Assembly: GCA_964612295.1 (NCBI GenBank)
Contig: CAZTDY010000006.1
Coordinates: forward strand, 35,546-99,545
Reading direction: 5' to 3'
Length of the DNA: 64,000 bases
Source: an uncultured bacterium
Lineage (GTDB): Bacteria > Eisenbacteria > RBG-16-71-46 > CAIMUX01 > WJJG01
Below are positions 1 through 64,000 of the stretch, piece after piece; positions within the stretch are counted from its first letter, which is position 1, and the number at the start of each line of letters is the position of its first letter. Both the position numbers and the translations under genes were made by a program. The notes below the pieces were generated by a model. The model saw only the letters and a list, made by a program, of their open reading frames with translations, had not been told where the DNA came from and ran no database searches.

Positions 1-163
1 TCTTTTTCGTGACCGCGACCACTCCTTTGAGTGTTGAAGAGACCCTCGCCGCCGCGCGGAGCTTAGCTCGCGACCTGGGCGAGGCCCAGACGATGCTCCT
101 CGATCTCCCCGAGTCCTATGAGCAGAGCACCTTTCTGGTCCGCAAGAAGGAGTCCATCCGATG
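1..163 (+). CDS. hypothetical protein, 3' end only (partial at window edge)
   Basis: Open frame from window start ends at TGA 161-163, overlapping the next ATG (ATGA coupling). No recognisable motifs. Confidence 0.3.
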
Positions 164-2569
164 AAGAACTTCGTTGGCGTGGCAGCGGCCCTGCTCGCCC
201 TGCTGATGAGCGTTCCGGCTTTCGCCGATGAAGGGGATGGCGGCTACGGCGTCCGGCGCTTCATGCTGGCGGTGGGCGCCAATGACGGCGGTGAGCGGCG
301 TGTTCTGCTTCGCTACGCGGTGTCCGACGCGGATGCCATGACCAAGGTCTTTCGCGAACTCGGGGGCGTGGCCGCCGAGGATCAGATTCAGCTGCGCGAC
401 CCGGACCCCTACACGTTTCTGCAGGCGATCGCGCAACTCGGAGCCCTGGCCCAGCAGGCCCGCCCGGACTATCGGCGGCTCGAGATCATCCTCTACTACT
501 CGGGACACTCCGATGATCAGGGTCTACTGCTCAAAGGACAACACCTCGGGTACTCGGTCCTTCGCGATGCGGTCAACCGGCTGCCGGCCGAAGTGCGGAT
601 CGTCATTCTCGACAGCTGTGCGTCCGGCGCGCTGACCCGGCTCAAGGGTGGGCAGCGCCGGCCCTCGTTCCTGCTCGATACGTCGTCTAACATGCAGGGC
701 CACGCCTATCTCACCTCCGCCTCGGATGACGAGTCGGCTCAGGAATCGGACCTGATCGGAGCCTCCTTCTTCACCCACGCCCTGATCTCCGGACTGCGGG
801 GAGGAGCCGACGCCACCCAGGACGAACGCATCACCCTCAACGAGGCCTACCAGTTTGCCTTCTACGAGACTCTGGCCCGTACCGAGGGAACGCAAACCGG
901 CGCCCAGCACCCGGCCTACGACATCCAGATGGCCGGCTCGGGCGATCTGGTCATGACGGATCTTCGGGGACGCTCCGCCGGGTTGGTTCTCGGCGACGAC
1001 CTCACCGGCCGCCTGCGCATTCGCGACGCGCAGAATCAGCTGGTCGTCGAGCTGATGAAGCCACAAGGCCGGTCCGTTGAACTGGGACTCGAGCCGGGGG
1101 ACTACCGGGTCATCATCGATCGGGGAGGCGTATACTTCAGCAAGGACGTGACCCTGATCGACGGTGATCTGGCGCTGGTGAGCGGCGAGGATCTGGAGCT
1201 GATCGCCACGGAGCTGACCGTGGCGCGAGGTGACGCGGGCCTCAGCGACGAGGAGCGGCTGCGGGAATCCTACGAAAAGAAGGTCCGCCACTGGCGCGAG
1301 CCGGAAGGTGGATTCATCTTCCCCCGTTTCTCCGGGAGCCTCTGGCCCGGTCTGTCCACAAATGGTGCGGATGAGAAACGCGCGATCAGCGAGGTCTCAC
1401 TCAACCTGACCCTCGGACGAACCGGAGGGGTCAAGGGACTCGAGCTGGGCCTTCTCGGCAACAGTGATCTGTACGATGTGACCGGATGCCAGATCGCCGG
1501 CGCCATGAACATGGTTGAGGGGAGCGTGGCGGCGTGCCAGGTGGCCGGTCTGCTCAACTCGGTCATGGGCGACGTGAAGCATCTGCAGCTTGCGGGGCTC
1601 GTCAACACGGTGAATGGAAAGGTGAGCGGGGTCCAGGGTTCAAGCGTCTTGAACTTCACCAAGGGCGGGCTACGGGGCGTGCAGTTGGGGCTCATTGACA
1701 TCGTCGTCGGCGACCTTGCGGGGGTCCAGCTCAGCGGTTGGATCGGCCTGGCTCGAGGCAATGCCGACGGGTGCCTTCAGATGTCGGGCTGGGCGAACTA
1801 TGTGGGCGGGGACTTCAAGGGGCTGCAATGGTCGGGCGCGGTCAACGCGGTCCTCGGTGAAGGATCGTTGGGCCAATTCGCCAGTGCAGCAAACTACGTG
1901 CGCGGGCGACTGGTTGGATTTCAGGCCACCGGAGGAGTCAATCTGGCACGTGAGATCGACGGTTGTCAGCTTGGAACGCTCAATCTCGCCGAACGGGCGC
2001 ACGGGGCGCAGCTCGGCGTCGTCAATATCGCGAGAAACGTCAAGGGACTGCAATTCGGATTGGTCAACGTGGCCGAGACCATGGACGGCGCTCCCGTCGG
2101 CGTGATCAACTACGCGCGCGACGGACAGCAGCGTCTCCAGCTCTGGACCAGCGACACCGCCGAGGGTACCGTCGCCCTCAAGCTCGGCAATCGAAACGCC
2201 TACTCGCTCCTGGCCTTCGGCAGCCAGGAACTCGGCCGCGATGATCGCATGTTCATTGGCTTCGGGTTGGGTGGTGAGTTCAACCACACCGAGCGCGTCT
2301 TCACGACCGCCGACCTGATGGCCTACCATATCCTCGAGGACGGTGAGTGGGGCGAGGGTGTCCATCTGCTGGCGAAGGCCCGGATCGGCCTCGGATTTCG
2401 CGTCGCCGATCGGCTGGCTGTGGTGGGGGGCGCGACCCTCAACAACTACCTGTCGAAGCGGCACGACGGCGAGGGGCTGGCCCACGGCACCTGGGGCGAC
2501 GAGTACGACGAGAAGGAAAACCTCTGGGCAAAGGCTTGGCCAGGGTTCTTCGTGGGCTTGCAGTTCTAG
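161..2569 (+). CDS. secreted caspase-like (peptidase C14) protein with C-terminal Gly/Asn-rich ~17-aa repeats and OMP-like C-terminal Phe
   Basis: N-terminal signal peptide MKNFVGVAAALLALLMSVPAFA. Caspase His (YYSGHS) and Cys (LDSCASGA) dyad motifs. About 13 tandem repeats of the form QxxGxxNxxxGxxxG(V/L). Ends ...FFVGLQF (terminal Phe as in outer-membrane beta-barrels). Confidence 0.7.
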   Translation: MKNFVGVAAALLALLMSVPAFADEGDGGYGVRRFMLAVGANDGGERRVLLRYAVSDADAMTKVFRELGGVAAEDQIQLRDPDPYTFLQAIAQLGALAQQARPDYRRLEIILYYSGHSDDQGLLLKGQHLGYSVLRDAVNRLPAEVRIVILDSCASGALTRLKGGQRRPSFLLDTSSNMQGHAYLTSASDDESAQESDLIGASFFTHALISGLRGGADATQDERITLNEAYQFAFYETLARTEGTQTGAQHPAYDIQMAGSGDLVMTDLRGRSAGLVLGDDLTGRLRIRDAQNQLVVELMKPQGRSVELGLEPGDYRVIIDRGGVYFSKDVTLIDGDLALVSGEDLELIATELTVARGDAGLSDEERLRESYEKKVRHWREPEGGFIFPRFSGSLWPGLSTNGADEKRAISEVSLNLTLGRTGGVKGLELGLLGNSDLYDVTGCQIAGAMNMVEGSVAACQVAGLLNSVMGDVKHLQLAGLVNTVNGKVSGVQGSSVLNFTKGGLRGVQLGLIDIVVGDLAGVQLSGWIGLARGNADGCLQMSGWANYVGGDFKGLQWSGAVNAVLGEGSLGQFASAANYVRGRLVGFQATGGVNLAREIDGCQLGTLNLAERAHGAQLGVVNIARNVKGLQFGLVNVAETMDGAPVGVINYARDGQQRLQLWTSDTAEGTVALKLGNRNAYSLLAFGSQELGRDDRMFIGFGLGGEFNHTERVFTTADLMAYHILEDGEWGEGVHLLAKARIGLGFRVADRLAVVGGATLNNYLSKRHDGEGLAHGTWGDEYDEKENLWAKAWPGFFVGLQF

Positions 2570-2580
2570 AGATCCGTTTC

Positions 2581-3165
2581 TTACGGACCCAGACGGAAAT
2601 CCTTCGGCATGATACGTGCCGGAATCCCCAACGCCACCCGGTCGCTCTCGACGTCCCGGAGGACCACCGAATTTGGCCCCACGGAGACGTGATCACCCAA
2701 CAGGATGGGCCCCATGACCTTGCTGCCCGATCCCGCCCACAGGTAGTCGCCGATCACCGGTTCCCCCTCACCGATCTCTCCATTGCTCACGACGGCCGAG
2801 CACTCGCAGAAGTGGGCATTGCTGCCGATGCGCACATGGGGGCCGATGTGGACGGCGGTCGGATGGAGAATCATCAGCCCGGGGCCGATGATCGCGTTGT
2901 GCGAAATCTCGGCGCCGGTCACCAGGTGGCACCAGAACTGGAAGAACTTCCCAAAAAAACCGCAGTGATGTCGGCACAGATGGCGGGATAGCCGATACAT
3001 GAACGTGGCGTGGAACCCAAGGCAGGTCAGGGCGAGCAGGGTGGTCTTCCACCGTCTCATGTCGGAGCGAATAAGCGCCCGAAGTCCCAGCCGGTCGTAG
3101 GCGTCGTACTTCCCGAGCAGGTCATCGCTCAGTTCGCGCGCACCTGTGCCGTTGTGATCGTCCAT
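2581..3165 (-). CDS. serine O-acetyltransferase-like hexapeptide-repeat acyltransferase (CysE/EpsC family)
   Basis: Left-handed beta-helix hexapeptide repeats (HPTAVHIGPHVRIGSNAHF...). N-terminal region typical of SAT-family enzymes found in polysaccharide loci. Start overlaps stop of upstream gene. Confidence 0.7.
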   Translation of the reverse strand: MDDHNGTGARELSDDLLGKYDAYDRLGLRALIRSDMRRWKTTLLALTCLGFHATFMYRLSRHLCRHHCGFFGKFFQFWCHLVTGAEISHNAIIGPGLMILHPTAVHIGPHVRIGSNAHFCECSAVVSNGEIGEGEPVIGDYLWAGSGSKVMGPILLGDHVSVGPNSVVLRDVESDRVALGIPARIMPKDFRLGP

Positions 3166-4080
3166 TACCGGTCCATCCCCCGGGATTCGTCCGGGGATTC
3201 ATCCCAGAGCTGCGCCAGGAAGACCAGAAAGTGAGCCGCGATGATCCGTTGGCCCAATTCGTTCAGGTGGTACCCATCGCGCGAGTATTCTGGGATTAGA
3301 GCATGGCCTGTCCGGCCCTCTTCTTCGTACGTGCAGCGTGATCCATCCGGATAGGTCGACTGAAGCCGGCCGAGGTCAAAGAACGGCTCCTGTTCACCGT
3401 AACGGGCCAGGAGCGCCGAGCTGTAATCGTCGCGCGCGAGATTGTCGCGCCGCGGATCGTGGCCCTTGATGAGTCGCTTCACCACCCGTCTCAAGGTCTG
3501 CTTCGTGGTGGTGAGCGGCTCGGAGACGTGGACAATCAGAAGATCTGGGTGGGCCTGCCGAATGCGGTCCACCGTGCTCTCGTACCGGCCGAGCAGCTCG
3601 GCGGTATTCGTCTTGGCAGTGACATCCAGAAAGCACAGTTTCAGTGCGGCAGCATCGAGCGCCTCCCCTGCAGGGGAGATCAGGTATTGCTCGAACGCAT
3701 CGCACTTGCCCAGCGGGTCGTAGTTCTCCCCGATCCAGGAGTGCGACAGGTAGCCACGGGTCGGGTCGGCGACATCGGGGCGTCTCACGACCTGGATTTG
3801 AATCTCGGGATAATCGCGGGTGATGTCGGCGATGCCGTTCAGCATGTCCAGGCCGACCGACTGATGGGCGAAGTAGATTCTCTTCTGGGCCAGCGTCTTC
3901 CACTGGTCGGCCGTCACCTGCTCCAGGATGGCGCCGGTTGGATCCGAGAGCGTGGGGGTGTCCATTGAAGTGCAGCCGAATCCGCCCAGCGCGAGGAGGC
4001 TAATCAGCAACCGGCAGACGCGCGCTCCCGCCGGCAGCCCGCAAAGGCTGAGCGCAGACTCGGTCCCGACAAGCGAGGTG
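3165..4080 (-). CDS. SGNH/GDSL-like hydrolase lipoprotein (start uncertain)
   Basis: Lipobox LLALGGFGC. C-terminal DGYHLN resembles the SGNH catalytic D-x-x-H. Six-frame ORF extends to 4184 but that would overlap the ACP gene by ~100 nt, so an internal start (e.g. TTG near 4010) is likely. Confidence 0.45.
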
Positions 4081-4326
4081 CTACGCCACCTTACGTTCAA
4101 TGAACGCCACCAGCCGGTCGACGGAGTCGAGGTTGTCGGGAACCAACTCGTTGTCAGCAATGGCAACGCCATAGGTCTCTTCAATGTACGCGACGAGTTC
4201 TAGGACACCGATCGAATCGAGAACGCCCATCTCGAGAAGCGACCCCGAGTCCGGCAGCAAATCGGTTTCTTGGCCCATCATGAAATTGTCGGTGATGAAC
4301 TCTCTGATCTGGGCACGAATATCCAT
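4081..4326 (-). CDS. acyl carrier protein (phosphopantetheine-binding)
   Basis: LLEMGVLDSIGVLELV with conserved DS(I/L) phosphopantetheine attachment serine. About 80 aa from MDIRAQIREF... GGAGAGG RBS 6 nt upstream of that ATG. Confidence 0.75.
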   Translation of the reverse strand: MDIRAQIREFITDNFMMGQETDLLPDSGSLLEMGVLDSIGVLELVAYIEETYGVAIADNELVPDNLDSVDRLVAFIERKVA

Positions 4327-4425
4327 CCACACCTCTCCTGCACTGACCGCCAATGCTGCCATTTAGGGAGCGAGGATCGCTCACTCCTGTTATCGGCCGG
4401 TCAGCCACCAAGTTGAGTATGCGTT

Positions 4426-6456
4426 TCAGAGAGGATCCGACGCCCCTCGGGGGCTCTGGGAGCCCACTCGCCCCGAGCGGGTGTCGTGCCAGACGGCCAG
4501 CTCATGCTCGGCCGGCGGCTCCGGCGGGCGGAAATCCTGAACGAATTGCTGCGCAAGCAGCTGCGTCGACAGGATCCCCACGAAGGACATGTTGTCGCGG
4601 AAGGACAGATGGGCCTTGGAGCGGCGGCAGCACTTCTCTCGCAGCTTACTCACCGCCCCGGCCGCGAATAGACCGGTGCGGGTGAGCGCCACCTCTGACA
4701 GCATTTCAGCGACATAGGCCGGGGGATTCTCGCAGAAGAAGGCGTTCGAATCGGGGGCCATGTAAGGTTGTTTCACGCGGTTGCGAATCTCCGGGGGCAC
4801 TTCTTCGACCATCGCCCGCTTCAGGACGGCCTTCTCGTTCAGGCCGCGCAGCTTGAGCCAGGGCGGGATCCGGGCGCCCAGCTCGACGACCCGGTAGTCG
4901 AGGAATGGGTAGCGCCCCTCCACGGAGTTGGCCATCGATACGCGGTCCCCCTGGGACGACAACAGGTAGCCGGAAAGAAGCGATTTCGCCTCGAGGTACT
5001 GCGCCCGCGAGAGGTGATGCCAACGATCGAAGTCCGGCGGAAGATGGCGCCCGAACACCTCGACCGAGGGATGACCGAGCACCGCCGCCTTGGTGTCTTC
5101 GCTGAAGAACTGCTTCAGTTTGGTGGCGGTGCTGATTCTCGGCATGTGCGAGAAGTGGTAGGCGTCTGTCTCAGACAGCCCCACCCGGTAGAACTCCTCC
5201 AGGTAGAATTGCGCCCGGGCGGGCGAGAGGGGCAGGGTTGGGTAGAGCTTCTTGAGCAGGAGCGGTCTCCAACTCGACTCCGGCTGCCGGGACCAGAACT
5301 TGCGGATGAGCGTTTCCTTGAAGATGTCGTAGCCGCCCAGAATCTCGTCCGCACCCTCGCCGGTCAGCACGACCTTGAAGTCGCTTTGGCGCACGAGACC
5401 GGAGAGCACCAAGAGTGGCGTGGGGGCTGTTCGGATGATCGGCTTTTCCGTGTGCCACACGACCCGCGGGAAGCTCTCGGCGATGTCCCGGTGGGCGCAC
5501 CGAACCTCATGGTGTCTCGTGCCCAATCGCTCGACCATCTGCCTTTGATAGGCCGATTCATCGAAGGCCCGGTCATCGAACGAGATGGAGAAGGTCTCCA
5601 GAGGCGTGTCGGTGAAGTGGCGAATCATCGCCGTGGTGGCGGCCGAGTCCAATCCCCCCGATAGGTAGGCTCCCACAGGAACATCCGCCCTCAGGCGCAG
5701 ACGCACCGCATCCACGAGCAGGGCGTGGAGTTCTTCAGCCCAGGAGTCCATCGAGCGGGAAGTGTCGTATTCGACGGGAAACTCCATCTCCCACCAGCGA
5801 TGGTGGGTGAGGTTGCCGTCCTTGATTTCGAGATAGGTGCCGGCCTCGAGTTCGCAAATCCCCTCGAAAGCGGTCCGGGGGGGCGCTGTCGTCCACCAGG
5901 TGAAGATCTCGTCGAGCCCCTTGGGATCCAGACGGCGCACAACGTCCGGATCGCAGAAGATCGCCTTGATCTCTGACGCGAAGACAAACCTCCCGCCGTG
6001 GAGGCTGTAGAACAGAGGCCTGATCCCCAGACGATCCCGGGCCAGGAAGAGGCGTTTGTCTCTTCGATGGTAGACGGCGAAGGCGAACTGGCCGTTGAAG
6101 CGCCTCAGACAGTCGGCGCCCCACTCTTCATACGCGTGGAGAACCACTTCGGTATCGGACTTCGTGCGAAAACGGTGGCCGAGGTTCTGTAGCTCCTGCC
6201 GCAGTTCGACGTAGTTGAAGAGCTCACCGTTGTAGGTGATCCACAGCGTGGCGTCTTCATTGCATAGAGGCTGAGAGCCGGAAGAGAGGTCGATGATCGA
6301 CAGACGCGCGAGCCCGAGCGCACAGGTGTCATCGAGATAGGCGCCCGATTCGTCGGGCCCCCGGTGACGCATGATGCGCACCATGCGGCGGATGAGCTCA
6401 TCCCCCGGCAGCGTGGCCGAGGGATTCATGCGATAGTATCCGGCAATGGCACACAT
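4426..6456 (-). CDS. asnB: asparagine synthetase family (glutamine-hydrolysing) amidotransferase
   Basis: N-terminal MCAIAGYY (Cys2 glutaminase nucleophile). PP-loop SGGLDS. 676 aa, typical AsnB-like length. Confidence 0.8.
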   Translation of the reverse strand: MCAIAGYYRMNPSATLPGDELIRRMVRIMRHRGPDESGAYLDDTCALGLARLSIIDLSSGSQPLCNEDATLWITYNGELFNYVELRQELQNLGHRFRTKSDTEVVLHAYEEWGADCLRRFNGQFAFAVYHRRDKRLFLARDRLGIRPLFYSLHGGRFVFASEIKAIFCDPDVVRRLDPKGLDEIFTWWTTAPPRTAFEGICELEAGTYLEIKDGNLTHHRWWEMEFPVEYDTSRSMDSWAEELHALLVDAVRLRLRADVPVGAYLSGGLDSAATTAMIRHFTDTPLETFSISFDDRAFDESAYQRQMVERLGTRHHEVRCAHRDIAESFPRVVWHTEKPIIRTAPTPLLVLSGLVRQSDFKVVLTGEGADEILGGYDIFKETLIRKFWSRQPESSWRPLLLKKLYPTLPLSPARAQFYLEEFYRVGLSETDAYHFSHMPRISTATKLKQFFSEDTKAAVLGHPSVEVFGRHLPPDFDRWHHLSRAQYLEAKSLLSGYLLSSQGDRVSMANSVEGRYPFLDYRVVELGARIPPWLKLRGLNEKAVLKRAMVEEVPPEIRNRVKQPYMAPDSNAFFCENPPAYVAEMLSEVALTRTGLFAAGAVSKLREKCCRRSKAHLSFRDNMSFVGILSTQLLAQQFVQDFRPPEPPAEHELAVWHDTRSGRVGSQSPRGASDPL

Positions 6457-6467
6457 GGATCATCACC

Positions 6468-8000
6468 TCAAGCGGGTCGCTCGATTTTCCCCGATGCGGA
6501 CGTGGGCAGGGAGGAGACGATCTCGACCTGCTGCGGCACGAAGATCTCCTCCAGATGCGCCCGGCAATGGCAGAGGATGTCGTCGGCGGTCAAACTGACC
6601 CCCGTCCGCAAGACGACCTCCGCGCGGATCGCGTTTCCAAGAATGTCATCGGGCACGGGGGTCACCCGGGCCGCGACGACCTCCTCCAATTCATGGAGGA
6701 CGGCCTCGATCTCCTTGGGTGCCACGAGTTCTCCCCTGGATTTGAACAGGTCGTCCAGACGACCCTGGAAATAGAGGAAGCCGGCTTCATCGATGCGAAA
6801 GATGTCCCCGGTGTGAAGGACCCGTTCCCATGGATAGAGGCCGGCCCTGAGCACATTGGCCGTGGCCTCGGGGTCGTTGTAGTAGCCCTGCATGACGCAC
6901 GCGCCCCGCACGACGAGCTCGCCGGTGGCGTCCCGGTCGCGCAGGTGCCCGTCGCCATCGACCACGTAGACCTCGGTGTTGGGCATCGGAATGCCGACCG
7001 AATCGGGTCGCTCATCGATGAGATGAGGGGGAAGGAAGGCCACGCGCTTACATTCGGTGAGGCCGTACATCGAATAGATCGAAGCCTTGGGAAACATCGC
7101 CCGCAACCGGGGGATAAAGGCCGGAGGCAGGGCGGCGCCCGTATTCGTGATGTATCGAACCGAGGAGAGGTCAATGTCCTCGGGTATGTCGAGGTTGAGC
7201 AAGAGCGACATCATCGTCGGCACGCAGGGCAGGCCGGTCACACCCCGCGAGGCGATGTCCTGCACCAGCTGGAATGGGTACCCGAATCCTGCTTTCAGGA
7301 TCAACGTGCCCCCGAAGGCGATGGTCATCAACAGCTGGTAGAGGCCGTAGTCGAAGGAAAGCGGAAGAACGTTCAACACGATGTCACCTGGGTGGTTCCC
7401 CAGATAGGTCGTGATCGAGTTGGCCGCGGTGACCATGTTCCGGTGGGTGAGCATGACACCCTTGGGATGACCTGTGCTCCCGGAGGTGTAGATGATCGCC
7501 GCCAGGTCCAGATCGACTTGGCGCAATGCCGAAAGGGGTTGTTCTTGGGAAAGAATCGCCTCGAAATAGGAGTGCTCGGCCGCTCTGGGGCCCTGGGGAG
7601 CCGGTCCGGTCACGATCGTCCGCTGCCTGAGCGCCCGGTCGCACAGAGGGGCGATCGTCTTCAGATGCAAAGGGTCAGTGATCACAAAGCTCGGTTTGCA
7701 CTGCTCGATGATGTAGCGGAGCTTGTTCGACTTGATGGCAGGGTTGATGATCGAGAAGACGCCTCCCGCCATCAGCGTTGCGTACAGCGAGACGACCGCC
7801 TCCGAAGAATTCGGCAGGTAGATAACGACACGCCCTCCGCGCATCAGGTGGTTGCGGCGCAGATAGGCGGCCAGGGTCCCGGCGTGCCCTTTGAGTTGAC
7901 GATAGGTGAGCGTCGTATTCCCGCAGTGCAGGGCGGTTTTGTCCGGGTGACGTTGGACCGATCGAGTCAGGAACTCATGCAGCAGGTTTACGACGCGCAT
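6468..8000 (-). CDS. AMP-dependent acyl-CoA/acyl-ACP ligase (adenylate-forming enzyme)
   Basis: AMP-binding signature IYTSGSTGHPKGVMLTHRNM. 510 aa. Adjacent to ACP. Confidence 0.8.
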   Translation of the reverse strand: MRVVNLLHEFLTRSVQRHPDKTALHCGNTTLTYRQLKGHAGTLAAYLRRNHLMRGGRVVIYLPNSSEAVVSLYATLMAGGVFSIINPAIKSNKLRYIIEQCKPSFVITDPLHLKTIAPLCDRALRQRTIVTGPAPQGPRAAEHSYFEAILSQEQPLSALRQVDLDLAAIIYTSGSTGHPKGVMLTHRNMVTAANSITTYLGNHPGDIVLNVLPLSFDYGLYQLLMTIAFGGTLILKAGFGYPFQLVQDIASRGVTGLPCVPTMMSLLLNLDIPEDIDLSSVRYITNTGAALPPAFIPRLRAMFPKASIYSMYGLTECKRVAFLPPHLIDERPDSVGIPMPNTEVYVVDGDGHLRDRDATGELVVRGACVMQGYYNDPEATANVLRAGLYPWERVLHTGDIFRIDEAGFLYFQGRLDDLFKSRGELVAPKEIEAVLHELEEVVAARVTPVPDDILGNAIRAEVVLRTGVSLTADDILCHCRAHLEEIFVPQQVEIVSSLPTSASGKIERPA

Positions 8001-8028
8001 CGACTTCGATTCCCTCAGTTCGTTTGGG

Positions 8029-9027
8029 CTAGGCGACCTTGACCGGGCCCATCCGCAGATGTTCGGTGGCTACGATCTTCCGGTGAATGTTTGCGTAGGC
8101 CCGTTCGACCTGTTCTTCGCTGAGGTCGAGAACCGCGGCCGCCTCCCCCGGCGGCACATCGTTGTCCATGGCCAGCCAGAGCATGTCCATGAGATAGAAA
8201 TCCAGACCGAAGAAGAACTCCTCCTGCGACACCTCCGCCGAGTAGGTGTCCGTGGTCGGCACCCGGCTCAGGATCTCCTGGGGCACATCGAGGTATTCGG
8301 CCAACTGGAAGACCTGGGTCTTGAACAGGTGAGCGATCGGCTGAAGGTCGACTCCGCCGTCGCCGTGTTTGACGAAGAAGCCCTGGAGGTGCTCGTCCTT
8401 GTTGCCCGTGCCGATGACGGCCCAGTTACGCAATTCGGCATGGTAGTAGAGCATGGTCATACGCAGCCGCTGCTTGAGATTCGAGGCGGCCACCACGCCA
8501 AGGTAGGGCCTCGGTGGCAGCCGCTTGCATTGCACATTGCCGGCCGGATCCTCGATGGTGATGTTGAAGAAGTTGAAGGTCTGCTTGTCCAGGATCTTGC
8601 CGGGATTGGTGATCTTGACCTTGTAGCTGTCGTCGAACTCGGGAAAGACGAGGCGGATCGCGTCATTGCGACGCTGGTAGCAACCCAGGGCCGCAAGCGC
8701 CCCTGAGATATCTTCCGTGAATGTCTTGAAACCATAGTGATCGGCGAGCACTTGGGCCAGATCGATACTCTCGGGGGCCGAGTCGGTTTCCGGCATCATG
8801 ATGCCCACGACTCGTTCGGGACCGAAGGCGCGCACACACAAGGCGGCCACAACGGAAGAGTCGATACCGCCTGAGATTCCCAGCACGGTTCCCTGCTTCC
8901 TCAATGGACCCCGGAGCTGCTCACGCAACAGGTTGCAGATCTCCTCGGTGGTCGCTTCGACATCGATCTTGAGGCTGTCTTTCTGAAACAACATCACAAC
9001 TCCTACCCGGGTATGTCCGGTACCCAC
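8029..9027 (-). CDS. nadE: NAD+ synthetase-like PP-loop ATP pyrophosphatase/amidotransferase
   Basis: LGISGGIDSSVVAAL PP-loop. TGNKDEHLQGFFVKHGDGGVDLQPIAHLFKTQV matches NadE core. True start may be the internal Met near 8994. Confidence 0.6.
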   Translation of the reverse strand: MGTGHTRVGVVMLFQKDSLKIDVEATTEEICNLLREQLRGPLRKQGTVLGISGGIDSSVVAALCVRAFGPERVVGIMMPETDSAPESIDLAQVLADHYGFKTFTEDISGALAALGCYQRRNDAIRLVFPEFDDSYKVKITNPGKILDKQTFNFFNITIEDPAGNVQCKRLPPRPYLGVVAASNLKQRLRMTMLYYHAELRNWAVIGTGNKDEHLQGFFVKHGDGGVDLQPIAHLFKTQVFQLAEYLDVPQEILSRVPTTDTYSAEVSQEEFFFGLDFYLMDMLWLAMDNDVPPGEAAAVLDLSEEQVERAYANIHRKIVATEHLRMGPVKVA

Positions 9028-9209
9028 AGCAATGCCTCCATCACGCTAAGTTTCGGCAGCGGCGCGGGATACCTTGACGGGCAACCGGGGGCGGGCTCGC
9101 GGCTGCAGTAGGGTCCGCCGCGGGTTCGCCAGGGAGGGGAAAGCGCCCAACCAATTGAAATAGAATAGGTTGGCAGGCCGACGGTCATGCGGAGCGACTC
9201 GCTGGATCT

Positions 9210-10151
9210 CTATTCGATGATCTTCTTGACCCGGTAGTCGAGGACCTCGCGCGAGTGACAGTAGATGATCAGCTCCCCGATGAGCCCGACCGAGAAGAGG
9301 TGGAATCCGAAGACCAGAAGCAGGATTCCCATGAGCAGGAAGGGCCGATCAGCCAGTCCGACCCCATAGAAGAGACGCAGGACTCCCAGGTAGGCGATGA
9401 TCAGCACGCCCGGCAAGCCGAGGCCGACCCCGATCAGACCGAAGAACCGGAGCGGTTTCTTGGTGAACTTGACCAGGAAGAACAGCGTCAGGATGTCCAG
9501 GAGCCGCCTGACATAGGCTCCGGCGTTGACGACGCGAACCTGCGTGTCCTCTTTCCGCTGCCCGACCTTGATCTCGCGAACATTCACCCCGCGCTGAAAG
9601 GCGAAGATAGGAAGAAACCGATGGAGATCACCGTAGAGCACAAACTCGGAGAGGACCTTGCGGCTGATGAGACGCATGCCTGAAGTAATGTCGCGGAACG
9701 ACGTGTTGGTCAGCTTGCGGATGACGTAGTGGTAGATGCTCGCCTGAATCCGGTTGATGAGCGGGTCCTTGCGCGGGTATCGACGCGTGATGACCATGTC
9801 GTGCCCGGCGTTGTAGGCGTCGAACACCTTGTGCAGGTCCTTGGGCTCGATCTGAATATAGGAGGCCAGCGTGAGGATCAACTCGCCCTTGGCTTGACGG
9901 AAGCCTTCCATCAGAGCCATCGACTCTCCGAAGCTCCTCGCGAACTGGATGATTCGGATCGGCTCGCCCTCGCTCTGCAGCTTCTTGAGCGCATCCACCG
10001 CGAGCGGGAAAGCACCGTCAACGACGAAGATGAATTCGAAACTCTGTTTCATCTCGCGCAGTTCAGCGGCGTAGATGCTGTAGAGCTTGTCCATCCGATC
10101 GTGTCGTTCGCTGATCGGAACAACCACGCTGACTTGCGGCGTATCGCTCAC
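9210..10151 (-). CDS. GT2 family polyprenyl-phosphate glycosyltransferase (DPM1/ArnC/GtrB-like) with C-terminal TM helices
   Basis: VSVVVPI...FVVDG GT-A motif region. Two C-terminal hydrophobic helices typical of ArnC/GtrB-like enzymes. Confidence 0.7.
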   Translation of the reverse strand: MSDTPQVSVVVPISERHDRMDKLYSIYAAELREMKQSFEFIFVVDGAFPLAVDALKKLQSEGEPIRIIQFARSFGESMALMEGFRQAKGELILTLASYIQIEPKDLHKVFDAYNAGHDMVITRRYPRKDPLINRIQASIYHYVIRKLTNTSFRDITSGMRLISRKVLSEFVLYGDLHRFLPIFAFQRGVNVREIKVGQRKEDTQVRVVNAGAYVRRLLDILTLFFLVKFTKKPLRFFGLIGVGLGLPGVLIIAYLGVLRLFYGVGLADRPFLLMGILLLVFGFHLFSVGLIGELIIYCHSREVLDYRVKKIIE

Positions 10152-10202
10152 GAGCTCAGGTCCCTCTTCTTTCGTTGTCCCCAGACCGCGCCCTTCTGCG
10201 GG

Positions 10203-11162
10203 CTAGATCATCGTAACCGTTCTCTTCTTCTTCAGACGCACAAAGAACTCACCCAGCAAACCCCAGGAGACGAGGGTCATCGTCAGTGAAAACAGGAGAA
10301 GACTCGAGGTCAAGAACATGAGCCCCACCTCTCCCTGCATGTATAGAACCACCGAGGCCAGCGCGAAGGCCAGCCCTCCGACGAAGGACGCGAAGCCCAG
10401 ACCGGCAAACCAGAACAGGGGCCGGTAGTAGAAGTGAATGAGCATCCGGATGGTGATCAGGTCGAGGAGCACCTTCCAGATCCGGGTGAGGCCGTACTTG
10501 GATTGCCCGTGTTCGCGTGGGCGATGGTTGACGACGATTTCACCCACGCGTGCCCCAACCGAAGTCGCCAGGGCCGGAATGAAACGGTGCATATCCGAAT
10601 AGAGACTCACGGTTTTCACGACCGAGCTCCGATAGGCCTTCAGGGAACACCCGTTGTCGTGGATGGCGACGCTGGCGATCTGCGAGATCATCCAGTTTGC
10701 GATCCGCGAGGGGAAGGTGCGCGTGACCGCATTATCCTGGCGATCCTTGCGCCAGCCACTCACCACATCGTAGCCCTCGTTCAGCTTCTCCAAGAGCCGG
10801 GGGATGTCGTGCGGGTCGTTCTGCAGATCCCCGTCCATCGAGATGACGATTTCCCCGCGGGCCAGATCAAAGCCCGCCTGCATGGCCGGAGTCTGACCGA
10901 AGTTGCGCGAGAAACAGACGACACGGATCGTGCCCTGCCCGGCAGGCTGGGCCTTCCTCTCGTCCACGATCGCCTGCAGTCGCGCGAGGGTCTCGTCGCG
11001 GCTGCCGTCATTGACGACGATGACCTCGAAAGGCCGATCGACCGACTCCAGGACCTCGCAGAGTTCATCACAGAGCGGTCCCACGTTCTCTTCTTCGTCA
11101 AACACGGGTATGACGATGGAAAGATAGGGCTCCATGACGACACTCCTCGTTCCACAGGGCAC
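10203..11162 (-). CDS. GT2 family polyprenyl-phosphate glycosyltransferase (ArnC/DPM1-like)
   Basis: LSIVIPVFDEEENV...EVIVVNDGSRDET (DxD-type GT-A motifs). C-terminal membrane helices. Confidence 0.75.
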   Translation of the reverse strand: MPCGTRSVVMEPYLSIVIPVFDEEENVGPLCDELCEVLESVDRPFEVIVVNDGSRDETLARLQAIVDERKAQPAGQGTIRVVCFSRNFGQTPAMQAGFDLARGEIVISMDGDLQNDPHDIPRLLEKLNEGYDVVSGWRKDRQDNAVTRTFPSRIANWMISQIASVAIHDNGCSLKAYRSSVVKTVSLYSDMHRFIPALATSVGARVGEIVVNHRPREHGQSKYGLTRIWKVLLDLITIRMLIHFYYRPLFWFAGLGFASFVGGLAFALASVVLYMQGEVGLMFLTSSLLLFSLTMTLVSWGLLGEFFVRLKKKRTVTMI

Positions 11163-11232
11163 AGACCTCGCCGTGAGCGTACCCTCTCCATGGATCGGTT
11201 ACACGGGTAAGTTCGGCATTCGAAACAAGATA

Positions 11233-13056
11233 TCAAGGAATCTCTTCTAGCGAATATACCCTGACCTCGGGTCCGGGATGAAGGCCTTCTTTGCCGGTGA
11301 AGGTCTTCACGAGACGTCCGTAGCTGAACAGGTCCCGATAGAAAGCGGCGAAGGAGGGGAATCTCTCGGGGGTGGAGGTATTTCGGTCCATGCAGGACAA
11401 ATACGCGTAGCTGTGGACGATGGCGTAGTCGAAGCCCTGCTGAACGTAGGACTCGTACGAGTTGACCCCCACCGGCTTCAGGGGGTTGGCCATATCCTGA
11501 TCGTAGTCGGTGGTCAGCTCGTGGACACCTGACTGCTCCTCGACCCGTCGCCACCAGGGGAATCGAATCTCCACGATGTCGTAGGTGACGCCCTGTTTGG
11601 AGGCCTCGATCTGATAGTCGAGGTAGCGCTGGTAGTGGGTGGTGAACTGCCCCGAGCCGGTCGACTCCGTCGCCGCCGGGTATACGCGGTGGATCGCCGT
11701 TTCGCTCAGGTTCAACCGGGGGCCGTTTTCGCTCACGAGGAGCCGGTTCCCGGCTGGGATGTTCGCTTCGATCCACACCTTGGCCAGCTGGCGTGTGTTC
11801 GTCCGAGAGACGAAAGTCCCTCGATCGAGGATTGCCCAGGTCGGCCAGGCCAGCAAGAGCCCCAGACCCACCAACACAATGCGGCGACTCAGCTCCGAGC
11901 GCTCCCAGAGGAGTGACAGGAGGTGCCCCCCCGTCAGGGCAAGGAAGGCGTAGAAAGGTAGCTGGTGCCGGGGTTCGGCATAGCCGGGGTAGCTGACCAC
12001 GGAGAGGCCCACAAAGACGATCGGATAGACCAGGAAGATCAGCCGAGTTCGGTCCAGACGCCTGAGAAAGACGAGCAGGCCGACGAGCGAAATGACCGCA
12101 ATCGGGAGTCCCATGCCGTGCGTGGCGAACAGCTCCTGCGCATACTCCGCGAAGCCCCCGCTGATATCGGTCGGTTGCGAGATGAAGTCGCTCGGCTGCG
12201 CTGCAGGCGGTGGGCCGAAGAGCGCCGCAACCTTGTCGATCAGATGGTTGACGTTGTAGAAGGTCGCCGTCCGTCCCAGGGGATCGAGGAAGTTGTAGGG
12301 CGCGCAGACGAAGTAGGTGCCGACGAACATGAGGAACGCCGCCCCCAGCCACCGAAGCTTGCCGACGATTTTGGCCGGGGCACCGGTGCAGGCGTCCTTT
12401 CCCCGCCACACGATTGCGACGAAGATCGGTGCGAGCATTGCCATGGGGTAGTACTTCGTGGCGGCTCCCATGCCGGCTGCCGCCGAGGCCAGCAGCAGCG
12501 GTTTCACTCCGCCTCGTTCCAGGTGGCGGAAGAGGAAGAACAGGGACAGGAAGACGAAGAAGCTCGCAGGAATGTCCGCTTTGACTTCCTGGCAGATCAC
12601 CACATGGGCATAGGTCAGGGAGAGCAGGATTGCCGCAAAGGCCCCAGCCCGCTTTCCCAGGTACCGATTGCCGAACCGATAGACCAGCCAGATCGTGGCG
12701 ATTCCAAATGCCATGGAGGTCAGCCGACCGATCAAATAGAACGGCCCCGGGTTTTGCACGAAGTAGACCGCGAACTCATCGACTGAGGTCCACATTCCAC
12801 CGACGAGCCCGATCAGGAAGAAGACCCCATACTCGGCAAACAGGAGGTACATGAGAAAGGCCGGCTTATGGAACCAGTGGGGGTTCAAGTCGAACGAGCC
12901 AAAGGACAGGGCCCGCATCACGAAGTGGTTTTCGTCCCCGAAGTAGGAGAATGGATAGTCATGCCAGAATCCGAGCAGACGCAAAAGAGTGGCACCCAGA
13001 AGGGTCGCTACCAGGATCAGCGCTGAGCGCCGGAGCGTTTCGTTATCTGCTTTCAT
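11233..13056 (-). CDS. GT-C fold glycosyltransferase (GT39/ArnT/PMT-like) with C-terminal periplasmic domain
   Basis: Polytopic N-terminal half with YFGDEN (DE motif of first periplasmic loop in GT-C enzymes). 607 aa. Confidence 0.7.
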   Translation of the reverse strand: MKADNETLRRSALILVATLLGATLLRLLGFWHDYPFSYFGDENHFVMRALSFGSFDLNPHWFHKPAFLMYLLFAEYGVFFLIGLVGGMWTSVDEFAVYFVQNPGPFYLIGRLTSMAFGIATIWLVYRFGNRYLGKRAGAFAAILLSLTYAHVVICQEVKADIPASFFVFLSLFFLFRHLERGGVKPLLLASAAAGMGAATKYYPMAMLAPIFVAIVWRGKDACTGAPAKIVGKLRWLGAAFLMFVGTYFVCAPYNFLDPLGRTATFYNVNHLIDKVAALFGPPPAAQPSDFISQPTDISGGFAEYAQELFATHGMGLPIAVISLVGLLVFLRRLDRTRLIFLVYPIVFVGLSVVSYPGYAEPRHQLPFYAFLALTGGHLLSLLWERSELSRRIVLVGLGLLLAWPTWAILDRGTFVSRTNTRQLAKVWIEANIPAGNRLLVSENGPRLNLSETAIHRVYPAATESTGSGQFTTHYQRYLDYQIEASKQGVTYDIVEIRFPWWRRVEEQSGVHELTTDYDQDMANPLKPVGVNSYESYVQQGFDYAIVHSYAYLSCMDRNTSTPERFPSFAAFYRDLFSYGRLVKTFTGKEGLHPGPEVRVYSLEEIP

Positions 13057-15007
13057 GGCTTTCAGCCGGTGTGATGGTGATCAAAGAAACCTCAGGGCGA
13101 CAAAACAACCGGATGGGGAGCTTCGACGTGCCTACCCCCCGACTGACACTCACCATCATCGACCCGTGAGCATGCGTTCCCGAGGACCATCCCTCAGGCA
13201 GCTCCCTGTTCACTCGCACGGGCGCCCCGGTCGGCCAGCAGATCTGACCTCCGTGGGTGTCTCCGGCGAGCATCAGGTCGAAACCGGAAATGTCATAGCT
13301 TTGGACGATTTCAGGGGAGTGTACGATCAACAGATCGAAAGCAGACGGGTGGAGCGGACGAACTGTGGTCTCGAACCTTCGCTCGGTGAACCACGTCGCC
13401 GGGTCTACCTGAGCCCCGTCGAACCCTTCTGCCATGAGCCCCTCGCCGCGATTATGTCGAGCGACACGGAGATTGTCAAAATTCTTCGCCTCCGCGGCGC
13501 CGTTGACCCACACGCCAACGGTTCCCCGGCCGAGACGCAGGTCCGAATCATCCCGGCACACGATTTCCCAATCGTTCGGTTCGCCGCTCTCCCGGGGCCA
13601 GAATCGCGCCTGGATCCTCGTGTGGTCCGGGTTTGTCAGGCACTGAATCCGAAACCGGTACCAACGATCGGGTCGAAAGACCGACCGGGTGGTCGTCACT
13701 CCGGTCACCGGCCCGGTTCCGTGAGGGGCGATCGTCATCCGGGACGCATCGTTCAGGCGCAGACGATAGAATCGATCGCAGGTGCGGCTGTACTGCGAGT
13801 AGAAGGTCAGCCCCAACCCCCCGTCCTCATGCCGGAAGTCCCCGGTGAACTCGTAGTCGCGCCAGAGGTACGCGTCGCCGCTCCGATAGTGCAGGAAGCT
13901 GTTGAGGCTGGTTGGTCCGCCTGCCAGGCAGGAGCTGGCCTCGCCTTGCACGGCGAACAGGGCGAGTTCGGGCAGTTTCCCCGTGACCGAGACGCCCGGC
14001 ACCCCATCGGAGAGAATCGACTCGTCCTCCAAGATCCGCACGCCGGCTTTCTGCAGCGCTCTCCCAAGTAGGTGGCGGTTGTTGAGAATCCCCTCTCCCC
14101 ACACGAGAAACTTCTCGCCCGGAAGCCCTGCAATGAATTCGACCAGCGTACCGAGTTCTTCCCCCAATTGTGTCTTGTGGCTCTCGCCGATCGGATCGAA
14201 GACGTCGCCGGTCAGAACGGTCAGCTGCGGCGCGGCGCTCTCCAACCGCTCGGCGAGCTGCCGCTCTCGCAGAGTGATGCGCGACAGGTGTAGATCGCTG
14301 AGGTGAGCGATGGTGAAGGGCCGAGTGACACCGGCGTGGGGGAGGGTCTGGCCCGTCACCTGGATCCACCGTGGTTCGATTTGGATCCCGTAGTAGAGCA
14401 GCAAGCTCATGCCCAACAGCACACCCGCCAGACCCGCCGGCACGAGCCTTTGCCGAACGCGCCGGAGAATCAACGGCAAGAGAAGAATCGCGCCGAAAAG
14501 CACCTCGACACAGAGCGACCAGGCGTTGTTCCTGTTGAACAGGCTCAGCACATAGGCGGGGATGGTCTGCCCCTCCCGCACGACATCGCCGAAGAGTGCG
14601 ACCGGTGAGCTGAAGCGGAGTTCGCTGAAGGGCCAGAGAAGCGGCACCCCGAAGGGGGCTGAATTGTCTTCGGCGAAGAAATCCATCACCGGGTGGGAGA
14701 GCGCAACCAGCACACAGCAGACGAGGACCTTCCAGGCCGCGAATGCCTGGCTCGTCCGAGCGATCAGAGACCCAACGGCAACCCCTGCCACCAGTGCGAT
14801 CGGTAGGCTGTGGGAGAGGCCGAAGTGATATCGATTCGGGTCACCCATCACAGCCCCGAACAGGAGGTCGATGTCGGGAAGCAAGGCCAGGAAGAGGCAG
14901 GCGATGAGGAGGCCGAGCTTCGGCTTCACCGGGGAGACCGGTTGTCCCTTTTGCAGTGCGCAGTAGGCCGCGATCCCAACGGCCGAGTGGGCAAGGGGCA
15001 TGGGCAC
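13043..15007 (-). CDS. membrane-anchored calcineurin-like metallophosphoesterase
   Basis: N-terminal multi-TM YdjM-like region. HLSDLHLS and LTGDVFD metal-binding motifs plus C-terminal GDTHGGQ. About 140-aa inserted domain of unknown function. Confidence 0.6.
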   Translation of the reverse strand: MPMPLAHSAVGIAAYCALQKGQPVSPVKPKLGLLIACLFLALLPDIDLLFGAVMGDPNRYHFGLSHSLPIALVAGVAVGSLIARTSQAFAAWKVLVCCVLVALSHPVMDFFAEDNSAPFGVPLLWPFSELRFSSPVALFGDVVREGQTIPAYVLSLFNRNNAWSLCVEVLFGAILLLPLILRRVRQRLVPAGLAGVLLGMSLLLYYGIQIEPRWIQVTGQTLPHAGVTRPFTIAHLSDLHLSRITLRERQLAERLESAAPQLTVLTGDVFDPIGESHKTQLGEELGTLVEFIAGLPGEKFLVWGEGILNNRHLLGRALQKAGVRILEDESILSDGVPGVSVTGKLPELALFAVQGEASSCLAGGPTSLNSFLHYRSGDAYLWRDYEFTGDFRHEDGGLGLTFYSQYSRTCDRFYRLRLNDASRMTIAPHGTGPVTGVTTTRSVFRPDRWYRFRIQCLTNPDHTRIQARFWPRESGEPNDWEIVCRDDSDLRLGRGTVGVWVNGAAEAKNFDNLRVARHNRGEGLMAEGFDGAQVDPATWFTERRFETTVRPLHPSAFDLLIVHSPEIVQSYDISGFDLMLAGDTHGGQICWPTGAPVRVNRELPEGWSSGTHAHGSMMVSVSRGVGTSKLPIRLFCRPEVSLITITPAESHESR

Positions 15008-15021
15008 GTGTCGATCCTCCC

Positions 15022-15984
15022 TCAGCGTCCTCGTTTCAGGGGAATCGAGTCCATCAGATACCAGAGGCCCGCGGGGATCGCGACCACGATGTCCATGAAG
15101 AAGCAGGTCAGCCCCAACATCATCGCGCTCGTGTAGTCGATCCCCAGGAGCGACAATACCAGAACGTAGCTACCCTCGCGGAAACCGATGCCGAGGAAGG
15201 ACACCGGGAGTCTCTCGGCCAGGACCGTGACCGGCACGAAGGCGACACAGGTCAGGAGGCTCAAAGGGATTCCCAGCGCCTTGGCGGCGAAGTAGGTCGC
15301 CAGAATGGCGAAGAGTTGCTCGAAGCAGGACAACACCGTGAAATTGAGGGTCGTGCTCTTGTAGCGCCGGTAAAGAACAAAGGCCTCGTAGTATTCTCCG
15401 AGCCTGACCTTCTCGGACAGCCGGGGCAGGTTCGCCCATCTGCTGAGACGATTCCAGATCGTGTCGCTCAAGAGCAGCACGAAGAGCAGGCAGGTGAGAA
15501 TCAGGAGGGCGACGACAACTCCCACCAACTGGCCGGTCACCTCCGAGGAGGGCAGGATGCGAAAGAGGATCGCCAGGCCGAGCAGGAGAACGATGAGGGT
15601 GGCCAAGAGCCCCAGGAGGCGCTCGAGAATGATCGAGGCCATGACCTGGGCGCCCTTGAGACCGGACTGGCTGAGCTGAACGAAACGAACGATGTCGGGA
15701 CCAATCCCAAACGGGACGGCGAAGCCCAGGAAGCAGGCTTGGTAGTACACCTTGAAGGCCGCCCACTCGCTGATCGACACCGCGAACACCTTGAGAAGAC
15801 GCTTCCATTTCCAGGCCATGAACACCCGGTCGGCGATGTTGACGGCGAACATCGCCAACAGATAGAGGACCGAGACGCGGCCCAGGAGTTCGGAGACCCG
15901 CTCGGTGTCGATGTAGTAGATCAGGACCGCGAAGACAGAGAGGCTGAGGACGACTTGCAGGGTCCTCTTCTGCCATGTGCTCAT
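15022..15984 (-). CDS. flippase-like / lysylphosphatidylglycerol-synthase TM-region family membrane protein
   Basis: About 8 predicted TM helices. Start taken at ATG 15984 (MSTWQKRTLQ...) rather than the upstream alternative start of the six-frame ORF. Confidence 0.55.
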   Translation of the reverse strand: MSTWQKRTLQVVLSLSVFAVLIYYIDTERVSELLGRVSVLYLLAMFAVNIADRVFMAWKWKRLLKVFAVSISEWAAFKVYYQACFLGFAVPFGIGPDIVRFVQLSQSGLKGAQVMASIILERLLGLLATLIVLLLGLAILFRILPSSEVTGQLVGVVVALLILTCLLFVLLLSDTIWNRLSRWANLPRLSEKVRLGEYYEAFVLYRRYKSTTLNFTVLSCFEQLFAILATYFAAKALGIPLSLLTCVAFVPVTVLAERLPVSFLGIGFREGSYVLVLSLLGIDYTSAMMLGLTCFFMDIVVAIPAGLWYLMDSIPLKRGR

Positions 15985-16015
15985 CTTCGCCACAGTTTGT
16001 CTCCCGCCGTTCCGT

Positions 16016-17215
16016 TTAGTAGACGGATTCCCCTTCAAGACGTCTTCGGATCTTCGAGCCATAGACCGCCGCAAGGCTCCTCCGACCGCGTCCCGGAAGC
16101 CGCTCGATGAAATCGGATTTGATGCGAACCCGATAATAAGGATCGTCACCCGGCCTGTTGATCCGTTTCCCGAAGCGTACTCCCCAGAAACAGCTTCTGA
16201 CCCCGGCCTCCCGCGCGGCCCGCACCGCCAGGTCGCTGCCGGTCGCGTAGGGAAGGCAGAGAGTCTGCCCGGCCTCGGGACCGAGGCGCTCTTCGATCAT
16301 CGTCTTGGCCTCGAGAAGGTCATCTCGCGCCGCCCCGAAGGCCTCCTCCGGTGATTGCAGCTCGGGCGGCGTTCGGAACCGACGATCCGATGCCAGCTGC
16401 CGCCGGAGCTGGGCTTTCCAGTCGGTTCCGGGACCCGCCGGGCGGCCGACGTTCTGCTCGTAGAATCCCCGGCAGGTCTGGAGCAGCTCGGGTGGCAGCT
16501 TCAGGGCCGGCTTTCCGGCCAGAAGGGGTGCAGAGGGCATAAGCGGCAACCCGAGATACGTGCTCCTCTCAAATGGCCGGCCGACGTCCTCGCGGTTCAG
16601 ATAGGCGGTCATCGGGGAGTTGTAGGAGGTGTGGGGCGTGTGATCATCCACGAAGTCGAGGATGCGGGGGGCAGTGAACACCTCCCGGTGAAAAAGCGTG
16701 TGCGATTCGACCGCGACCAATCCCGACCGGTACATCTGCTCCAGCTCCGCCCAGCTGCACAGGGTTTGATCCTCCGGGTCGAGAGCGCGCACCGAATCGG
16801 CGTCACGATGGCCATCCCAGACATCCTGCAGCGTGGGACGCGCCCCCTCACCGCCCGGTACGCGACCCGGGATGACGAAGACGGTGGCCCTGCAGTCGTA
16901 CTTCTTGAGTAAGGGGTACCCGTAGCGCCAGAAGCTGGAGCGCCCGTCATCCACCGTGAGCAGCACGGCGGGGCGCGTCGGCAAGGCATCCCCATCCAGC
17001 GCCGCGGCGAAGCCCGATGGCGACAATGTCTCGATTTGGTTCCGGCAGAGAAACTCGAGCTGGGCTTCGAAGCGGACCGGATCGATGGTGTGATGGACGA
17101 AGACGGGAACGCCGCCCAGATCCGGCGCCGGATTCGGCTGGAACACGAAACCGGGATAGCCGGAGAGCAGCGATCTCAATTCAAACAGCAGCTGGCTGGC
17201 GCGCGAAAACTGCAT
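16016..17215 (-). CDS. polysaccharide deacetylase (NodB/CE4 family)
   Basis: AVLLTVDDGRSSFWRYGYPLLKKYDCRATVFVIPG and HTLFH motifs of CE4 deacetylases. Confidence 0.65.
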   Translation of the reverse strand: MQFSRASQLLFELRSLLSGYPGFVFQPNPAPDLGGVPVFVHHTIDPVRFEAQLEFLCRNQIETLSPSGFAAALDGDALPTRPAVLLTVDDGRSSFWRYGYPLLKKYDCRATVFVIPGRVPGGEGARPTLQDVWDGHRDADSVRALDPEDQTLCSWAELEQMYRSGLVAVESHTLFHREVFTAPRILDFVDDHTPHTSYNSPMTAYLNREDVGRPFERSTYLGLPLMPSAPLLAGKPALKLPPELLQTCRGFYEQNVGRPAGPGTDWKAQLRRQLASDRRFRTPPELQSPEEAFGAARDDLLEAKTMIEERLGPEAGQTLCLPYATGSDLAVRAAREAGVRSCFWGVRFGKRINRPGDDPYYRVRIKSDFIERLPGRGRRSLAAVYGSKIRRRLEGESVY

Positions 17216-17245
17216 CCGTTCGATCTCTCACCAGGGCAAACAAGG

Positions 17246-18328
17246 CTACTTCGGAAGACAAGGTTTGATGAGCTTCCAATAGATGTCAAACAGATAGTTC
17301 GTCAGACGATAGCCGAAGCGTGTGATCGGATTGTGGGTGACGACGGCTCCGGAAACATAGATCGGGCCGGAGAAGAGAATGTCCCGGTCTGAAACGACGC
17401 GCGAGGACTGGATCCGTTTGCGTTTCGCCAAGAAGAAACGCAGATGTTTGATCGATCTCCAGGTGCCCGCGAGATGCAGGCCGAGCATTCCCTTGAGCGT
17501 CATGAACACGAGTTGGACGATTTCGTAGAGAACCAGCGCTGGACCGATCAGGAACAGGGTTCTGGCGGCATAGTGGGTGAGGATGTACTGCCATCGGTTG
17601 TAGATCTGCCCCACCGTGCGAGCGCGCCGCGTGCCGGTGAACGGCTTGGCCTCGTGGTGGGCGACCGCATCGGGAACGTAGAGGCACTGCGAGCCGTGGA
17701 GCATCAGACGCTGGTAGAACTCGCCGTCGTCTCCCCAACCGAACATGTAGTCTTCATCGAAGCCGCCGGCCTTGCGGGCGGCCTCCCGATCCAACAGCAG
17801 GATCCCCCCTCCAGCATTCAGCACAGGCTCTCCGGTGGCGGACCCCGCGCCCTCCGTGCTTCGCCTACCCAGAACGGCTGGAAGGAGTTCGTCCCGATCG
17901 GGACAGACAGCGGCGCCGATGTAGTGTGTCTTGCCGCCGGCCCGGTAGATCCGCTCGGGCTCCTCCCAATGCATGAGTCTTGGAGTGCAGGTGGCAACCG
18001 AGCCGTCCTTTCCCATCCAGCGCATGAGTTCCAGGAGGCAGGTTGGCTCGAACAGGATGTCGTTGTCGGTCAGCAGAAGGAGACGCGTTTGGGCCTTCTC
18101 GAGTGCGATGTTCCGCAGGATGTTTATCATCTTGGTGTTGTGCGGCTGCACATGAATGGGAAGGTCGGGGTAGGCCTCCCGGATCATCTGCACGCTGTCG
18201 TCGGTCGAGCAGTCGTCGATGACCTGCACATGGACGTCGACGCCTTCGAGTTCAAAGATCGTGCGCAAGGTCTCCAGGACCGTCTTACGGCCGTTGAAGT
18301 TGATGACTGTGACCGAAACCGATTCCAT
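17246..18328 (-). CDS. GT2 family glycosyltransferase
   Basis: VSVTVINFNGRK...VIDDCSTDDS GT-A signature. No C-terminal TM. Confidence 0.7.
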   Translation of the reverse strand: MESVSVTVINFNGRKTVLETLRTIFELEGVDVHVQVIDDCSTDDSVQMIREAYPDLPIHVQPHNTKMINILRNIALEKAQTRLLLLTDNDILFEPTCLLELMRWMGKDGSVATCTPRLMHWEEPERIYRAGGKTHYIGAAVCPDRDELLPAVLGRRSTEGAGSATGEPVLNAGGGILLLDREAARKAGGFDEDYMFGWGDDGEFYQRLMLHGSQCLYVPDAVAHHEAKPFTGTRRARTVGQIYNRWQYILTHYAARTLFLIGPALVLYEIVQLVFMTLKGMLGLHLAGTWRSIKHLRFFLAKRKRIQSSRVVSDRDILFSGPIYVSGAVVTHNPITRFGYRLTNYLFDIYWKLIKPCLPK

Positions 18329-18330
18329 GT

Positions 18331-19854
18331 TTACGTTCCGATCTCGGGGACATTCAGGAGATGGTTCTCGAGTCGATCCAGCTCCTCGGCCGCTCTCTCC
18401 GCGCTCCAGTCGAACAACTGGGCGAGTTTCGGTGCCAAGCTCAGGGCACGCTGCGGATGGTCGCCGATGTTCGTTCTCCGGACAACCAGGTCGTCGAGAT
18501 GGACGACCGCCTCATCCACGATCAGCGTGCGCAGGGCCTCTTCGGTCGCTGCCGGCAGCGCCGGCGGATTCCAGTCGAAGTCGAAGAGGATACGGTCACG
18601 ATCTGCGGCCGGCTGCCCCTCGGCATCCCGTTCGGCAGCGCGCGGCGCCGGGAACCCCAATCGTTCGAGCAGATCGCTGGCGACGCGACGGGCGGTCGTG
18701 TACTTCACCCCAATCACGCTGATCAGCCCCCTCGGGCCGCCCTGTTTGCCGTGGTCGACAATGAGAGGGCGATTGGCCAGGACGACCGCCTCCCCGCTGG
18801 TCCCCGGCTTGCGCGGCAACCGCCCGGCGAAGACGTGTTTGACATCATCGTGTCGGGCCTGGAGCCCCGGAATCGATCGATTCAGGTCTTCGAGAAACGC
18901 GTCCACCATTCGAGCGGTCGGCCGCGGGGGCGACTCAGGGTCGGGCCACACTTCATAGCAGGTGCCGGCCATCACGCGCCCTTTCCAGGGAACCAGGATG
19001 TAGGTTTGGGCTCCCGGCTTCTTCGGGGTGACCGCCAGGGCGTGGTCGGATGGCGATGGCCGATCCAGCAACAGGTTCCAAGCCAATGCGGCGCGAAACC
19101 GCGGTGCGTCGTGGGTACCGAAGCGGCCGGCCACCTCCTGGGCCCAGGGCCCGGCTGCGTTCACCACGAGCGGTGCGCGAAACTCATATGTGCCGCCGTC
19201 ACCCCGGTCCCGGGCGCGCACGCCGCACGCCTGCCCATCGCGCGTGAGGAGGCCTTCGGCTTCGACGTAGTTGAGCGCCTGCGAGCCCCGCGCACAGAGC
19301 CGGTGGAGGATCTCCATCAGAAGCCGCTGCTCGTCCGGGGCGAACGCGTCGTACCAGATCGCCCCGCCCTGCAGTCCCGCGGTATCGACGTCTGGGAACA
19401 TCCGGGCGACCGTCTCCGGATCCACCAGGCGGCCATCGGGCAGAGACTGCTCGGGTGAAAGACCCCGGTTCCGGGTCGAGGAGAGCAGATCATTGACCTT
19501 GAGTGCCGGTCCGAGAATCGCGCGCCGGCGCAGACCTTTGCCGTAGAGCGGCATCAGGCAAGGGAGCGGATGGACCTGGTCCGGGAAGCGGCTCAGAAAC
19601 CAGCGTCGTTCGGCGACGGACTGCTGATGGCGCTTGAGATCCGCCGACTGCAGGTAGCGGAACCCGCCGTGAATGATGCGCAGGCTGTTGAAGCTCGTAT
19701 GGGCACCAAAATCGTCTCGCTCGAGAAGAAGGGTGCGCAGTCCCCGCCGGGCTGCTTCATAGGTCAGCAGCACTCCGTAGATGCCACCGCCCACCACAAT
19801 CAAGTCATACTCTCCAGCAGCGGCGGCCGGGATCGCGCGGTCAATCCGGCCCAT
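18331..19854 (-). CDS. FAD-dependent oxidoreductase, glycerol-3-phosphate dehydrogenase (GlpA/GlpD)-like
   Basis: YDLIVVGGGIYG Rossmann FAD motif followed by LRIIHGGFRYL characteristic of GlpD/GlpA family. 507 aa. Confidence 0.65.
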   Translation of the reverse strand: MGRIDRAIPAAAAGEYDLIVVGGGIYGVLLTYEAARRGLRTLLLERDDFGAHTSFNSLRIIHGGFRYLQSADLKRHQQSVAERRWFLSRFPDQVHPLPCLMPLYGKGLRRRAILGPALKVNDLLSSTRNRGLSPEQSLPDGRLVDPETVARMFPDVDTAGLQGGAIWYDAFAPDEQRLLMEILHRLCARGSQALNYVEAEGLLTRDGQACGVRARDRGDGGTYEFRAPLVVNAAGPWAQEVAGRFGTHDAPRFRAALAWNLLLDRPSPSDHALAVTPKKPGAQTYILVPWKGRVMAGTCYEVWPDPESPPRPTARMVDAFLEDLNRSIPGLQARHDDVKHVFAGRLPRKPGTSGEAVVLANRPLIVDHGKQGGPRGLISVIGVKYTTARRVASDLLERLGFPAPRAAERDAEGQPAADRDRILFDFDWNPPALPAATEEALRTLIVDEAVVHLDDLVVRRTNIGDHPQRALSLAPKLAQLFDWSAERAAEELDRLENHLLNVPEIGT

Positions 19855-20835
19855 TCAAATCAGTCCCTGTTTCTGGTACCAGGCCGCGGTCCGGGAGATC
19901 CCCTCGCGGAGATTGACCTTTGGATCGTAGCCCAGCACGCGTTTCGCCTTGTCGATCTTGAATGCACGATTCAGTTTGAAGAACTCGACCCGCCGGGGAT
20001 AGAGCGGGGGGGAGACCTTCACCGCCCGGCAGAACTTTTCACACAGCACCGAGGCCACGTGAACGGGGCCATAGGGGATTCGGAGCCTCGGCGGTTTGGC
20101 GCCCAACACATCGGCGATGGTCTCGACCAGCTCCTGCAGCGTCACGTGCCGAGCGCCCGCGATCACAAAGACCTCTCCCAGAGCTTCCGGTTTCTCGTCG
20201 CACAGGAGAAAACCGTCGATGAGATCGTCGATGTAGGTCATATGATAGAAGACCTGTCCTGATCCGATCATGACGAAGCGGCCCTTGGCGATCGGGCGAA
20301 AGAGTTTGAGGAAGCGGGTATCGCCCGGGCCGTAAATGGCACCCGGCCTGACGACCGCGCCGGGCAGGCCGGCTTCGAAGGCCTTTCTGGCCAGCAGTTC
20401 GCCTTCGAGTTTCGATTCCTGATAGTGGTCACCCGGCGCGAAGCGATAGGTCTCATCGACCGGCGGGTCCTGAATGCCCCCATGCACCCCCACGGTCGAG
20501 CAGTGCACGAACCGGTTCACCTGCGCGCTCATGGACACCTCGAGAAGATGGCGGGTGGCGTCGACATTGACGCGCGTAAACTCCTCCAGATCTGAGTGTT
20601 CTGTACGGTAGGCGGCGGCGATGTGAAAGACACGGTCGATGTCGTCGAACGAATCGCGAACCTGTGCCCGGCTGCGGATGTCGAGAACGCGGCACTCGAC
20701 GCCCAGCTCCCGAAGGGGAGCCACGCGGGGACTCTCTCGGACGAAGGCGACGACGCGGTGTCCCTCCCCGATGAGTCGCCTGCAGAGATTCGAACCGGTG
20801 AACCCCGTGGCACCGGTGACCAGGGTTGCGCTCAA
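19855..20835 (-). CDS. NAD-dependent epimerase/dehydratase (SDR family)
   Basis: MSATLVTGATGFTGSNLCRRL (TGxxGxxG Rossmann). 326 aa. Stop overlaps the downstream gene start. Confidence 0.75.
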   Translation of the reverse strand: MSATLVTGATGFTGSNLCRRLIGEGHRVVAFVRESPRVAPLRELGVECRVLDIRSRAQVRDSFDDIDRVFHIAAAYRTEHSDLEEFTRVNVDATRHLLEVSMSAQVNRFVHCSTVGVHGGIQDPPVDETYRFAPGDHYQESKLEGELLARKAFEAGLPGAVVRPGAIYGPGDTRFLKLFRPIAKGRFVMIGSGQVFYHMTYIDDLIDGFLLCDEKPEALGEVFVIAGARHVTLQELVETIADVLGAKPPRLRIPYGPVHVASVLCEKFCRAVKVSPPLYPRRVEFFKLNRAFKIDKAKRVLGYDPKVNLREGISRTAAWYQKQGLI

Positions 20836-21008
20836 GAATCAACTCCGTGGCGGTGAAAACCAACGGGCCGGCCAAGGGTCTCAAGAATTGTTCCCGAGCC
20901 ACCTTATGGGGATTCCCAGACCCGTTCAATCACTCATGAGAATCTTCGACCGGCGAGGCGTCCATCTTGCCGTGAAACCACGGGTGGAGCCGGCGCAGAC
21001 CAGCGATT

Positions 21009-21836
21009 ATGGTAGGCGACGTGCAAATCAACGGACATCAGCCTGAAAGCGGGCAGGGTCGGGGAAATGATCGCCACCCGGCGGGCCGGTCGGATGGTCG
21101 AGAGACGCCCGACGTCGAATCGTCATCCCCTCAATATGCGGAACGGTTCGCCGGTGAGATCGGTCGCTACTTCCTTGAAACGCAGACGCGGATCTTCCTG
21201 AAGCTGCTCGAGCCGTTGCCGGGAAGATGTGTGCTGGATGTCGGGGGCGGACATGCCCAACTGGCCGGGCCACTGGTCGATCGCGGGTATCAGTACACCG
21301 CGCTCGGATCTCCGGGGGCGTCTCGCGAGCGGTTGGATCGGGTGCTCGGCCCCCAGCGCTACGAATACGTATCCGGAAGCCTGCTCGATCTTCCCTTTCC
21401 GGACGAGAGCTTCGATCATGTCCTGGCCTTTCGTATGCTTCCTCATCTGCGCGCCTGGCCCAGACTCATTCAGGAGATGTGCCGCGTGGCTCGCTGCGGC
21501 GTACTCCTGGACTATCCCGATCGCCGCAGCCTGAACGCTCTGACGGGCGCGCTCTTCTGGGCGAAGAAGGCCGCGGAGCAAACGACGCGATCCTATCGGC
21601 TGTTCAAGCGGTCCGACCTCAAGGGGGCGTTTCGCGATCAGGGCTTCGGCAAGACGCGATTCACACCTCAGTTCTTCCTGCCGATGGTGGTGTATCGGAT
21701 GCTGGGTTCAGCGAAGCTCGCGCGCGGGGCCGAGGCGCCCTGCCGATGGATCGCTCTGACGAAGAACTACGGCTCACCCGTCATCGTGCGGGCCACACGC
21801 TTGGAGAGGCGAGCGCAGGGAGACGGGCCTTCATGA
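21009..21836 (+). CDS. class I SAM-dependent methyltransferase
   Basis: Motif I VLDVGGGHAQ, motif post-I DESFDHVLAF. Stop overlaps the GT4 start (ATGA). Confidence 0.65.
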   Translation: MVGDVQINGHQPESGQGRGNDRHPAGRSDGRETPDVESSSPQYAERFAGEIGRYFLETQTRIFLKLLEPLPGRCVLDVGGGHAQLAGPLVDRGYQYTALGSPGASRERLDRVLGPQRYEYVSGSLLDLPFPDESFDHVLAFRMLPHLRAWPRLIQEMCRVARCGVLLDYPDRRSLNALTGALFWAKKAAEQTTRSYRLFKRSDLKGAFRDQGFGKTRFTPQFFLPMVVYRMLGSAKLARGAEAPCRWIALTKNYGSPVIVRATRLERRAQGDGPS

Positions 21837-22990
21837 GAATCCTCCTGCTTGCGCCCCAGCCGTTCTATCAGGTGAGAGGGACCCCGATCGCGGTCCGGCT
21901 TCTCGCCGAGACCCTCGCCGGCCACGGTCACCAACTTGTGCTCCTGACCTTCCCCGAGGGTGAGGACATCTCGATCGAGGGCTGTCGGCTGGTTCGGCTG
22001 TCACCCTGGCCGGGCCTGGCGAATGTGAAACCAGGCTTTTCCTGGAAGAAGGTTCTCTACGACCTCCAGATGTTCTGGCGCACCTGGGCGATCGTCAGGC
22101 GAGAGAAGATCGATCTCATCCACGCGGTCGAGGAGTCGGCTTTCATCGCTTGGATGATGAAGAAGCTGCGAGGGATTCCCTACGTCTACGATATGGACTC
22201 ATCGCTCGCCCAGCAGCTTGTCGAAAAGCACCCCTTTCTGCGAGTTCTTGGGGGGCTCTTCGACCGGGCCGAGGGGAGGGCGATCCGCGGGAGCAGCGGG
22301 GTCATCGTCGTCTGTCAGGCCTTGGCCGACGTTGCGTCTCGTCACGCTCCCGGGGTTCCTCTCCAGCGTCTCGAAGACATCAGCCTGTTTCCCCCCGGTG
22401 AGGTCGATGCCCCTGTAGCGGAACAACACAGGATTGCGGCCGGCGGCCCGGTTGTCATGTACGTGGGGAATCTCGAATCGTACCAGGGCGTGGATCTGCT
22501 GATCACAGCATTCCGCGCCGTCCATGAGCAGGCCCCCGACGCCCACCTGGTCATTGTCGGCGGCGCCGAGAAGGACCTGCAAACCTACGGGGACCGGGTG
22601 AGCGCGATCGGGTTGACCGAGCGCATCCAGCTGATCGGTCCCCGGCCACTCGAAGATCTTCCCGTCTATCTGAGCCAGGCCGACATCCTCGTATCGCCGC
22701 GCACGAAGGGCAACAACACGCCCATGAAGATCTACTCCTACCTGGCTTCGGGCAAACCACTCGTGGCCACCCGCGCCTACACGCACACGCAGGTGTTGGA
22801 TGACGAGGTGGCTCTGCTCGTTGATCCGACGGCCGCTGATATGGCCGACGGGCTCCTGAGGTTACTGGCGGATGAGGCCCTGCGGACCCGCCTCGGCGAG
22901 GCGGCTCGTCGGCGGGCGGAAGCGGAACATTCGCGGCCGGCTTTCGAACGAAAACTGATTGGATTCTACGACCGGCTGCTCAAGTCTTAA
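21833..22990 (+). CDS. GT4 family (GT-B) glycosyltransferase
   Basis: MRILLLAPQPFYQVRGTPIAV N-terminus. C-terminal E-x7-E like region (VSPRTKGNNTPMKIYSYLASGKPLVAT). Internal start of the six-frame ORF chosen at ATG 21833. Confidence 0.75.
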   Translation: MRILLLAPQPFYQVRGTPIAVRLLAETLAGHGHQLVLLTFPEGEDISIEGCRLVRLSPWPGLANVKPGFSWKKVLYDLQMFWRTWAIVRREKIDLIHAVEESAFIAWMMKKLRGIPYVYDMDSSLAQQLVEKHPFLRVLGGLFDRAEGRAIRGSSGVIVVCQALADVASRHAPGVPLQRLEDISLFPPGEVDAPVAEQHRIAAGGPVVMYVGNLESYQGVDLLITAFRAVHEQAPDAHLVIVGGAEKDLQTYGDRVSAIGLTERIQLIGPRPLEDLPVYLSQADILVSPRTKGNNTPMKIYSYLASGKPLVATRAYTHTQVLDDEVALLVDPTAADMADGLLRLLADEALRTRLGEAARRRAEAEHSRPAFERKLIGFYDRLLKS

Positions 22991-24711
22991 ACGGCCCGCT
23001 GGTGAACCAGGAACGGCCCGATCGCCAGGGCATCGAGATTCCCGCGCGCGAAACTCCTGATCGCATCACCGGGCGTGTGAACGATCGGCTCCTCGTGCAT
23101 GTTGAAGCTCGTGTTGATCACGCAGGGAATGCCGGTGATCTTCTTGTATTCCTCGACGATTCGGTAGTAGCCCTCGTTGTCCTCGGCCCGGATGAGCTGG
23201 GGCCGTGCGGTCTTGTCCACGTGGGAGACCGCAGGACAGGTTTCGTCGAGATACTTCGTACAATCGAAGGTGATTGTCATGAAACGCGCGGTCTCCTCGG
23301 CGCCCTCCATGTTCAGGTAGCAGCGGTCGCGGTCCTCCCAGAGCGTCACGGGAGCGAACGGCATGAACTCGGTCCTGCTCAGGCGTTTGTTGAGCCAGTC
23401 GTTCACCGATGGATCAGTGGGTTGGTAGAGGATGGACCGGTTGCCCAGCGCGCGCGGTCCGTACTCCATGCGCCCGTCGAATCGCGCGACCACCTTCCCT
23501 TCGGACAGCAGTTTCGCCACCGCCGGGGCGAGGTCCGCCCCTAGCCGCTGCGGTTCGTAGGCCGTCTCCTGCAGAGCGCTTGCCATTTCGTCTTCGGTGA
23601 ACTCCGCGCCCAGGTAGACATCCTGAATGACCGGTTGGGGGCGATACCCGGCGAGCCGGTTTTCCTCATGGAGAGCGGCTCCGACCGCCAGCCCGTCGTC
23701 CCCCATTCCCGGGTGGACAAACACCTCGCGGGTCGAAGGAAGCTCGTGGATGCGCTGGTTGAGCTTCACGTTGGCGAACACGCCCCCCGCCAGGGCCAGG
23801 TTCGCGATGCCCGACTTTCCAATCCAGTAGTCGCAGAACTGCGAGGTGGTCTCCTCGAGCAGCGATTGCGCGGACGCGCTGAGATCCGCGTAGGAGAATC
23901 CGGTGGGCAGGGCCTTCAGCAGCTTCTTGATCGCGGTTTGATCGAAGCACTTGCCCGCGTTTTGGATGATCCCGTCTTCGTAGGTCAGAAACTCTCGCAG
24001 GGTCTCTAAGTGAATCGGTTTCCCATGAGCGGCGAGGCCGGTGATCTTGCCCTCGTGGTTGTGGGCCTTGAAGCCGCAGATGTGCGTGACGTAGGCGTAA
24101 TAGTTGCCGAGCGAGTGATAGCTGTCGGTGACGTGGAGTTTCTCGAACTCCCCGCTCTTGACGCGATAGACGGCGCTGCACTTGCCGTCGCCCGCGCCAT
24201 CGTGGGTGATCACCGTGGCATCCTGGCGTCCGCAGGTGAAGTAGGCGGAGGCCGCGTGGCAGAGATGATGGTCGATGAAGACCACCGGCTTGTCGATTCC
24301 GAAGTCTTCCCGCAGGGCCTTCTTCATCTTGTCCTGGCGGGGAGAGGTGAGGACCTTCTTCACGTTGTGGTAGGTCTGCCGGGCGGCGGCCGAGTCGCCT
24401 ACCAGCGTCGAGAAGGTGGCTCCCAATGACAAGAGCAGGTCACGGGTTCCGCCCTTCGATTCCCGGAAGTAGTCGGAATAGGGAACGGCCTCCGAACGCC
24501 AGAAGAGGTTCTCCGTGGCGACGGCCACCGCGTCCACTTGATCCGGCCCGAAATTCGAGAGGCGGAGCACCTCGCGGATGCTCAAACGCGGGAACCCCAT
24601 ACTCAGCTTGTGTCTGTTCAGGCGTTCTTCATTGACGGCCGCGGCGATCTTTCCATCGATAACGACCGCTGCGCCGCTATTGAAGCTATCCGTAATGCCC
24701 AGAACGATCAT
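22987..24711 (-). CDS. carbamoyltransferase (NodU/CmcH family)
   Basis: MIVLGITDSFNSGAAVVIDGKIAAAVNEERLNRHK N-terminus typical of NodU/CmcH O-carbamoyltransferases. 574 aa. Confidence 0.8.
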   Translation of the reverse strand: MIVLGITDSFNSGAAVVIDGKIAAAVNEERLNRHKLSMGFPRLSIREVLRLSNFGPDQVDAVAVATENLFWRSEAVPYSDYFRESKGGTRDLLLSLGATFSTLVGDSAAARQTYHNVKKVLTSPRQDKMKKALREDFGIDKPVVFIDHHLCHAASAYFTCGRQDATVITHDGAGDGKCSAVYRVKSGEFEKLHVTDSYHSLGNYYAYVTHICGFKAHNHEGKITGLAAHGKPIHLETLREFLTYEDGIIQNAGKCFDQTAIKKLLKALPTGFSYADLSASAQSLLEETTSQFCDYWIGKSGIANLALAGGVFANVKLNQRIHELPSTREVFVHPGMGDDGLAVGAALHEENRLAGYRPQPVIQDVYLGAEFTEDEMASALQETAYEPQRLGADLAPAVAKLLSEGKVVARFDGRMEYGPRALGNRSILYQPTDPSVNDWLNKRLSRTEFMPFAPVTLWEDRDRCYLNMEGAEETARFMTITFDCTKYLDETCPAVSHVDKTARPQLIRAEDNEGYYRIVEEYKKITGIPCVINTSFNMHEEPIVHTPGDAIRSFARGNLDALAIGPFLVHQRAV

Positions 24712-24809
24712 GCGACCTCATCTGCTCATCGCGATTTCGAAAACGTCTGCTCCATCATCAAAAAACGGCCGGAATCGTCAGATCCTTATCGCCAAGATGG
24801 TGGCTCGCG

Positions 24810-25619
24810 TCAACGTCTGAGCCGCAGGCGGGCTTGGTTCCTGAGGAAGCGGCCCAGCGATTCCCGCCGGCCGAAGGGTGTGATTTGGCCCCCCGGCTCC
24901 AGCAGCAGCCGTTTCAGGCCGGCAGCTGGGCGGTGACCATCCAGCTGTCCCTCGAGCGAGAAGCCCTGGGCCCCGACTCCTCGTTCCTCCTTTTCGAGGG
25001 GGAGGGGATCGCTTCCCGGAAGCACGGCGATGCCTTGCGCGGCGGCCAGACCGAACTCCTTGGGCGTGGGGAAGAGGCCGGGACGCCCTGCGTTGTCTCC
25101 GAGGAAGACGCGAGGTGGTCCCGGCTGGGACAGAAACTCCCGCAGACAGGCGCCCCGCTTCCCGGCCCATTTGCCGAAGCCCCACGGGATCACGGCCACC
25201 CCGCCGGTCTTGTTGACCTGCGCGACCAAGTTGCGGAGTCCGATCCCGTCCGCGAACGGCTCCCTCGTGCCCAGGGCGAGGAGTTCGAGTCTCTCGGCCG
25301 TCACGATCTGGCGTCCTGCGATGAGGATGAGCTGCTCTTCCCCCGGACCAAGGGCGATGAGCGATTCGTCTTCCTCCGTCTTGTGAAACGACCAGGTTCC
25401 GTCGCTCACCACCGGGGCGGACGTGACTGCTTCCGCCTGCCGGTGAGCGGCGGCGAACCAGTCGACCCCCTGCTGCTCAGCGAGTGCGAGGACGAGGACC
25501 GGCTGCTCGTCCGGCGCGAACTCCAGGGCGGCAACCCCCAGATTTCGGTGGGCGGCTGAGAGCAGTCGCGGTACCTGAAATCGGGCATGGAGGTGGACAT
25601 GTGCGTCGACCAGAATCAT
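24810..25619 (-). CDS. hypothetical protein (possible metal-dependent hydrolase, N-terminal VDAHVHLH motif)
   Basis: Intact 269-aa ORF. Only the N-terminal D-x-H-x-H motif hints at a TatD/amidohydrolase-like fold. Confidence 0.3.
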   Translation of the reverse strand: MILVDAHVHLHARFQVPRLLSAAHRNLGVAALEFAPDEQPVLVLALAEQQGVDWFAAAHRQAEAVTSAPVVSDGTWSFHKTEEDESLIALGPGEEQLILIAGRQIVTAERLELLALGTREPFADGIGLRNLVAQVNKTGGVAVIPWGFGKWAGKRGACLREFLSQPGPPRVFLGDNAGRPGLFPTPKEFGLAAAQGIAVLPGSDPLPLEKEERGVGAQGFSLEGQLDGHRPAAGLKRLLLEPGGQITPFGRRESLGRFLRNQARLRLRR

Positions 25620-26008
25620 GGGTCGGATCTTACCCCACCCTGAGATCGGAGTCTTCGCGGACGCTCGTTGGCGGCCTCCGCAGCGGGCAGCGGGGCGTTC
25701 TCTCCGCTGAATCGGGGGCAGTTTCCAAGGGACGCCGGCTTGACGTGCACCTTATTTGCAACTGCGGTCGTGGGTTGGCTTTGCCCGGAAAACGAGGGCC
25801 GGTCGTTTCCTTTTCGCCTAGATTTGTACCGGCTGTGTTACAGTTAACCAGAATCTCATCACGGTCTCGCAGGATGGGTTGTGCCACGTGCAATCCAGGC
25901 GACACCCTCGGGAGGGTGACAGAGGTTCGATCGATGCGTTTTGAGGGCCAAGCGCACCGTTGGCGTGTGTTTGGGCGGGGAAGAGTACTTATCAATTAGG
26001 AGGCAGAC

Positions 26009-28021
26009 ATGCGGCAATGGAGGCGTCTTTGTCGCGCGGCGATGCTAGTTCTGGCAGCTGCCGCGATTCTGACGGGATTGGCGGCAGCGTCAGTTCCGCG
26101 GGCCGTGCTGGCCGAGTTGTTCACGGCGGACTGGTGACCGTACTGTCCTGACGCCGAGTGCGGACTCGTGGCGATGCTCGTGGAGTTTCCACAGCAGTTA
26201 GTACCCTGCGCACATCACACGTCCGGAGCCTATGGCTATGGTTGGAGCGGAACCCGGGCGAATCTCTACGGAGTGGGCGGCATTCCGCACGTCCAGTTTG
26301 ATGGGATTACATCGTCGGTCGGGGCAAGCAGTTGTGCCCAGACGACCAGTACCTACCGCGGCATCATCAATGGTCGCTTGGGCTCCTCCCCTGAGAGCCC
26401 TGTGTCGATCGAGGGTGTCCACAGCATTGACGGCAATACGGTCACCGTGGACGTGACCTTCACGTTGGTGGACCCCGTGACCCTGGTCAACCCCGCTTGT
26501 CATGTCGTCGTGCAAGAGAGCAACCTCGGCGGCGAGTATCATTGGGTGACCCGAGACTACCATACGGTCAACGGTGGATTGGTGAACCAGGGCGATGAGG
26601 TCACGATCAGCCAGTCGTTCACCGGCTCCTGGAATATGGAAGAGATCACCATCGCGGCCTTCTGTCAGAAGATGACGCACCCCGAAGAGGTGTATAACGC
26701 CTTTAGGGTTCCGATGGTGCAGGACTTCCAGATCGCCTACCTGCCGCCGGTGCAATCGGTTCCGGGCGGCAACGGTACGGCTGAATTCACCGGTACCCTG
26801 ACGAATGTCGGTACCGATGCGGATGTCTTCACGGTTGATCTCAACGACGGGTTCGGCTGGCCGAGCGAGTTCATGCTCGAGGGCGAGGGTGGCTTCCACA
26901 CCACGCAGTCGGTCGTTTCGCTGGGCGTCGGCGAGTCCATCGGGGTCTACCTGAATGTCACGACTGACAGCGACGTGCGTATCGGCGTCGGTGGTCTGCA
27001 GTGCCATTCGGCGAATACGGACCACACCGGCGACGTGAATGCCCGGGTCTTCAACGGCAGCCCGGCCATCATGTTCGTCGATGACGACCGCAACCGCGCG
27101 GACGAGGTCGAGCTTGAGACGGCTCTCAACAGCAGCGGTCTGCTCTATGACAGCTGGGACGTGTTCTTCGAGCACGCTGAACACAATCCCGCCTTGGTAG
27201 ACCTGGACGGCTTCGATGTCGTTCTCTGGCACCAGGGTTGGAACTGGGGTCCGCGTTTCGATGAAGACGCGATGAACACCATCGCTGCGTACATGGATGC
27301 TGGCGGCGGCTTCATCATGTCCGCGCAGCAGTTCCTGACCTACGTGACGGCGCCGAACGACTTCGTGACCGACTACCTGGGCATCTCGTCCTGGATCGAC
27401 AACGTGGGCGCCGAGTGGGCCTACGGCCAGGCAGGCGATCCGATCTCGGACGGTCTCGACTTCGAACTCGGGTACCCGTCCGGCAGTCTGAACAAGGCCG
27501 ACCATCTCGAACCCACGGCGACCGCATCGGTGGTCTTCGAGAGCGAGAATGGGGACAATGTCGGGATCCGCAACGAGACGCGCGGCATGCGCAGCGTGAC
27601 CTTCGCCTTCGGCACCAACGCCATCGTCGGTGGTGGTTCTCCCGAAGGTTTGGCCACGACGCTCTCGAACGCCGTTGGCTGGCTCGCCCAGACGAGCCAG
27701 GATGTTGACGACGTGGTTCCGGTGAACGGCCTCTCGGCCATCACCGGCATCGAGCCGAACCCGTTCAGCCTGGGCGCGGCCACGACCATCCGCCTGAACT
27801 TGTCGGAGACGGCTGCCAACGGACAGCCCACCCTGCAGCTGATGGATGTGACCGGTCGTCTGGTGCGCGATATGTCGAACCAGAACTTCCAGGTTGGCCT
27901 GCAGACGGTCACTTGGGACGGACTGGATTCGCAGGGTCGTCCGGTTGAGGCTGGGGTCTACTACCTCAACTTCAGCACGGCCGACAATTCCGGCAATGCG
28001 CGCGTGGTCGTGATCCGGTAA
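26009..28021 (+). CDS. secreted thioredoxin-fold protein, candidate selenoprotein (in-frame TGA 26135-26137 at first Cys of W-C-P-Y-C motif), with T9SS-type C-terminal sorting domain
   Basis: AGGAGG RBS 6 nt upstream of ATG 26009. Signal peptide MRQWRRLCRAAMLVLAAAAILTGLAAA. ...VLAELFTADW-TGA-PYCPDAE... in frame with the 617-aa ORF 26168-28021. Downstream cis-Pro loop GVGGIPHVQFDG. C-terminus matches T9SS CTD (VYYLNF...ARVVVIR). Confidence 0.55.
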
Positions 28022-28047
28022 CGGAGAGCGATACGCTGAGTCATAGA

Positions 28048-28080
28048 GATGGGCAGGCCGGTTGGCCTGCCCATCTTTTT
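28048..28080 (+). terminator. rho-independent terminator
   Basis: Perfect 12-bp stem GATGGGCAGGCC/GGCCTGCCCATC with GGTT loop followed by TTTTT. Confidence 0.6.
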
Positions 28081-28110
28081 CGTGGTGCGCCCTCGCAGCC
28101 CGGCGCGAAC

Positions 28111-28806
28111 ATGATTGAAGGCTGTTCTCCCGGTTTCGGGCGGGTGATAATCACGTCCATGGCACCGCTTCCCTCCCCAGACACCGGCAGGCTACGTCTG
28201 ATCGGCATCGCCGATCCATCCGCCGCCGGCTGGGAGCAACTCGAACCCGCCGCCGCCCAAGCCCTCCAGGCCGGTCTCCCGGCCCTGATGCTGCGGGACC
28301 GCGGGTTGCCGGATACAGCGTTTGAGCCGATCGCGACCCGGATGCGGGCGGCGACTCGTGCGCACGGTGCTCTTCTGCTTCTCAATCGCCGTTTTGACAT
28401 CGCCCGCCGGGTCGACGCTGATGGAATCCACGTGGGGAGCGGCGGCCCGCCGATTGCCAGCCTGCGCCGTGAATGCCGTCCGGACGTCCTGATCGGCTAT
28501 TCGGCCCACGCCGGCTCGGAGGCCAGGCAGGCGTTCGAGAACGGTGCGGACTACGTCTTCTTCAGCCCGATCTTCGAAACGCCCAGCAAGCAGGGCATAC
28601 TCGAGCCGGTGGGGCTGGAGGTTCTTGGAGTGGTCGCGGAGGAGACGCCCGGGCCGGTGATTGCCCTGGGGGGGATCGATGCCGGCAATGTCGGCGCGGT
28701 GATGTCATCGGGCGCTTCGGGGGTGGCAATGATCCGGGGGATCTTCTCGCCCGAACGGGACGCCGCGCAACAGACCCGCAAGATCCTCGCCCTCGTCAGG
28801 GAATGA
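28111..28806 (+). CDS. thiE: thiamine-phosphate synthase
   Basis: LLLNRRFDIARRVDADGIHVG and FSPIFETPSK...ALGGI motifs of ThiE. Alternative start ATG 28159. Confidence 0.8.
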   Translation: MIEGCSPGFGRVIITSMAPLPSPDTGRLRLIGIADPSAAGWEQLEPAAAQALQAGLPALMLRDRGLPDTAFEPIATRMRAATRAHGALLLLNRRFDIARRVDADGIHVGSGGPPIASLRRECRPDVLIGYSAHAGSEARQAFENGADYVFFSPIFETPSKQGILEPVGLEVLGVVAEETPGPVIALGGIDAGNVGAVMSSGASGVAMIRGIFSPERDAAQQTRKILALVRE

Positions 28807-29914
28807 AGCTGCGGTCGAAGTCCTTCCAGACGGCCTCGTATCCCTTCTCGGCAATGACGCGTGCAATGATTGCCGGAGGACGCTGATCGCCGATGTCGAA
28901 CTGCTCGCCCTCGTGCCACTCAGGAAGGCCGTAGCCTCCCGGGTTCGTGCGGCTCCCCGCGCTCATGCGCGTCACCCCCAGACCGATCAGGTTGTCGCGA
29001 AGGCTTGCGGGTTCGCGGGTCGAGACCACCAGCTCGGCGTCGGGGAGAAGCAGACGCATCGCGCACAGCATCTGAACGAACTCGGGGTCAGTGACCTGCG
29101 CCTCGGGCTGGAAATCCTCGTGGGCGCATCCCTGCAATCTCGGGAAGCTGACGCTGATGCGGCTCTGCCAGAATCGCTGGGTCAAATACCGGCCGTGAAG
29201 GGCGACCAGGTAGGCTTCCAATCTCCAATCCGAGAGACCCAGCAGAGAGCCGATCCCCAGGCTGCGAAAACCCGCCTCGCCGCCCGCCTCGATGGCATCG
29301 AGGCGGCTCCCGTAGCGTCTCTTGGGACCCGCCAGGTGATAACGCGCATACCCGGCCGGTTCGTAGACCTCTTGATAGAGCGCCAGGCCGTCGACCCCGC
29401 ACTCGGCGAGTCGGCGATAGTCCGCGACCTTGAGCGGCTGGATCTCGATGGCGATCGAGGCGAACTTCGCGCGCAAGCCGGCCACCACCTCCAGAAGATA
29501 GGGCATCGTGACCGCCCGCGGGTCCTCGCCGCTGACCAGCAGAATGTGCCGGAAACCCTCCTCGTGAAGCAGGTCGGCCTCCCGCAGCACGTCCTCGGGG
29601 GTGAGCGTGACGCGAGGGATGTCGAGATTGGCCGCGAAACCGCAATAGGTGCAGTGATTGACGCACGCGTTGGATAGGTAGAGCGGGGCGTACAGCTGGA
29701 TCACCTTTCCGAAGCGGCGTTCGGTGACGGCCTTGCTCAGCTGGGCGAGTCGCTCGACGTGCGCGGCCGCCGCGGGAGAGAAGAGCGCTGCCAGATCGTC
29801 CTCGGTTGGCCGCCCGGCGGCCAGCGCCCGCAGGACGTCCGCCTCTGAGCTGGATGCGATCCGTTTCCGGATCACCCCCAGATCCAGGGCCGATACTAGG
29901 TCAGCGAATCGCAC
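28796..29914 (-). CDS. thiH: 2-iminoacetate synthase (radical SAM tyrosine lyase)
   Basis: Radical-SAM CVNHCTYC (CxxxCxxC). 372 aa. Located between thiG and thiE. Confidence 0.75.
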
Positions 29915-30708
29915 GATTGCTTCTCTCCATCATCGCGCAAGAAGCCGGTCAGCGGACTCGAGGCTCGGGCCACCTGGCTTTCGCCTCCGGGGCCGGCCTG
30001 CCGGGCATCGACCGCTGCGTTGACCGCCTGCATGAATGCGCGCGCCATCATCACCGGGTCCCCGGCGATTGCGATGGCGGTGTTGACCAACACCGCATCG
30101 GCCCCCATCTCGATCGCTGCCGCGGCGTGAGAGGGGAGCCCCAGACCCGCGTCGACCACCACCGGCACCGTAGCCTGCTCGATGATGATCCCGATCTGAT
30201 CTGCGGTTTGCAGCCCGCGGTTCGATCCGATCGGGGAGGCCAGCGGCATGACCGTGGCGCATCCCACCTCCGCGAGGCGTTTTGCGAGAATCGGGTCGGC
30301 ATTGATGTAAGGCAACACGACGAAGCCATCCTTCACGAGTTCTTCGGCGGCCAGAAGGGTCTCGGTGGGATCGGGAAGCAGGTAGTTGGGATCGGGCGTC
30401 ACTTCCAGCTTCACCCAGTTGGTCCGGGCCGCACGCCGGGCAAACTGGGCCAGGCGGACGGCCTCCGCGGCCGTTCGGGCGCCCGACGTGTTGGGAAGCA
30501 GGCGATACTTGGAGAAGTCGAGCGCCGCAAGCGTGGGATCTTCCGGGCTGTTCAAATCCACGCGGCGCAGGGCAACCGTGACCAATTCCGACTTCGACGC
30601 GGCCACCGCCTCCGCCATGACTTCAGGGGAGGGGAACTTCCCGGTTCCGATGAACAGGCGTGAGGTGAGCGTGACGCCATCGATGATCAGGGGTTTGAGC
30701 GTTTTCAT
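29896..30708 (-). CDS. thiG: thiazole synthase
   Basis: [28 protein letters not shown]-terminus and TIM-barrel ThiG core (IGSNRGLQ...). 270 aa. Confidence 0.85.
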
Positions 30709-30911
30709 CAGCCGCCTCCGACAAATCGGACGATTTCCAGGACGTCACCTTCAGCGATGGGGAGTTCCTTCCAGTCGGTATCTTCCTCAATGAACTTCCC
30801 GTTGTGTTCGATGGCCAGCCCTTCTCCTGCGATCTTCAATTCGCAAATCACCTGGTGCAGGGAGATTCCTCCCGCCACCTGGCGGGTCTCACCGTTGATC
30901 TTGATTTCCAT
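30708..30911 (-). CDS. thiS: sulfur-carrier protein ThiS
   Basis: 67 aa, MEIKINGE... ending in GGG (C-terminal Gly-Gly). Confidence 0.8.
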
Positions 30912-30920
30912 TGGCCCCCC

Positions 30921-31787
30921 TCAGGCTTCGCCGAGTAGCACGCGCAAGATCACGTTGGCCTGGTGTCCAGCGGCCACCGCCACCCGCGGCGCCAGCAGGC
31001 CCCGGCCGGGCTTGGCCTCCGATTCCGCATCACCGATCATATAGATGTGCTCGAACACCCGGCGAATCCGGATCTCATCCGATGGCCCATAGCCCGCGAT
31101 GCCGGAAACCGTGACCAGGGGAGTCCCCGGCATTCGGCTCCGCACGGCCATCGTCATGTCACGTTTCATTGCGGGCCCATCGAAACATTCCGCCAGCGCA
31201 TCGCAACCGGAGAACACCTCTGGGATCGTCTCGCGCGTGAGTTCGGTCCTGTGCGTTTCCACGACCACGTATGGATTGATGCGCGTGAGGTTTTCAGCCA
31301 GAGCATCCACCTTGGGCCGTCCGATCTGGTCGACGAAGAACTGCTGGCGATTGAGATTGCTCGGCTCGACGACATCGAAATCGGCGAGGCGCAATCGACC
31401 CACCCCTGTTCGCGCCAGAGCGACCGCCACCAGGCTTCCCAGCCCGCCGCAGCCGGCAACGCCCACGCAGGTGTTCTTCACGCGATGATGCACACCGGGG
31501 CCGTGGCGGGCCACCATAAGACCCTCGAGCTCGGCCTCGCTGGGGATCTCACCCCGCTGGATGAAGACGATCTCATCCCCGCCGTTCAGTTCGCGATCCG
31601 TATCGACGGGAAAGCCATTGTGAATGACCACATCCGCGTCGGGCTTCATCTCATCACGGAGAGTGAGAACCCCGACACCCCGGGGTACGGTGTGCGCAAC
31701 CTCGTTGACTTTGATGTGGATGATCGCCGCAGACAAAGACGGCCTCCCCTGGTTCTGGGAAGCCGGCGAGAATGTTCGGTTTGCCAC
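30921..31787 (-). CDS. thiF: ThiF/MoeB-family adenylyltransferase with N-terminal ThiS-like beta-grasp domain
   Basis: GCGGLGSLVAVALARTGVG Rossmann motif of E1-like enzymes. N-terminal ~90 aa (IIHIKVNEVAHTVPRGV...GDEIVFIQRGEIP) resembles ThiS. The GTG at 31787 lies inside the riboswitch P1 region. TTG 31736 with GGGGAGG RBS is a more plausible start. Confidence 0.7.
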   Translation of the reverse strand: MANRTFSPASQNQGRPSLSAAIIHIKVNEVAHTVPRGVGVLTLRDEMKPDADVVIHNGFPVDTDRELNGGDEIVFIQRGEIPSEAELEGLMVARHGPGVHHRVKNTCVGVAGCGGLGSLVAVALARTGVGRLRLADFDVVEPSNLNRQQFFVDQIGRPKVDALAENLTRINPYVVVETHRTELTRETIPEVFSGCDALAECFDGPAMKRDMTMAVRSRMPGTPLVTVSGIAGYGPSDEIRIRRVFEHIYMIGDAESEAKPGRGLLAPRVAVAAGHQANVILRVLLGEA

Positions 31788-31875
31788 TCCCTACGCCGGC
31801 ATTATCCGGATCAGGTTATGGGTCAGCGGCCTACCGCTATCTCAGCCCCTTCACGGAGCTCCCCGTGGATCGACT
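31780..31875 (-). ncRNA. TPP (thiamine pyrophosphate) riboswitch
   Basis: Minus-strand RNA reads CCACGGGGAGCUCCGUGAAGGGGCUGAGAUAGCGGUAGGCCGCUGACCCAUAACCUGAUCCGGAUAAUGCCGGCGUAGGGAGUG. Contains the invariant CUGAGA and ACCUGAUCCGGAUAAUGCCGGCGUAGGGA THI-box elements. Immediately 5' of thiF. Confidence 0.8.
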
Positions 31876-31929
31876 CGAACTGTACGGATGTCGTTAGGCA
31901 GGGTCAAGGTCCTTGCGTCAGCGGAAAGA

Positions 31930-31958
31930 GAACGGGCAGGTGTGAGTTCTGCCCGTTC
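31930..31958 (-). terminator. putative intrinsic terminator downstream of S8 protease gene
   Basis: 10-bp perfect stem GAACGGGCAG/CTGCCCGTTC with 9-nt loop. On the minus strand followed by UCUUUCC. Confidence 0.4.
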
Positions 31959-32000
31959 CCTTGTTCAATCTGTACTGAGTCCGAACTCTTGAGCTGCAAC

Positions 32001-35000
32001 CTACTGGATCACCATGACCTTCCGGGCCTCATTCACCTCGCCGGCCTTGAACCGGTAGAAGTAGATTCCCGTCCCCAGCTCGGTTGCGTTCAATGTTGCC
32101 GAGTGCGTCCCGGCGGCATACTGCCCCCGGGCCAGGATCGCGACGCGCTTGCCCGCCACGTTGAAGACATCCAGGCGCACATCTGCCGCCTCTGGCAGGT
32201 TGAAGAAGATCGTGCGCGTGCTGGGCGACCAGCTCGAGCGCACCTCCGACCCGCTGAACGCCAGGCGGCCGAGCGGGCCGTCTCGACCTTCGACGGGGCC
32301 GCTCTCGCAGGCGATCGTGACCACGTTCGCTCCCGGATCGTAGGTGTGCGTTGCGTGCGTGACGTCGGTGACCTCGAAGCACCATTCGCCCACCGGGTTG
32401 CGCACCTTGTCAGTTGTTACGGAGATCGACCCGTCCGTGCCAGTGATCCCGCTCGCGGTGCCTGCAGAGGGACCCGTGAAACTCAACGAGACGGTCGCAC
32501 CCGACAGCGGCGCGCTCGCCTGATCCACGATCCAGACCGTGCAGGTCCCCTTGTAGCCGTTGCCGACCCGCCGGCGGCCGGCCGTCATGTCATCGACATG
32601 CATCGTGTTGTTGCCGGCCTCCAGCACGGTGATGTATCCCGTCTTGGTCTCATCATCCGATCCGTAGGCGTTGGTGGCCGTCAAGGTTACCGTGTAGGTG
32701 CCGGGCGCGTCATACTGGTGGCTGGGACTCTGCGCAGAGGAGGTGCCCCCATCGCCAAACGTCCAGCTCCAGGCAGTCGGCGCGCCGCTCGAGAGATCGC
32801 TGAACTGCACGACGAGCGGCGCGTAGCCGGACGTCGGCACACCCTCGAAGTTCGCCACCGGCGGCACCGGTCCGCTGATCGACTCGATCGCCAGGTAGTC
32901 GATGTAGATGCTGTCGAGTGACTGCAGCTTTCTTGTGTGATCGCTGTCAACCACCCGGATGTACACCGTGCCGCTCACCGAAGCAGGCATGCTGACCGTA
33001 TAGAGCTGCTCGGTTGCGCTGGCAACGGTCACCAGGTCGGTGAAGCTGCTCCCATCGGTCGAGTAGGCGAAGGTGAAATCATCGCCGTCGGAGTTCGACG
33101 GACGGTAGGCCTCGACATAGAAGGTGACCGAACTTCCGCCGCCCACCGTGAAGCTCCACTGATGCTCGAGCATGCTGTACCACTTGCGCGGGTGGGTCTG
33201 TGAGGAGACCTCGGTGATCACCTCATAGCCATTGTTGCTGGTGTGGGTGTCAAGGTAGGACCCGCTGACCGTTCCAGCCACCGGGATATCCGCCTCGGCC
33301 ACCGCGACTGGCGGTGCGGGATCCACCTGAATGTAGCCGGTTCTGGTCATCGCGTCGGAGCCGCAGGCGTTCGCCACGGCCAGGGTGACCGTGTAGTCGC
33401 CTTCGCCCGTGTAGGTGTGACTCGGGTTCTGGGCCGAAGAGGTGCCGCCGTCCCCGAAGGTCCAGCTCCAACTGTCGGCGCCGGTCGAGAGGTCGGTGAA
33501 ATCAACTATGAGGGGAGCCGTTCCCGTGGTCGGCGAACCGGAGAAGTCCGCCACCGGTGCCACGCACGGATCCACCGTGATGTAGTCCGTCTTTGTTTCG
33601 GTATCCGATCCTCCGGGGCCGGTCACCGTCAGGCTGACCGTATAGGTTCCCGCCGCAGTGTATTGGTGGGATGGATTCTGCGCACTCGAAGTGCCGCCAT
33701 CCCCGAACGTCCAGCTCCACGTGTCGATGCTGCCGGTGGACAGATCCGTGAAATCGACGGTCAGCGGCTCGGTCCCCGAGGTGGGTGTGCCGGAGAAATC
33801 CGCGACCGGTGGTGGGGGAGGCCCCGTATTGACCGCGTTGTAGGAGTTGATGCGGCCCGCGCCCATCTTCCCGAGGTAGGTCGATGGGAGATAGGCGTCG
33901 ATGTCGTCGGCGCTCGTGTAGAGCTGGTCTTCGACCTGTGAGGCGCTCCAACCGGGGTTCTGCGACCAGATCAGCGCGCCCACGCCGGCCGCCATCGGGG
34001 TGGCCATGGAGGTGCCGTCCATCGAGGCCCAATAGGTCGTGTTCGGGTCGGTGTGATCGTGATAGGTCGAGTAGATGCCCACGCCGGGTGCGCTGATATC
34101 GACCCAGGTGCCGTAGGTGGTGAAGCTGGCCGGGCTGTCGTCCACATCGACCGCCGCGACCGAGATGCAGTCCCCGCGGCCGTTCAAGTAGTCGGCCGTC
34201 TGGCTGCCGTCGTTGCCCGCGGCCACGAAGATCAGGCCACCGGAGTTGAGGAAATAGGTCGCAGCTGTGCCGATCCCGCCCGAGTTGGACGAGCCCCAGC
34301 TGCAGGAGGCGATCTTGGCGCCGTTGTTCGCAGCGTAGTAGAAGGCCTCGGCGGCGGCGTCCATCATGACGACGCCGTATTCTTGACCGAGGTAGTTGTA
34401 GGAATACCCCATCCGCAGCGCCATGATCTCGACGCCGTTTCCGTATTCGGCCTGGGGTCCGTTGTTCCAACCGCCCGCGACACCGGCCATGCCGTAGCCG
34501 TCGTTGGTGATCATGCCGAAGATACCGGCGGTGTGCGTGCCGTGGCCGTTGAAGTCACGGGGGTCGTTGTCCATGTCGTTACAGTCTTCGCCGCTCCAGC
34601 AGTTGCTGACGCCGTCGATGAAGTCGTAGCCGACCCAATCGTCGGTGTATCCGTTGCCGTCGTCATCTACGCCGGAGGAGCCATTCAGCTCCGCCGTGTT
34701 GATCCACATGTTTCCGCGGGATGCACCGGGATTCGAGACCGAGGCGTTCGAGCCGCCGAAGTCGGGGTGGTAGTACCGCGTTCCCGAGTCGAGAATCGCC
34801 ACGATGACCGACGAACTCCCGGTTTGGATGTCCCACGCCTCCGGAGAGTCGATATCGTGGTCGTCCGCCTGATGGTGATAGGTCTGGTAGGGGCTGAAGT
34901 AGGTGTCATTGGGGGTCGCGCGCATCGCGTGAATGCCGATCGGTTCCACGCTCTCCACGAAGGGATGGCGCGCATAGGCCGCCATGACGTCCTCGAGGAT

Positions 35001-35353
35001 ACCCGATTCGAATCGGACCTTGTGGAATCTCGCCAGGTTGGCCTCGGCCGGGTTCAGGCTGTTCTCGGAGCCGAGGAACTGCTGGCGAATGCGGGTGACG
35101 CGATACTGGTCCGACAACGCATCGAACGCGTCGTCGCCTATCTGAGCGATCGCATCCGCGGAGTAGAACACGCCCAGCTGCCCGACGTCCGGTTGACGTC
35201 CGGTTTCAACACCAGAACGAACTCATCCGGAACGTTCCCAAGGAACGATGGGATTCCCTCCGGGCGTTCGATCTGGATGATTTGATCTGCTGCTGAGGCT
35301 GCCGTGGAGACGGCGATCAGACCACACATGATTCCGATGACGAGCTTCTTCAT
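32001..35353 (-). CDS. subtilisin-like serine protease (S8) with PKD repeats and T9SS C-terminal sorting domain, reading frame interrupted by 11-bp tandem duplication
   Basis: Catalytic triad motifs VAILDSGT, NGHGTHTAGI, GTSMATPMAAGV. Three WSWTFGDGGTSSAQ PKD repeats. CTD ...GIYFYRFKAGEVNEARKVMVIQ. Signal peptide MKKLVIGIMCGLIAVSTAASA is encoded in another frame (35138-35353). Removing one copy of GACGTCCGGTT restores a single ORF. Confidence 0.75.
35184..35205. repeat. exact 11-bp tandem duplication (GACGTCCGGTT x2) inside S8 protease gene
   Basis: Direct reading of sequence. 11 nt is not a multiple of 3, so the duplication shifts the frame between signal peptide and propeptide. Confidence 0.85.
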
Positions 35354-35489
35354 GTCTACTCCTCTCGGTTGGGGGGATGCGCGGATGCCCCCTGCGGAAA
35401 GAGCATGGTGTAAACCATGCTCCTTTTGCGCCATTATAACGCGGCTCCCGGATGGCCTTCAAGAGACGATCTGATTGCCGTATATGCCT

Positions 35490-36389
35490 TTACGACGGTG
35501 GGTTCCCACGCGAGGCCATTTGGGGCAGCCGGGCCACGTCCTCCAGCACGCCGGATTCGATTCCATCGACGAAGAGCTGCCGATGCGGGAAGGGGATTTG
35601 GATACCGGCTTGATCGAGAGCGAGTTTGCCCGCCTCGAGCGCATCGACGAAGACGCCCGTCTCGACCGCGGCATCGCCGATCCACACTCGCAGCTCCAGA
35701 TTGACGCTGGAGTCGTCGAGCTTGACCACCACGACCGTCGTGGCGGGATCGTCAATGACGTCGGGCACCGTCTTGGCTGCTGCCAGAAGAACCTCGCGGG
35801 CCCGCCCGATGTCCTCCTTGTAGGCGATGCCGACCGGCACGTTGACGCGGGTCTCGCCGTTCTTCGTGTGATTGACCAGGACATCATCAACGATCTGCCG
35901 GTTGGGAATCACAACCCACGTGTTGCTGGGTGTCATAATGCGGGTGGAACGGAGCGTAATCTCCGTTACTTTGCCGTATTTGCCGCAGGCGGTGACCCAG
36001 TCCCCGACCTTGAACGGTTCGTCCCAGAAGATCGTCAGGCCGGCGATCGTATTGGCGAGCGAATCCTGCGCGGCGATTCCCAGGGCCAGACCGGCCACCC
36101 CGATGCCGGCCAGGGCCGCGCCGACGTTGATCCCGAGCTGGCTGGCGGCCATCACGATCCCGAATACGAAGACGACGGCCCGGTAGATGTTCTCGACGAG
36201 GAGTCTCACGAGGTGCGATTCAAGCCCCGAGCGAACGAGCAGGGAGGTGAGCGGTTTGCGCGTAAGCCGATATCCCAGCCAGAAGGCGAAGCCGATCAGC
36301 AGCGCGGTCAGCAGCCGGGGGATGAAAGCGACGATCAGCGTGGTGATCTGACCCAGATCAATGAGGTCCAGGATAGCATCCATGGGCAT
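35490..36389 (-). CDS. mscS: small-conductance mechanosensitive channel (MscS family)
   Basis: Three N-terminal TM helices followed by conserved MscS beta-domain (FKVGDWVTACGKYGKVTEITLRSTRIMTPSNTWVVIPN). Confidence 0.8.
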   Translation of the reverse strand: MPMDAILDLIDLGQITTLIVAFIPRLLTALLIGFAFWLGYRLTRKPLTSLLVRSGLESHLVRLLVENIYRAVVFVFGIVMAASQLGINVGAALAGIGVAGLALGIAAQDSLANTIAGLTIFWDEPFKVGDWVTACGKYGKVTEITLRSTRIMTPSNTWVVIPNRQIVDDVLVNHTKNGETRVNVPVGIAYKEDIGRAREVLLAAAKTVPDVIDDPATTVVVVKLDDSSVNLELRVWIGDAAVETGVFVDALEAGKLALDQAGIQIPFPHRQLFVDGIESGVLEDVARLPQMASRGNPPS

Positions 36390-36526
36390 CTCCTCCCGGA
36401 TCGAAGGTGAATGGGATTCTTGTCACCAACGTTGACACAGTCAGGAACGCCGTCAAGGTGCGCTTTATCCCGGGGCGATCAGGGCCCATAATGGAATCGT
36501 GTCGGCGGCAATCCTGGGAGGGGGCG

Positions 36527-37594
36527 ATGACATCACGCGAACGCCTTCTCGTGGCTCTTGGCGGAGGCGAGCCCGATCGGGTTCCTCGGGCCCTGGGGTT
36601 CTATCACCTCGACTTGCGCCGGATGGCCCCCCGCGATCTGTACCGGGATGATCTGGTCGACATCCACTTCGTCCGCCTCAAACCATCGCGCGAGGAGGTC
36701 GAACTCGGGCGCCGCGCCATGCCCCACGACGGGGACACCCGCCTCGGCAATCCGGCCCAGCTCGCGACCTACTCTCAGTGGAGCTACTTCCCGAATGACG
36801 ATGCTCGTCGCAACCCGTTGGCGGAGGCAAAGTCGATCGAGGATCTCAAGCGGTTCCGTTTTCCCGACGTGAGCATGCCCTACCAGGTCAAAGGGCTCGC
36901 GAAGCAGGTGAGATCCCTCCACGAGCGGTGCCTTGCCGCGGGTGGGAATCTGCCTCACCTGGGCGGTGAGCTGTTCGAAGCGGCCTGGCGGTTGCGCGGC
37001 CTGGAGAACTTCCTGATCGATCTCGTTCGGCGGCCGGACTGGGCGCATTTCATCCTGGACCGTCTGGCCGACCTGGCGCTCCGCAACGCCCAGGCTCTGG
37101 CAAGCGCCGGAGTCGATCTGCTGGCCTTGGACGACGATGTGGGCATGCCGGGGACCATGATGATCAGTCCCGAGACCTGGAGGGAATTTTTCAAGCCGCG
37201 GCTGGCGGCCATCATCGAGGGGGCCCGTTCAATCCAACCTGATCTGCGGGTTCTGTACCACAGCGATGGGACCTTCACGCCGATCGTGGGGGATCTGATC
37301 GAGATCGGCGTCGATGCGATCAACCCGCTTCAACCCGAGCACATGCCGGCCGAGCCGATTCGCGCATCCTTCGGGTCGCGCGTCGCACTCTGGGGAGCGG
37401 TCGGTCGCCAGACGACCTTCAGCTTCGACGGGCCGGAGGAGATTCGCGAAGAGGTTCGCGAGCGGATTCGAACCCTGGGGCGCTCCGGTCTCATCCTGTG
37501 TCCGGCCTATGACATCGACGAACCGGACATCCCCTGGGCCAACGTGCAGGCGTTCTTGGAGTCTGTAGAGACGTACGGGAGGAACGAAGAATGA
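36527..37594 (+). CDS. uroporphyrinogen-decarboxylase (URO-D) family protein, MtaA/CmuA-like methyltransferase candidate
   Basis: MTSRERLLVALGGGEPDRVP N-terminus typical of URO-D family. GGGAGGGGG RBS before ATG 36527. Paralog at 48194. Confidence 0.55.
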   Translation: MTSRERLLVALGGGEPDRVPRALGFYHLDLRRMAPRDLYRDDLVDIHFVRLKPSREEVELGRRAMPHDGDTRLGNPAQLATYSQWSYFPNDDARRNPLAEAKSIEDLKRFRFPDVSMPYQVKGLAKQVRSLHERCLAAGGNLPHLGGELFEAAWRLRGLENFLIDLVRRPDWAHFILDRLADLALRNAQALASAGVDLLALDDDVGMPGTMMISPETWREFFKPRLAAIIEGARSIQPDLRVLYHSDGTFTPIVGDLIEIGVDAINPLQPEHMPAEPIRASFGSRVALWGAVGRQTTFSFDGPEEIREEVRERIRTLGRSGLILCPAYDIDEPDIPWANVQAFLESVETYGRNEE

Positions 37595-38031
37595 GGTGTT
37601 TGGGTCCCTGTCTCCTGTCCGCGCTGATCCTGATCTGCGCGATGGTCCCGGGGTGTGCCGATTCGACCGATGGGACCGATCAAGGTCCCTGGTTCCAACG
37701 CCCACCCGAACAATGGCCCCAGATCACGATGATCAATGAGATCGAGTACGATGACCAACATCATCCCGTAGCGGGGTGTGGTTTCCTGCTGGACACCGGA
37801 ACCGATACCCTGGCCGTGACCGCCAAACATGTCCTGACCTACTTCAAGTCGGGGGCGATGAGCAGCGTGTCCTTCCGAGGAACGCTGAAAGAGTGGAAGA
37901 TGTACCCGAAGGACAACCCGGCCGACGTCGTGATCGTCGACTCCCGCGTGATCGGCCTCATGTCCCAGAAGGCGGGGCCCTTGCAGAGGGTATCGTCCCT
38001 GGACTATCCGCTGGAGTTTCTGGGGCGCTGA
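37591..38031 (+). CDS. hypothetical lipoprotein
   Basis: Lipobox LILICAMVPGC. 146 aa. Start overlaps upstream stop. Confidence 0.4.
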   Translation: MRCLGPCLLSALILICAMVPGCADSTDGTDQGPWFQRPPEQWPQITMINEIEYDDQHHPVAGCGFLLDTGTDTLAVTAKHVLTYFKSGAMSSVSFRGTLKEWKMYPKDNPADVVIVDSRVIGLMSQKAGPLQRVSSLDYPLEFLGR

Positions 38032-38063
38032 GGAGCGGGTCAACAGCGCCCCTTAGTTTCCAG

Positions 38064-40511
38064 CTACTTGACCAGCAAGAACTTCTCGGTGGCGATCCTT
38101 TTCGCCGACAGGAGCCGCACGAAATAGACTCCCGGGGCAACTTGCACACCGTTTTCGCCCTGCGCATCCCAGGCGACCTGATGGGTCCCCGCCGCTTTCA
38201 CGCCCTCGAACAACGTGGCCACGCGGCGTCCCTGTGCATCGTGGACGGTCAAGCGGATGTCCCGCGGGACCGACAGCGCAAAGGTGAAGTGAGCGGTGCG
38301 GGAGCTCGGGTTGGGACCATCCAAGGCCAGGCTGAGCACCGAACGCCCCGCGGTCGTCTCCCGATCGATGTCCGAGTAGTCGACCGATTGCACGCCGCTG
38401 GCGACCAGGGCATACGGCGCATCGAGCATGATCGTTTCCGGCTCGGCATCCTGAACCAGCTCGTCCGCCCGAACCTCGATCGTCCACTCCCCGGGCTCGG
38501 GATTCTGCACGAAGACACATTCGACGGTGTTCTTCGTGTCGGCCGCGCCGTCCGGCGTGGACCAGACGCCCACTGAGAGGCCTTCGTTCCCGTAGTAGAC
38601 CGTCTCCGACGGAGAGATGACCCGCAGGGTAAGATCGTTGATCCGGTGCTGGCTTTGAACCGCCGGGTTTCCTGGCAGATCGGGATAGGTCATCGTCACC
38701 TTGAGCGCGGGCTCATTCTCCTCGACCAACACCGTGTGCTCTCGAACATCGAAGGGCTGCAGCAGATCCTCCTGATCGACCACATAGAACTTCTCGCGCA
38801 GGTCGTACATGTTCTGCAGATCCGGGAGCCCCCAACCCTGATGCATACGGGTCTTGTCATGGGTCGTCCCGGTGAAGTCGTACTGGAGCGCCGTATTGAC
38901 CATCATGGCCTTCGCGGTCGCACTGTGGGGCCGGTTGTCGAAGACGGTGCCCTCGGGATCGACCTCGTTCCCGAAGATGCCTTCGGCCCACATCTGATGG
39001 AAGAGCCCCACATGCCCGGCGATGATGGGCGTGGCGCCACTCGTCCCGCCGAAGTAGGGGGTATAGGACTCGTAGCCGCAGCAATCGACCGTGTAGGTCT
39101 GATCGTAGGCGTGACACAGCGTCGGCTTGATGCGTCCGTCCGACGCCGGTCCGATGCTGGCGCCGTAGCACCAGCAATCATCGGCGAGGTCCGCGGTGCC
39201 GTAGTGGTAGATGCCGCCTCCGGAGATGATGTTCTTGGCCCAGGCTTGAGGGCGCGAGTCCTGGTCTCCCGCGTTGCTCTGCGATTGGCAGTGAACGAGG
39301 TCGGAGTCGAACAGCATCGCATCGGTGTCGGCGGAGACGGTCGTGTAGTTGTACGTGCGCGGGCTCCCCACGCTCGATGTCTGGAAGACAGCGTTGTAGG
39401 GCTCCTGCAAGAGCTCCATCGAGTTCAGGTAGCGGTTGTGCCCTTCGATACTGATGTAGTGGTAATCGGCCACAATGCCCTGTCCGTCCGGGAGCAACCC
39501 TCGGGCGATCGCCAGACCGGCGCCATCCCCGAAGCAGATGCCCGAGGTCGCCGCGCCATGGTCGTCAGCGGTCGTGTAGCTGTGTTGGATCAGCGGCCGG
39601 GACTCGAAGTCGTGATGACCGATATTGAAGCCCGCATCGAACGACTCGCCCCTCACGCCGGCGCCCGTGTATCCTGCCACGGTTTCGATGTAGTCCGCCC
39701 CACTCATCGTTCGGATGATATTCATGTCGTGCTCGTAGGGTCCCCAGCGGTCGGCGAAGAGCACTTCGTCCCAGTGTGCTACGTCGAAGAGCTGGTCGGG
39801 GGTGAGCGTGGCCCGCACGAGGAACTTGCCGGCATCGGCGCTCTCGACCTGATAGCCGCGAAGCGCGAGGCGATCGGCGACCTCAAGTTTCTGCGCCTCG
39901 GTCAGGACCTGGACGTTGTAGGTGTCGCGCGGATAGATCTGCTCCGCCTGCTCCAGATTCTCGATCAGAAACGCTTCCAACCGGTAGGCCGGGTGATAGG
40001 GGCCGACCCACCGCACGTAGGGCAGTTCATCGACGGCCCCTCTCGTCTCCGCGTCCATCTCGACGAGATAGGCGTACTGCGCGATGTAGTGACGGACCTC
40101 GCCCCCGAGGGCCGCGATCTGATCCGCGTATTGGACGAGGGGAGGGGTCACGAATTGGACAATGAAGAGCTGGCCGGATTCGTCCGCCGCGAGCCGGGGG
40201 TGCATTGGGAGTTCGCCATCCAGTGGATCAAAGGCCCCGTAGCCGAGGCCGAGTTCGTAGGTCGCCTGGGATTGACGATCCACCCGGTCATCGCCGAAGG
40301 ACAGGCGATAGAAGTGCGCCTGGGCTCCGTTCGCGTCCGCTTCCTGCCACAAGGTGACGAGGGTGGAAGAACCCGGAATCTGAATCGTCTCCGCGCGCGG
40401 ATTGGTACCTATCTCGGGTGCCGCAGATGCCGAATGCGCTCCCGTGCAGATCAGGGCGGTTACGATTGCGATCACCGTGAAAGTCAGCTTGCAGAAGTGC
40501 TTGTGTCCCAT
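38064..40511 (-). CDS. subtilisin-like serine protease (S8) with T9SS C-terminal sorting domain
   Basis: Signal peptide. HGAATSGI and GTSGATPIIAGHVGL S8 motifs. CTD ...APGVYFVRLLSAKRIATEKFLLVK. Confidence 0.8.
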   Translation of the reverse strand: MGHKHFCKLTFTVIAIVTALICTGAHSASAAPEIGTNPRAETIQIPGSSTLVTLWQEADANGAQAHFYRLSFGDDRVDRQSQATYELGLGYGAFDPLDGELPMHPRLAADESGQLFIVQFVTPPLVQYADQIAALGGEVRHYIAQYAYLVEMDAETRGAVDELPYVRWVGPYHPAYRLEAFLIENLEQAEQIYPRDTYNVQVLTEAQKLEVADRLALRGYQVESADAGKFLVRATLTPDQLFDVAHWDEVLFADRWGPYEHDMNIIRTMSGADYIETVAGYTGAGVRGESFDAGFNIGHHDFESRPLIQHSYTTADDHGAATSGICFGDGAGLAIARGLLPDGQGIVADYHYISIEGHNRYLNSMELLQEPYNAVFQTSSVGSPRTYNYTTVSADTDAMLFDSDLVHCQSQSNAGDQDSRPQAWAKNIISGGGIYHYGTADLADDCWCYGASIGPASDGRIKPTLCHAYDQTYTVDCCGYESYTPYFGGTSGATPIIAGHVGLFHQMWAEGIFGNEVDPEGTVFDNRPHSATAKAMMVNTALQYDFTGTTHDKTRMHQGWGLPDLQNMYDLREKFYVVDQEDLLQPFDVREHTVLVEENEPALKVTMTYPDLPGNPAVQSQHRINDLTLRVISPSETVYYGNEGLSVGVWSTPDGAADTKNTVECVFVQNPEPGEWTIEVRADELVQDAEPETIMLDAPYALVASGVQSVDYSDIDRETTAGRSVLSLALDGPNPSSRTAHFTFALSVPRDIRLTVHDAQGRRVATLFEGVKAAGTHQVAWDAQGENGVQVAPGVYFVRLLSAKRIATEKFLLVK

Positions 40512-40719
40512 GTGCCCCCCATCGTTGTGCCATCCTGGCTGGGCCGGACGCCTTCCGACCCGGGTGTCGAAGCGAATCTACAATAGTCTACCATAAAAAG
40601 GGACTTTAGGGGGGTCTAGATGCTGCTATAAAGTGTCGCGAAATGGGATCGCGGCCCAGCGTGCGTGGGCGCGGGTGCCGTTGCTCCTGAGTCTGCTCGC
40701 AACCAATTGGGGTGAATCC

Positions 40720-43017
40720 ATGCAGAGCTCGAGATTCCGTGGCCGCCTCTTGCCCGACCGATGGGCCGCGTTCCTGTCTCTCATGGTCTTCGCCGTGATC
40801 GGGTGCGGGCCGGCCGAGGTCGGGCTCATCGAAGAGGGCGAGAGCGCCTACACGATCGTGATTCCTCACCAGTCCGGCCCCGACGTGCGGCGCGCCGCCG
40901 AAGAACTGCACGATCTCCTGCAGGAGGCCACCGGTGCCGACCTGCCCATCGTTACCGACTTCGATCCGGCTCCTGAGCGAGAACTGCTCGTCGGCCGGGG
41001 CGAGCGGTCGGCCGCGTTCATGTCCGACCTGGATCTCGAAGCCCTCGGCCCCGACGGATATGCATGGAAAGCCAACGGTGGCCGCATCGCCATCGTGGGC
41101 GGGTCGGAGAGAGGAACGCTCTACGGGGTCCATGCCTGGCTCGAGGAGGTCCTCGGCGTTCGGTATTACACACCTGAATTGACCCGCGTCCCACAGACCA
41201 CAGCGCTCACCATTCCAAGCGGGCGCGAAACGCGTACGCCGGCATTTCCCATCCGCTGGGTTCACCTCCCCGGAGGGGAAGATCAAATCTGGTGCACGCG
41301 TCACGGGGTGCATGGCCGCAGCCACCGGGAGGCCTTCTGGGGTATGTTCGTGCATACTTTCGAAACGCTGGTTCCGCCTGCCGAATACGGGGAGGAGCAC
41401 CCAGAGTACTACTCCCTCATCCAGGGGAAACGCCTCCCGGGGCAACAGCTCTGTCTGACGAATCCCGATGTTCTGGCGATCGTGATCGAAGCCTTGAAGA
41501 TTCGGATGGCCGAAAAACCGGCTGCGCGCTACTGGTCCGTGTCTCAGAACGACCGCTACGGTCCCTGCGAATGCGAGTCCTGCCAGGCGCTCGTGGATCG
41601 TCAGGGGGGTCAGGCCGGTCCGCTGGTGGCGTTCGTCAACGCGGTTGCCGAGGCCTTTCCGGACAAGGTGATCTCAACGCTGGCCTATCAGTACACGAGG
41701 CGGGCCCCGGTCGATCTCGAGCCGGCGGCGAACGTGAACATCTGTCTCTGCAGTATCGAGTGCGATCGAGCGGGCCCCCTGGCGGAGGATGCCGACAACG
41801 CGGACTTCGCGCGCGATGTACGTGAGTGGTCCAAGCTGACCAGCAATCTGATGATCTGGGACTACGTGGTGCAGTTCACCAACTACGTGGCCCCGTTTCC
41901 CAACCTGCACGTGCTGCAACCGAACATCCGTTTCTTCGCGGACCACAAGGCCCAGCTGATGTTCCAGCAAGGTAGCGGGTCCTCCTTGAGTCACCTGAGC
42001 GAACTCAAGCAGTACTTGATCGCGAAGCTTCTCTGGAATCCCAATCTGGATGTTGAGGCGGTCACGACCGACTTCCTGGAAGGCTACTATGGCGATGCGG
42101 CCGGAGGGATTGCGGCGTATGTCGATCTGATGGAGGGAGCGCTGACCGGCTCCGGCGAGCGCCTCGATATCTTCAGCAGCCCGGTGATGGAGGGCCGCGT
42201 CTGGCTGACGCCGGAGATCCTCCTTCAGGCGGAAGAGATCCTCGCCGCCGCGGAGGCGAGCGTTCAGAGGCACGCTGAACTCCGCCGGCGGGTGCGAGCG
42301 GTCAGGCTCGCGGTCTGGTACGCCTCGCTCGAACAGGCCAAGCTGTACGGGCCTGAAGCGCACGGCCTGTTCGTTCAGGATCCGGCGGGCGCCTGGAAGG
42401 TTCGCCCCGAGATGATGTCCCGGCTCATGACCCTCACCGCGGACTGCCGTCAGCTGGGATATCACTCGATGCACGAGCGATCCTATCCTCCTGAGCAGTA
42501 CAGGGAGGACATGCAGACCTTCTTCCGCGAGGGGATGGTGGATCATCTGGCGGTCGGCCGGTCCATCGCATTCGAGGAGCCGTTCAACCCGAAGTACCCG
42601 GCCCGTGGGGATCGCACTCTGGTTGATGGTCTCAAGGGGATCAACGACTACTTCTACAGCTGGCTGGGCTGGGAGGCGGCCGACATGGTCGCGACGGTGG
42701 ATCTGCAGATCGTGACCGACATTCAGTCGGTGCGGGCAGACTTCCTGCAGGTGGTCGGTTCCTGGGTCTGGTTACCTCAAGAGGTGCGTATTCAGGCGTC
42801 AACGGACGGCAAGAGGTTCGACACCCTGGCGGTCTTGCGCCCGCAGAACCCGGACACCCGTCCCGATCCGTTCATCGAGACGTTCGACTTCGAGTTTCCC
42901 GGGCGCGCAGCGCGCTACGTGCGGGTGGAGGCCATCGCGGCCAAGACCTGTCCTTCGTGGCATCACGGTGCGGGACAACCGAGCTGGATCTTCTGTGATG
43001 AGCTGATCGTGAGGTAG
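40720..43017 (+). CDS. lipoprotein with DUF4838-like glycoside-hydrolase-like N-terminal domain and C-terminal discoidin (F5/8 type C) domain
   Basis: Lipobox VIGCG. GTLYGVHAWLEEVLGVRYYTPE resembles DUF4838. C-terminal ...RYVRVEAIAAK discoidin-like. Confidence 0.4.
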   Translation: MQSSRFRGRLLPDRWAAFLSLMVFAVIGCGPAEVGLIEEGESAYTIVIPHQSGPDVRRAAEELHDLLQEATGADLPIVTDFDPAPERELLVGRGERSAAFMSDLDLEALGPDGYAWKANGGRIAIVGGSERGTLYGVHAWLEEVLGVRYYTPELTRVPQTTALTIPSGRETRTPAFPIRWVHLPGGEDQIWCTRHGVHGRSHREAFWGMFVHTFETLVPPAEYGEEHPEYYSLIQGKRLPGQQLCLTNPDVLAIVIEALKIRMAEKPAARYWSVSQNDRYGPCECESCQALVDRQGGQAGPLVAFVNAVAEAFPDKVISTLAYQYTRRAPVDLEPAANVNICLCSIECDRAGPLAEDADNADFARDVREWSKLTSNLMIWDYVVQFTNYVAPFPNLHVLQPNIRFFADHKAQLMFQQGSGSSLSHLSELKQYLIAKLLWNPNLDVEAVTTDFLEGYYGDAAGGIAAYVDLMEGALTGSGERLDIFSSPVMEGRVWLTPEILLQAEEILAAAEASVQRHAELRRRVRAVRLAVWYASLEQAKLYGPEAHGLFVQDPAGAWKVRPEMMSRLMTLTADCRQLGYHSMHERSYPPEQYREDMQTFFREGMVDHLAVGRSIAFEEPFNPKYPARGDRTLVDGLKGINDYFYSWLGWEAADMVATVDLQIVTDIQSVRADFLQVVGSWVWLPQEVRIQASTDGKRFDTLAVLRPQNPDTRPDPFIETFDFEFPGRAARYVRVEAIAAKTCPSWHHGAGQPSWIFCDELIVR

Positions 43018-43164
43018 GCACCGCGCGACGTTCACTTCTTGCGTTTCATCTTCCGAGGTGAATGCACCGCCTTGACCTGGCGGACGAACTCCTCGGCCCT
43101 GTGCAGGGCGATGGCTTCGCTGCGGTTGCAGCACGTTCAACGCGGGGGTACTATTCGCCAAGCC

Positions 43165-44229
43165 ATGAGTTCCTCGCGCAAAACGAAGAGGCAAGTCGTC
43201 CGCCAGCGGCGCGCGACCTATCCATGGGCCACGTGGTCGAAAGAGAAGCTGCTGGATGTCCGATTGTGCGATCTTGGCCTCGCCATCGAAGGCACCGTGC
43301 TCGAACGACGCATCGAGCAGCTCTGGGGCGAGCTCGAGCGGCGTAATCTCAAGTTCCGACCATACTTCTGGCTGTCGGACGACTGGTTCACGCCGGATGG
43401 ATTGACCGGTCTTGCCGTCCCCTTTTACCTGGCTCACCCGCGCCTCATCCGGCTCGAGCGGGGTCAGATGGGCGAAGCCGAAGGCGCCACCCAGCGTTGG
43501 TGCATGAAACTCCTGCGGCACGAGACCGGGCACGCCATCGATCATGCGTTCCGGCTCACCAGACGTCGAAGACGCCAACATCTCTTTGGACGTTCCTCCC
43601 TGAGCTACCCGCGCTACTACCGCCCGAATCCTTACAGCCGCAAGCACGTCCAGCACCTGGAGTACTGGTACGCGCAGAGCCACCCGGATGAGGACTTCGC
43701 GGAGACCTTCGCCGTGTGGCTGCAGCCGCGCTCCGGATGGCGCAAACGATACAAGGACTGGCCGCGGGCGTTGCGCAAGATGGAGTACATGGATGAGCTC
43801 ATGCAGGAGATGGCCGGACGGAAACCTCCGGTGAGGACGCGGTCGAAGGTGGACACGCTCCGTGAGCTGCGCAAGACTCTGGCTGAACACTACCGTCGCA
43901 AACGAAGCGCCTACGCGACCGGGCATCCGAATACCCATGACCACGATCTCTGCGATCTCTTTTCCGAGTCGCGCGGTCGAGGAGGACGGGAGCCGGCGGC
44001 GACCTTCATCAGGCGCGTGAAGCCGGAGGTGGTGCGGGCCGCCTCCCGCTGGACGGGAGAACACCGCTACGCGCTCGATCACGTGCTCAAGGACATGATC
44101 GGCCGCTGCCGGGAGCTGAAGCTCTTCGTGGTTGGCTCCGATCGCCAGGTGCAGGCCGACTTCACGATTCTGTTGGTGAAACACACCGTGGAGTCGCTCT
44201 ATCGAAACCGTAGATGGGTGGAGATGTGA
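43165..44229 (+). CDS. putative zinc metallopeptidase (HExxH, Peptidase_Mx-like)
   Basis: LLRHETGHAIDH (HExxH) plus downstream EDFAETFA. Translationally overlapped by ATP-grasp gene. Confidence 0.5.
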   Translation: MSSSRKTKRQVVRQRRATYPWATWSKEKLLDVRLCDLGLAIEGTVLERRIEQLWGELERRNLKFRPYFWLSDDWFTPDGLTGLAVPFYLAHPRLIRLERGQMGEAEGATQRWCMKLLRHETGHAIDHAFRLTRRRRRQHLFGRSSLSYPRYYRPNPYSRKHVQHLEYWYAQSHPDEDFAETFAVWLQPRSGWRKRYKDWPRALRKMEYMDELMQEMAGRKPPVRTRSKVDTLRELRKTLAEHYRRKRSAYATGHPNTHDHDLCDLFSESRGRGGREPAATFIRRVKPEVVRAASRWTGEHRYALDHVLKDMIGRCRELKLFVVGSDRQVQADFTILLVKHTVESLYRNRRWVEM

Positions 44230-45251
44230 GAAAACTCCGGGTTCTCACCTTGGTGGGGCAGGGCCTCGAGCCTCCCAAATCAGTCGCCGATCTGAGCGAC
44301 GATGACATCGAGACCGCTCCCTGGAAGATGGAGTACGATGTCATCTCCTCTCTTCGCGAGCTGGGTCATGAGGTCCATGTGCGGGGGGTCCACAGCGACC
44401 TGACCGTCATTCGGACTGCGATCGACGAACTCGAGCCGCACATCGCATTCAACCTGCTCGAGGAATTCGGGGGGTTGGCCTTTCTCGATCAAAACGTCGT
44501 CATCTACCTGGAACTCAAGCAGCTGCGCTACACGGGCTGCAACCCGCGCGGGCTGATGATTGCCCGGGACAAGGCGATCTCGAAGAAGCTGTTGGCCTAT
44601 CACCGAATCCGCGTGCCCGAGTTCGCTGTTTTCCGTATCGGCCGCCGGGTTCGCTGCCCCAAACGTCTCCGCTTTCCGCTGTTCGTGAAATCGGTGATCG
44701 AGGATGCCTCCTTTGGTATCTCGCGTGCATCGTTGGTGCAAGACGAAGAGAGCCTGATCAAGAGGGTGGCCTTCGTCCATGAACATGTGGGCTCGGATGC
44801 CATCGCCGAGCAGTTCATCGACGGCCGGGAGCTGTACGTGGGCGTGTTGGGCAATCAGCGCCTGGAGGTGTTTCCCACCTGGGAGCTGCTGTTCACCCGC
44901 AAGGACGACGAGACTCCGTTGATCGCCACGGCGCAGGCGAAGTGGAACCTGAAGTACCAGAAGAAGTGGGGGGTGACAAGCCGGGCGGCCCAGGATCTGG
45001 CGCCTGATCTCGTCCGCCGCATCCAACAGCATAGCCGCCGAATCTATCGCATTCTCGGTCTCTCCGGGTACGCGCGCATCGATTTCAGGTTGACCAAGGA
45101 TGATTCCCTCTACTTCCTCGAGGCGAATCCAAACCCCGCTCTGACCTACGGGGAGGATCTCGCCGAGTCCGCGGAACTGAAGGGTATCCCGTACGAGCGA
45201 CTCATTCAGCGTATCCTGAACCTCGGGATGCGCGGCAGCCATGGGTCCTAG
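44214..45251 (+). CDS. ATP-grasp family ligase (D-Ala-D-Ala ligase/RimK-like)
   Basis: ATP-grasp fold signatures (FPLFVKSVIEDASFGISRA, ELYVGVLGN, ARIDFRL...LYFLEANPNP). 345 aa. Confidence 0.7.
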   Translation: MGGDVRKLRVLTLVGQGLEPPKSVADLSDDDIETAPWKMEYDVISSLRELGHEVHVRGVHSDLTVIRTAIDELEPHIAFNLLEEFGGLAFLDQNVVIYLELKQLRYTGCNPRGLMIARDKAISKKLLAYHRIRVPEFAVFRIGRRVRCPKRLRFPLFVKSVIEDASFGISRASLVQDEESLIKRVAFVHEHVGSDAIAEQFIDGRELYVGVLGNQRLEVFPTWELLFTRKDDETPLIATAQAKWNLKYQKKWGVTSRAAQDLAPDLVRRIQQHSRRIYRILGLSGYARIDFRLTKDDSLYFLEANPNPALTYGEDLAESAELKGIPYERLIQRILNLGMRGSHGS

Positions 45252-45418
45252 TCCGAAATACAATCCCGCGACCTCCACTTTTCAGACTCCCCGGGAAACG
45301 TTTGCCTTTCGCCGAACGACTCACCCTGTGAGACGTGTTTCGGCATCCCCCTGCCATACGTAAAGAGCGCACGACAGACGAACCGCCCGTTTTCGACCGG
45401 GGAGAGCGAGGTGATCCC

Positions 45419-48106
45419 ATGATCCGCAAACGCACCCTTGGCCACCTGTGGTTGCTGTGCATCTCCGTCTGTCTCCCGGGGATCGCCGCCGGGCAGGAGG
45501 CGGAACCGATCACCGCGGGCCGCATCGTCGGCAGGGTGATGGATCTGGAGTACGGCCAACCGATCGCACTCGCCCACATTCTCGTTCGAGACCAGAACTG
45601 GGGTACGATGTCGCTCGATGACGGCACCTTCAAGATCGGGGGCCTTCCCCCCGGGCGATACGCCCTGATCGTCGAGATGATGGGCTACCGGCGTCACCTC
45701 GAACCGGGTGTCGACGTCGTCGCCTCCGGGGACACCCGGCTGGAAATCGGGCTCGTGAGTGAGATCGTCGGCGTGACCGAGGTCATCGTCGTCCGTCCGG
45801 AGGCAGGGAAACTGGATGGCACCAAAGCCGAGGTCGTCCAGGAAATCGGAGAGCCTGAGCTCGAGGACATGCTCCCCGATGATCCCACCGAGTTGATCGC
45901 ACAGCAGACCGGGATCATCCTCCACCGCGGAGAGCTGATCGCTCATGGCGCCCGGCCGGGGGACGTGATGCGTATGATCGACGGTGTTCCGGTTCGAAAC
46001 CCGACGGGGGGCGTGGCGCTCTCGCTGGCTTCGCAATCGTTGTCCTCGGCCCGCACGATCCTGGGCGCAATGGGGGCCAACATCGGAAACGCCCAGGCCG
46101 GTGTGATCATGTATGACACCAAGGAGGGATCGGACGTCTTTCAGGGAGAGCTTCGCTACACGACCGATGACTACGGGTCACCGAGCAACACCTACGACAA
46201 TTACGATCGCATCTTCGCGTCCGTGGGCGGGCCGACGTCCGTGACGAACCTGACCTACTACCTGTCCGCGGAACTCACGTTTGCCGATGATCACCCCAAG
46301 ACCGCCGAGAGGCGGACGCGTAACAGGATCCTCAACTTCATCAGTCTGCACGATCGGAAGACCAATAGCTCGCGTCTGCAGGGCAAACTGGCCTTTCGTC
46401 CATCGGTCAACACGAAGATGACCTACGAGGTCGTCCATCAGGACAGCCGCCGGGATGAGTACCACCATGCCTGGAGCCGCGAAGGCTATGTCCAGACCTT
46501 TCTGGATACCACCCGCACGGGCCAGGTTGTGTTACGCAACGGCCGGTGGTCGCAAACGGCGCTCGACTCGACCTATCGCTACTACAATGCGGCCGAGCAC
46601 ACCCCGAACACGCGAGACCAGTTCGACATTCACAAGCTGGTGATCCGCAATACGCTGGGGGACGACTCCTTCTGGAGCGCTCGCTTCAGCCGCCAACACT
46701 TCCTCGACGACCGCCGGGTGCGGGGGAAGCAGGCCTGGGAGTACGAGGGCGATCGAGAGCAGGACTATTGGTTCAACTACTCCGACGGATCGTCCTACGA
46801 CTACTTCGTGATCTCCGGCGACTACCCCTACCTCGGCACGCGGGAATCGGTGGTCTATACGGGGGCCTTTGACCTGACCTATCTGCGCGGGGCCCATCAG
46901 CTCGAGACGGGAGCCTCCCTGCAGTACAACGACATGCGCGTGAGGGAGATCTGGCGGCCGTATCTGACGGACACCGAGGGGGCGATCGGACAACCCAACA
47001 CCAACTATCACTACTACAATCCGGAAGGGTCCCTCTATCTTCAGGACCACTGGAAGTTTGAAGACATGACCGTGCAGGCCGGCCTGCGTTACGACTTCTT
47101 CAGCGTTGGGGAGCAGGTGTCGAACTCCGACGTGCGGTCGAGGATCAAACACCAGATCAGTCCTCGGGTGGGGATGGTCTACCCGATCTCGGATCGCGAC
47201 GTCTTCAGCTTCTTCTACGGGCGCTACTATCAGGTTCCCAGTCGGCAGTATCTGTATGACAATCTGGATTCCTACGATGATGCGCGGGGGAATCCCAATC
47301 TCACCAACGAAACCACGATCAGTTATCAGGCCGCGATTCTGCATAGCTTCTCGAAGATCCTCACGAGCCAGTTCAGCATCTACTACCGAGACATCTATGG
47401 ACTCATCGCCGCGGAGGCAACGCCCGACTGGACCTCCACGGGGGACATCTGGACTTTCGAGAACAAGGACTACGCCTCCGCGAAGGGGTTCGAGGTCAGC
47501 CTGGCGCGTTCGTACCATCAGAGCCACTGGTGGCGGCTGGCCTACACCTGCGGTGTGGCGACCGGCGTCGCATCGGACCCCAGCGCGGCCCTCTCGCAGG
47601 ATCTCATCTACCTTCCCACCGGCGAGATCCCGCTCAACTGGGATATCCGGCACAGCATCGGCGCGAGCGTCTACGTGGGAGATCGCACGACGTGGGGGAT
47701 GAGCTTGAGCTGGAGTTACTCCAGCGGAGCGCCCTATACGCCATTGGAGCGCGATACCCGCGAGACCGAACCCGAGAAGGAGAATTCCCGGCGCCTGCCG
47801 TCGACCAGCGCGCTCGACCTCCGCGCAGACAAGCACTATGAACTGTGGGGCCGGCGATTCTCGCTCTTCGTGCAGGGTAGAAATATCCTCGACGCTCGGA
47901 ACATCACCTATCTGACCCCCAGCAACCGGCCCGATCCTCCTTCGCATGTCGACTATCGGGTCTACTACACTGAGACCGGCCGGGCGGGGGGCGCCTACCT
48001 GAGAGACCTCGACGGTGATGGCCTGGAGGAGTTCGTGCCCCTGGCCGACCCCCGGGTGTTCGGTGCGCCGCGCACCGTCCGCATCGGGGTAAGCTATCGG
48101 ATCTAA
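45419..48106 (+). CDS. TonB-dependent outer-membrane receptor (carboxypeptidase-regulatory-like N-domain + plug + beta-barrel)
   Basis: Signal peptide. GRIVGRVMDLEYGQPIALAHILV CarbopepD_reg-like domain. Plug-like region. About 900 aa with C-terminal aromatic-rich terminus. Confidence 0.6.
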   Translation: MIRKRTLGHLWLLCISVCLPGIAAGQEAEPITAGRIVGRVMDLEYGQPIALAHILVRDQNWGTMSLDDGTFKIGGLPPGRYALIVEMMGYRRHLEPGVDVVASGDTRLEIGLVSEIVGVTEVIVVRPEAGKLDGTKAEVVQEIGEPELEDMLPDDPTELIAQQTGIILHRGELIAHGARPGDVMRMIDGVPVRNPTGGVALSLASQSLSSARTILGAMGANIGNAQAGVIMYDTKEGSDVFQGELRYTTDDYGSPSNTYDNYDRIFASVGGPTSVTNLTYYLSAELTFADDHPKTAERRTRNRILNFISLHDRKTNSSRLQGKLAFRPSVNTKMTYEVVHQDSRRDEYHHAWSREGYVQTFLDTTRTGQVVLRNGRWSQTALDSTYRYYNAAEHTPNTRDQFDIHKLVIRNTLGDDSFWSARFSRQHFLDDRRVRGKQAWEYEGDREQDYWFNYSDGSSYDYFVISGDYPYLGTRESVVYTGAFDLTYLRGAHQLETGASLQYNDMRVREIWRPYLTDTEGAIGQPNTNYHYYNPEGSLYLQDHWKFEDMTVQAGLRYDFFSVGEQVSNSDVRSRIKHQISPRVGMVYPISDRDVFSFFYGRYYQVPSRQYLYDNLDSYDDARGNPNLTNETTISYQAAILHSFSKILTSQFSIYYRDIYGLIAAEATPDWTSTGDIWTFENKDYASAKGFEVSLARSYHQSHWWRLAYTCGVATGVASDPSAALSQDLIYLPTGEIPLNWDIRHSIGASVYVGDRTTWGMSLSWSYSSGAPYTPLERDTRETEPEKENSRRLPSTSALDLRADKHYELWGRRFSLFVQGRNILDARNITYLTPSNRPDPPSHVDYRVYYTETGRAGGAYLRDLDGDGLEEFVPLADPRVFGAPRTVRIGVSYRI

Positions 48107-48193
48107 TTCCAGCTTGCGCGTTCCTGGAGGCATCCCTCAGACTTGTAGCTTCATGATCCACCTGCCTGGAGCCGACACACTGGGGGACGCCGT

Positions 48194-49324
48194 ATGGCCG
48201 AGGACGCGCACAGACCGGATTGGGCCGCCTTGCATCACGCGGTTCTTTTTGGCGACTCGGGGGACCGGATCATCTGGCAACCTCGCATCCTGTGCTGGTT
48301 TGAGGATCGTCAATTCTCGGGTCAGGGGCTTCCCGAACCATATGCCGGCCTCTCGCTCCCGGACCTCTTCCGCAAACTGGGAGTTTCGGCACGCCTCTAC
48401 GAGTACAACATGTGCTTCGAACGAGCTGAGCATCCGGCCGTTCAGGTGCGCACCCGCTCCTTGAACGAGACCGACACCGAACACACGATCGACACTCCGG
48501 CCGGCCAGCAGGTCGCCATCACGCGGCGGACCTCCACCAGCCCTCATCCGATCACCTTGAAGTGGGAGGTGGTGACCAAGGATGAACTGCACGTTGCGAC
48601 CTGGCGCGAGGAGCACGCCAGCTGGTCGTGGAACCAGGACAGGTTCGATCAGCTACAGCAGGAACTCGGTGACCTGGGCGCTCCGACGATGTTCATGCCC
48701 CGCATGAACGTGCAGAGTCTCTACATCGAGAAGATGGGGGTCGAAGGAGGGATCACCGCGATCTACGAGTGGCCCACGGAGGTTGACACCTACTTCCGAG
48801 CGCTGGAGGAAAGCCACGACCGTCTGATCGATGTGATCAACCCCTGTCCGATCCGGGCCATCAACTTCGGTGAGAATGTACACGCCGGCACGCTCTCACC
48901 CGATCTCTTCAAGCTCTACCATCTGCCGGCCTGCCGGCGGCGGTGCGAACGTCTGCATCAGGCCGGGAAGTTCTGCTCATCTCATTGGGACGGTGATACC
49001 CGGTCCTTGCTGGCCTACATCAGGGAGAGCGGCCTCGACGGCGTGGAAGCGATCACGCCCGAACCGCAGGGCGATGTCACCCTCGAGGAGGTTCGCGAAG
49101 CCTTCGGGGATGACCAGGTTCTCTTGGATGGGATTCCGGCCGTCTACTTCGACGATGTCTATCCAGTGGACACCCTGATAGACTGCGCGCAACGGGTGAT
49201 CGACCTGTTCGCGCCGCGGCTCGTGCTTGGTATCTCCGATGAGATTTCATCGAGCGGCGACATCGAACGCATCCGGCGGGTGGGTGAGATCGTGGATCGC
49301 TTCAACGCCCAGGCGCACGCTTGA
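48194..49324 (+). CDS. URO-D family protein, candidate corrinoid:acceptor methyltransferase
   Basis: URO-D-like C-terminal half (LLDGIPAVYFDD...LVLGISDEI). Immediately followed by a B12-binding corrinoid protein gene. Confidence 0.5.
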   Translation: MAEDAHRPDWAALHHAVLFGDSGDRIIWQPRILCWFEDRQFSGQGLPEPYAGLSLPDLFRKLGVSARLYEYNMCFERAEHPAVQVRTRSLNETDTEHTIDTPAGQQVAITRRTSTSPHPITLKWEVVTKDELHVATWREEHASWSWNQDRFDQLQQELGDLGAPTMFMPRMNVQSLYIEKMGVEGGITAIYEWPTEVDTYFRALEESHDRLIDVINPCPIRAINFGENVHAGTLSPDLFKLYHLPACRRRCERLHQAGKFCSSHWDGDTRSLLAYIRESGLDGVEAITPEPQGDVTLEEVREAFGDDQVLLDGIPAVYFDDVYPVDTLIDCAQRVIDLFAPRLVLGISDEISSSGDIERIRRVGEIVDRFNAQAHA

Positions 49325-49337
49325 GGGTGAGGAACCC

Positions 49338-50021
49338 ATGGAAGAACTGCTGAAGAGGCTGGCCGACTGCATCGAATCCGGGAAGGTGGATCGCGAGTCC
49401 CGCTATCCGCCGGCGATGGCGGGGGAGGATGGCGCACGGGAGCTGACCGCCCGGGCCCTGGAGGAGGGTGTTCGGGCGGAGGACCTGCTCAATCGTTCCC
49501 TCCTCGTTGGCATGCACCGCATTGGGGAACGCTTCGGCCGGGGGGAAGTGTACGTTCCGGAAATCCTCTTCTCGGCCAAGGCGATGACTGCGGCCATGGA
49601 ATTCCTCAAGCCCTACTTCGACAGCGGGGAAGCGCAGTATCGCGGGACCGCCATCCTGGGTACTGTGGCCGGTGATCTGCATGACATCGGCAAGAATATC
49701 GTGCGGATGGTGCTAGAAGGCGGAGGATGGCGGGTCATCGATCTGGGAGTGGATGCGTCCGCGGACGCGTTTCTGGAGGCCCTGGAGGAGCACCCCGATG
49801 GCATCGTGGGGATGAGCGCCTTGCTCACGACCACGATGGTCAACATGGCGGATGCGGTTTCGAAGATCAAGGAACGGAATGCCGCGACGCGGGTCTACGT
49901 GGGAGGCGCACCGGTGACTGAACCGTTTTGCGTCAAGATCGGAGCGGATGGGTACTTCCCGGACCCGCACGGTCTGGTTCAGCACCTCTCGAGTGTCGGG
50001 GAGGGGCCGCCTTCCGGCTAG
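49338..50021 (+). CDS. cobalamin-binding corrinoid protein (MtaC/MtbC-like, B12-binding cap + Rossmann domain)
   Basis: DxHxxG B12 lower-ligand motif GDLHDIGKNIV. GxGxxG-like VIDLGVD. RBS GAGGGTGAGG. Confidence 0.75.
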   Translation: MEELLKRLADCIESGKVDRESRYPPAMAGEDGARELTARALEEGVRAEDLLNRSLLVGMHRIGERFGRGEVYVPEILFSAKAMTAAMEFLKPYFDSGEAQYRGTAILGTVAGDLHDIGKNIVRMVLEGGGWRVIDLGVDASADAFLEALEEHPDGIVGMSALLTTTMVNMADAVSKIKERNAATRVYVGGAPVTEPFCVKIGADGYFPDPHGLVQHLSSVGEGPPSG

Positions 50022-50395
50022 GCGGCCTTCTCGTCGAGCAGGCCGCGAACCGTTCCCAGGAGTTCGCCCCGGTCGACCGGCTTCTGGAAGGTCTTCTTGG
50101 CGCCCAGCAGGCGCGCATCGTTGAGACAATCCCTGGCAGCCACGCGGCCGCCTCCCGAGATCGCGATGATGGGAACCGCGGGACACTCCTTGCGGAGTTT
50201 CATGATCGTCTCCAGCCCTTCCTGGTCCGGCATGATGATGTCGGTCACGATGAGGTCGGCGGGGGTTTCGCGTTGAACACGCATCCCGACCTTGCCATTG
50301 GAGGCCTCGACCGTGTCATACCCAGCCTGCCCAAGCGTCATGCACAGCATCGTCCGGACCTGATCGTCATCTTCGATCACTAAGATTCTTGGCAA
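50018..50395 (-). CDS. response regulator receiver (CheY-like, stand-alone)
   Basis: MPRILVIEDDDQVR...DLIVTDIIMPDQEGLE...PIIAISG receiver motifs. 125 aa. Confidence 0.8.
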   Translation of the reverse strand: MPRILVIEDDDQVRTMLCMTLGQAGYDTVEASNGKVGMRVQRETPADLIVTDIIMPDQEGLETIMKLRKECPAVPIIAISGGGRVAARDCLNDARLLGAKKTFQKPVDRGELLGTVRGLLDEKAA

Positions 50396-50398
50396 AGC

Positions 50399-51897
50399 CT
50401 ACGCTCCTTTTGCGATCCTCGTGTCCAGAATTCGACGCACGACGCGGGCGAGAGTCCGCATCTCAATGGGTTTCTCCAGATAGTCCGCCACCCCGATCTC
50501 CAAGGCCTTCTCCCGCGGGAGAGTGCCGCTGTAGCCCGTGCAGAGAACGATTGGCGTTTCCGCCCGCACGGCCAGGAGGTGTTGGGCCAACTCATCGCCT
50601 GACATGTTCGGCATGGTCAGGTCGGCGATCACGATGTCGTAGGTCTCCGGATTGGCCTCGAACGCGGCCAGTGCTTCGCGGCTGTTGGTGTAGGTCGTGA
50701 CCTGATAGCCGAGACGAGCCAGACTCATGCTCCCAACACGGGTGATGGCCTCCTCGTCATCGATCAATAGAATGTGTTCATTACCTTGGATGTGTGCCTG
50801 GGCGCCGATTTCCGGTTCGGACTTCTCACTTTCCTCCGTCGCAAGCGGGAGATAGATGTTGAATCGGGTGCCCTCACCGATCGCGGTCTCCACGAAGACC
50901 ATCCCCCCCATCGAGGCGATGATGCTGTGGACCGTCGCCAGTCCCATCCCGGTTCCCTCACCGACCTTCTTGGTCGTGAAATAGGGTTCGAAGGCCCGGC
51001 TCTTGACGTCGTCGTTCATTCCCACGCCGGTGTCCTGGATGCTGAGCTGGACGTATTCCCCGGCGTCCAGACCGAGGAATTGCTCTGCTTCCACATCCGT
51101 GAGATGGGCGTTCCTCAGGGAGACGGTCAGTGCCCCGTATGAGTTACGCATGGCGTGGAAGGCATTCGCGCAGAGGTTCATGACAACCTGATGGATCTGG
51201 GTGGGATCGGCTTTCACCAGACCCGTGTCCTCGTCGATGTCCCGTCGCAGGTCGATCGTCGCGGGAAGGGAGTTGCGCATGAAGTCGAGTGCTTCGTTGA
51301 CGACTGTCCCCAATCCCATCGGAGCACGTTCGACCTTCCCCGGGTGGCTGAAGGCGAGGATCTGACTGACGAGACTGGTTGCTCGCTGGCCGGCGGCCTT
51401 GATCCCGTTCAGGCACTCGTGAACCGGGCTGTCGGGAGCGATGGCGTCGGCCGCCAGTTCGGTGTAGCCCAAGATGGCATACAGCATGTTGTTGAAGTCA
51501 TGGGCGATGCCCCCGGCCAACGTGCCGATGGCTTCCATCTTCTGCGACTGACGCAGCTGGGTTTCCATCTGCACCAGATCAGATACGTCGCGCATCAGGA
51601 TGACGACGTTGGTGAAGCGACCCTGCTCGTCACGCACCGGCGAAACGGTTGTGTCGGACTTGTAGTCGGAGCCATCCTTGCGTTGACCGGTCAGACGGCC
51701 TTTCCAGGTTTCGCTCCGGCCGATCGCGTTCTCGATCTCGGGCCGGCCTGTCCCTCACCCTCCTGCAGGAGATCCTTGAAATGCTTCCCCTGCACCTCCT
51801 CATGCCCGAAGCCGGTGATCCTCTCCAAGGCGGGATTGGCGTACTGAATCACCAGCTCGGCATCGGTCATGACCAAGCCTTCGTCCGACTGCCGCAT
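50399..51897 (-). CDS. hybrid sensor histidine kinase (PAS + HisKA + HATPase + receiver), frameshifted within PAS domain
   Basis: H-box GGIAHDFNNML, HATPase G-boxes, C-terminal receiver. PAS N-half (VIQYANPALERITGFGHEEVQGKHF) lies in the 51691-51897 frame and PAS C-half (ETWKGRLTGQRKDGSDY...) in the 50399 frame. Junction is in GGCCGGCC run about 51741-51750. Confidence 0.6.
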
Positions 51898-51966
51898 GGC
51901 CGTGACCAGGCGATTCGATTCCTCTTCCGTTCGAGTGGCCCAGATCACCTGCGAGGTTGTCGCCTG

Positions 51967-54603
51967 ATGCTGGTGGCGCTCGGCCTGCTCGTCGCGCTCC
52001 TCTTGCCACCGGACGCTCACGGCCGCAACCCGATCCGCCGCGAGTTCTTCGACATCTATCCGGCGGCCGAGGGCACTCAGCTCGACGACCTGCCGAGCAA
52101 CGCGGGCCACTGCGGCGTGTGTCACTTCGACTTCGACGGAGGGGGGCCCCGCAACCCGTACGGACTGGCGATCGAGGTGGGTCTCAGCGGGGGGCTGACG
52201 GATACCGAAGCGATCCTGGCGATCGAGAACGAGGATACCGACAACGACGGCTTCAGCAACTACACGGAAGCCACCGACGTGAGTACCTTCAGAAACACGC
52301 CAACCTTCCCCGGGCTGTCCGCCACGAATTACGGTGGGATCGTGAACATTCCGGGGATTGAGGTCGAACCCTATCTGACCCCCTCGGACAGTTCGGACAC
52401 CACACCGCCCGTAGTCACGGTTCACAGTCCCGACGGTGGGGAGGTCGCAGCGGCCGAGAGCTACTTCCCGATCAGCTTCACCGCGACCGACGAGAGCGGC
52501 ATTGCCTACCTGGACATCTATCTGTCCGAGGACGGCGGCAACGAGTCCCATCCCGTTGCTTCGAGCGTACCCCCCGGAGGCGGCTACTCCTGGTTCGTGC
52601 CCAACCGACCGGGAACCGAGAACCGCATTCTGGTGGAGGCCCACGACAACGCCGGCAACGAAGGCGAGGACGCCAGCAACGCGGATTTCGAGATCACGCC
52701 CACGCCGGCCGGTTATGTCCCCAGCACGCTGCGGGACATGGAACTCTCCGGGACTCAGCCGCACGAGGGAGCCATCTTGGAGGATCCCGATGTCCACTGT
52801 GCGAGTTGCCACGGGAACTACTCCGAGGAGCACGAGGCGTGGTTCAATTGGCGCGGAAGTATGATGGGGCAGGCGGCGCGGGATCCGTTCTTCTTTGCCT
52901 GCATGGCGATCGCCGAGCAGGATGCGCCCTCCGTGGGCGATCTGTGCATCCGTTGTCACACCCAGGGCGCCTGGCAGGAGGGGCGTTCCGTTGATACCAG
53001 CGGAGGTCTCCTGAATGTCATCGATCGTCACGGTGTGCAGTGCGACTTCTGCCACCGCGTCGTCGACCATAATTACGTGCCGGGCGTGAGCCCGATCCAG
53101 GACGAGGACGTTCTCGATGATGTTTCACCACTGCCGCTTCAGTACGGAAACGGGCAGTTCATCAATGATCCTACGCCCCTACGTCGCGGACCCTACGACG
53201 ACGCAGAGGCGAGCCATGCCACCGTCGGCTCGCCCGTCCACCGTTCCGCCAACATCTGCGGCATCTGCCACGACGTGAGCAACCCGGTATTCATCCAGGT
53301 GAGCCCGGGAGACTACGTGCCCAACGCATTTGATGAAGAACACCCTGACATGGATGTTCGCAACATGTTCCCCGTCGAGCGGACGTTCAGCGAATGGAGC
53401 CAGAGCGAGTATGCGACCACCGGCGTGTATGCACCTCAGTTTGCGGGCGCCAAGGTCGACGGAATCGTCTCAACATGTCAGGACTGCCACATGCGCGATG
53501 TGGTTGGACGAGGGTGCAGCGAAGCGGGCACGCCCCTGCGAGACGATCTTGCCCTGCACGATTTTGCCGGCGGCAACACCTTCGTACCGGACATCATTGA
53601 AGATTTCTTCCCGGATGAGGTAGATGCCGCCCAACTGGCTGCCGCCAAGGCCCGCGCCCTCGGGATGCTGGAACTGGCCGCCACGGTGGAGGTTACGCCG
53701 GAGGACTTCGGGCTGACGGTTCGGGTCACCAATGAGACTGGACACAAGCTCCCTTCGGGTTATCCGGAGGGCAGGCGGGTTTGGATCAATGTGGCTGCCT
53801 ACGATGAAGCCCAGCAGCTCGTGTTCGAATCCGGGGCCTATGATCTCGATACCGGCGTGCTGACCCGCGACGATCAGGCCAAGATCTATGAGATTCACCC
53901 GGGTCTCAGTCCGGGACTCGCCGCCGCCCTGGGGCTCGAGCCGGGGTGGTCCTTCCACTTTGTGCTCAGCGACACAGTGTACTCGGACAATCGGATTCCG
54001 CCCCGCGGGTCAACCCTTGCGGGTCTCAGCGATGTTCAGTCCCCGGTCGTGGATCATGACTACGTCGATGGCCAGCACTGGGACGACACGGCCTATACGC
54101 TTCCGATCGAGGCGGTGAGCGCCACCGTGACCCTCTATTACCAGAGCACGAGCAAGGAATACATCGAGTTCCTCCGCGATGAGAACACGACAAACTCCTG
54201 GGGGCAGGATCTCTACGATGCCTGGGTCACCCAGGGCAAGTCCCCTCCCGTGGTGATTGCCCAGGTCGTCACCGACGTCACCGTCGAGCCCGGCGCAGTT
54301 GACGAAGGACCGCAGACCCGGACGCTCTCCTTTGGGCTCGAACCCGGCAAGCCGAGCCCCTTCACGAGCCGCACATCGATCGAGTATGCGGTGCCGGAGG
54401 CCCAGACGGTGGAGCTCGGGATCTACGATCTCAGCGGCCGCCTGGTGCGCACGCTCACCTCGGGCCACCAGCCGGCGGGGCAGCACACGGCCTACTGGGA
54501 TGGCTCGGATCGGAACGGTGATCGGGTCGCATCAGGAATCTACTTCGTGCGCTACGCAGCCGGTGATCTCGTGGCGGAGCGAAAGCTGATCCTGCTGGAA
54601 TAG
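51967..54603 (+). CDS. multiheme (6 x CxxCH) c-type cytochrome with T9SS C-terminal sorting domain
   Basis: Signal peptide MLVALGLLVALLLPPDAHG. Heme motifs CGVCH, CASCH, CIRCH, CDFCH, CGICH, CQDCH. DTDNDGFSNY Ca-binding-like motif. CTD ...GIYFVRYAAGDLVAERKLILLE. Confidence 0.75.
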   Translation: MLVALGLLVALLLPPDAHGRNPIRREFFDIYPAAEGTQLDDLPSNAGHCGVCHFDFDGGGPRNPYGLAIEVGLSGGLTDTEAILAIENEDTDNDGFSNYTEATDVSTFRNTPTFPGLSATNYGGIVNIPGIEVEPYLTPSDSSDTTPPVVTVHSPDGGEVAAAESYFPISFTATDESGIAYLDIYLSEDGGNESHPVASSVPPGGGYSWFVPNRPGTENRILVEAHDNAGNEGEDASNADFEITPTPAGYVPSTLRDMELSGTQPHEGAILEDPDVHCASCHGNYSEEHEAWFNWRGSMMGQAARDPFFFACMAIAEQDAPSVGDLCIRCHTQGAWQEGRSVDTSGGLLNVIDRHGVQCDFCHRVVDHNYVPGVSPIQDEDVLDDVSPLPLQYGNGQFINDPTPLRRGPYDDAEASHATVGSPVHRSANICGICHDVSNPVFIQVSPGDYVPNAFDEEHPDMDVRNMFPVERTFSEWSQSEYATTGVYAPQFAGAKVDGIVSTCQDCHMRDVVGRGCSEAGTPLRDDLALHDFAGGNTFVPDIIEDFFPDEVDAAQLAAAKARALGMLELAATVEVTPEDFGLTVRVTNETGHKLPSGYPEGRRVWINVAAYDEAQQLVFESGAYDLDTGVLTRDDQAKIYEIHPGLSPGLAAALGLEPGWSFHFVLSDTVYSDNRIPPRGSTLAGLSDVQSPVVDHDYVDGQHWDDTAYTLPIEAVSATVTLYYQSTSKEYIEFLRDENTTNSWGQDLYDAWVTQGKSPPVVIAQVVTDVTVEPGAVDEGPQTRTLSFGLEPGKPSPFTSRTSIEYAVPEAQTVELGIYDLSGRLVRTLTSGHQPAGQHTAYWDGSDRNGDRVASGIYFVRYAAGDLVAERKLILLE

Positions 54604-54704
54604 GATCGAGCCTCGCGACCTCGTTTTCCTGAGGGGGCGGTCACATCTTCGATGGGCCGCCCTTTCGTGTGCCTGCGGTTTCTGTTCCGCCTCCAAATCG
54701 GTGG

Positions 54705-54733
54705 TTGCCCGGACGGGTATTACTTCGTAATAT
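54705..54733 (+). promoter_or_regulatory. putative promoter (TTGCCC-N17-TAATAT) with overlapping perfect palindrome TATTAC-TTC-GTAATA
   Basis: Palindrome 54718-54732 overlaps the predicted -10. 24 nt upstream of the RHH gene start. Confidence 0.4.
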
Positions 54734-54756
54734 CACCGATCGGGAGGACGCATCAC

Positions 54757-55032
54757 ATGACACCAAGAAAGCAGGAGGTCATCACCTTCAAGGCGGATGC
54801 CGAGCTGGCGGCGGCCCTTGAGATGGTGCCCAATCGGTCGGCCTTCATCCGTTCATCGATCCTCGCCGCCCTCGAGAACACGTGCCCGCTCTGCAATGGG
54901 TCCGGAACCCTGACGGTCGAGCAGCGCCAGCATTGGCACCGCTTTTCCGAGGATCACCGGACCGAGCGATGCGGCAAGTGTCAGGCGGTCCATCTGGTCT
55001 GTAGTGCCCATCCAAGCAGGTGCGGAGGTTAG
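54757..55032 (+). CDS. ribbon-helix-helix (CopG/MetJ-like) protein with C-terminal Cys/His-rich zinc-ribbon tail
   Basis: KQEVITFKADAELAAALEMVPNRSAFIRSSILAAL fits beta-alpha-alpha RHH. Tail CPLCNGSG...HWHRFSEDHRTERCGKCQAVHLVCSAH (C-x2-C ... C-x2-C plus His). GGGAGG RBS. Confidence 0.5.
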   Translation: MTPRKQEVITFKADAELAAALEMVPNRSAFIRSSILAALENTCPLCNGSGTLTVEQRQHWHRFSEDHRTERCGKCQAVHLVCSAHPSRCGG

Positions 55033-55039
55033 GATAGAT

Positions 55040-56011
55040 ATGTTCACACGTATTTCGATTGCGCTCGGGTTTCTGTTGTTTGCCGCCGCCCTGGGGCTCG
55101 GCTGTTCGTCGGAGCAGAGCTCTTCCCGCCCGCTGGTGATCGTCAGCATTCCGCCGCTGGCCGGTCTGGCGGAGCAGATCGCGCAGGATTCGGTCGAGTT
55201 CGACGTCTTGGTGGGGGGAGGACAGAGTCCTCACAGTTTCGAGCCCACGCCGACCCAGGTCCTCGCGTTCGGTCGGGCCCGGTTGTACGTATGCGCCGGT
55301 CTGCCCTTCGAGGAACAGCTCGTGGGGAAGATCGAGGAATCGGCTGCCGGGGTGAAGATCGTGGACGTGACCGATGGAATCGTTCGGCGGGTCATGGAAG
55401 CCCACGATCATGGTGACCACCATGATCACCATCACCACGACGGCGAAGCGCACGAGCATGGGGCCGAGTCGGCGGAGGTCCTTCTGCCCGACCCGCACGT
55501 GTGGATGTCCCCGGTCAACCTGATCGAGATTGCCGGACAGATCGCCGCAGCGCTGATCGATCTCGACCCGGCGAACGAGGAAACCTACCAGGCCAATCTC
55601 GAGGCGTTGGTCTCCAGAATCTCCGCGACCGACGCAGAGACCAAGGAGACGTTGGCGCCGTATCAGGGAAAGAAGCTCTACGTTTTCCATCCGGCCTTCG
55701 GCTACTTCACCGATGTGTACGGCCTTCAGCAACAGGCGGTGGAAATCGAAGGCAAACAGCCGACCCCCAAACAGCTGGCGGATCTCATCGAGCAGGCCAA
55801 GGCGGATGGGGTGCGTCTGCTCATCGTGCAACCCCAGTTCGATCAGCGGAACGCGCAGGCGGTGGCTTCGGCGATTGGAGGGGTGGTCATGCCCATCGAT
55901 CCTCTGGCCCGCGACGTGCTCGGTGAGCTCACCCGCCTGGCCACGGCGATCGAGGCCGGCCTGCTTCCTGGGGAAGAGCATCCATCCGAGTCGCCCGCGG
56001 CGGGGAACTAG
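55040..56011 (+). CDS. znuA: zinc ABC transporter periplasmic substrate-binding lipoprotein with His-rich loop
   Basis: Lipobox LGLGCSS. His-rich acidic loop HDHGDHHDHHHHDGEAHEHG typical of ZnuA. Cluster-9 SBP fold motifs. Confidence 0.8.
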   Translation: MFTRISIALGFLLFAAALGLGCSSEQSSSRPLVIVSIPPLAGLAEQIAQDSVEFDVLVGGGQSPHSFEPTPTQVLAFGRARLYVCAGLPFEEQLVGKIEESAAGVKIVDVTDGIVRRVMEAHDHGDHHDHHHHDGEAHEHGAESAEVLLPDPHVWMSPVNLIEIAGQIAAALIDLDPANEETYQANLEALVSRISATDAETKETLAPYQGKKLYVFHPAFGYFTDVYGLQQQAVEIEGKQPTPKQLADLIEQAKADGVRLLIVQPQFDQRNAQAVASAIGGVVMPIDPLARDVLGELTRLATAIEAGLLPGEEHPSESPAAGN

Positions 56012-56013
56012 CC

Positions 56014-56781
56014 ATGGCAGAGTCCGTCTCATCGGGGGTGCCCGCGGTTGAGGTCAAGGACGTCTGGTTCGCGTATGATCGGGAGCCGGTGATCGAGGCC
56101 GCCGACTTCACGATCGAGCAAGGCGATTTCGTCAGCGTCGTGGGGCCGAATGGGGGCGGAAAGACCACCATCCTGAAGCTCATTCTTGGGCTGCTGCGAG
56201 CGGATCGGGGCCGGATCCGGGTCTTGGGGCAGTCCCCCGATCGCGTGCGACGGTTGGTGGGCTACACCCCGCAGAATGCACTTCACGATCTGCAGTTTCC
56301 GATCACCGTGATGGAGGTCGTTCTCCTGGGGCGTCTGGGGGAGCGACTGGGCGGACCCTATACCCGCGAGGACCGTCGGGAAGCGGAGACCGCGCTCGCG
56401 GAGGTGGGCGTGCTGGATCTTGCGCGTCGCGGATACGCGGAGCTGTCCGGCGGCCAGCGTCAACGGGTGCTCATCGCGCGGACCCTCTGCAGTCAGCCGA
56501 AGCTGCTGCTCATGGATGAACCCACCGCGAATGTGGACACTCAGGCGGAGGAGTCATTGATTCACCTCCTGGGCGACCTCAATCAGCGGATGACCATCGT
56601 GCTCGTCTCCCACGATCTGGCCTTTGTCGCCAAAGCGGTCAAGAGTGCGATCTGCGTCAACCGGCAGGTTGCCGTCCATGCCACGGCAGAGCTGACCAGC
56701 GAGGCGGTTCGAGGGATCTATGGTGATCAGGTCCGCGTGGTCCGTCACGATCACTGCCTCGACGAGGAGGACAAACACTGA
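56014..56781 (+). CDS. znuC: zinc ABC transporter ATP-binding protein
   Basis: Walker A GPNGGGKTT, signature LSGGQRQRV, Walker B LLLMDEP. Confidence 0.85.
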   Translation: MAESVSSGVPAVEVKDVWFAYDREPVIEAADFTIEQGDFVSVVGPNGGGKTTILKLILGLLRADRGRIRVLGQSPDRVRRLVGYTPQNALHDLQFPITVMEVVLLGRLGERLGGPYTREDRREAETALAEVGVLDLARRGYAELSGGQRQRVLIARTLCSQPKLLLMDEPTANVDTQAEESLIHLLGDLNQRMTIVLVSHDLAFVAKAVKSAICVNRQVAVHATAELTSEAVRGIYGDQVRVVRHDHCLDEEDKH

Positions 56782-57638
56782 TGGGATTCTGGGAGGCGCT
56801 CGGCAATCCGGACATCGCATTCCTGCGTTACGCGTTCATCGCCAGTCTGCTGGGGAGCGTGGCATTCGGGGTGGTGGGGACCTACGTTGTCGTTCGCCGC
56901 ATCAGCTACATCGCCGGAGCAATCTCGCACTGCGTGCTGGGCGGGATCGGCGTCGCGCTCTACCTCCAGACCACGCAGGGCTGGACTTGGTTTGATCCGC
57001 TATACGGCGCCATCCTGGCGGCCCTCATTGCCTCGGTCTTGATCGGCCTGATCAGCCTTCGTGCGCGTGAGCGCGAAGACACGGTGATCGGCGCGCTCTG
57101 GGCCCTGGGAATGGCGATCGGCCTCCTTTTCCTCGCAAAGACACCCGGCTACGTAGACCCCATGAGCTATCTGTTCGGCAATGTGCTTCTCCTCACCCGC
57201 CAGGATCTGCACACGATTCTGATTCTCGATATCGTGGTCATCGGGTTGGCGACGTTCTTCTATCACAAGTTCATGGCCGTCTGCTTCGACGAGGAATTCG
57301 CCCGCCTGCGGGGACTGCGCGTCGAGTGGCTATTCCTGTTACTTTTGTGCATCACAGCATTGACCGTGGTTCTCATGGTGCGCGTTGTTGGGATCGTCAT
57401 GGTGATTGCTCTGCTGACCCTGCCGGCCGCCGCCGCCAGTCTGCTGTCGAAGCGACTGTGGCATATGATGGGCCTGGCGATCCTCATCTGCGCGGTGGTG
57501 AACGGTGTAGGCATCGGGGTCAGCTACAGCCTGGACCTGCCGACCGGTCCCTCGATCATCGTCCTGGCCGGGATTTTCTACCTGGTGATCACCCTTGTGG
57601 CCCTGTGGCGCAAGAGAAAGCCAGCGAGACCGTCCTGA
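56781..57638 (+). CDS. znuB: zinc ABC transporter permease
   Basis: Eight TM helices, ZnuB/MntB-like. ATGA overlap with znuC stop. Confidence 0.8.
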   Translation: MGFWEALGNPDIAFLRYAFIASLLGSVAFGVVGTYVVVRRISYIAGAISHCVLGGIGVALYLQTTQGWTWFDPLYGAILAALIASVLIGLISLRAREREDTVIGALWALGMAIGLLFLAKTPGYVDPMSYLFGNVLLLTRQDLHTILILDIVVIGLATFFYHKFMAVCFDEEFARLRGLRVEWLFLLLLCITALTVVLMVRVVGIVMVIALLTLPAAAASLLSKRLWHMMGLAILICAVVNGVGIGVSYSLDLPTGPSIIVLAGIFYLVITLVALWRKRKPARPS

Positions 57639-57795
57639 TATCTCCTTGTTTTGTAATCTGTTAGAAGTACAATCTTAGCGGATGGTCACCAACCCCCACT
57701 CTTCAGGCAGCAACCTTTGGAACCTCCCCGGCCCGGATCGGTAGAGGCAAGCAGGCTGCAAGTCGAGCAATAGTCTATTGAAATGACAGACTTAC

Positions 57796-57824
57796 TTGAT
57801 TTGCATCTGCAAATGTAATATAGT
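57796..57824 (+). promoter_or_regulatory. putative sigma70-type promoter TTGATT-N17-TATAGT with perfect palindrome ATTTGCA-TC-TGCAAAT in spacer (candidate Zur/Fur box)
   Basis: Palindrome 57799-57814. Embedded in an unusually AT-rich ~120-bp stretch of a 65% GC genome. 50 nt upstream of the Fur-family gene. Confidence 0.5.
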
Positions 57825-57874
57825 AGCTTGATGCATCTAAGATGAGTTCTTGTCCTCCAACCGAGAGGCTGGGT

Positions 57875-58345
57875 ATGCAGATCGAATCGAAAACACGTCT
57901 GAACCATGAAGACCTTCTCCGGAAGGTCGGGCTCAAGGTGACCCGCTGCCGTGTGGCTATGCTCGAGTACATCGATGAGCACCGGCAGCACGCCACCGCC
58001 GATGAGATCACCAACGGCCTGAAGACCAAGGGATTCGCCGTGGACCGCGTGACCATCTACCGCAATGTGGACCGGATGCTCCAGGCCGGGCTGCTGGCGA
58101 CCATCTATGTTCCCGGTCGCGCGATGCGGGTGGGGCTCTGCCGGTATCCCGATTCTGCCCACCATCACCATGTGGTCTGCCAGGAATGCGGGAAGGTCGA
58201 GGAAGTCGAATCCTGCTTCCTGATCGACTCCTGGGATGAAGTTTGCGCCGAAGTCCACCGCGCGAGCGGTTACGAGCTGACCGGACACGTTATGCAGTAC
58301 TTGGGGCGTTGCTCCTCCTGCTCGAATGGATCCAGTCCCTCGTAG
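57875..58345 (+). CDS. zur: Fur-family transcriptional regulator, likely zinc uptake regulator
   Basis: Winged-helix N-domain and metal-site motifs HHHHVVCQECGKVEEV...CSSCS (CxxC pairs). Adjacent to znuABC. Confidence 0.75.
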   Translation: MQIESKTRLNHEDLLRKVGLKVTRCRVAMLEYIDEHRQHATADEITNGLKTKGFAVDRVTIYRNVDRMLQAGLLATIYVPGRAMRVGLCRYPDSAHHHHVVCQECGKVEEVESCFLIDSWDEVCAEVHRASGYELTGHVMQYLGRCSSCSNGSSPS

Positions 58346-58504
58346 ATAGGTGGCCTCTTGACGTCTCGACGGCGCGCCGATTCGGCCGCCGCGGGCGTGC
58401 CGGTGCGTCCGTCCCCTGACCTTCCGATCACAACACCAGACCGATCATACAATCTGACGAGAAAAGCCCCTCCGCGACCGACCCTTAGAGCGGAGGGCGT
58501 TCTT

Positions 58505-59513
58505 ATGCCGGGACTTCACATATCCGACCGCCTCCGCCAGGCCGTCAGAGCCAGTCTCGCGGGCAGCGGGTCCACGAGCTGGATGTCGCCTCGAAGGCGC
58601 TGGCTGGCCCGTGGCGCGATGCTGCTCTCGGCAATCTGTCTCGGGGTCGGGGTGGGGTTCACCCTGCGCAACGGGGCGGCCGATCCTGCTCTCCTCCCGC
58701 TTCTTCTCGGCGTCGGCTGCGCCTCCCTGGGATTCCTGGTCTACGATGTCATCGTGGGCCTCGAGATCCTCGAGAAGCGCGGCTACGAGAGCGAGATGGC
58801 CGTCGCCACCGAGATCCAGATGCGGCTCTTCCCCCGCGAGCTTCCGAATGATGAAGGCCTGTCGGTCGCGGCCTTTCACAAGCCCGCCCAGGCGGTGGGG
58901 GGGGGACTACTACGATGTGATACCTCTCGGCGACGGCCGTTACGGAATCGTGGTGGCAGACGTTTCCGGGAAAGGTGTCCCTGCTGCGATCCTCATGTCC
59001 AGTATCCGCACGCAGGTCAGGGTCCTGACGCCCCGCGGCCTGTCCCCCGACAACGTGGTGGCCTACATGAACGAGACGCTGTTCAAGGATACCGAACCCG
59101 CGCAATACGCGACGCTCTTCTACGGGTGTATCGATCTGAATGCAGGCTCGTTGACCTACGTGAATGCGGGGCATATCGCTCCGGTGATCGTGAGCCGGAT
59201 GGGGGCCAAACGACGGCTCGAGACCGGAGGGGTGCCGGTGGGGATGTTCTCCGGGTCGCCCTACGAGCAGGGAACAGAGTTCTTCGGGGCCGGGGACCGG
59301 ATGGTGCTCTACACCGACGGGGTCTCCGATGTCGGTCTGGCTTCGGGGGAGCTTTTCACCGATGACGATCTCGAAGACGTGGTGTTCAGCCATCGGACGG
59401 CGCCGGTCGACGAACTCATGCGCGGGATCCTGGATCAGGTCTATCGGGTGCATGGTGATCAGGAACAACCCGATGACATCACCCTCCTGGTCGTGGGGTC
59501 CGACGCGGCCTAG
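58505..59513 (+). CDS. membrane-anchored PP2C-family (SpoIIE/RsbU-like) serine phosphatase, interrupted by G9 homopolymer
   Basis: Two TM helices, then ...AQAVGG | DYYDVIPLGDGRYGIVVADVSGKG...DGVSD PP2C motifs. The two halves are in different frames (58358-frame and 58611-frame). They join perfectly if the G run 58897-58905 were 8 G instead of 9. Confidence 0.65.
58897..58905. repeat. poly-G homopolymer (9 nt) inside coding sequence
   Basis: Direct reading: GTGGGGGGGGGAC. Confidence 0.9.
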
Positions 59514-59688
59514 GGTGGGGGGATTCCCAGAAGGCCTCGTCGCTCAGGGCCTCGCAGGGCTCGGATTCGCTTCTCGACCTCTGGCCCCCCCTGCTGTCCT
59601 CCAAATTCGCTTCTGCGATATCCCCACCTTGACATCCGAGCCTTTCATCACCAATCATCTGTCAGTCCACAACGAGCAGGAGAGGTGA

Positions 59689-60111
59689 ATGAAGTACTTG
59701 AAGACAGATGCAGCCAAATGCGAGGGCGTTCGCGCGTGCGAACGGCGTTGCGCGCAGGTGTACCACAAGACCGAGGATGCGGCCTACTCGGCCATTCGAA
59801 TCGAAGAGCGTGAGGGGGGAGGCATCCGGATTCACGCCTGCACACAGTGCGGCGTCTGCATCGACGTCTGTCCCACACGTGCGCTCAGGCGTAACAAGCT
59901 GGGCGTCGTCATGCTCTACAAGAAGGACTGCATCGGTTGCTTCCAGTGCGTCGGGTACTGCCCCGAGGAGGCGATCTTCGATCATCCCGACCTGGACTAC
60001 CCGATCAAGTGCATTGCGTGCGGCCAATGCGTAAAAGAGTGTCCGCACGGAGCCCTGGCGATTGACGAAGTTCACCTTTCCAGCGTGGCGACCGAGGCCT
60101 CCGCTGGTTAG
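59689..60111 (+). CDS. 4Fe-4S ferredoxin-type protein (multiple CxxCxxCxxxCP clusters)
   Basis: CTQCGVCIDVCP, CIGCFQCVGYCP, CIACGQCVKECP motifs. RBS AGGAGAGG. Confidence 0.7.
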   Translation: MKYLKTDAAKCEGVRACERRCAQVYHKTEDAAYSAIRIEEREGGGIRIHACTQCGVCIDVCPTRALRRNKLGVVMLYKKDCIGCFQCVGYCPEEAIFDHPDLDYPIKCIACGQCVKECPHGALAIDEVHLSSVATEASAG

Positions 60112-60117
60112 GCGGAT

Positions 60118-60147
60118 TTGACAAACTGCCCTCCGGTGGGCTACCAT
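60118..60147 (+). promoter_or_regulatory. putative sigma70-type promoter for trp leader (TTGACA-N17-TACCAT)
   Basis: Consensus -35 hexamer TTGACA at 60118-60123. Plausible -10 17 nt downstream. About 70 nt upstream of leader ATG. Confidence 0.35.
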
Positions 60148-60216
60148 CTTCAGTCACAGAAGCGTCTCGCCACGGGCGGGCCGGGATTGGGACTCGCGGC
60201 GAGCGAAAGGTCGATC

Positions 60217-60333
60217 ATGAATCTGTCGGGAAACCACCAACCAGTTGGCACCCTAAGTGCCCTCTATTGTTGGCGATGGTGGCGTGGCCCCCAGTCGATG
60301 GCGGCGCGTGCCCGTTCCCGTGATTTGACCTGA
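60217..60333 (+). CDS. trpL: trp operon leader peptide with three Trp codons (C-W-R-W-W)
   Basis: ATG 60217 with AAAGG RBS. 38 codons MNLSGNHQPVGTLSALYCWRWWRGPQSMAARARSRDLT. UGG codons at 60271, 60277, 60280. Stop 23 nt before terminator hairpin. Confidence 0.6.
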   Translation: MNLSGNHQPVGTLSALYCWRWWRGPQSMAARARSRDLT

Positions 60334-60356
60334 TCTCAACCTGAATCAATCACTAG

Positions 60357-60396
60357 GCGGCCCGCCATCGGATAGGTGGCGGGCCGCTTCTATTTT
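60357..60396 (+). terminator. trp attenuator terminator hairpin (with upstream antiterminator complement)
   Basis: 11-bp stem GCGGCCCGCCA/TGGCGGGCCGC, 9-nt loop, then TTCTATTTT. Upstream CGATGGCGG (60295-60303) is complementary to the 5' arm CCGCCATCG, allowing an alternative antiterminator. Confidence 0.65.
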
Positions 60397-60415
60397 GCCG
60401 AAAGGGAAGGTAGAC

Positions 60416-61924
60416 ATGGGAGATGGGACGCAAACAAGAGGAGGGCGCCCGATGGTGAGCCCAACGCTGGATGAGTATTGCCAGATTTCGAGCCAGGGTG
60501 GACGCGTCCCATTGCGAAGACGAATCCCCGCTGACCTCGAGACGCCGGTCTCAGCCTTTCTGAAGCTCAAGCCGGAAGGAGCTGCGTTTCTGCTCGAGAG
60601 TGTCGAGCAAGGCATCCAGGTCGGCCGGTACTCCTTCATCGGCATCTCTCCGCGGGTGTCGATCCAATTGGCGGGCGGAACCGTGACCACGCGTCACGGG
60701 GAGCAGGTGCACGAGGAGCCAGTCGATCCACAGGACCCGTTCACCGCCGTCAGATCTGAACTCGACAAGATGAGCCAGCTGGTGGGCGATGATCTCCCCG
60801 CCCCCTTCGGGGGGGCTGTTGGGTACCTGGGCTATGATCTGGTGAGGTACTTCGAGTCGATCCCGCTGCCGGATGGCACCGGCCTGGGTCTGCCCGACTA
60901 CAGTTTCGTCTTCCCGAACACGCTGGCGGTCTTTGATCACGTCAAGAGCGAGATCGAGATCATCACGTTGCCGCCTGAGGGAGAGGCCGAATCGGCTTAC
61001 GCAAGCGGTCTGGCCCTGATCGATCAGTTGCTGGACGCCCTGCAATCCCCTCTGCCTCTCGGCCTGGAAGGCCCCGAAGCATCCGAACGCAAACCGCTGC
61101 AGTCGAACATGACCGAGGAGGTGTTCAAGAAGAAGGTCGAGCGCGCAAAGGAACACATCCTGGCCGGGGATGCGTTTCAGATCGTGTTGTCGCAGCGGCT
61201 TCAGGGTGAGACGCACGTGTCGCCCTTCCAGATCTACCGCGCGCTGCGCATTCTCAATCCGTCACCCTACATGTTCTTCGTCGACTTCAACGACTTTCAG
61301 ATCGTGGGCTCCTCACCCGAGGTGCTCGTCAAACTCGACGATCGTCACGCGCTCGTCTGCCCTATCGCGGGGACCCGGCCCCGGGGCGAGACTCCCCAGG
61401 CCGACCAAGAACTCGAAGAAGAACTGCTGGCCAACGAGAAGGAGTGCGCCGAGCACGTCATGCTCGTCGATCTGGGGCGAAATGACCTCGGCCGCGTCTG
61501 CGAGGTCGGCTCGGTGGAGACCGACTCCCTGATGCACATCGAGAAGTACTCCCACGTCATGCACATCGTCTCCCGGGTGACGGGAACCCTCCGCAAGGAG
61601 TTCGACATGTTCGGCCTCCTGCGGGCGACCTATCCGGCCGGCACGGTGACCGGTGCCCCCAAGATCCGCGCGATGGAGATCATCAGCGACCTTGAAGGCG
61701 AGGCCCGCGGCCCCTACGCCGGGGCGGTGGGTTACTTCGGGCGGCAAGGCGACATGGACATGTGTATCACGATCCGCACCCTGGTCATGAAGGGGACGCG
61801 GTACTACGCGCAGGCCGGAGCCGGCATCGTCGCCGACTCGGATCCCGCTGCGGAGTATCAGGAGACGCTGAGTAAGATCCGCGCGCTCACCAAGGCGATT
61901 TCGATCGCAGAGGAGGGGTTTTAG
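60416..61924 (+). CDS. trpE: anthranilate synthase component I
   Basis: GAVGYLGYDLVRYFE, LSQRL, GTRPRG, DLGRNDLGRV, GAPKIRAME chorismate-binding motifs. RBS GGGAAGG. Confidence 0.85.
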   Translation: MGDGTQTRGGRPMVSPTLDEYCQISSQGGRVPLRRRIPADLETPVSAFLKLKPEGAAFLLESVEQGIQVGRYSFIGISPRVSIQLAGGTVTTRHGEQVHEEPVDPQDPFTAVRSELDKMSQLVGDDLPAPFGGAVGYLGYDLVRYFESIPLPDGTGLGLPDYSFVFPNTLAVFDHVKSEIEIITLPPEGEAESAYASGLALIDQLLDALQSPLPLGLEGPEASERKPLQSNMTEEVFKKKVERAKEHILAGDAFQIVLSQRLQGETHVSPFQIYRALRILNPSPYMFFVDFNDFQIVGSSPEVLVKLDDRHALVCPIAGTRPRGETPQADQELEEELLANEKECAEHVMLVDLGRNDLGRVCEVGSVETDSLMHIEKYSHVMHIVSRVTGTLRKEFDMFGLLRATYPAGTVTGAPKIRAMEIISDLEGEARGPYAGAVGYFGRQGDMDMCITIRTLVMKGTRYYAQAGAGIVADSDPAAEYQETLSKIRALTKAISIAEEGF

Positions 61925-61926
61925 CC

Positions 61927-62499
61927 ATGCATCTGCTGATCGATAACTACGACTCGTTCACCTTCAACATCGTGCAAGCCCTGGGAGAGCTGGGCGCCCA
62001 GATCGAGGTGGTCCGCAACGACAAGATCACCGTGGACGAGGCGGTGGCGAAGAAACCCGCCTCACTTATCATCTCTCCCGGTCCGGGCACGCCGGACGAT
62101 GCGGGGATCTCGGTGGACCTGATCAAGGCTCTCGCGGGCAGCACGCCGATCCTGGGGGTCTGTCTCGGCCACCAGTGTATCGTGGCCGCCTTCGGCGGCG
62201 TGATCGAGCGCGCCCCGCGGGTCATGCATGGGAAGGTGTCGAACGTCTATCACGATGGCGTCACGATCTATGACGGCATCTCGAACCCATTCACCGCCAC
62301 GCGGTATCACTCTCTGATCGTACGCGAGGAGAAGTTGCCCGCCGATCTGCACGTGTCCGCCTATACATCCGACGGCGAGATCATGGGTGTGCGGGCGAAG
62401 GGGAAGACGATCGAAGGGGTCCAGTTCCATCCCGAGTCGATTCTCACCCCCGAAGGCAAGCAACTCTTCACCAACTTCCTGCAACTGGCCGGCGATTGA
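61927..62499 (+). CDS. trpG: anthranilate synthase component II (glutamine amidotransferase)
   Basis: MHLLIDNYDSFTFN, catalytic GVCLGHQ, HPES triad motifs. Confidence 0.85.
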   Translation: MHLLIDNYDSFTFNIVQALGELGAQIEVVRNDKITVDEAVAKKPASLIISPGPGTPDDAGISVDLIKALAGSTPILGVCLGHQCIVAAFGGVIERAPRVMHGKVSNVYHDGVTIYDGISNPFTATRYHSLIVREEKLPADLHVSAYTSDGEIMGVRAKGKTIEGVQFHPESILTPEGKQLFTNFLQLAGD

Positions 62500-62519
62500 G
62501 GCGTGAGAGGGGAGAGGCC

Positions 62520-63542
62520 ATGAGCAAGGCTGTGCTGACCAAGTTGATCGACGGGGCGGATCTCACGCGCGAGGAAGCCCGTGAGACCATGCAGAGCATC
62601 ATGACCGGTGAGCTTGCCGAGGTCGAGATTGCGGCCCTCCTCACCGCGCTTAGGGCCAAGGGGGAGTCTGTCGATGAGATTGCCGGGTTTGCCGGGGTCA
62701 TGCGAGAGCACGCCGTGTCGATTGCTCCTGCACGGGAACGGATCGTCGATACCTGCGGGACCGGCGGCGACGGCCAAGGGACCTTCAACATCTCGACCGC
62801 GACGGCCCTCGTGGCCGCGGCGATGGAGATTCCGGTGGCCAAGCACGGCAACCGTGCCGTCTCCTCGAAGAGCGGGAGCGCGGATGTTCTGGAAGCCTTG
62901 GGTGTCCGCATCGATCTGCTACCTGGGGCCGTCACGCGCCTGATCGAGGAAGTGGGCGTTGGATTCCTCTTCGCCCCCCATCATCATCCGGCGATGAGAT
63001 ATGCGGCGCCGGTGCGCAAACAGCTGGGTATTCGCACGATCTTCAACGTGCTGGGGCCACTGACCAATCCGGCCGGGGTCAAACGCCAGCTTCTCGGCGT
63101 GTTCTCCCCCGATCTCACGGAAACTCTGGCACACGTACTCGGCGAACTGGGATCCGAGAAGGCCTTCGTGGTCCACGGAGTGGACGGGGGAGACGAAGTG
63201 TCGATCACCGCCGAGACGGCGATCAGTGTTCTGCAGAACGGCGCGGTAAACAGCTTCCGGTTCCATCCCCGAGAGGTGGGGTTGGATCTGGTGGCGCCCT
63301 CCCAGGTGGCCGGTGGGTCGGCGGCCGAGAATGCGGCGCACATCGAGCGGGTCCTCAAGGGGGAAAGCGGGGGCCGCACCGATGCCGTGCTCCTCAATGC
63401 CGGGTTCGTCGCACTTGTTGCCGATCGTGTGACGTCTGCAGCTGACGGCGTGGCGCTCGCACGGGAGACGGTCGCGGCCGGGAAAGCAAGCGCCCTGCTG
63501 ACGCGATTGAGAGAAGCGTCCCAGGATCTCGCTGGGAACTAG
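62520..63542 (+). CDS. trpD: anthranilate phosphoribosyltransferase
   Basis: CGTGGDGQGTFNISTATALVAAA and NPAG motifs. 340 aa. Confidence 0.85.
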   Translation: MSKAVLTKLIDGADLTREEARETMQSIMTGELAEVEIAALLTALRAKGESVDEIAGFAGVMREHAVSIAPARERIVDTCGTGGDGQGTFNISTATALVAAAMEIPVAKHGNRAVSSKSGSADVLEALGVRIDLLPGAVTRLIEEVGVGFLFAPHHHPAMRYAAPVRKQLGIRTIFNVLGPLTNPAGVKRQLLGVFSPDLTETLAHVLGELGSEKAFVVHGVDGGDEVSITAETAISVLQNGAVNSFRFHPREVGLDLVAPSQVAGGSAAENAAHIERVLKGESGGRTDAVLLNAGFVALVADRVTSAADGVALARETVAAGKASALLTRLREASQDLAGN

Positions 63543-63578
63543 GGGGACAGGTGGGGATGCCACGGGTTGAGGTGTGTT

Positions 63579-64000
63579 GTGGGTGACTTCTTGGATCAGG
63601 TGGTGAAAGAGAAAGAGATCGAGCTCGTCCAGAAACGGGCGTCGGTCAGCCTGCAGGATCTGGAGAAGAAGATCACGGATCATCCGGTTCGCGGCTTTGC
63701 GGCTGCGCTGGGGGCATCCGGGACCCGGATCATCGCTGAGATCAAGAGGCGCTCACCCAGTGTGACGAAGTTTCGCCAGCAGAAGCCGGTTGAAGAGATG
63801 GCCCGGATCTACGAGCAGAATGGCGCCTCGGCGATCTCGGTCGTGACTGATACACCGAATTTCGGGATGAGCCTGGCCGATGTCGCCTGTATTCGATCCG
63901 CGGTGGCCCTGCCGGTCTTGGTGAAGGAGTTCGTGATCGATCGGTATCAGGCGCTCGAAGCGCGGGCGGCGGGAGCGGACGCCCTCCTTCTGATCGTGCG
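63579..64000 (+). CDS. trpC: indole-3-glycerol-phosphate synthase (5' part, runs off window)
   Basis: IAEIKRRSPS and ISVVTD...LVKEFVID motifs. Start GTG 63579 or TTG 63567. No stop before window end. Confidence 0.7.
   Translation, partial: MGDFLDQVVKEKEIELVQKRASVSLQDLEKKITDHPVRGFAAALGASGTRIIAEIKRRSPSVTKFRQQKPVEEMARIYEQNGASAISVVTDTPNFGMSLADVACIRSAVALPVLVKEFVIDRYQALEARAAGADALLLIV

What the first reader, a model, noticed from the sequence alone, without database searches (positions are those of the whole stretch)
161..2569. Secreted caspase-fold protease fused to a long Gly/Asn-rich repeat array with an OMP-like C-terminus
A clear C14 His/Cys dyad (YYSGHS ... LDSCASGA) follows a Sec signal peptide. 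The C-terminal half contains about 13 consecutive ~17-residue repeats (QxxGxxNxxxGxxxGV). The protein ends in ...FFVGLQF, a terminal Phe typical of outer-membrane beta-barrels. A periplasmic or outer-membrane caspase homologue with this repeat architecture is not a described family to my knowledge.
Basis: partly seen in the sequence, partly recalled or inferred. Interest (0 to 1): 0.6.

Follow-up and report, generated by a model that had tools for sequence, protein, structure and literature searches.

The report
Outer-membrane caspase paired with anti-sigma factor
This gene encodes a secreted caspase-like protease on a repeat stalk with a predicted small outer-membrane barrel, and it is the third gene of a widespread, uncharacterised sigma / anti-sigma / protease operon in which the protease probably cuts the anti-sigma factor to switch on transcription.

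Summary
ORF 161..2569(+) encodes an 802-aa protein with:
- a signal peptide;
- a Peptidase_C14 domain, with His116 invariant in the 48-sequence family alignment and Cys153 present in all 80 loci checked;
- a beta-sandwich;
- 16 (not 13) repeats of 14-17 aa, most often 16;
- a predicted small outer-membrane barrel ending in Phe.

The interpretation needs correcting in three ways.
1. The repeats match a curated family (NCBIfam LA_2272_repeat). The whole repeat+barrel module recurs in thousands of proteins.
2. The full architecture is a large family (1834 hits, many phyla) annotated only as "caspase family protein".
3. The key context lies off the window's left edge. The gene overlaps (ATGA) an ActD-like single-pass anti-sigma gene that follows an ECF sigma gene. 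This order holds in 63 of 78 loci.

Relatives of the module carry a periplasmic STN signalling domain in place of the caspase, in the same sigma-FecR operon position. Both the protease linker and the anti-sigma juxtamembrane linker carry an invariant T-R-x-K-G.

Best reading: an outer-membrane-tethered periplasmic metacaspase-like protease acts as the dedicated site-1 protease of its anti-sigma factor. This is inferred, not shown. In Myxococcus-type genomes the pair sits in an act-operon-like cluster.

The parts
3..164 (+). 3' end (last 53 codons plus stop) of the ActD-like single-pass anti-sigma gene. The gene runs off the left edge of the window, and its TGA overlaps the caspase ATG (ATGA).
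   Evidence: Translation is identical to the C-terminus of the 268-aa protein on the identical contig L004. Homologues are named ActD or ActD-like. AlphaFold model.
147..152 (+). Shine-Dalgarno AAGGAG, 8 nt upstream of the ATG
   Evidence: Sequence read directly
161..2569 (+). Complete ORF, 802 aa plus stop: secreted metacaspase-like protease with an LA_2272-repeat stalk and a C-terminal barrel
161..226 (+). Sec signal peptide, aa 1-22, predicted cleavage AFA|DE
   Evidence: Sequence. Conserved signal-like N-termini in 48 homologues.
248..940 (+). Peptidase C14 (metacaspase-like) domain, aa ~30-260. Asp56 at 326-328, His116 at 506-508, Asp151 at 611-613, Cys153 at 617-619.
   Evidence: Pfam PF00656 above cutoff. 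Profile alignment to metacaspase structures 7qp0 and 6w8s aligns SGH and DSCxSG. Foldseek hits to Yca1 and AtMC4/9. Invariant residues.
635..652 (+). T159-R-L-K-G-G164, an invariant RxKGG motif in the disordered loop after the catalytic Cys. Candidate autoprocessing or pseudosubstrate site.
   Evidence: R 77/80, K 80/80, G 80/80, G 78/80. pLDDT below 50 for aa 154-191.
944..1210 (+). Seven-strand beta-sandwich domain, aa 262-350
   Evidence: AlphaFold secondary structure and pLDDT 74-86. Conserved in the family.
1211..1303 (+). Low-confidence charged linker, aa 351-381
   Evidence: pLDDT below 50 for aa 353-382
1304..1390 (+). N-terminal cap of the conserved C-terminal module, aa 382-410
   Evidence: hhalign homology with STN-type relative P0271 begins here
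1391..2125 (+). 16 LA_2272-type repeats (14-17 aa, consensus G-x-Q-x-x-G-x-x-N-x-x-x-G-x-x-x), aa 411-655. Predicted as regular short beta-strands and read here as a beta-solenoid stalk.
   Evidence: NCBIfam NF047436 52.7 bits against cutoff 25. Periodicity z=5.9. pLDDT about 95 with a 7+4-residue strand pattern.
2126..2566 (+). Predicted small (about 8-stranded) outer-membrane beta-barrel, aa 656-802, ending WPGFFVGLQF
   Evidence: Foldseek matches to NspA 1p4t, OmpA, Opa60, OprF-N and designed barrel 6x9z, with TM-score 0.45-0.67 relative to the target. Conserved C-terminal WPGxxxGxQ/R-hydrophobic.

Best explanation
The gene is the third member of a conserved three-gene envelope-signalling operon: ECF sigma factor, then an ActD-like single-pass anti-sigma factor, then this protein.

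Proposed path of the protein:
1. It is exported by Sec.
2. Its C-terminal barrel inserts in the outer membrane.
3. The 16-repeat stalk and beta-sandwich hold the metacaspase-like head in the periplasm.

Proposed mechanism:
1. The head has the two acidic S1-pocket residues of metacaspases (Asp56, Asp151), so it should cut after Arg or Lys.
2. It cleaves the anti-sigma factor at the invariant T-R-x-K|G. This site lies at the junction between the disordered juxtamembrane linker and the periplasmic Ig-like domain.
3. Cleavage removes that domain. A site-2 protease then finishes the job and the sigma factor is released.
4. The released sigma factor activates its own promoter, GGT(G/A)ACA-N15-GGTGTT.
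5. The same T-R-x-K-G-G in the protease's own post-Cys loop would serve as an autoprocessing or autoinhibitory pseudosubstrate site.

Shown: the domain architecture, operon conservation, gene overlap, shared motif, promoter motif, and homology of the module to STN-bearing relatives. Inferred: the topology, cleavage of the anti-sigma factor, the specificity, and the signal sensed.
For: - **Operon.** On the identical contig L004 and the 88%-identical L001-L003, the order is ECF sigma (159 aa; TIGR02937 60.7 bits), a 268-aa protein, then the caspase.
- **Conservation.** Across 78 species-level loci from Myxococcota, Fermentibacteria, Eiseniibacteriota, Spirochaetota, Latescibacterota and Gammaproteobacteria, the ActD-like gene is immediately upstream in 73, and sigma plus ActD-like in 63.
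- **Coupling.** Stop/start overlap is -4 nt in 53/79 pairs and -1 nt in 14/79.
- **Partner anatomy.** The AlphaFold model has pLDDT 86.6: cytoplasmic helical bundle 10-76, transmembrane helix 88-101, disordered 103-123, Ig-like domain 129-263. There is a weak anti-sigma HMM hit, NF052375 at 35 bits. Member P0170 carries H-x3-C-x2-C.
- **Shared motif.** In ActD-like proteins: R 64/75, K 75/75, G 75/75. In the caspase: R 77/80, K 80/80, G 80/80. The only local alignment hhalign reports between the two families is these two segments.
- **Metacaspase-type pocket.** The profile aligns LryAasDA with metacaspase LRGCINDA, and DSCaSG with DSCHSG. D56 is invariant in the 48-sequence alignment. D151 is invariant there and present in 80/80 loci.
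- **Periplasmic head.** The same repeat+barrel module (hhalign E=7.8e-44) carries an STN domain in relatives that sit in sigma-FecR-X operons, 3 of 3 examined.
- **Natural variant.** In P0168/L090 the sigma factor is fused directly to the transmembrane helix, HRTKGG and the ActD-type periplasmic domain, followed by a caspase gene of this family. Release of that sigma factor would require proteolysis.
- **Autoregulatory promoter.** It is conserved in 37 loci.
Against: - No biochemical evidence exists. I could not run a complex prediction or view model coordinates.
- The TRxKG coincidence was noticed post hoc, and the hhalign alignment is not significant (probability 0.15%).
- An RxKGG this strictly invariant at a fixed distance from the catalytic Cys could be a structural or substrate-groove element and not a cleavage site.
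- K124-G125 could simply start the Ig-like fold.
- The anti-sigma assignment rests on a sub-threshold HMM hit plus predicted structure.
- In about 10 Myxococcaceae/Archangiaceae loci the pair occurs without an adjacent sigma gene. So the pair can function in another regulatory setting.
- The p10-like half of the caspase domain is poorly modelled (pLDDT below 50 for 154-191 and 242-261).
Confidence: 0.45

Rival explanations
1. Signalling by binding, not cutting. The outer-membrane-tethered head contacts the Ig-like periplasmic domain of the ActD-like protein, as the FecA STN domain contacts FecR. A different protease performs site-1 cleavage. The caspase's true substrates are other envelope proteins, and its RxKGG loop serves only for self-activation.
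For: The homologous module with a non-catalytic STN head sits in the same operon position. hhalign finds no significant similarity between the two motif regions. The ActD-like periplasmic domain is a well-folded, conserved Ig-like domain that could be a binding partner or inhibitor.
Against: The catalytic dyad and both acidic pocket residues are invariant, so catalysis is under selection. The only invariant residues in the ActD-like linker form a basic-residue motif that matches the protease's own loop. The sigma-TM-ActD fusion requires proteolytic release.
Confidence: 0.2
2. Regulon effector. The protease is simply an output of the sigma factor: an envelope quality-control or remodelling protease induced under stress. 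It is co-transcribed because ECF operons often carry their targets, and it has no role in signal perception.
For: The gene is co-transcribed downstream of an apparently autoregulated promoter. No other promoter copies occur in the 64-kb window, so the operon itself may be the main target.
Against: Translational coupling with the anti-sigma gene is tight, 67/79 overlaps. The pair persists even where the sigma gene is absent. The STN-type paralogues in the same position are signalling parts, not effectors.
Confidence: 0.13
3. Surface-exposed autotransporter-like protease or adhesin. The C-terminal barrel exports the repeat stalk and caspase head to the cell surface, where it processes surface or extracellular proteins, for example signalling proteins in myxobacteria.
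For: NCBIfam names the repeat 'surface repeat-containing protein'. The N-terminal passenger plus C-terminal barrel layout resembles type Va autotransporters. In Myxococcus the homologous pair lies in the act operon, which controls the cell-surface C-signal.
Against: The barrel matches small 8-stranded barrels, not 12-stranded autotransporter barrels, and there is no Pfam autotransporter hit. STN-headed relatives must keep their head in the periplasm to reach FecR. The conserved partner's folded domain is periplasmic.
Confidence: 0.08
4. Cell-death or anti-phage caspase effector, as in other bacterial caspase and CHAT systems.
For: The closest NCBIfam caspase subfamily is the EACC1-associated type found in conflict systems. 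The DdvS/DdvA ECF pair controls a defence island (PMC11506125).
Against: The EACC1-type model scores 64 bits against a cutoff of 140. There are no PADLOC hits for any of the three proteins, apart from a marginal unrelated CARF-model match on sigma at E=0.0066. No defence genes are conserved nearby. The protein is exported, away from cytoplasmic targets.
Confidence: 0.04

Closest known systems
Myxococcus xanthus DdvS/DdvA (ECF sigma plus a transmembrane anti-sigma with a periplasmic TPR-CHAT caspase-family domain; PMC11506125)
   Same: An ECF sigma/anti-sigma pair is associated with a periplasmic clan-CD (caspase-family) His-Cys module. That module is proposed, but not shown, to act as the site-1 protease on a flexible juxtamembrane linker before RseP cleavage.
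   Different: In DdvA the CHAT module is fused to the anti-sigma factor itself and would cut in trans within a dimer. Here the protease is a separate C14/metacaspase-type protein tethered to the outer membrane by a repeat stalk and barrel, and the anti-sigma periplasmic domain is a small Ig-like fold. DdvA-like proteins are reported as nearly restricted to Myxococcota, whereas this module spans many phyla.
FecI/FecR/FecA-type cell-surface signalling (ECF sigma, FecR anti-sigma, outer-membrane protein with a periplasmic STN signalling domain)
   Same: The three-part logic is the same: sigma, single-pass anti-sigma, and an outer-membrane beta-barrel protein whose N-terminal periplasmic head talks to the anti-sigma factor. 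Direct relatives of this protein's C-terminal module carry an STN head and sit in sigma-FecR operons.
   Different: The head is a protease and not an STN domain. The anti-sigma factor is ActD-like and not FecR. The barrel is small, not a 22-stranded TonB-dependent transporter with a plug, so no transport function is expected.
Myxococcus xanthus act operon (actA-actD plus a fifth gene; Gronewold & Kaiser 2001/2002, cited in PMC3824092)
   Same: Homologues of the window's upstream partner are annotated ActD or ActD-like. In Myxococcus, Pyxidicoccus and Citreicoccus loci the order is a GGDEF regulator, a sigma54 activator, a Rossmann-GNAT acetyltransferase (MXAN_3215 is this type, PMC8556138), the ActD-like gene, then a full-length homologue of this protein.
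   Different: The window lineage has an ECF sigma gene in place of actA/B/C. The primary act papers are not held, so the actC/actD timing phenotypes and the identity of the fifth gene rest on my own recollection and on Kaiser's statement of '5 co-transcribed genes'.
Metacaspases / orthocaspases (Peptidase C14B; e.g. Yca1 4f6o, AtMC4 6w8s, C. glabrata MCA1 7qp0)
   Same: The SGH and DSCxSG catalytic motifs are shared, as is an Asp two residues before the Cys and an Asp in the xxDA motif. Both Asp residues form the S1 pocket in metacaspases (that assignment is my own knowledge). The fold matches.
   Different: The E-values are weak (1.7e-3 to 4.6e-3). The His after the Cys is replaced by Ala or Ser. 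The protein is exported and membrane-anchored. The p10-like half is divergent and poorly modelled.
LA_2272 / VC2662 repeat proteins (NCBIfam NF047436, NF047437)
   Same: The same 14-17-aa GxQxxGxxN repeat, scoring above the repeat model's cutoff.
   Different: It is not an equivalog of VC2662 (41 bits against 140) or of the LA_2272 lipoprotein N-terminus (15 against 30). Those proteins lack a protease head. The only experimental note found is that VC2662 is enriched in a V. cholerae ompU mutant and its deletion gave no phenotype (PMC10865864).

Membership tests
Peptidase C14 (caspase/metacaspase, clan CD) | Pfam PF00656 match above the gathering score | tested here: met
   33.5 bits against 21.4, E=4.5e-8, aa 33-219
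Peptidase C14 (caspase/metacaspase, clan CD) | Catalytic His-Cys dyad in SGH and (D)xCxSG motifs, conserved in homologues | tested here: met
   H116 and C153 invariant in 48 sequences. C153 present in 80/80 loci. Motifs align to metacaspase structures.
Peptidase C14 (caspase/metacaspase, clan CD) | Caspase-hemoglobinase fold | tested here: met
   Foldseek top hits are Yca1 4f6p/4f6o, CgMCA1, AtMC4/9 and caspase-2, with probability 1.0 and E from 4.6e-3. The second half of the domain is low confidence.
Peptidase C14 (caspase/metacaspase, clan CD) | Proteolytic activity | not testable with these tools
   Needs an enzyme assay
Metacaspase/orthocaspase subtype (cleaves after Arg or Lys) | Acidic S1 pocket: an Asp two residues before the Cys and an Asp in the N-terminal xxDA motif | tested here: met
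   D151 and D56 are invariant, D151 also in 80/80 loci, and both align to the DSC and NDA motifs of metacaspases. The pocket assignment comes from my own knowledge of TbMCA2 and Yca1 structures.
Metacaspase/orthocaspase subtype (cleaves after Arg or Lys) | Cleavage after Arg or Lys | not testable with these tools
   Needs biochemistry
NCBIfam NF047832 caspase, EACC1-associated type | Score at or above the curated cutoff (140) | tested here: not met
   64.4 bits. It is the nearest subfamily only.
LA_2272 repeat family (NF047436) | Repeat model score at or above the cutoff (25) | tested here: met
   52.7 bits, E=2.7e-14. 16 units.
VC2662 family (NF047437) / LA_2272 lipoprotein (NF047435) | Equivalog scores at or above 140 and 30 respectively, and a lipobox | tested here: not met
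   41.1 and 15.1 bits. No Cys in the signal peptide.
Small (8-stranded) outer-membrane beta-barrel | Signal peptide plus a C-terminal strand ending in an aromatic or hydrophobic residue | tested here: met
   AFA|DE signal. Ends GLQF. Family ends in I, F or L in 39/48, with a conserved WPGxxxGxQ/R.
Small (8-stranded) outer-membrane beta-barrel | Barrel fold | tested here: inconclusive
Type Va autotransporter | 12-stranded autotransporter barrel domain (Pfam Autotransporter) | tested here: not met
   No Pfam hit. Structural matches are to 8-stranded barrels.
ECF sigma / anti-sigma regulated-proteolysis module | Adjacent ECF sigma gene | tested here: met
   L004 and L001-L003. 63/78 loci. The sigma gene itself lies outside the window.
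ECF sigma / anti-sigma regulated-proteolysis module | Single-pass anti-sigma factor with an N-terminal sigma-binding helical domain | tested here: inconclusive
   NF052375 scores 35 bits, below its cutoff of 100. AlphaFold predicts a helical bundle plus one transmembrane helix. An HxxxCxxC motif is present in P0170. No binding test is possible.
ECF sigma / anti-sigma regulated-proteolysis module | Site-1 cleavage of the anti-sigma periplasmic region by the encoded protease | not testable with these tools
   Only indirect evidence: the shared TRxKG motif and the sigma-TM fusion variant.
M. xanthus act operon (ActD plus the fifth gene) | Homology of the partner to ActD and synteny with actA/actB/actC | tested here: inconclusive
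   Homology is met. Synteny with actABC is found only in Myxococcus-type loci. The window lineage has an ECF sigma gene instead.

The most novel reading that the evidence does not exclude
This would be the first dedicated, separately encoded caspase-family site-1 protease for an ECF anti-sigma factor. A rigid rod of about 16 turns would hang it from the outer membrane, so that cleavage at T-R-x-K|G depends on the geometry or integrity of the envelope, making it a trans-periplasmic 'ruler' sensor. The same ancient pair, rewired under sigma54 control, would be the ActD / fifth-gene part of the Myxococcus act operon. That would give a molecular handle on how C-signal timing is set.
Probability: 0.3. 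Interest if true: 0.8.

Novelty: new variant of a known kind. Interest (0 to 1): 0.62.

Why it matters
- **Signalling.** ECF sigma signalling is the third major mode of bacterial signal transduction. For most ECF groups the trigger protease is unknown. A self-contained operon that encodes its own outer-membrane-anchored caspase-type protease, with a candidate cleavage motif conserved in both enzyme and substrate, gives a directly testable mechanism.
- **Bacterial caspases.** It would extend the role of bacterial caspase homologues from cytoplasmic death and defence functions to periplasmic signal transduction.
- **The repeat module.** It assigns a role, as an outer-membrane tether for periplasmic signalling heads, to the very large uncharacterised LA_2272-repeat+barrel family (6263 cluster representatives).
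- **Myxococcus development.** It links a phylum-spanning module to the act operon of Myxococcus, whose actD and fifth gene have had no mechanism since 2001.

Tried and rejected
- **PDB sequence searches.** The full protein and aa 385-802 gave no hits.
- **PADLOC defence models.** No meaningful hits.
- **Apparent ActD-caspase gene fusion in L017.** Rejected as an assembly frameshift: the sequence goes out of frame and the caspase's own signal peptide reappears.
- **S41 (Prc-like) peptidase as a conserved fourth component.** Present only in the 88%-identical lineage L001-L003 within the 84 loci tested. Rejected as general.
- **Any other conserved downstream gene.** None beyond the close Myxococcus group.
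- **Regulon search.** The derived promoter motif gave 0 hits in the 64-kb window, against about 0-1 expected. Two DNA search attempts failed on pattern syntax.
- **Homology between the ActD-like Ig domain and the protease's beta-sandwich.** None. The beta-sandwich also did not align to the CarboxypepD_reg domain of STN-type relatives.
- **Literature.** No held paper describes actC, actD or the fifth gene product, or a caspase-linked ECF group. The main text of Casas-Pastor 2021 does not mention caspase and no supplements are held. PMC134796 is not held.
- **The ActD-like periplasmic domain against PDB.** Only generic Ig-like matches.
Full report
**1. What is at the coordinates**

ORF 161..2569(+) is real: 802 aa, ATG start. 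A Shine-Dalgarno AAGGAG lies at 147-152. The start codon overlaps the stop of an upstream same-strand ORF (ATGA) that runs off the left edge of the window.

The N-terminus MKNFVGVAAALLALLMSVPAFA|DEG is a Sec signal peptide without a lipobox. Pfam Peptidase_C14 passes its gathering score (33.5 against 21.4 bits, aa 33-219).

In a 48-sequence family alignment at roughly 38-88% identity to the query, His116 (YYSGHS) and Cys153 (LDSCASG) are invariant. In 80 genomic loci, Cys153 and Asp151 are present in 80/80.

A profile of the family aligns to the solved metacaspases 7qp0 and 6w8s over the SGH and DSCxSG motifs and over an xxDA motif. The AlphaFold model's N-terminal domain hits Yca1, AtMC4/9 and caspase-2. 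From my own knowledge of metacaspase structures, Asp56 and Asp151 correspond to the two acidic S1-pocket residues. That predicts cleavage after Arg or Lys, not after Asp.

**2. The repeats and the C-terminus**

The repeats are real but were miscounted. There are 16 units over aa 411-655. Unit lengths are 14-17 residues apart from a final 12-residue unit, and 16 is the most common length. Autocorrelation gives z=5.9 at lag 16, z=3.6 at lag 14 and nothing at lag 17.

The repeats do resolve into a curated family. NCBIfam LA_2272_repeat scores 52.7 bits against a cutoff of 25.

The last ~150 residues match small 8-stranded outer-membrane barrels: NspA, OmpA, Opa60, OprF-N and designed transmembrane barrels. 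TM-scores relative to the target are 0.45-0.67.

The terminal Phe is not a family constant. The last residue is I, F or L in 39/48. The final strand WPGxxxGxQ/R-hydrophobic is conserved.

Between the protease and the stalk lie a seven-strand beta-sandwich (aa 262-350) and a disordered charged linker.

**3. It is a large family, not a one-off**

The word-indexed search returned 1834 homologues. The best 120 are 688-864 aa, and nearly all cover 91-100% of the query (one covers 88%). Databases name them only 'caspase family protein' or 'hypothetical'.

A scan of one genome per species found at least 580 loci. They come from Myxococcota, Fermentibacteria, Eiseniibacteriota, Spirochaetota, Latescibacterota, Aminicenantes, Bradymonadales and Gammaproteobacteria.

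**4. The decisive context is just outside the window**

A contig identical to the window (L004) and contigs 88% identical (L001-L003) show the order: ECF sigma (159 aa), then a 268-aa protein, then this gene. The sigma factor hits Sigma70_r2/r4_2 and TIGR02937. The window holds only the last 53 codons of the 268-aa gene.

| Measure | Result |
|---|---|
| 268-aa homologue immediately upstream, same strand | 73 of 78 loci with enough upstream DNA |
| Sigma plus the 268-aa homologue both present | 63 of 78 |
| Stop/start overlap of 4 nt | 53 of 79 pairs |
| Stop/start overlap of 1 nt | 14 of 79 pairs |
| Other conserved neighbour | none |

A bipartite element, GGT(G/A)ACA-N15-(C)GGTGTT, lies about 35 nt upstream of the sigma start in 37 loci from several phyla. 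This fits an autoregulated ECF promoter. It does not recur in the 64-kb window.

**5. The partner protein**

Its AlphaFold model has mean pLDDT 86.6:

| Residues | Feature |
|---|---|
| 10-76 | N-terminal helical bundle |
| 88-101 | Transmembrane helix |
| 103-123 | Disordered linker |
| 129-263 | Ig-like periplasmic domain |

The periplasmic domain has no specific PDB relative.

The N-terminus carries the LERxALGELPP motif typical of anti-sigma domains. It has a weak anti-sigma HMM hit (35 bits, below cutoff). One member, P0170, has H-x3-C-x2-C.

Homologues are annotated ActD or ActD-like in Archangium and Myxococcus. In Myxococcus, Pyxidicoccus and Citreicoccus loci the pair is preceded by three genes instead of a sigma gene: a GGDEF protein, a sigma54 activator and a Rossmann-GNAT acetyltransferase. 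That is the act operon layout. MXAN_3215 is that acetyltransferase type (PMC8556138), and Kaiser describes the act operon as five co-transcribed genes controlling C-signal feedback (PMC3824092).

So the window gene is a homologue of the fifth act gene. The ancestral and widespread setting is an ECF sigma operon.

**6. Evidence for how it works**

(a) **The C-terminal module is a general device.** The C-terminal half alone (aa 385-802) hits 6263 cluster representatives. The module occurs alone, or behind other N-terminal domains. The main alternative head is an STN domain, sometimes with FecR_C-like hits, plus a CarboxypepD_reg-like domain. Homology covers the whole module, aa 382-802, at E=7.8e-44.

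STN is the periplasmic signalling domain that contacts FecR-type anti-sigma factors. All three STN-type relatives I looked up sit directly downstream of a FecR-type anti-sigma gene, the position this gene occupies. An ECF sigma gene is called just upstream in two of them; in the third the contig is short. One is followed by a TonB-dependent receptor that lacks its own STN. A head-less module has no sigma gene nearby.

This argues that the head domains, including the caspase, are periplasmic, and that the module tethers a signalling head to the outer membrane.

(b) **A shared motif.** In the ActD-like linker, the only invariant residues form [E/D]-x-[T/V/I]-R-x-K-G: R 64/75, K 75/75, G 75/75. 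They sit at the junction between the disordered linker and the Ig-like domain, about 20 residues from the membrane.

The protease's own disordered loop, 6-11 residues after the catalytic Cys, carries [T/A]-R-x-K-G-G: R 77/80, K 80/80, G 80/80, G 78/80. From my own knowledge, caspases are cut at a comparable position between the large and small subunits.

hhalign finds no homology between the two families, but its single reported local alignment is these two segments.

(c) **A natural variant.** In P0168/L090 the sigma factor is fused directly to the transmembrane helix, an HRTKGG motif and the ActD-type periplasmic domain. A caspase gene of this family follows with a 4-nt overlap and retains R-x-K-G-G. 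A covalently membrane-tethered sigma factor can only be freed by proteolysis.

**7. Best explanation and its limits**

I propose that an outer-membrane-tethered periplasmic metacaspase-like protease cleaves its ActD-like anti-sigma partner at TRxK|G. That would be a site-1 cut. Site-2 proteolysis and sigma release would follow, with positive autoregulation. The protease's own TRxKGG would serve for autoprocessing or autoinhibition.

| Claim | My confidence |
|---|---|
| The three genes form one signalling module | about 0.85 |
| The head is periplasmic and tethered to the outer membrane | about 0.65 |
| The anti-sigma factor is cleaved at the motif | about 0.4 |
| The full mechanism as stated | 0.45 |

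The motif coincidence was noticed post hoc. The anti-sigma assignment is sub-threshold by HMM. The barrel strand parity is unresolved. About ten Myxococcaceae/Archangiaceae loci lack an adjacent sigma gene. The signal sensed is unknown. An envelope-integrity or distance sensor is speculation.

**8. Comparison with known systems**

- **DdvS/DdvA of M. xanthus** is the closest mechanistic analogue. Its anti-sigma periplasmic TPR-CHAT module is proposed, but not shown, to be the site-1 protease (PMC11506125). Here the protease is a separate, outer-membrane-anchored C14 protein.
- **FecI/FecR/FecA cell-surface signalling** is the closest architectural analogue, with a catalytic head replacing STN.
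- **EACC1-type caspases, VC2662 equivalogs and autotransporters**: the protein does not meet their curated cutoffs or defining features, so it is not a member of these.
- **Defence systems**: no PADLOC system matched.
- **Literature**: I found no paper describing this family's function.

**9. Verdict**

The finding is best described as a new variant of ECF sigma/anti-sigma envelope signalling that uses a dedicated outer-membrane-tethered caspase-family protease. It is widespread, uncharacterised and directly testable.

Noticed in passing
window 2581-13056 (minus strand): A gene cluster convergent on the caspase gene, with only 11 nt between the two stop codons. It encodes an EpsC-like serine O-acetyltransferase, a 266-aa unknown, an acyl carrier protein, an asparagine-synthase-type amidotransferase (nearest special model XrtA/PEP-CTERM amidotransferase), an acyl-CoA ligase nearest the 'exosortase A-associated' model, an NAD synthase, glycosyltransferase family 2 genes and a PMT_2-type protein. 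All special-model scores are below the equivalog cutoffs. It looks like a polysaccharide or lipid modification locus.
   Followed up: partly
L001:12635-15601, L002:6698-9664, L003:12442-15408: In the 88%-identical relative, a 988-aa Peptidase_S41 protein (with a weak AhpC-TSA hit) is inserted between the caspase gene and the convergent cluster. It is absent from the window and from L004. The S41 association is not general.
   Followed up: yes
L085:3338-9591; L087; L088: 'Split' cell-surface signalling operons: ECF sigma, FecR, then a protein of STN (with or without CarboxypepD_reg) plus LA_2272 repeats plus a small barrel. In L085 this is followed by a TonB-dependent receptor that has CarboxypepD_reg and Plug but no STN of its own, then DUF4249. 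The STN signalling domain seems to have been moved onto a separate outer-membrane tether.
   Followed up: partly
L090:4165-5079 (P0168) and L090:5076-6926: An ECF sigma factor fused directly to a transmembrane helix, HRTKGG and the ActD-type periplasmic domain, with no anti-sigma helical domain. A 616-aa caspase of this family with fewer repeats follows. Seen on one contig; the protein cluster has four member sequences.
   Followed up: partly
L004:568-595 (outside the window, upstream of sigma) and 36 other loci: A conserved bipartite promoter-like element, GGT(G/A)ACA-N15-(C)GGTGTT, about 35 nt upstream of the sigma start codon across several phyla. I did not recognise it as the signature of a described ECF group, and it was not checked against the ECF classification.
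   Followed up: partly
L016, L018, L022, L027 (Archangium and Vitiosangium): The ActD-like plus caspase pair occurs with neither an adjacent ECF sigma gene nor actA/B/C homologues. Archangiaceae genomes carry several paralogous copies of the caspase. What controls these copies is unexplained.
   Followed up: partly
P0024, P0030, P0033, P0041, P0098, P0064 (family members): A subset of the family has a short conserved extension after the last barrel strand (...GLQYEPRWGKLNIH...EPKWGSLNSWW). In these the barrel's final strand is not C-terminal.
   Followed up: no
L001:1878-8503 and L004:3-413 (upstream of the sigma gene): Neighbouring genes encode large secreted proteins with FlgD_ig / type IX secretion C-terminal sorting domains, and a Peptidase_S8. 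This suggests the source organism uses a type IX secretion system (FCB-group-like, or a Fermentibacteria/Eiseniibacteriota relative). The window GC content is about 60-65%.
   Followed up: no
P0306 (866 aa): A protein with an LA_2272-type lipoprotein N-terminus, ankyrin repeats and many LA_2272 repeats running to the C-terminus (166 bits). This is another head type on the same repeat scaffold.
   Followed up: no
L017:5155-8364: A single long ORF appears to join the ActD-like and caspase genes. The junction is out-of-frame sequence from an indel in a long-read assembly, not a real fusion.
   Followed up: yes

What the first reader, a model, noticed from the sequence alone, without database searches (positions are those of the whole stretch)
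26009..28021. Candidate selenocysteine in a secreted thioredoxin-fold T9SS cargo protein (W-U-P-Y-C)
An ORF with a strong RBS (AGGAGG) and a classic signal peptide (ATG 26009) runs 42 codons to a TGA at 26135-26137. It then continues in the same frame, with no other stop, into the 617-aa ORF 26168-28021. The TGA falls exactly at the first Cys of a thioredoxin-fold active site: beta-strand VLAELFTA-D-W-[TGA]-P-Y-C. Roughly 30 residues later comes the cis-Pro loop GVGGIPHVQFDG. A UxxC redox motif in a Trx fold is the most common context for bacterial selenoproteins. A hairpin with a GG-containing apical loop lies 15-37 nt downstream of the UGA (26152-26173; stem CGCCGAG/CUCGUGGCG, loop UGCGGA), at a bacterial-SECIS-like distance. 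The same protein carries a T9SS C-terminal sorting domain. It would therefore be a surface-displayed or secreted Sec-containing oxidoreductase, which is unusual.
Basis: partly seen in the sequence, partly recalled or inferred. Interest (0 to 1): 0.85.

Follow-up and report, generated by a model that had tools for sequence, protein, structure and literature searches.

The report
Selenocysteine in a secreted thioredoxin-fold protein
The in-frame TGA is very probably a genuine selenocysteine codon in a secreted, probably cell-surface redox protein, which belongs to a large gene family that gene callers routinely cut short and is a distant relative of a selenoprotein family already known from ocean metagenomes.

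Summary
One gene runs 26009-28021, with TGA 26135-26137 as codon 43.

- **The TGA is conserved.** At the same codon, 38 related genes, counting this one, carry TGA and one carries TGC (Cys). None carries TAA or TAG. The signal peptide, the beta-strand before the TGA and the xxC after it are all conserved.
- **Cys forms exist.** 56 of 174 family representatives have Cys at that position. Another 115 are called without their N-terminus.
- **A hairpin follows the TGA.** 31 of 38 sites meet the published bacterial SECIS rules, against 15% of random TGAs in this window. The hairpin shows a compensatory pair and strong synonymous-codon bias. The window's own hairpin (26152-26173) is weak taken alone, but a 79%-identical orthologue keeps it.
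- **The fold fits.** The N-terminal module matches thioredoxins by sequence and Porphyromonas gingivalis HBP35, a type IX secretion (T9SS) thioredoxin-like cargo, by structure. The C-terminus passes the T9SS sorting-domain model.

The kind is already known. NCBIfam NF045500 ("Omp28-related selenoprotein", the GOS_C family of 2008) matches at 72.5 bits, below its 200-bit cut-off, so this is a divergent sister group.

Not shown: selA/selB/selC/selD in this genome, and selenium in the protein.

The parts
25998..26003 (+). Ribosome-binding site AGGAGG, 5 nt upstream of the start codon
   Evidence: Read directly. A GGAGG-like motif precedes the matching upstream ATG in most orthologues.
26009..28021 (+). 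Complete selenoprotein gene: 670 codons with Sec (U) at codon 43, ending at TAA 28019-28021
   Evidence: A single open frame apart from one TGA. Orthologues have the same layout, with 38-42 codons before the TGA in 19 of 20 (47 in L004) and 671-689 codons in total.
26009..26089 (+). Signal peptide, Sec-translocon type (residues 1-27): basic N-region, hydrophobic core, AAA|S cleavage-like site
   Evidence: Sequence. An equivalent segment is present in all 20 reconstructed orthologues. No signal-peptide predictor was available.
26135..26146 (+). Redox motif U-P-Y-C; TGA 26135-26137 is the proposed Sec codon
   Evidence: TGA at this codon in 38 related genes counting this one, TGC in 1, and TAA/TAG in none. 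The second Cys is invariant. It aligns to the CxxC of thioredoxin 1fo5.
26152..26173 (+). SECIS-like hairpin CGCC-GAGU / loop GCGG / ACUC-(GU)-GGCG; the apical loop begins 22 nt after the UGA
   Evidence: dG = -8.9 kcal/mol and it meets the four published bacterial SECIS constraints. The 79%-identical orthologue L038 has a perfect 9-bp stem with the same loop, built from different lower-stem bases. It is weak alone: z = +0.61 and a 10-15% background rate.
26090..26383 (+). Thioredoxin-like domain (about residues 28-125), with invariant U43, C46, C51, cis-Pro P93 and C109
   Evidence: Profile match to PDB thioredoxins 1fo5 (E = 1.3e-9) and 1nho (E = 4.6e-8). The model of Cys homologue P0029 has the element order beta-alpha-beta-alpha-beta-beta-alpha.
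26396..26713 (+). Omp28-like beta-sandwich (about residues 130-235). Together with the thioredoxin-like domain it forms an HBP35-like module.
26726..27043 (+). All-beta Ig-like sandwich domain (about residues 240-345)
   Evidence: Secondary structure and confidence of the AlphaFold2 model. Foldseek matches are to Ig-like repeats only.
27056..27688 (+). Alpha/beta domain with the class I glutamine-amidotransferase / ThuA-like fold (about residues 350-560). It has an invariant VDDD motif but no conserved Cys or His.
27755..28018 (+). C-terminal T9SS type A sorting domain (residues 583-670)
   Evidence: TIGR04183 scores 26 bits against a cut-off of 23. Pfam FlgD_ig scores 38.1 bits against a cut-off of 27, while Pfam Por_Secre_tail reaches only 13.9 bits.
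28049..28080 (+). Terminator-like hairpin (11-bp stem, loop GGTT) followed by CTTTTT
   Evidence: Read directly. The consensus scan did not list it.

Best explanation
Positions 26009-28021 form one gene for a 670-residue selenoprotein.

**How the TGA is read (inferred from comparison).** UGA at codon 43 is read as selenocysteine. A short hairpin inside the coding sequence, whose apical loop starts about 20-22 nt after the UGA, recruits SelB carrying Sec-tRNA(Sec) to the ribosome.

**What the protein is (shown by sequence and predicted fold).** Its parts, in order, are:
- a signal peptide;
- a thioredoxin-like domain with the active site U-P-Y-C;
- an Omp28-like beta-sandwich, which together with the thioredoxin-like domain resembles HBP35;
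- an Ig-like domain;
- a glutamine-amidotransferase-like alpha/beta domain without a catalytic triad;
- a T9SS sorting domain.

**What it does (inferred, not shown).** The protein crosses the inner membrane by the Sec translocon. The type IX system then delivers it to the cell surface or the medium. There the selenol/thiol pair acts as a thiol-disulfide oxidoreductase on extracellular substrates, with selenium giving a more reactive nucleophile that resists over-oxidation. The substrate is unknown.
For: 1. **Conserved TGA.** Across proteins only 30-80% identical, 38 gene copies (counting this one) have TGA at this codon. One, L002 position 10681, has TGC and lies next to a TGA paralogue. None has TAA or TAG. 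By contrast, the next stops upstream in the same frame are mixed (9 TGA, 6 TAA, 5 TAG). Among 15 likely genes of the window, only 4 end in TGA.
2. **Coding on both sides.** A GGAGG-like RBS precedes most of the starts, and the ATG, signal peptide, beta-strand and xxC motif are conserved across the stop.
3. **Sec/Cys pairs.** 56 of 174 family representatives have Cys at the column, 115 are called without it, and none of those 115 has a signal-peptide-like start.
4. **Hairpin.**
   - The core stem pairs in 85% of cells.
   - One pair switches C-G to G-C in 9 sequences, and 0 of 500 shuffles reach the observed score.
   - Synonymous codons at the stem are strongly biased relative to the same genes: GGG 14/16 against 18.5% background (P = 4e-9); CGG 16/18 against 31% (P = 7e-7).
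   - 31 of 38 sites meet the published SECIS constraints, against 37 of 250 random TGAs.
   - L038 keeps the window's hairpin using different bases.
5. **Fold.**
6. **Known relative.** NCBIfam 'Omp28-related selenoprotein' matches at E = 4e-20.
7. **Sec use in a related genome.** The genome of locus L017 encodes a second, unrelated curated selenoprotein with an in-frame TGA about 2 kb from the L017 family gene: NF053656, 214 bits against a cut-off of 100.
Against: - No selA, selB, selD or tRNA-Sec was found in the window, in 10 kb extensions on each side of it, or in about 730 kb of related loci. The rest of the genome could not be read.
- The window's own hairpin is no more stable than shuffled sequence. 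No Rfam family matches it.
- The hairpin overlaps the conserved peptide A-R-C-G-L, so part of its conservation could be protein-level. The one Cys paralogue also forms a hairpin there.
- Individual hairpin z-scores are modest, from -1.7 to +0.6.
- There is no experimental evidence of selenium incorporation, of secretion, or of enzyme activity.
- T9SS machinery genes were not looked for.
Confidence: 0.85

Rival explanations
1. There are two separate genes. A 42-codon upstream ORF ends at the TGA, and a 617-residue protein starts at GTG 26168 or ATG 26174, as automatic gene callers annotate it.
For: Public gene calls for this protein and for 115 of 174 relatives start downstream of the TGA.
Against: - The downstream product would lack a signal peptide although it carries a T9SS sorting domain.
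- It would also lack the first strand and active site of its thioredoxin fold.
- Cys-containing relatives are continuous through this point.
- No GGAGG-like site precedes 26168 or 26174.
- A stop that merely ended a short ORF would not be TGA in every one of 38 genes.
Confidence: 0.04
2. The UGA is read through, but another amino acid is inserted (Trp, Cys or Gly by near-cognate or suppressor decoding) rather than selenocysteine.
For: Sec-insertion machinery was not seen in any sequence available here.
Against: - The site is the nucleophilic position of a UxxC/CxxC redox motif where relatives have Cys.
- A hairpin with a G-first apical loop sits at SECIS distance and shows covariation and codon bias.
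- The closest curated family is a selenoprotein.
- TGA is an ordinary stop elsewhere in the window.
- A related genome carries a second curated selenoprotein gene.
Confidence: 0.07
3. The gene is a pseudogene, or the TGA is a sequencing or assembly error for TGC/TGT.
For: A single in-frame stop in one metagenome contig is by itself compatible with an error.
Against: The same TGA is present in 37 other genes from independent assemblies, including the 79%-identical syntenic orthologue. The protein with this sequence was seen on 10 contigs. The rest of the frame is intact.
Confidence: 0.01

Closest known systems
Hypothetical protein GOS_C (Zhang & Gladyshev 2008, PMC2398784), now NCBIfam NF045500 'Omp28-related selenoprotein'
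   Same: Both have a thioredoxin-like fold, a UxxC motif with a single Sec, many Cys homologues and a SECIS-like hairpin just after the UGA. The model matches residues 30-234 here at E = 4e-20.
   Different: The score is 72.5 bits against a curated cut-off of 200, and no relative tested reached more than 85 bits. This is therefore a separate subfamily. It also carries extra Ig-like and amidotransferase-like domains and a T9SS sorting domain, comes from Eisenbacteria-type metagenome genomes rather than the ocean survey, and occurs in tandem arrays.
HBP35, the 35 kDa hemin-binding protein of Porphyromonas gingivalis (PDB 5y1a)
   Different: HBP35 has Cys, not Sec. Sequence identity is only 12-14%. 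It has no amidotransferase-like domain. Hemin binding was not tested here.
Small archaeal thioredoxin/glutaredoxin-like proteins (MJ0307 family, PDB 1fo5 and 1nho)
   Same: These are the best sequence-level match of the N-terminal profile (E = 1.3e-9). The active-site CxxC aligns to U-x-x-C, and the cis-Pro is aligned too.
   Different: They are cytoplasmic 85-residue single-domain proteins that contain Cys and have no secretion signals.
Escherichia coli fdhF-type bacterial SECIS element, and the general bacterial SECIS model
   Same: It is a hairpin within the coding sequence directly after the UGA. The apical loop is small and starts with G followed by U, and the spacing from the UGA is 20-22 nt, within the 16-37 nt of the model. 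From my own knowledge, the SelB-contacting G23/U24 of fdhF fall within one nucleotide of G24/U25 here.
   Different: There is no sequence similarity and no Rfam match. The stem is short, and the window's subclade uses a GCGG loop in a shifted register.

Membership tests
Bacterial selenoprotein gene (UGA recoded as Sec) | An in-frame UGA conserved among homologues, with protein-coding conservation on both sides | tested here: met
   38 genes (counting this one) have TGA at the same codon. The signal peptide and strand upstream, and xxC and the rest of the protein downstream, are conserved.
Bacterial selenoprotein gene (UGA recoded as Sec) | Homologues with Cys aligned to the UGA | tested here: met
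   TGC is present in the adjacent paralogue at L002 position 10681. 56 representatives have Cys at the column, including P0033 with the same architecture.
Bacterial selenoprotein gene (UGA recoded as Sec) | A SECIS hairpin after the UGA: 3-9 nt loop with G in its first two positions, upper stem of at least 4 bp, spacing 16-37 nt, dG of -7.5 kcal/mol or lower | tested here: met
   The window's hairpin has loop GCGG, a 4-bp upper stem, spacing 22 nt and dG = -8.9 kcal/mol. 31 of 38 family sites pass, against 14.8% of random TGAs. Covariation and codon bias support it. The window's hairpin alone is weak evidence.
Bacterial selenoprotein gene (UGA recoded as Sec) | selA, selB, selC (tRNA-Sec) and selD in the same genome | not testable with these tools
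   None was found in the 64 kb window, in about 20 kb of flanking contig, or in about 730 kb of related loci. Whole genomes could not be fetched. The only indirect support is a second curated selenoprotein gene in the genome of L017.
Bacterial selenoprotein gene (UGA recoded as Sec) | Selenium demonstrated in the protein | not testable with these tools
   This requires 75Se labelling or mass spectrometry.
NCBIfam NF045500, Omp28-related selenoprotein (GOS_C) | A score at or above the curated cut-off of 200 bits | tested here: not met
   The score is 72.5 bits over residues 30-234. Eight relatives scored 28-85 bits. The protein is homologous but outside the curated family.
NCBIfam NF045500, Omp28-related selenoprotein (GOS_C) | A thioredoxin-like fold with a UxxC motif containing the Sec | tested here: met
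   The motif is U-P-Y-C. The fold is supported. The family description comes from PMC13188914 and PMC2398784.
Thioredoxin fold | A beta-alpha-beta-alpha-beta-beta-alpha core, with CxxC at the start of helix 1 and a cis-Pro before strand 3 | tested here: met
   The element order is seen in the P0029 model. PDB thioredoxins match at E = 1.3e-9 with both motifs aligned. The Pro is present in 170 of 170 family members that cover the column.
HBP35 / Omp28-like module | A thioredoxin-like domain packed against an Omp28-type beta-sandwich | tested here: met
T9SS cargo protein | A C-terminal type A sorting domain | tested here: met
   TIGR04183 scores 26 bits against a cut-off of 23. Pfam PF18962 is below its cut-off at 13.9 against 27, while PF13860 scores 38.1 against 27.
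T9SS cargo protein | An N-terminal signal peptide for Sec-translocon export | tested here: inconclusive
   A typical basic, hydrophobic, AxA-type segment is visible and conserved. No dedicated predictor was available.
T9SS cargo protein | T9SS machinery genes in the genome | not tested
   Only other proteins with sorting domains were seen nearby, for example the S8 peptidase at 32001-35171.
Class I glutamine amidotransferase / ThuA-like | The fold | tested here: met
Class I glutamine amidotransferase / ThuA-like | A catalytic Cys-His-Glu triad | tested here: not met
   The 16-sequence alignment has no invariant Cys or His in this region. The invariant residues are mostly Asp, Gly, Trp and Pro.

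The most novel reading that the evidence does not exclude
This is a large, mostly unrecognised clade of T9SS-exported, surface-displayed selenoproteins. It is centred on Eisenbacteria-type bacteria. Sec forms outnumber Cys forms, and the genes are amplified into tandem arrays of up to five Sec-containing paralogues. If so, these organisms invest selenium in extracellular redox chemistry on a substrate that is still unknown.
Probability: 0.6. Interest if true: 0.6.

Novelty: new variant of a known kind. Interest (0 to 1): 0.5.

Why it matters
**Annotation.** About two thirds of the family representatives sampled (115 of 174) are stored in public databases without their signal peptide and active site, because gene callers stop at the UGA. 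Any functional or localisation prediction made from those entries is wrong.

**Biology.** Known bacterial selenoproteins are mostly cytoplasmic or periplasmic. A family that combines a Sec active site with a type IX secretion signal, expanded in tandem arrays, points to selenium-dependent redox chemistry at or beyond the cell surface, in a poorly known uncultured phylum. It also supplies dozens of natural UGA-plus-hairpin variants and an adjacent Sec/Cys paralogue pair. These could be used to test what a minimal bacterial SECIS needs.

Tried and rejected
- **Rfam.** Gathering thresholds on the window and permissive thresholds on 26100-26230 gave no SECIS family.
- **RNAalifold.** It predicted no consensus structure on the 20-sequence alignment. 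The hairpin had to be specified and counted by hand.
- **Pfam.** It found no thioredoxin domain. NCBIfam and a PDB profile search were needed.
- **N-terminal profile search.** The word-indexed database returned only 2 proteins. The exhaustive search was far more informative.
- **Structure prediction.** I therefore modelled the part after the TGA, plus a Cys homologue.
- **Foldseek on the whole model.** It returned only Ig-repeat matches with low TM-scores.
- **Other selenoprotein genes in the window.**
  - A codon-usage scan was not discriminating.
  - A GC3-plus-motif scan gave one candidate, CPV-TGA at 51140. It is antisense to a histidine kinase gene and was rejected.
- **Sec machinery.** tblastn with E. 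coli SelA, SelB and SelD found nothing.
- **Gene neighbourhood.** Synteny holds only with the closest orthologue, so neighbours give no functional clue.
- **Literature.** Searches for Omp28 + selenoprotein, Eisenbacteria + selenocysteine and Eisenbacteria + T9SS found nothing. Selenoprotein + type IX secretion found one unrelated paper.
- **Contig look-ups.** Two window proteins were not on record.
Full report
**Observation.**
- AGGAGG (25998-26003) lies 5 nt before ATG 26009.
- 42 codons then encode MRQWRRLCRAAMLVLAAAAILTGLAAASVPRAVLAELFTADW.
- TGA follows at 26135-26137, and the same frame continues without a further stop to TAA 28019-28021.
- The window contains no tRNA gene. Its only Rfam match is a TPP riboswitch elsewhere.

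**The public gene calls gave the first clue.** A homology search with the full protein (U written as C) found 24 full-length relatives, several labelled Candidatus Eisenbacteria. All of them were called with a start just downstream of the position of the TGA, for example MLEEFPQQLV. None had a signal peptide or the CxxC motif.

I fetched the DNA of relatives from one genome per species and read upstream in frame. In 19 loci the frame continues through a stop at exactly the same codon into a conserved strand, consensus VPKVVxAEEFGAxW. Before that lie a signal peptide and an ATG, 38-42 codons ahead of the stop in all but one locus (47 in L004). A GGAGG-like site precedes most of these ATGs.

- The stop is TGA in all 20 sequences. 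The next stops upstream in the same frame are mixed: 9 TGA, 6 TAA, 5 TAG.
- The 79%-identical syntenic orthologue (L038) also has TGA.
- A motif scan of the same loci found further paralogues, often in tandem. L003 holds five, and L004 and L010 three each.
- The total is 38 genes with TGA (counting this one), one with TGC, and none with TAA or TAG.
- The TGC copy (L002, position 10681) lies directly beside a TGA copy (L002, position 8495).
- TGA is an ordinary terminator in this window. Of 15 likely genes, 4 end in TGA, 6 in TAA and 5 in TAG. A reassigned genetic code is therefore excluded.

**Sec/Cys pairs in the wider family.** An exhaustive profile-free search with the 191 residues after the TGA found 310 cluster representatives at E <= 0.001.
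- 115 lack the Sec column because their gene call starts after it.
  - 68 of these start within 15 positions after the column.
  - None has a signal-peptide-like start.
- 56 have Cys at the column, and one each has Ala, Ser or Trp.
- The second Cys of the motif is present in 61 of 61 that cover it, and the Pro in 170 of 170.
- The truncated calls fall mainly into two length classes, about 300 and about 620 residues. DNA from both classes shows the TGA.
- P0033 is a Cys form with the same 678-residue architecture.
- Two further Cys residues, C51 and C109, are invariant in the 20 reconstructed Sec forms. They are rare in distant Cys forms. I infer a structural disulfide between them, but I could not measure it.

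**The hairpin.** I aligned the sequences from the TGA onward, without gaps.
- Most show GCCCG-GUG-CGGGC at columns 19-31, counting the U of UGA as column 1.
- On 38 sequences the five pairs form in 85% of cells.
- Pair 21-29 is C-G in 26 sequences and G-C in 9. No shuffle out of 500 reaches the observed covariation score, and slid registers pair far less well.

The stem overlaps the conserved peptide A-R-C-G-L, so I also tested synonymous codon choice against the same genes.

| Amino acid | Codon | At the stem site | Background in the same genes | P |
|---|---|---|---|---|
| Gly | GGG | 14 of 16 | 18.5% | 4e-9 |
| Arg | CGG | 16 of 18 | 31% | 7e-7 |
| Ala | GCC | 15 of 18 | 44% | 7e-4 |

- Two distant paralogues in L022 have lost the Cys codon at the loop, yet still form a hairpin there from different bases.
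- The published bacterial SECIS model asks for a loop of 3-9 nt with G in its first two positions, an upper stem of at least 4 bp, spacing of 16-37 nt, and dG of -7.5 kcal/mol or lower (PMC13188914).
  - 31 of 38 family sites meet it.
  - 37 of 250 random TGAs in this window meet it.

**The window's own hairpin.**
- The hairpin at 26152-26173 (CGCC-GAGU, loop GCGG, ACUC-(GU)-GGCG; dG = -8.9 kcal/mol; spacing 22 nt) passes the model.
- It is no more stable than shuffled sequence (z = +0.61).
- It lies in a register different from that of the main clade.
- Its support is comparative. L038 has a perfect 9-bp stem, AUGCCGAGU-GCGG-ACUCGGCAU. The loop and upper stem are the same, and the lower stem is kept through different nucleotides and different amino acids. 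L001 shares that lower-stem register, with a C-G to G-C swap.
- An alternative fold of the window sequence places AGUG in the loop, in nearly the main-clade register. I cannot decide between the two folds.
- The single Cys paralogue also forms a stem, but with Arg codon CGC in place of CGG. This is suggestive, but it is one data point.

**What the protein is.**
- Pfam finds only the C-terminal FlgD_ig-type domain.
- NCBIfam gives three relevant matches:
  - TIGR04183, the T9SS type A sorting domain, above its cut-off (26 bits against 23);
  - NF045500, 'Omp28-related selenoprotein', at 72.5 bits over residues 30-234, below its cut-off of 200;
  - weak matches to Omp28 lipoprotein and to MJ0307 thioredoxin.
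- The N-terminal profile matches solved thioredoxins (1fo5 E = 1.3e-9, 1nho E = 4.6e-8), with U-x-x-C on their CxxC and the invariant Pro on their cis-Pro. It also matches HBP35 of Porphyromonas gingivalis (5y1a, E = 2.4e-5).
I therefore modelled residues 44-670 of the window protein (mean pLDDT 87.3) and the 251-residue Cys homologue P0029 (mean pLDDT 80.4).

The resulting layout is:

| Residues | Part |
|---|---|
| 1-27 | signal peptide |
| 28 to about 125 | thioredoxin-like domain |
| about 130-235 | Omp28-like sandwich |
| about 240-345 | Ig-like sandwich |
| about 350-560 | amidotransferase-like domain, no conserved Cys or His |
| about 563-573 | low-confidence linker |
| 583-670 | T9SS sorting domain |

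**Context.**
- The window is part of JGI 3300007511 contig Ga0105000_1000162, which is 123,843 bp long.
- The neighbours are a carbamoyltransferase, an uncharacterised 269-residue protein, and a thiamine operon with its riboswitch. They are unrelated to the gene and are syntenic only with the closest orthologue.
- A terminator-like hairpin follows the gene at 28049-28080.
- Sec-insertion genes and tRNA-Sec were not found in the window, in 10 kb on each side, or in about 730 kb of related loci. That is a small sample of each genome, so absence here says little.
- One indirect sign exists. In L017, about 2 kb from the L017 family gene, a lipoprotein-like ORF with an in-frame TGA in the motif T-U-S-Y-C-R scores 214 bits on NCBIfam NF053656, 'TUGYCR motif thioredoxin fold (seleno)protein' (cut-off 100). 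That genome therefore carries a second, independently curated selenoprotein family.

**Mechanism.**
- *Shown by comparison:* the UGA, the coding sequence around it and a hairpin after it are all under selection, and Cys replaces the UGA in relatives.
- *Inferred:* SelB with Sec-tRNA(Sec) decodes the UGA. The protein is exported by the Sec translocon and then by the type IX system. The selenol/thiol pair carries out thiol-disulfide exchange outside the cell.
- *Closest characterised analogue:* HBP35, a T9SS cargo with measured thioredoxin activity (PMC2907840, PMC3120885).
- *Unknown:* the substrate and the role of the amidotransferase-like domain.

**Comparison with what is known.**
- NF045500 corresponds to 'hypothetical protein GOS_C', described in 2008. 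It has a thioredoxin-like fold and a UxxC motif, with 74 Sec forms and 312 Cys forms in the ocean survey. Its function is unknown (PMC2398784 and PMC13188914).
- The present protein is homologous to that family but fails its curated cut-off, as do all eight relatives I tested.
- It also differs in architecture, lineage and gene amplification.
- I found no paper linking selenoproteins to type IX secretion or to Eisenbacteria. The 2026 review does not mention secretion.

**Verdict.**
- It is a divergent variant of a known selenoprotein kind, not a new kind.
- Confidence that this is one gene with a recoded UGA is about 0.85.
- Confidence in the extracellular oxidoreductase role is roughly 0.5.
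- Interest is moderate at 0.5. The Sec site itself is not surprising to a specialist. The scale of the family, its systematic mis-annotation, the tandem Sec paralogues and the type IX export signal are worth recording.

Noticed in passing
L003:3171-15726 (also L004, L010, L007, L013-L016): Family genes occur in tandem arrays, each with its own in-frame TGA. L003 holds five within about 13 kb: four of about 635 residues and one of about 300.
   Followed up: partly
L002:8495 and L002:10681: A Sec (TGA) paralogue and a Cys (TGC) paralogue lie side by side in one genome. The Cys copy keeps a stem after the codon but uses Arg codon CGC instead of the CGG seen in almost all Sec copies.
   Followed up: partly
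L017:11884-12432 (- strand), TGA at 12219: This is a second, unrelated selenoprotein gene: a lipoprotein-like redoxin with the motif T-U-S-Y-C-R. It scores 214 bits on NCBIfam NF053656 against a cut-off of 100.
   Followed up: yes
P0047 and P0121 (family representatives): Two relatives have Ala or Ser instead of Sec/Cys at the active-site column, while keeping the second Cys, C51 and C109. They may be inactive or altered variants. Their DNA was not examined.
   Followed up: no
window 31771-31874 (- strand): A TPP riboswitch (Rfam RF00059, 69.5 bits) lies upstream of a thiamine operon on the minus strand, made up of ThiF-like, ThiS, ThiG and ThiH genes, which are annotated in syntenic L038. thiE lies at 28111-28806 on the plus strand.
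   Followed up: partly
window 32001-35171 (- strand): This gene encodes a 1056-residue subtilase (S8 peptidase) with three PKD domains and a T9SS-type C-terminal tail. It is one of several predicted T9SS cargo genes on this contig.
   Followed up: no
L027, L028, L030, L032, L033, L035-L037: In other phyla (KSB1, Calditrichota and others) the amidotransferase-like domain plus sorting domain lies a short distance downstream of an S8 peptidase domain on the same strand, possibly in one gene, instead of following the thioredoxin-like module.
   Followed up: no
window 24810-25619 (- strand): A divergently oriented 269-residue ORF next to the gene has no Pfam match. It is conserved at 64% identity only in the closest orthologous locus.
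   Followed up: partly
window 28049-28080: A strong terminator-like hairpin (11-bp stem, then CTTTTT) lies just after the gene. It was not reported by the consensus terminator scan.
   Followed up: no

What the first reader, a model, noticed from the sequence alone, without database searches (positions are those of the whole stretch)
51967..54603. Hexaheme c-type cytochrome carrying a T9SS C-terminal sorting signal
Six canonical CxxCH heme-binding motifs are spread over an ~880-aa secreted protein. It ends in the same ~80-aa CTD found on the two S8 proteases and the Trx-like protein in this window. c-type cytochromes mature in the periplasm. A T9SS tail implies export of a folded holo-cytochrome to the cell surface (T9SS cargo are typically surface-anchored). 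That points to extracellular electron transfer in a lineage not known for it.
Basis: partly seen in the sequence, partly recalled or inferred. Interest (0 to 1): 0.65.

Follow-up and report, generated by a model that had tools for sequence, protein, structure and literature searches.

The report
Secreted six-heme cytochrome with T9SS tail
This gene encodes a six-heme electron-carrying protein whose tail is the address label that one group of bacteria uses to push folded proteins onto the cell surface, so these uncultured bacteria may exchange electrons with their surroundings by a route nobody has described.

Summary
Window 51967-54603(+) encodes an 878-aa protein with a signal peptide and six CxxCH motifs (0.007 expected by chance). 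All six are invariant in homologs. The last ~83 aa pass the T9SS type-A sorting model TIGR04183, as do three other secreted proteins in the window.

The body has two parts. The N-terminal part is a monoheme, Ca-binding and Ig module. [quoted passage not shown] It is not a MccSep enzyme: Tyr599 replaces the catalytic selenocysteine and the heme-ligating Cys is absent.

The family is large and conserved (61-85% identity across Eisenbacteria, Krumholzibacteriota and Latescibacterota). The gene stands alone, with no conserved neighbours. [quoted passage not shown] This argues for an extracellular location.

T9SS machinery was shown only in relatives: a PorU-like peptidase on the same contig as a homolog, and a PorV-family gene beside one elsewhere. 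How electrons reach the protein, and its substrate, are unknown. No paper linking T9SS to multiheme cytochromes was found. I rate it a new variant of known kinds.

The parts
51967..54603 (+). Whole gene: 878-aa secreted hexaheme c-type cytochrome plus stop codon
   Evidence: ORF and motif count; identical JGI gene call P0001; AF2 full-length model with pLDDT 86.9 and pTM 0.73
51967..52023 (+). Signal peptide (aa 1-19, MLVALGLLVALLLPPDAHG)
   Evidence: Hydrophobic helix aa 2-12 followed by low-confidence residues 14-17 in the AF2 model. This region is 19% identical among homologs while all keep a hydrophobic N-terminus. Judged by eye, no predictor run.
52024..52404 (+). N-terminal monoheme module (aa 20-146) with an invariant H-C-G-V-C-H site (aa 48-53, nt 52108-52125) and a TSP3-like Ca-binding DxDxDG loop (aa 90-103, nt 52234-52275)
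   Evidence: Invariant H48, C49, C52 and H53; weak Pfam TSP3_bac and NCBIfam diheme_GEGP hits. The module is present in FCB and PVC full-length homologs and absent from Zixibacteria-type core-only relatives.
52405..52701 (+). Ig-like beta-sandwich (aa 147-245, Big_7-like)
   Evidence: Weak Pfam Big_7 hit; eight beta strands at pLDDT 90-96
52702..53676 (+). Pentaheme, mostly helical cap (aa 246-570). CxxCH at aa 278, 327, 359, 431 and 504 (nt 52798-52812, 52945-52959, 53041-53055, 53257-53271, 53476-53490)
   Evidence: Motifs are invariant in 82 sequences. Profile hit to PDB 5ze8 at E=3.9e-8. Foldseek match of the core model to 5ze8 at E=3.9e-14, TM 0.66. This is the most conserved region, 75% identity.
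53677..54291 (+). Ig-like beta-sandwich 'stem' (aa 571-775) carrying the invariant loop T-N-E-T-G-H-K-L-P-S-G-Y-P-E-G-R-R-V-W (loop aa 592-606, nt 53740-53784)
   Evidence: The loop aligns with the MccSep loop TNHAGHSIPDG-U-PTPNR, placing Tyr599 at the Sec325 position. NCBIfam ExtKL hit over aa 501-622 at E=6.7e-7. H593, G598, R603 and W606 are invariant in all alignments.
54292..54351 (+). Flexible linker (aa 776-795)
   Evidence: pLDDT below 50 at aa 780-787; 25% identity among homologs
54352..54600 (+). T9SS type-A C-terminal sorting domain (aa 796-878), with ...PSPF..., ...SGIYFVRY... and ...RKLILLE at the end
   Evidence: TIGR04183 at 26.7 and 31.9 bits, cutoff 23; beta strands at pLDDT 88-95; 43% identity against 70-75% for the body; always terminal in 30 other proteins of related genomes

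Best explanation
The gene encodes a cell-surface or extracellular hexaheme c-type cytochrome that is exported by the type IX secretion system. The inferred path has four steps.

(1) The Sec system exports the protein using its N-terminal signal peptide.

(2) Six hemes are attached covalently in the periplasm, and the protein folds into four domains: a monoheme/Ca-binding module, an Ig domain, a five-heme helical cap, and an Ig-like stem. An invariant GH..P.GYP..RR loop of the stem reaches back to the cap.

(3) The T9SS translocon recognises the C-terminal beta-sandwich. A PorU-type C25 peptidase removes the tail, and the holo-cytochrome is left attached to the cell surface or released.

(4) Outside the cell it acts mainly as an electron-transfer module. 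Five well-conserved non-motif histidines could complete bis-His ligation of the five core hemes. It would pass electrons between the cell and extracellular acceptors or donors such as metal oxides, sulfur species, humics or a redox enzyme.

Shown here: heme motif count and conservation, domain architecture, fold family, sorting-domain model match, and the phyletic pattern of the tail. Inferred: actual secretion, surface anchoring, heme ligation, direction of electron flow, and substrate.
For: Six invariant CxxCH motifs. The core is a c552/ExtKL-type pentaheme fold.

The tail passes TIGR04183. It also sits on three other secreted proteins of the window: an S8+PKD protease, a weakly S8-like protein, and a thioredoxin-fold (Trx-like) protein. 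In ~1.25 Mb of related genomes the same tail occurs on 30 other proteins, nearly always within 0-2 aa of the C-terminus. The annotated carriers are hydrolases such as S8, C25 and C1 peptidases and a CARDB protein.

The tail is preceded by a disordered linker and evolves much faster than the body, 43% against 70-75% identity.

Tail swapping follows lineage. The CTD is present in 9/9 Eisenbacteria, 14/15 Krumholzibacteriota, 2/3 Latescibacterota and 21/22 unlabelled MAGs. It is present in 0/11 Planctomycetota, Verrucomicrobiota and Pontiella homologs, which carry dockerin-like or other tails.

The core-only branch of the family is likewise fused to extracellular-type modules: PKD, FN3, cadherin-like, dockerin and TSP3. 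It includes a T9SS-tailed member named from Rhodothermales.

A conserved ~1230-aa C25 peptidase with the same CTD, whose best NCBIfam hit is PorU, exists in Eisenbacteria. It lies 1 kb and 21 kb from cytochrome homologs on two contigs. In another relative it shares a strand and a 12-kb stretch with a PorV/PorQ-family gene that scores 161.6 bits against a cutoff of 90.

From established knowledge, not tested here: T9SS cargo cross the inner membrane by Sec and are translocated folded, and Shewanella exports holo-MtrC/OmcA by T2SS.
Against: No T9SS core gene (GldK/L/M/N, SprA, PorV, PorU) was found in the window, and the rest of this genome could not be searched.

Pfam's T9SS model is below threshold (19.7 against 27). 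The tail scores higher on FlgD_ig and resembles solved FlgD Ig domains at 27-32% identity.

To my knowledge T9SS function has not been demonstrated experimentally in these candidate phyla.

No outer-membrane conduit, porin-cytochrome or partner cytochrome is conserved next to the gene in 71 loci, so the route of electrons to a surface protein is unexplained.

The characterised relative MccSep is periplasmic (bioRxiv 10.1101/2025.11.18.688581). T. tepidum c552 is, to my knowledge, a soluble protein; its paper could not be read.

Heme ligands could not be read from the model because no coordinates are returned.
Confidence: 0.6

Rival explanations
1. It is a periplasmic redox protein. The C-terminal domain would then be just another Ig-like (FlgD-like) fold with no sorting role, and the protein would work in the periplasm as MccSep does.
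For: MccSep is periplasmic (bioRxiv 10.1101/2025.11.18.688581). The tail scores best on FlgD_ig and fails Pfam PF18962. T9SS machinery was not shown for this genome.
Against: The tail passes TIGR04183. It is always terminal and follows a disordered linker. It is shared with secreted proteases. It diverges faster than the body. Exactly in PVC lineages it is replaced by dockerin-type or other tails. Other branches of the family carry PKD, FN3, cadherin and dockerin modules, which are typical of extracellular proteins.
Confidence: 0.12
2. It is an extracellular redox enzyme rather than a passive conduit. One core heme, next to the invariant Tyr599/Arg603/Arg604 loop, would be the catalytic site. 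The enzyme would act on a small extracellular substrate such as polysulfide or S0, another oxyanion, or peroxide. The other hemes would feed or drain electrons.
For: The homologous loop of MccSep carries the catalytic Sec, which projects to the distal side of heme 2. Our loop is invariant (G-H-K-L-P-S-G-Y-P-E-G-R-R-x-W) across 82 sequences. The body is very highly conserved across phylum-level lineages, 70-75%. This fits an enzyme or a tightly constrained interface. Two invariant Arg residues could bind an anion.
Against: Both defining catalytic residues of MccSep are missing: Sec325 is Tyr, and the Cys239 region has no Cys. T. tepidum c552 has Ala at this loop position, so the loop can be purely structural. 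Five conserved non-motif His (H417, H425, H531, H593, H664) are enough to give all five core hemes bis-His ligation. An extracellular enzyme would still need an electron route, and none was found.
Confidence: 0.2
3. It is a subunit of an extracellular cytochrome filament ('nanowire'), polymerising after secretion. The invariant His48 next to the first heme motif would ligate a heme of the neighbouring subunit.
For: The cable-bacteria paper reports that T. tepidum c552 and the PHC family have been linked to the archaeal nanowire AvECN (PMC11976967, citing Baquero et al. 2023). The H-C-x-x-C-H site is invariant and its distal ligand is unassigned.
Against: The protein is large and has four globular domains plus an anchor-type tail. 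No filament-specific feature was tested, no multimer model could be made, and MccSep is a closed tetramer rather than a filament.
Confidence: 0.05

Closest known systems
Pentaheme cytochrome c552 of Thermochromatium tepidum (PDB 5ze8), within the 'PHC' family named in PMC11976967 (ExtKL, Gsu2801, cable-bacteria sPHC/lPHC)
   Same: Both have five CxxCH motifs in a helical cap followed by an Ig-like beta-sandwich. Both have the N-x-x-x-H-x-x-P-[ST]-G-x-P...R loop. 5ze8 is the only significant PDB fold match (Foldseek E=3.9e-14, TM 0.66 on the target; profile E=3.9e-8).
   Different: Identity is 15%, and the core here is about 520 aa against 385. This protein adds a sixth heme in an N-terminal module, an extra Ig domain and a T9SS tail. 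c552 has Ala where this protein has Tyr599. To my knowledge c552 is a soluble protein of unknown function.
MccSep / ExtKL of Geobacter sulfurreducens (PDB 9wt8; NCBIfam NF040886), a periplasmic polysulfide-reducing selenoenzyme
   Same: Same overall plan of a five-heme cap plus an Ig-like stem. The last heme motif aligns (CQECHM against CQDCHM), and so does the stem loop (TNHAGHSIPDG-U-P against TNETGHKLPSG-Y-P).
   Different: Sec325 is replaced by Tyr599. There is no Cys at the heme-ligating Cys239 position. The NF040886 score is 28 bits against a cutoff of 250. MccSep is periplasmic and tetrameric. This protein has a sorting tail and extra domains.
MtrC/OmcA/MtrF outer-membrane decaheme cytochromes of Shewanella
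   Same: The proposed role is the same: a multiheme holo-cytochrome matured in the periplasm, exported folded by a dedicated secretion system, and displayed on the cell surface with Ig-like/beta domains next to the heme domains.
   Different: It is not homologous at family level: PF22113 scores 19.8 bits, below its cutoff of 30. It has six hemes, not ten. It has no lipoprotein signal. MtrC uses T2SS and is encoded next to MtrA/MtrB, whereas this gene has no conserved neighbours.
T9SS type-A cargo of Bacteroidota (for example gingipains, and chitinase ChiA of Flavobacterium johnsoniae)
   Same: Both have a Sec signal peptide, a functional body, a flexible linker and an ~80-aa C-terminal beta-sandwich that matches TIGR04183. 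Related genomes encode a PorU-like C25 peptidase and a PorV-family protein.
   Different: The cargo here is a multiheme cytochrome. I found no report of such cargo. The tail is the FlgD_ig-like variant common in candidate FCB phyla, and to my knowledge T9SS function is untested in those lineages.

Membership tests
T9SS type-A cargo | C-terminal domain matches TIGR04183 at or above its curated cutoff | tested here: met
   26.7 bits in the whole protein and 31.9 bits as an isolated tail; cutoff 23
T9SS type-A cargo | C-terminal domain matches Pfam PF18962 (Por_Secre_tail) at or above its gathering score | tested here: not met
   19.7 bits against 27. Many homologs do carry a precomputed PF18962 hit.
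T9SS type-A cargo | The domain is the very last element, a small beta-sandwich behind a flexible linker | tested here: met
   AF2 shows strands between aa 803 and 876 at pLDDT 88-95 and a linker at aa 780-787 with pLDDT below 50. The same domain ends mostly 0-2 aa from the C-terminus in 30 other proteins.
T9SS type-A cargo | N-terminal Sec signal peptide | tested here: inconclusive
   There is a hydrophobic N-terminus with an A-H-G|R site, and homologs have typical signal peptides. No signal-peptide predictor was available, and the n-region lacks a basic residue.
T9SS type-A cargo | T9SS core machinery (SprA, PorV, PorU, GldK/L/M/N) encoded in the same genome | not testable with these tools
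   Only 64 kb of this genome was available, and none of these genes is in it. Partial evidence comes from relatives: a PorU-like C25 peptidase on the same contig as a homolog, and a PorV/PorQ-family gene at 161.6 bits against a cutoff of 90 near a PorU-like gene.
T9SS type-A cargo | T9SS-dependent secretion with tail cleavage | not testable with these tools
   This needs an experiment.
PHC superfamily (T. tepidum c552 / ExtKL / Gsu2801) | Five c-type heme motifs in a helical cap followed by an Ig-like beta-sandwich | tested here: met
   AF2 core model with pLDDT 86.2 and pTM 0.89. Foldseek match to 5ze8 at E=3.9e-14 and probability 1.00, the only hit with E at or below 0.001.
PHC superfamily (T. 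tepidum c552 / ExtKL / Gsu2801) | Conserved stem loop N-x-x-G/P-H-x-x-P-x-G-x-P...R | tested here: met
   Alignments to 5ze8 and 9wt8; the loop is invariant in the family
MccSep selenoenzyme family | Sec or Cys at the position of U325 | tested here: not met
   Tyr599 aligns with U325. The position is Tyr in 82/82 close relatives. In 42 distant relatives it is Tyr 36, His 3, Phe 2 and Met 1.
MccSep selenoenzyme family | Cys ligand of heme 2 (C239) | tested here: not met
   C239 lies 4 residues before the YASYLW segment, which aligns with Y488. That region of this protein (Y-A-T-T-G-V-Y) has no Cys. The only other free Cys are C312, which is subfamily-specific, and C517, which is variable.
MccSep selenoenzyme family | NCBIfam NF040886 at or above its cutoff | tested here: not met
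   28.2 bits against 250
MtrC/OmcA/MtrF outer-membrane cytochromes | Pfam PF22113 domain at or above the gathering score, and a ten-heme architecture | tested here: not met
   19.8 bits against 30; six hemes
FlgD flagellar hook cap | FlgD equivalog models at or above their cutoffs, with an N-terminal FlgD domain | tested here: not met
   Only the Ig-like domain matches. NCBIfam FlgD models score 16-42 bits against cutoffs of 230-383. The rest of the protein is a cytochrome.

The most novel reading that the evidence does not exclude
The type IX secretion system is an unrecognised export route for multiheme holo-cytochromes. Through it, a whole set of uncultured FCB-affiliated phyla (Eisenbacteria, Krumholzibacteriota, Latescibacterota, Zixibacteria and some Rhodothermales) would display a c552-type heme module on the cell surface and exchange electrons with extracellular substrates. 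This would be a mode of extracellular electron transfer that is mechanistically distinct from the T2SS/porin-cytochrome systems of Shewanella and Geobacter. PVC bacteria would display the same module through dockerin-type or other anchors.
Probability: 0.35. Interest if true: 0.8.

Novelty: new variant of a known kind. Interest (0 to 1): 0.6.

Why it matters
Known extracellular multiheme cytochromes of Gram-negative bacteria reach the surface by type II secretion and sit on a porin-cytochrome conduit. A six-heme protein with a T9SS sorting tail would add a different export route.

The family is conserved at 61-85% identity across several candidate phyla. At least 581 relatives were confirmed among GTDB species genomes, although only the best 80 were examined for tails. 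These abundant uncultured sediment and soil bacteria are usually described as polymer and peptide degraders. The finding would place them among organisms able to exchange electrons with minerals, sulfur or humics.

It would also give the c552/ExtKL pentaheme family, whose only characterised member is a periplasmic enzyme, a large extracellular branch. The idea is directly testable in a genetically tractable T9SS host. At present the family is annotated only as 'T9SS type A sorting domain-containing protein', 'cytochrome c553' or 'hypothetical'.

Tried and rejected
1. Full-length Foldseek search of the PDB. The hits were dominated by Ig-like domains (S-layer proteins, FlgD, PorU, FN3) and said nothing about the heme core. 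I re-ran it with a core-only model.

3. Conserved synteny. All-against-all BLAST of 864 ORFs from 83 loci found no neighbour shared by more than 4 loci. Guilt by association therefore gives nothing. I rejected any role for the adjacent ZnuABC/Fur genes and the PAS kinase, because they are not conserved next to homologs.

4. Search for T9SS core genes in the fetched DNA. An FGE-sulfatase (GldK-like) motif scan found nothing. tblastn with a PorV-family protein and with the PorU-like protein found nothing in the window. The 2782-aa ORF in L013 is not SprA; it is another CTD cargo. The ORFs next to the PorU-like gene in L005 and L084 are not PorV.

5. MccSep-type enzyme: rejected on both catalytic residues.

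6. MtrC-like assignment: rejected.

7. Literature. Five searches combining T9SS terms with multiheme, cytochrome or EET terms gave no relevant paper. The T. tepidum c552 paper is not held.

8. NCBI taxonomy does not place Eiseniibacteriota in the FCB group. FCB affiliation rests on PMC9769843 and my own knowledge of GTDB.
Full report
**1. Observation**

Window 51967-54603 (+) is an intact ORF of 878 codons. It has an ATG start with a GAGG 12-15 nt upstream. A JGI gene call (P0001) is identical over the full length.

The protein has six CxxCH motifs, at aa 49, 278, 327, 359, 431 and 504. Its composition predicts 0.007 such motifs. Twelve of its 14 cysteines lie in these motifs. In 24 full-length homologs at 61-85% identity all six motifs are invariant.

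The N-terminus (MLVALGLLVALLLPPDAHG|RNP) looks like a Sec signal peptide. No predictor was available.

The last ~83 aa hit TIGR04183 (T9SS type-A sorting domain) above its cutoff of 23: 26.7 bits in the whole protein and 31.9 bits as an isolated tail. They also hit Pfam FlgD_ig at 50 bits (cutoff 27). They fall below Pfam's own T9SS model, at 19.7 bits against 27.

The tails of 26168-28021(+), 32001-35171(-; S8 + PKD) and 38064-40511(-; weak S8) score 30.7, 35.3 and 34.1 bits on TIGR04183. They align with the cytochrome tail at 29-33% identity, with the usual PNPF / GxYF / K..L(I/V)x pattern.

**2. What the protein is**

A full-length AlphaFold2 model (pLDDT 86.9, pTM 0.73) and the alignments give this layout:

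| Region (aa) | Feature |
|---|---|
| 1-19 | Signal peptide |
| 20-146 | N-terminal module with one heme (invariant H-C-G-V-C-H) and a TSP3-like DxDxDG loop |
| 147-245 | Ig-like domain |
| 246-570 | Mostly helical cap with five hemes |
| 571-775 | Ig-like beta-sandwich with the invariant loop TNETGHKLPSGYPEGRRVW |
| 776-795 | Disordered linker (pLDDT below 50 at aa 780-787) |
| 796-878 | Terminal beta-sandwich |

An exhaustive search of 1.84 billion cluster representatives found 5134 relatives, 660 of them at E below 1e-30. It showed that aa ~250-770 form an independent module. In many proteins this module starts right behind a signal peptide.

A profile of the module hits one solved structure significantly: the pentaheme cytochrome c552 of Thermochromatium tepidum (5ze8, E=3.9e-8). 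The match covers both the first heme motifs and the stem loop. A core-only AF2 model (pLDDT 86.2, pTM 0.89) has 5ze8 as its only Foldseek hit with E at or below 0.001 (E=3.9e-14, probability 1.00, TM 0.66 on the target, 15% identity).

NCBIfam gives a weak ExtKL hit over aa 501-622 (E=6.7e-7). ExtKL is MccSep, recently solved as a tetrameric periplasmic polysulfide reductase. It has a five-heme cap and an Ig-like stem, a His/Cys-ligated heme 2, and a catalytic selenocysteine in a D-G-U-P loop of the stem (bioRxiv 10.1101/2025.11.18.688581).

The cable-bacteria paper PMC11976967 groups ExtKL, Gsu2801 and T. tepidum c552 into a 'PHC' family. It reports a proposed link to the archaeal nanowire AvECN. 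The core here belongs to that superfamily.

**3. It is not a MccSep-type enzyme**

The HMMER alignment puts TNETGHKLPSG-Y-PEGRR against TNHAGHSIPDG-U-PTPNR, so Tyr599 occupies the Sec325 position. The last heme motifs also align (CQDCHM against CQECHM).

The Cys239 position lies 4 residues before the segment that aligns with Y488. In this protein that region is Y-A-T-T-G-V-Y and has no cysteine. Of the two cysteines outside heme motifs, C312 is conserved only in the close subfamily, and C517 varies between C, A and S.

Five non-motif histidines are conserved across the wider family. H417, H531 and H593 are at 100%. H664 is at 90-100% and H425 at 81-97%. These are enough for bis-His ligation of all five core hemes. 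I therefore favour an electron-transfer role.

However, the loop around Tyr599, Arg603 and Arg604 is invariant in 82 sequences. A catalytic heme next to it cannot be excluded.

**4. Distribution and context**

More than 120 full-length homologs at 61% identity or above exist. Where a source names them, they are called 'T9SS type A sorting domain-containing protein', 'cytochrome c553' or 'hypothetical protein', from Ca. Eisenbacteria and Krumholzibacteriota.

The best 80 loci come from three groups:
- Eisenbacteria/Eiseniibacteriota, Krumholzibacteriia, Latescibacterota and MAGs labelled Gemmatimonadetes or Fibrobacteraceae;
- many unlabelled MAGs;
- PVC lineages: Planctomycetota, Puniceicoccaceae, Luteolibacter, Oceanipulchritudo and Pontiella.

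The window's own best matches are Eisenbacteria (68-69%). PMC9769843 treats Eisenbacteria and Krumholzibacteriota as FCB superphylum and predicts Cyc2 in them.

The source contig is JGI 3300007511 Ga0105000_1000162 (123.8 kb). Neighbours in the window are a divergent PAS/HisKA-receiver kinase upstream and ZnuABC plus Fur downstream. Clustering 864 ORFs from 83 loci found no neighbour shared by more than 4 loci. The gene stands alone, with no linked porin, partner cytochrome or maturation genes.

**5. Is the tail a sorting signal?**

Several independent observations say yes.

(a) A local HMM of the tail finds it on 59 of 73 family members and on 30 other proteins in ~1.25 Mb of related DNA. There it ends mostly 0-2 aa from the C-terminus. 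The carriers that were annotated are hydrolases: S8, C25 and C1 peptidases and a CARDB protein.

(b) Within the family, identity to the query differs by region:

| Region | Mean identity to query |
|---|---|
| Heme cap | 75% |
| Ig-like stem | 70% |
| N-terminal module | 67% |
| Tail (CTD) | 43% |
| Linker | 25% |

This is the pattern expected for a removable signal.

(c) The tail follows lineage:

| Lineage (as labelled) | Homologs with CTD |
|---|---|
| Eisenbacteria | 9/9 |
| Krumholzibacteriota | 14/15 |
| Latescibacterota | 2/3 |
| Other FCB-type or Omnitrophota labels | 4/4 |
| Unlabelled MAGs | 21/22 |
| PVC (Planctomycetota, Verrucomicrobiota, Pontiella) | 0/11 |

In PVC homologs the match stops at aa ~770. 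It is followed by dockerin-like repeats in Planctomycetota, or by other ~75-110-aa tails ending ...FMRLRV or ...RFYRIRR in Verrucomicrobiota and Pontiella.

(d) The core-only branch, with more than 7370 members, is fused to PKD or FN3 plus a T9SS tail in Zixibacteria and Rhodothermales. Elsewhere it is fused to cadherin-like, He_PIG, dockerin, HYR or TSP3 modules, and it includes a 'GC-type dockerin domain-anchored protein' from Planctomycetota. All of these are extracellular-type modules.

**6. T9SS machinery**

None is encoded in the 64-kb window. The rest of the genome could not be searched.

In the Eisenbacteria locus L005, 1 kb downstream of the cytochrome homolog, a 1294-aa protein has a C25 peptidase domain. 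Its best NCBIfam hit is the T9SS sortase PorU (79 bits, E=1.5e-22, profile positions 364-738; equivalog cutoff 420, not reached). It carries the same tail.

This ~1230-aa protein is a conserved family in Eisenbacteria. On JGI contig 3300040801 Ga0450804_4059058 it lies 21 kb from cytochrome homolog P0032.

In another relative (L087, GCA_029933125.1) the PorU-like gene is followed 7.6 kb downstream, on the same strand, by a 336-aa protein. That protein passes the PorV/PorQ family model at 161.6 bits against a cutoff of 90.

This supports a T9SS in the lineage. It does not prove one in this genome.

**7. Mechanism proposed**

The proposed sequence is as follows:
- Sec export.
- Periplasmic heme attachment and folding.
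- Recognition of the terminal beta-sandwich by the T9SS.
- Tail removal by the PorU-like peptidase.
- Surface attachment or release.
- Electron exchange with extracellular partners through a six-heme chain.

The first two steps and the folded-cargo property of T9SS rest on established knowledge. So does the precedent of T2SS-exported holo-MtrC. The rest is inference.

The main gap is how electrons cross the outer membrane, because no conduit is linked to the gene. The rivals are a periplasmic protein with a non-functional Ig tail (0.12), an extracellular enzyme with a catalytic heme by Tyr599 (0.2), and a filament subunit (0.05).

**8. Novelty**

Extracellular multiheme cytochromes, T9SS cargo and the c552/ExtKL fold are each known. 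Their combination was not found in five full-text searches. One activated-sludge survey predicts 'secreted multi-heme cytochromes' in Bacteroidota without mentioning T9SS (PMC11495043). NCBI already labels these proteins by their tail, so the sequence family is not new to databases. The biological reading is new. I rate it a new variant of a known kind, with interest 0.6.

Noticed in passing
window 26009-28021 (+): The 'Trx-like' T9SS-tailed protein probably starts at the ATG at 26009, with a signal peptide, and reads through an in-frame TGA at 26135-26137 inside a W-[TGA]-P-Y-C (UxxC) redox motif. With that codon read as Cys/Sec, the hit to NCBIfam 'Omp28-related selenoprotein' extends across the site and rises from 48.7 to 72.5 bits (cutoff 200, not reached). 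It may be a T9SS-secreted selenoprotein. The 60 nt downstream do not fold better than shuffles (z = 0.49), so no SECIS element was shown.
   Followed up: partly
window ~51637-51948 (-), directly upstream and divergent from the cytochrome gene: The PAS/HisKA/receiver hybrid kinase is split. The PAS domain begins in one frame (...GKHFKDLLQEG...) and continues in another (...WKGRLTGQRKDGSDYKSDTTVSPVRDEQGRF...) that runs into the 412-aa kinase ORF. The same split gene calls (85 aa + 412 aa) appear on contigs from different samples (L001, L002). It is therefore a frameshift present in the assemblies, either real or a recurrent error.
   Followed up: partly
L005 13697-17581 (+); also L084, L086, L087, L088, L090: There is a conserved ~1230-aa Eisenbacteria protein with Propeptide_C25 + Peptidase_C25 + (InhA-like MAM) + T9SS tail. 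Its best NCBIfam match is the sortase PorU. In L087 it sits in one same-strand stretch with a TonB-dependent-receptor-like protein, a 991-aa CTD protein and a PorV/PorQ-family protein.
   Followed up: partly
L067, L079, L083 (Verrucomicrobiota) and L069, L080 (Pontiella), last ~75-110 aa of the cytochrome homologs: PVC homologs end in unidentified C-terminal domains with conserved endings (...QFMRIRVEEL, ...FMRLRITPR, ...QFLRLKVE, ...RFYRIRR, ...RFYRIKR). These may be lineage-specific sorting or anchoring modules analogous to the T9SS tail.
   Followed up: no
L081 9293-15227; L032 13343-17269 (-); L043 2999-5887 (-): There are other multiheme genes near homologs. L081 has a tandem second copy (839 aa, 5 CxxCH, own CTD). 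L032 has a 1308-aa ORF with 19 CxxCH. L043 has adjacent 5-heme (514 aa) and 8-heme (443 aa) ORFs. None is conserved across loci.
   Followed up: no
window 161-2569 (+): This is an 802-aa secreted protein with an N-terminal caspase-like domain (Peptidase_C14; NCBIfam 'caspase, EACC1-associated type', 64 bits, below cutoff) and C-terminal LA_2272-type surface repeats. It ends in an aromatic residue, as outer-membrane proteins do.
   Followed up: no
window 48194-50021 (+): A URO-D-like protein (weak hit) is followed by a B12-binding two-domain protein. This looks like a corrinoid-dependent methyltransferase pair, sitting next to a TonB-dependent receptor (45335-48106).
   Followed up: no
window 1-25000: A long minus-strand run of ORFs with GC3 of 0.77-0.82 was not annotated here. 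One ORF in the gene map I built (15170-15976) has GC3 of 0.38 and is probably not a real gene in that frame.
   Followed up: no
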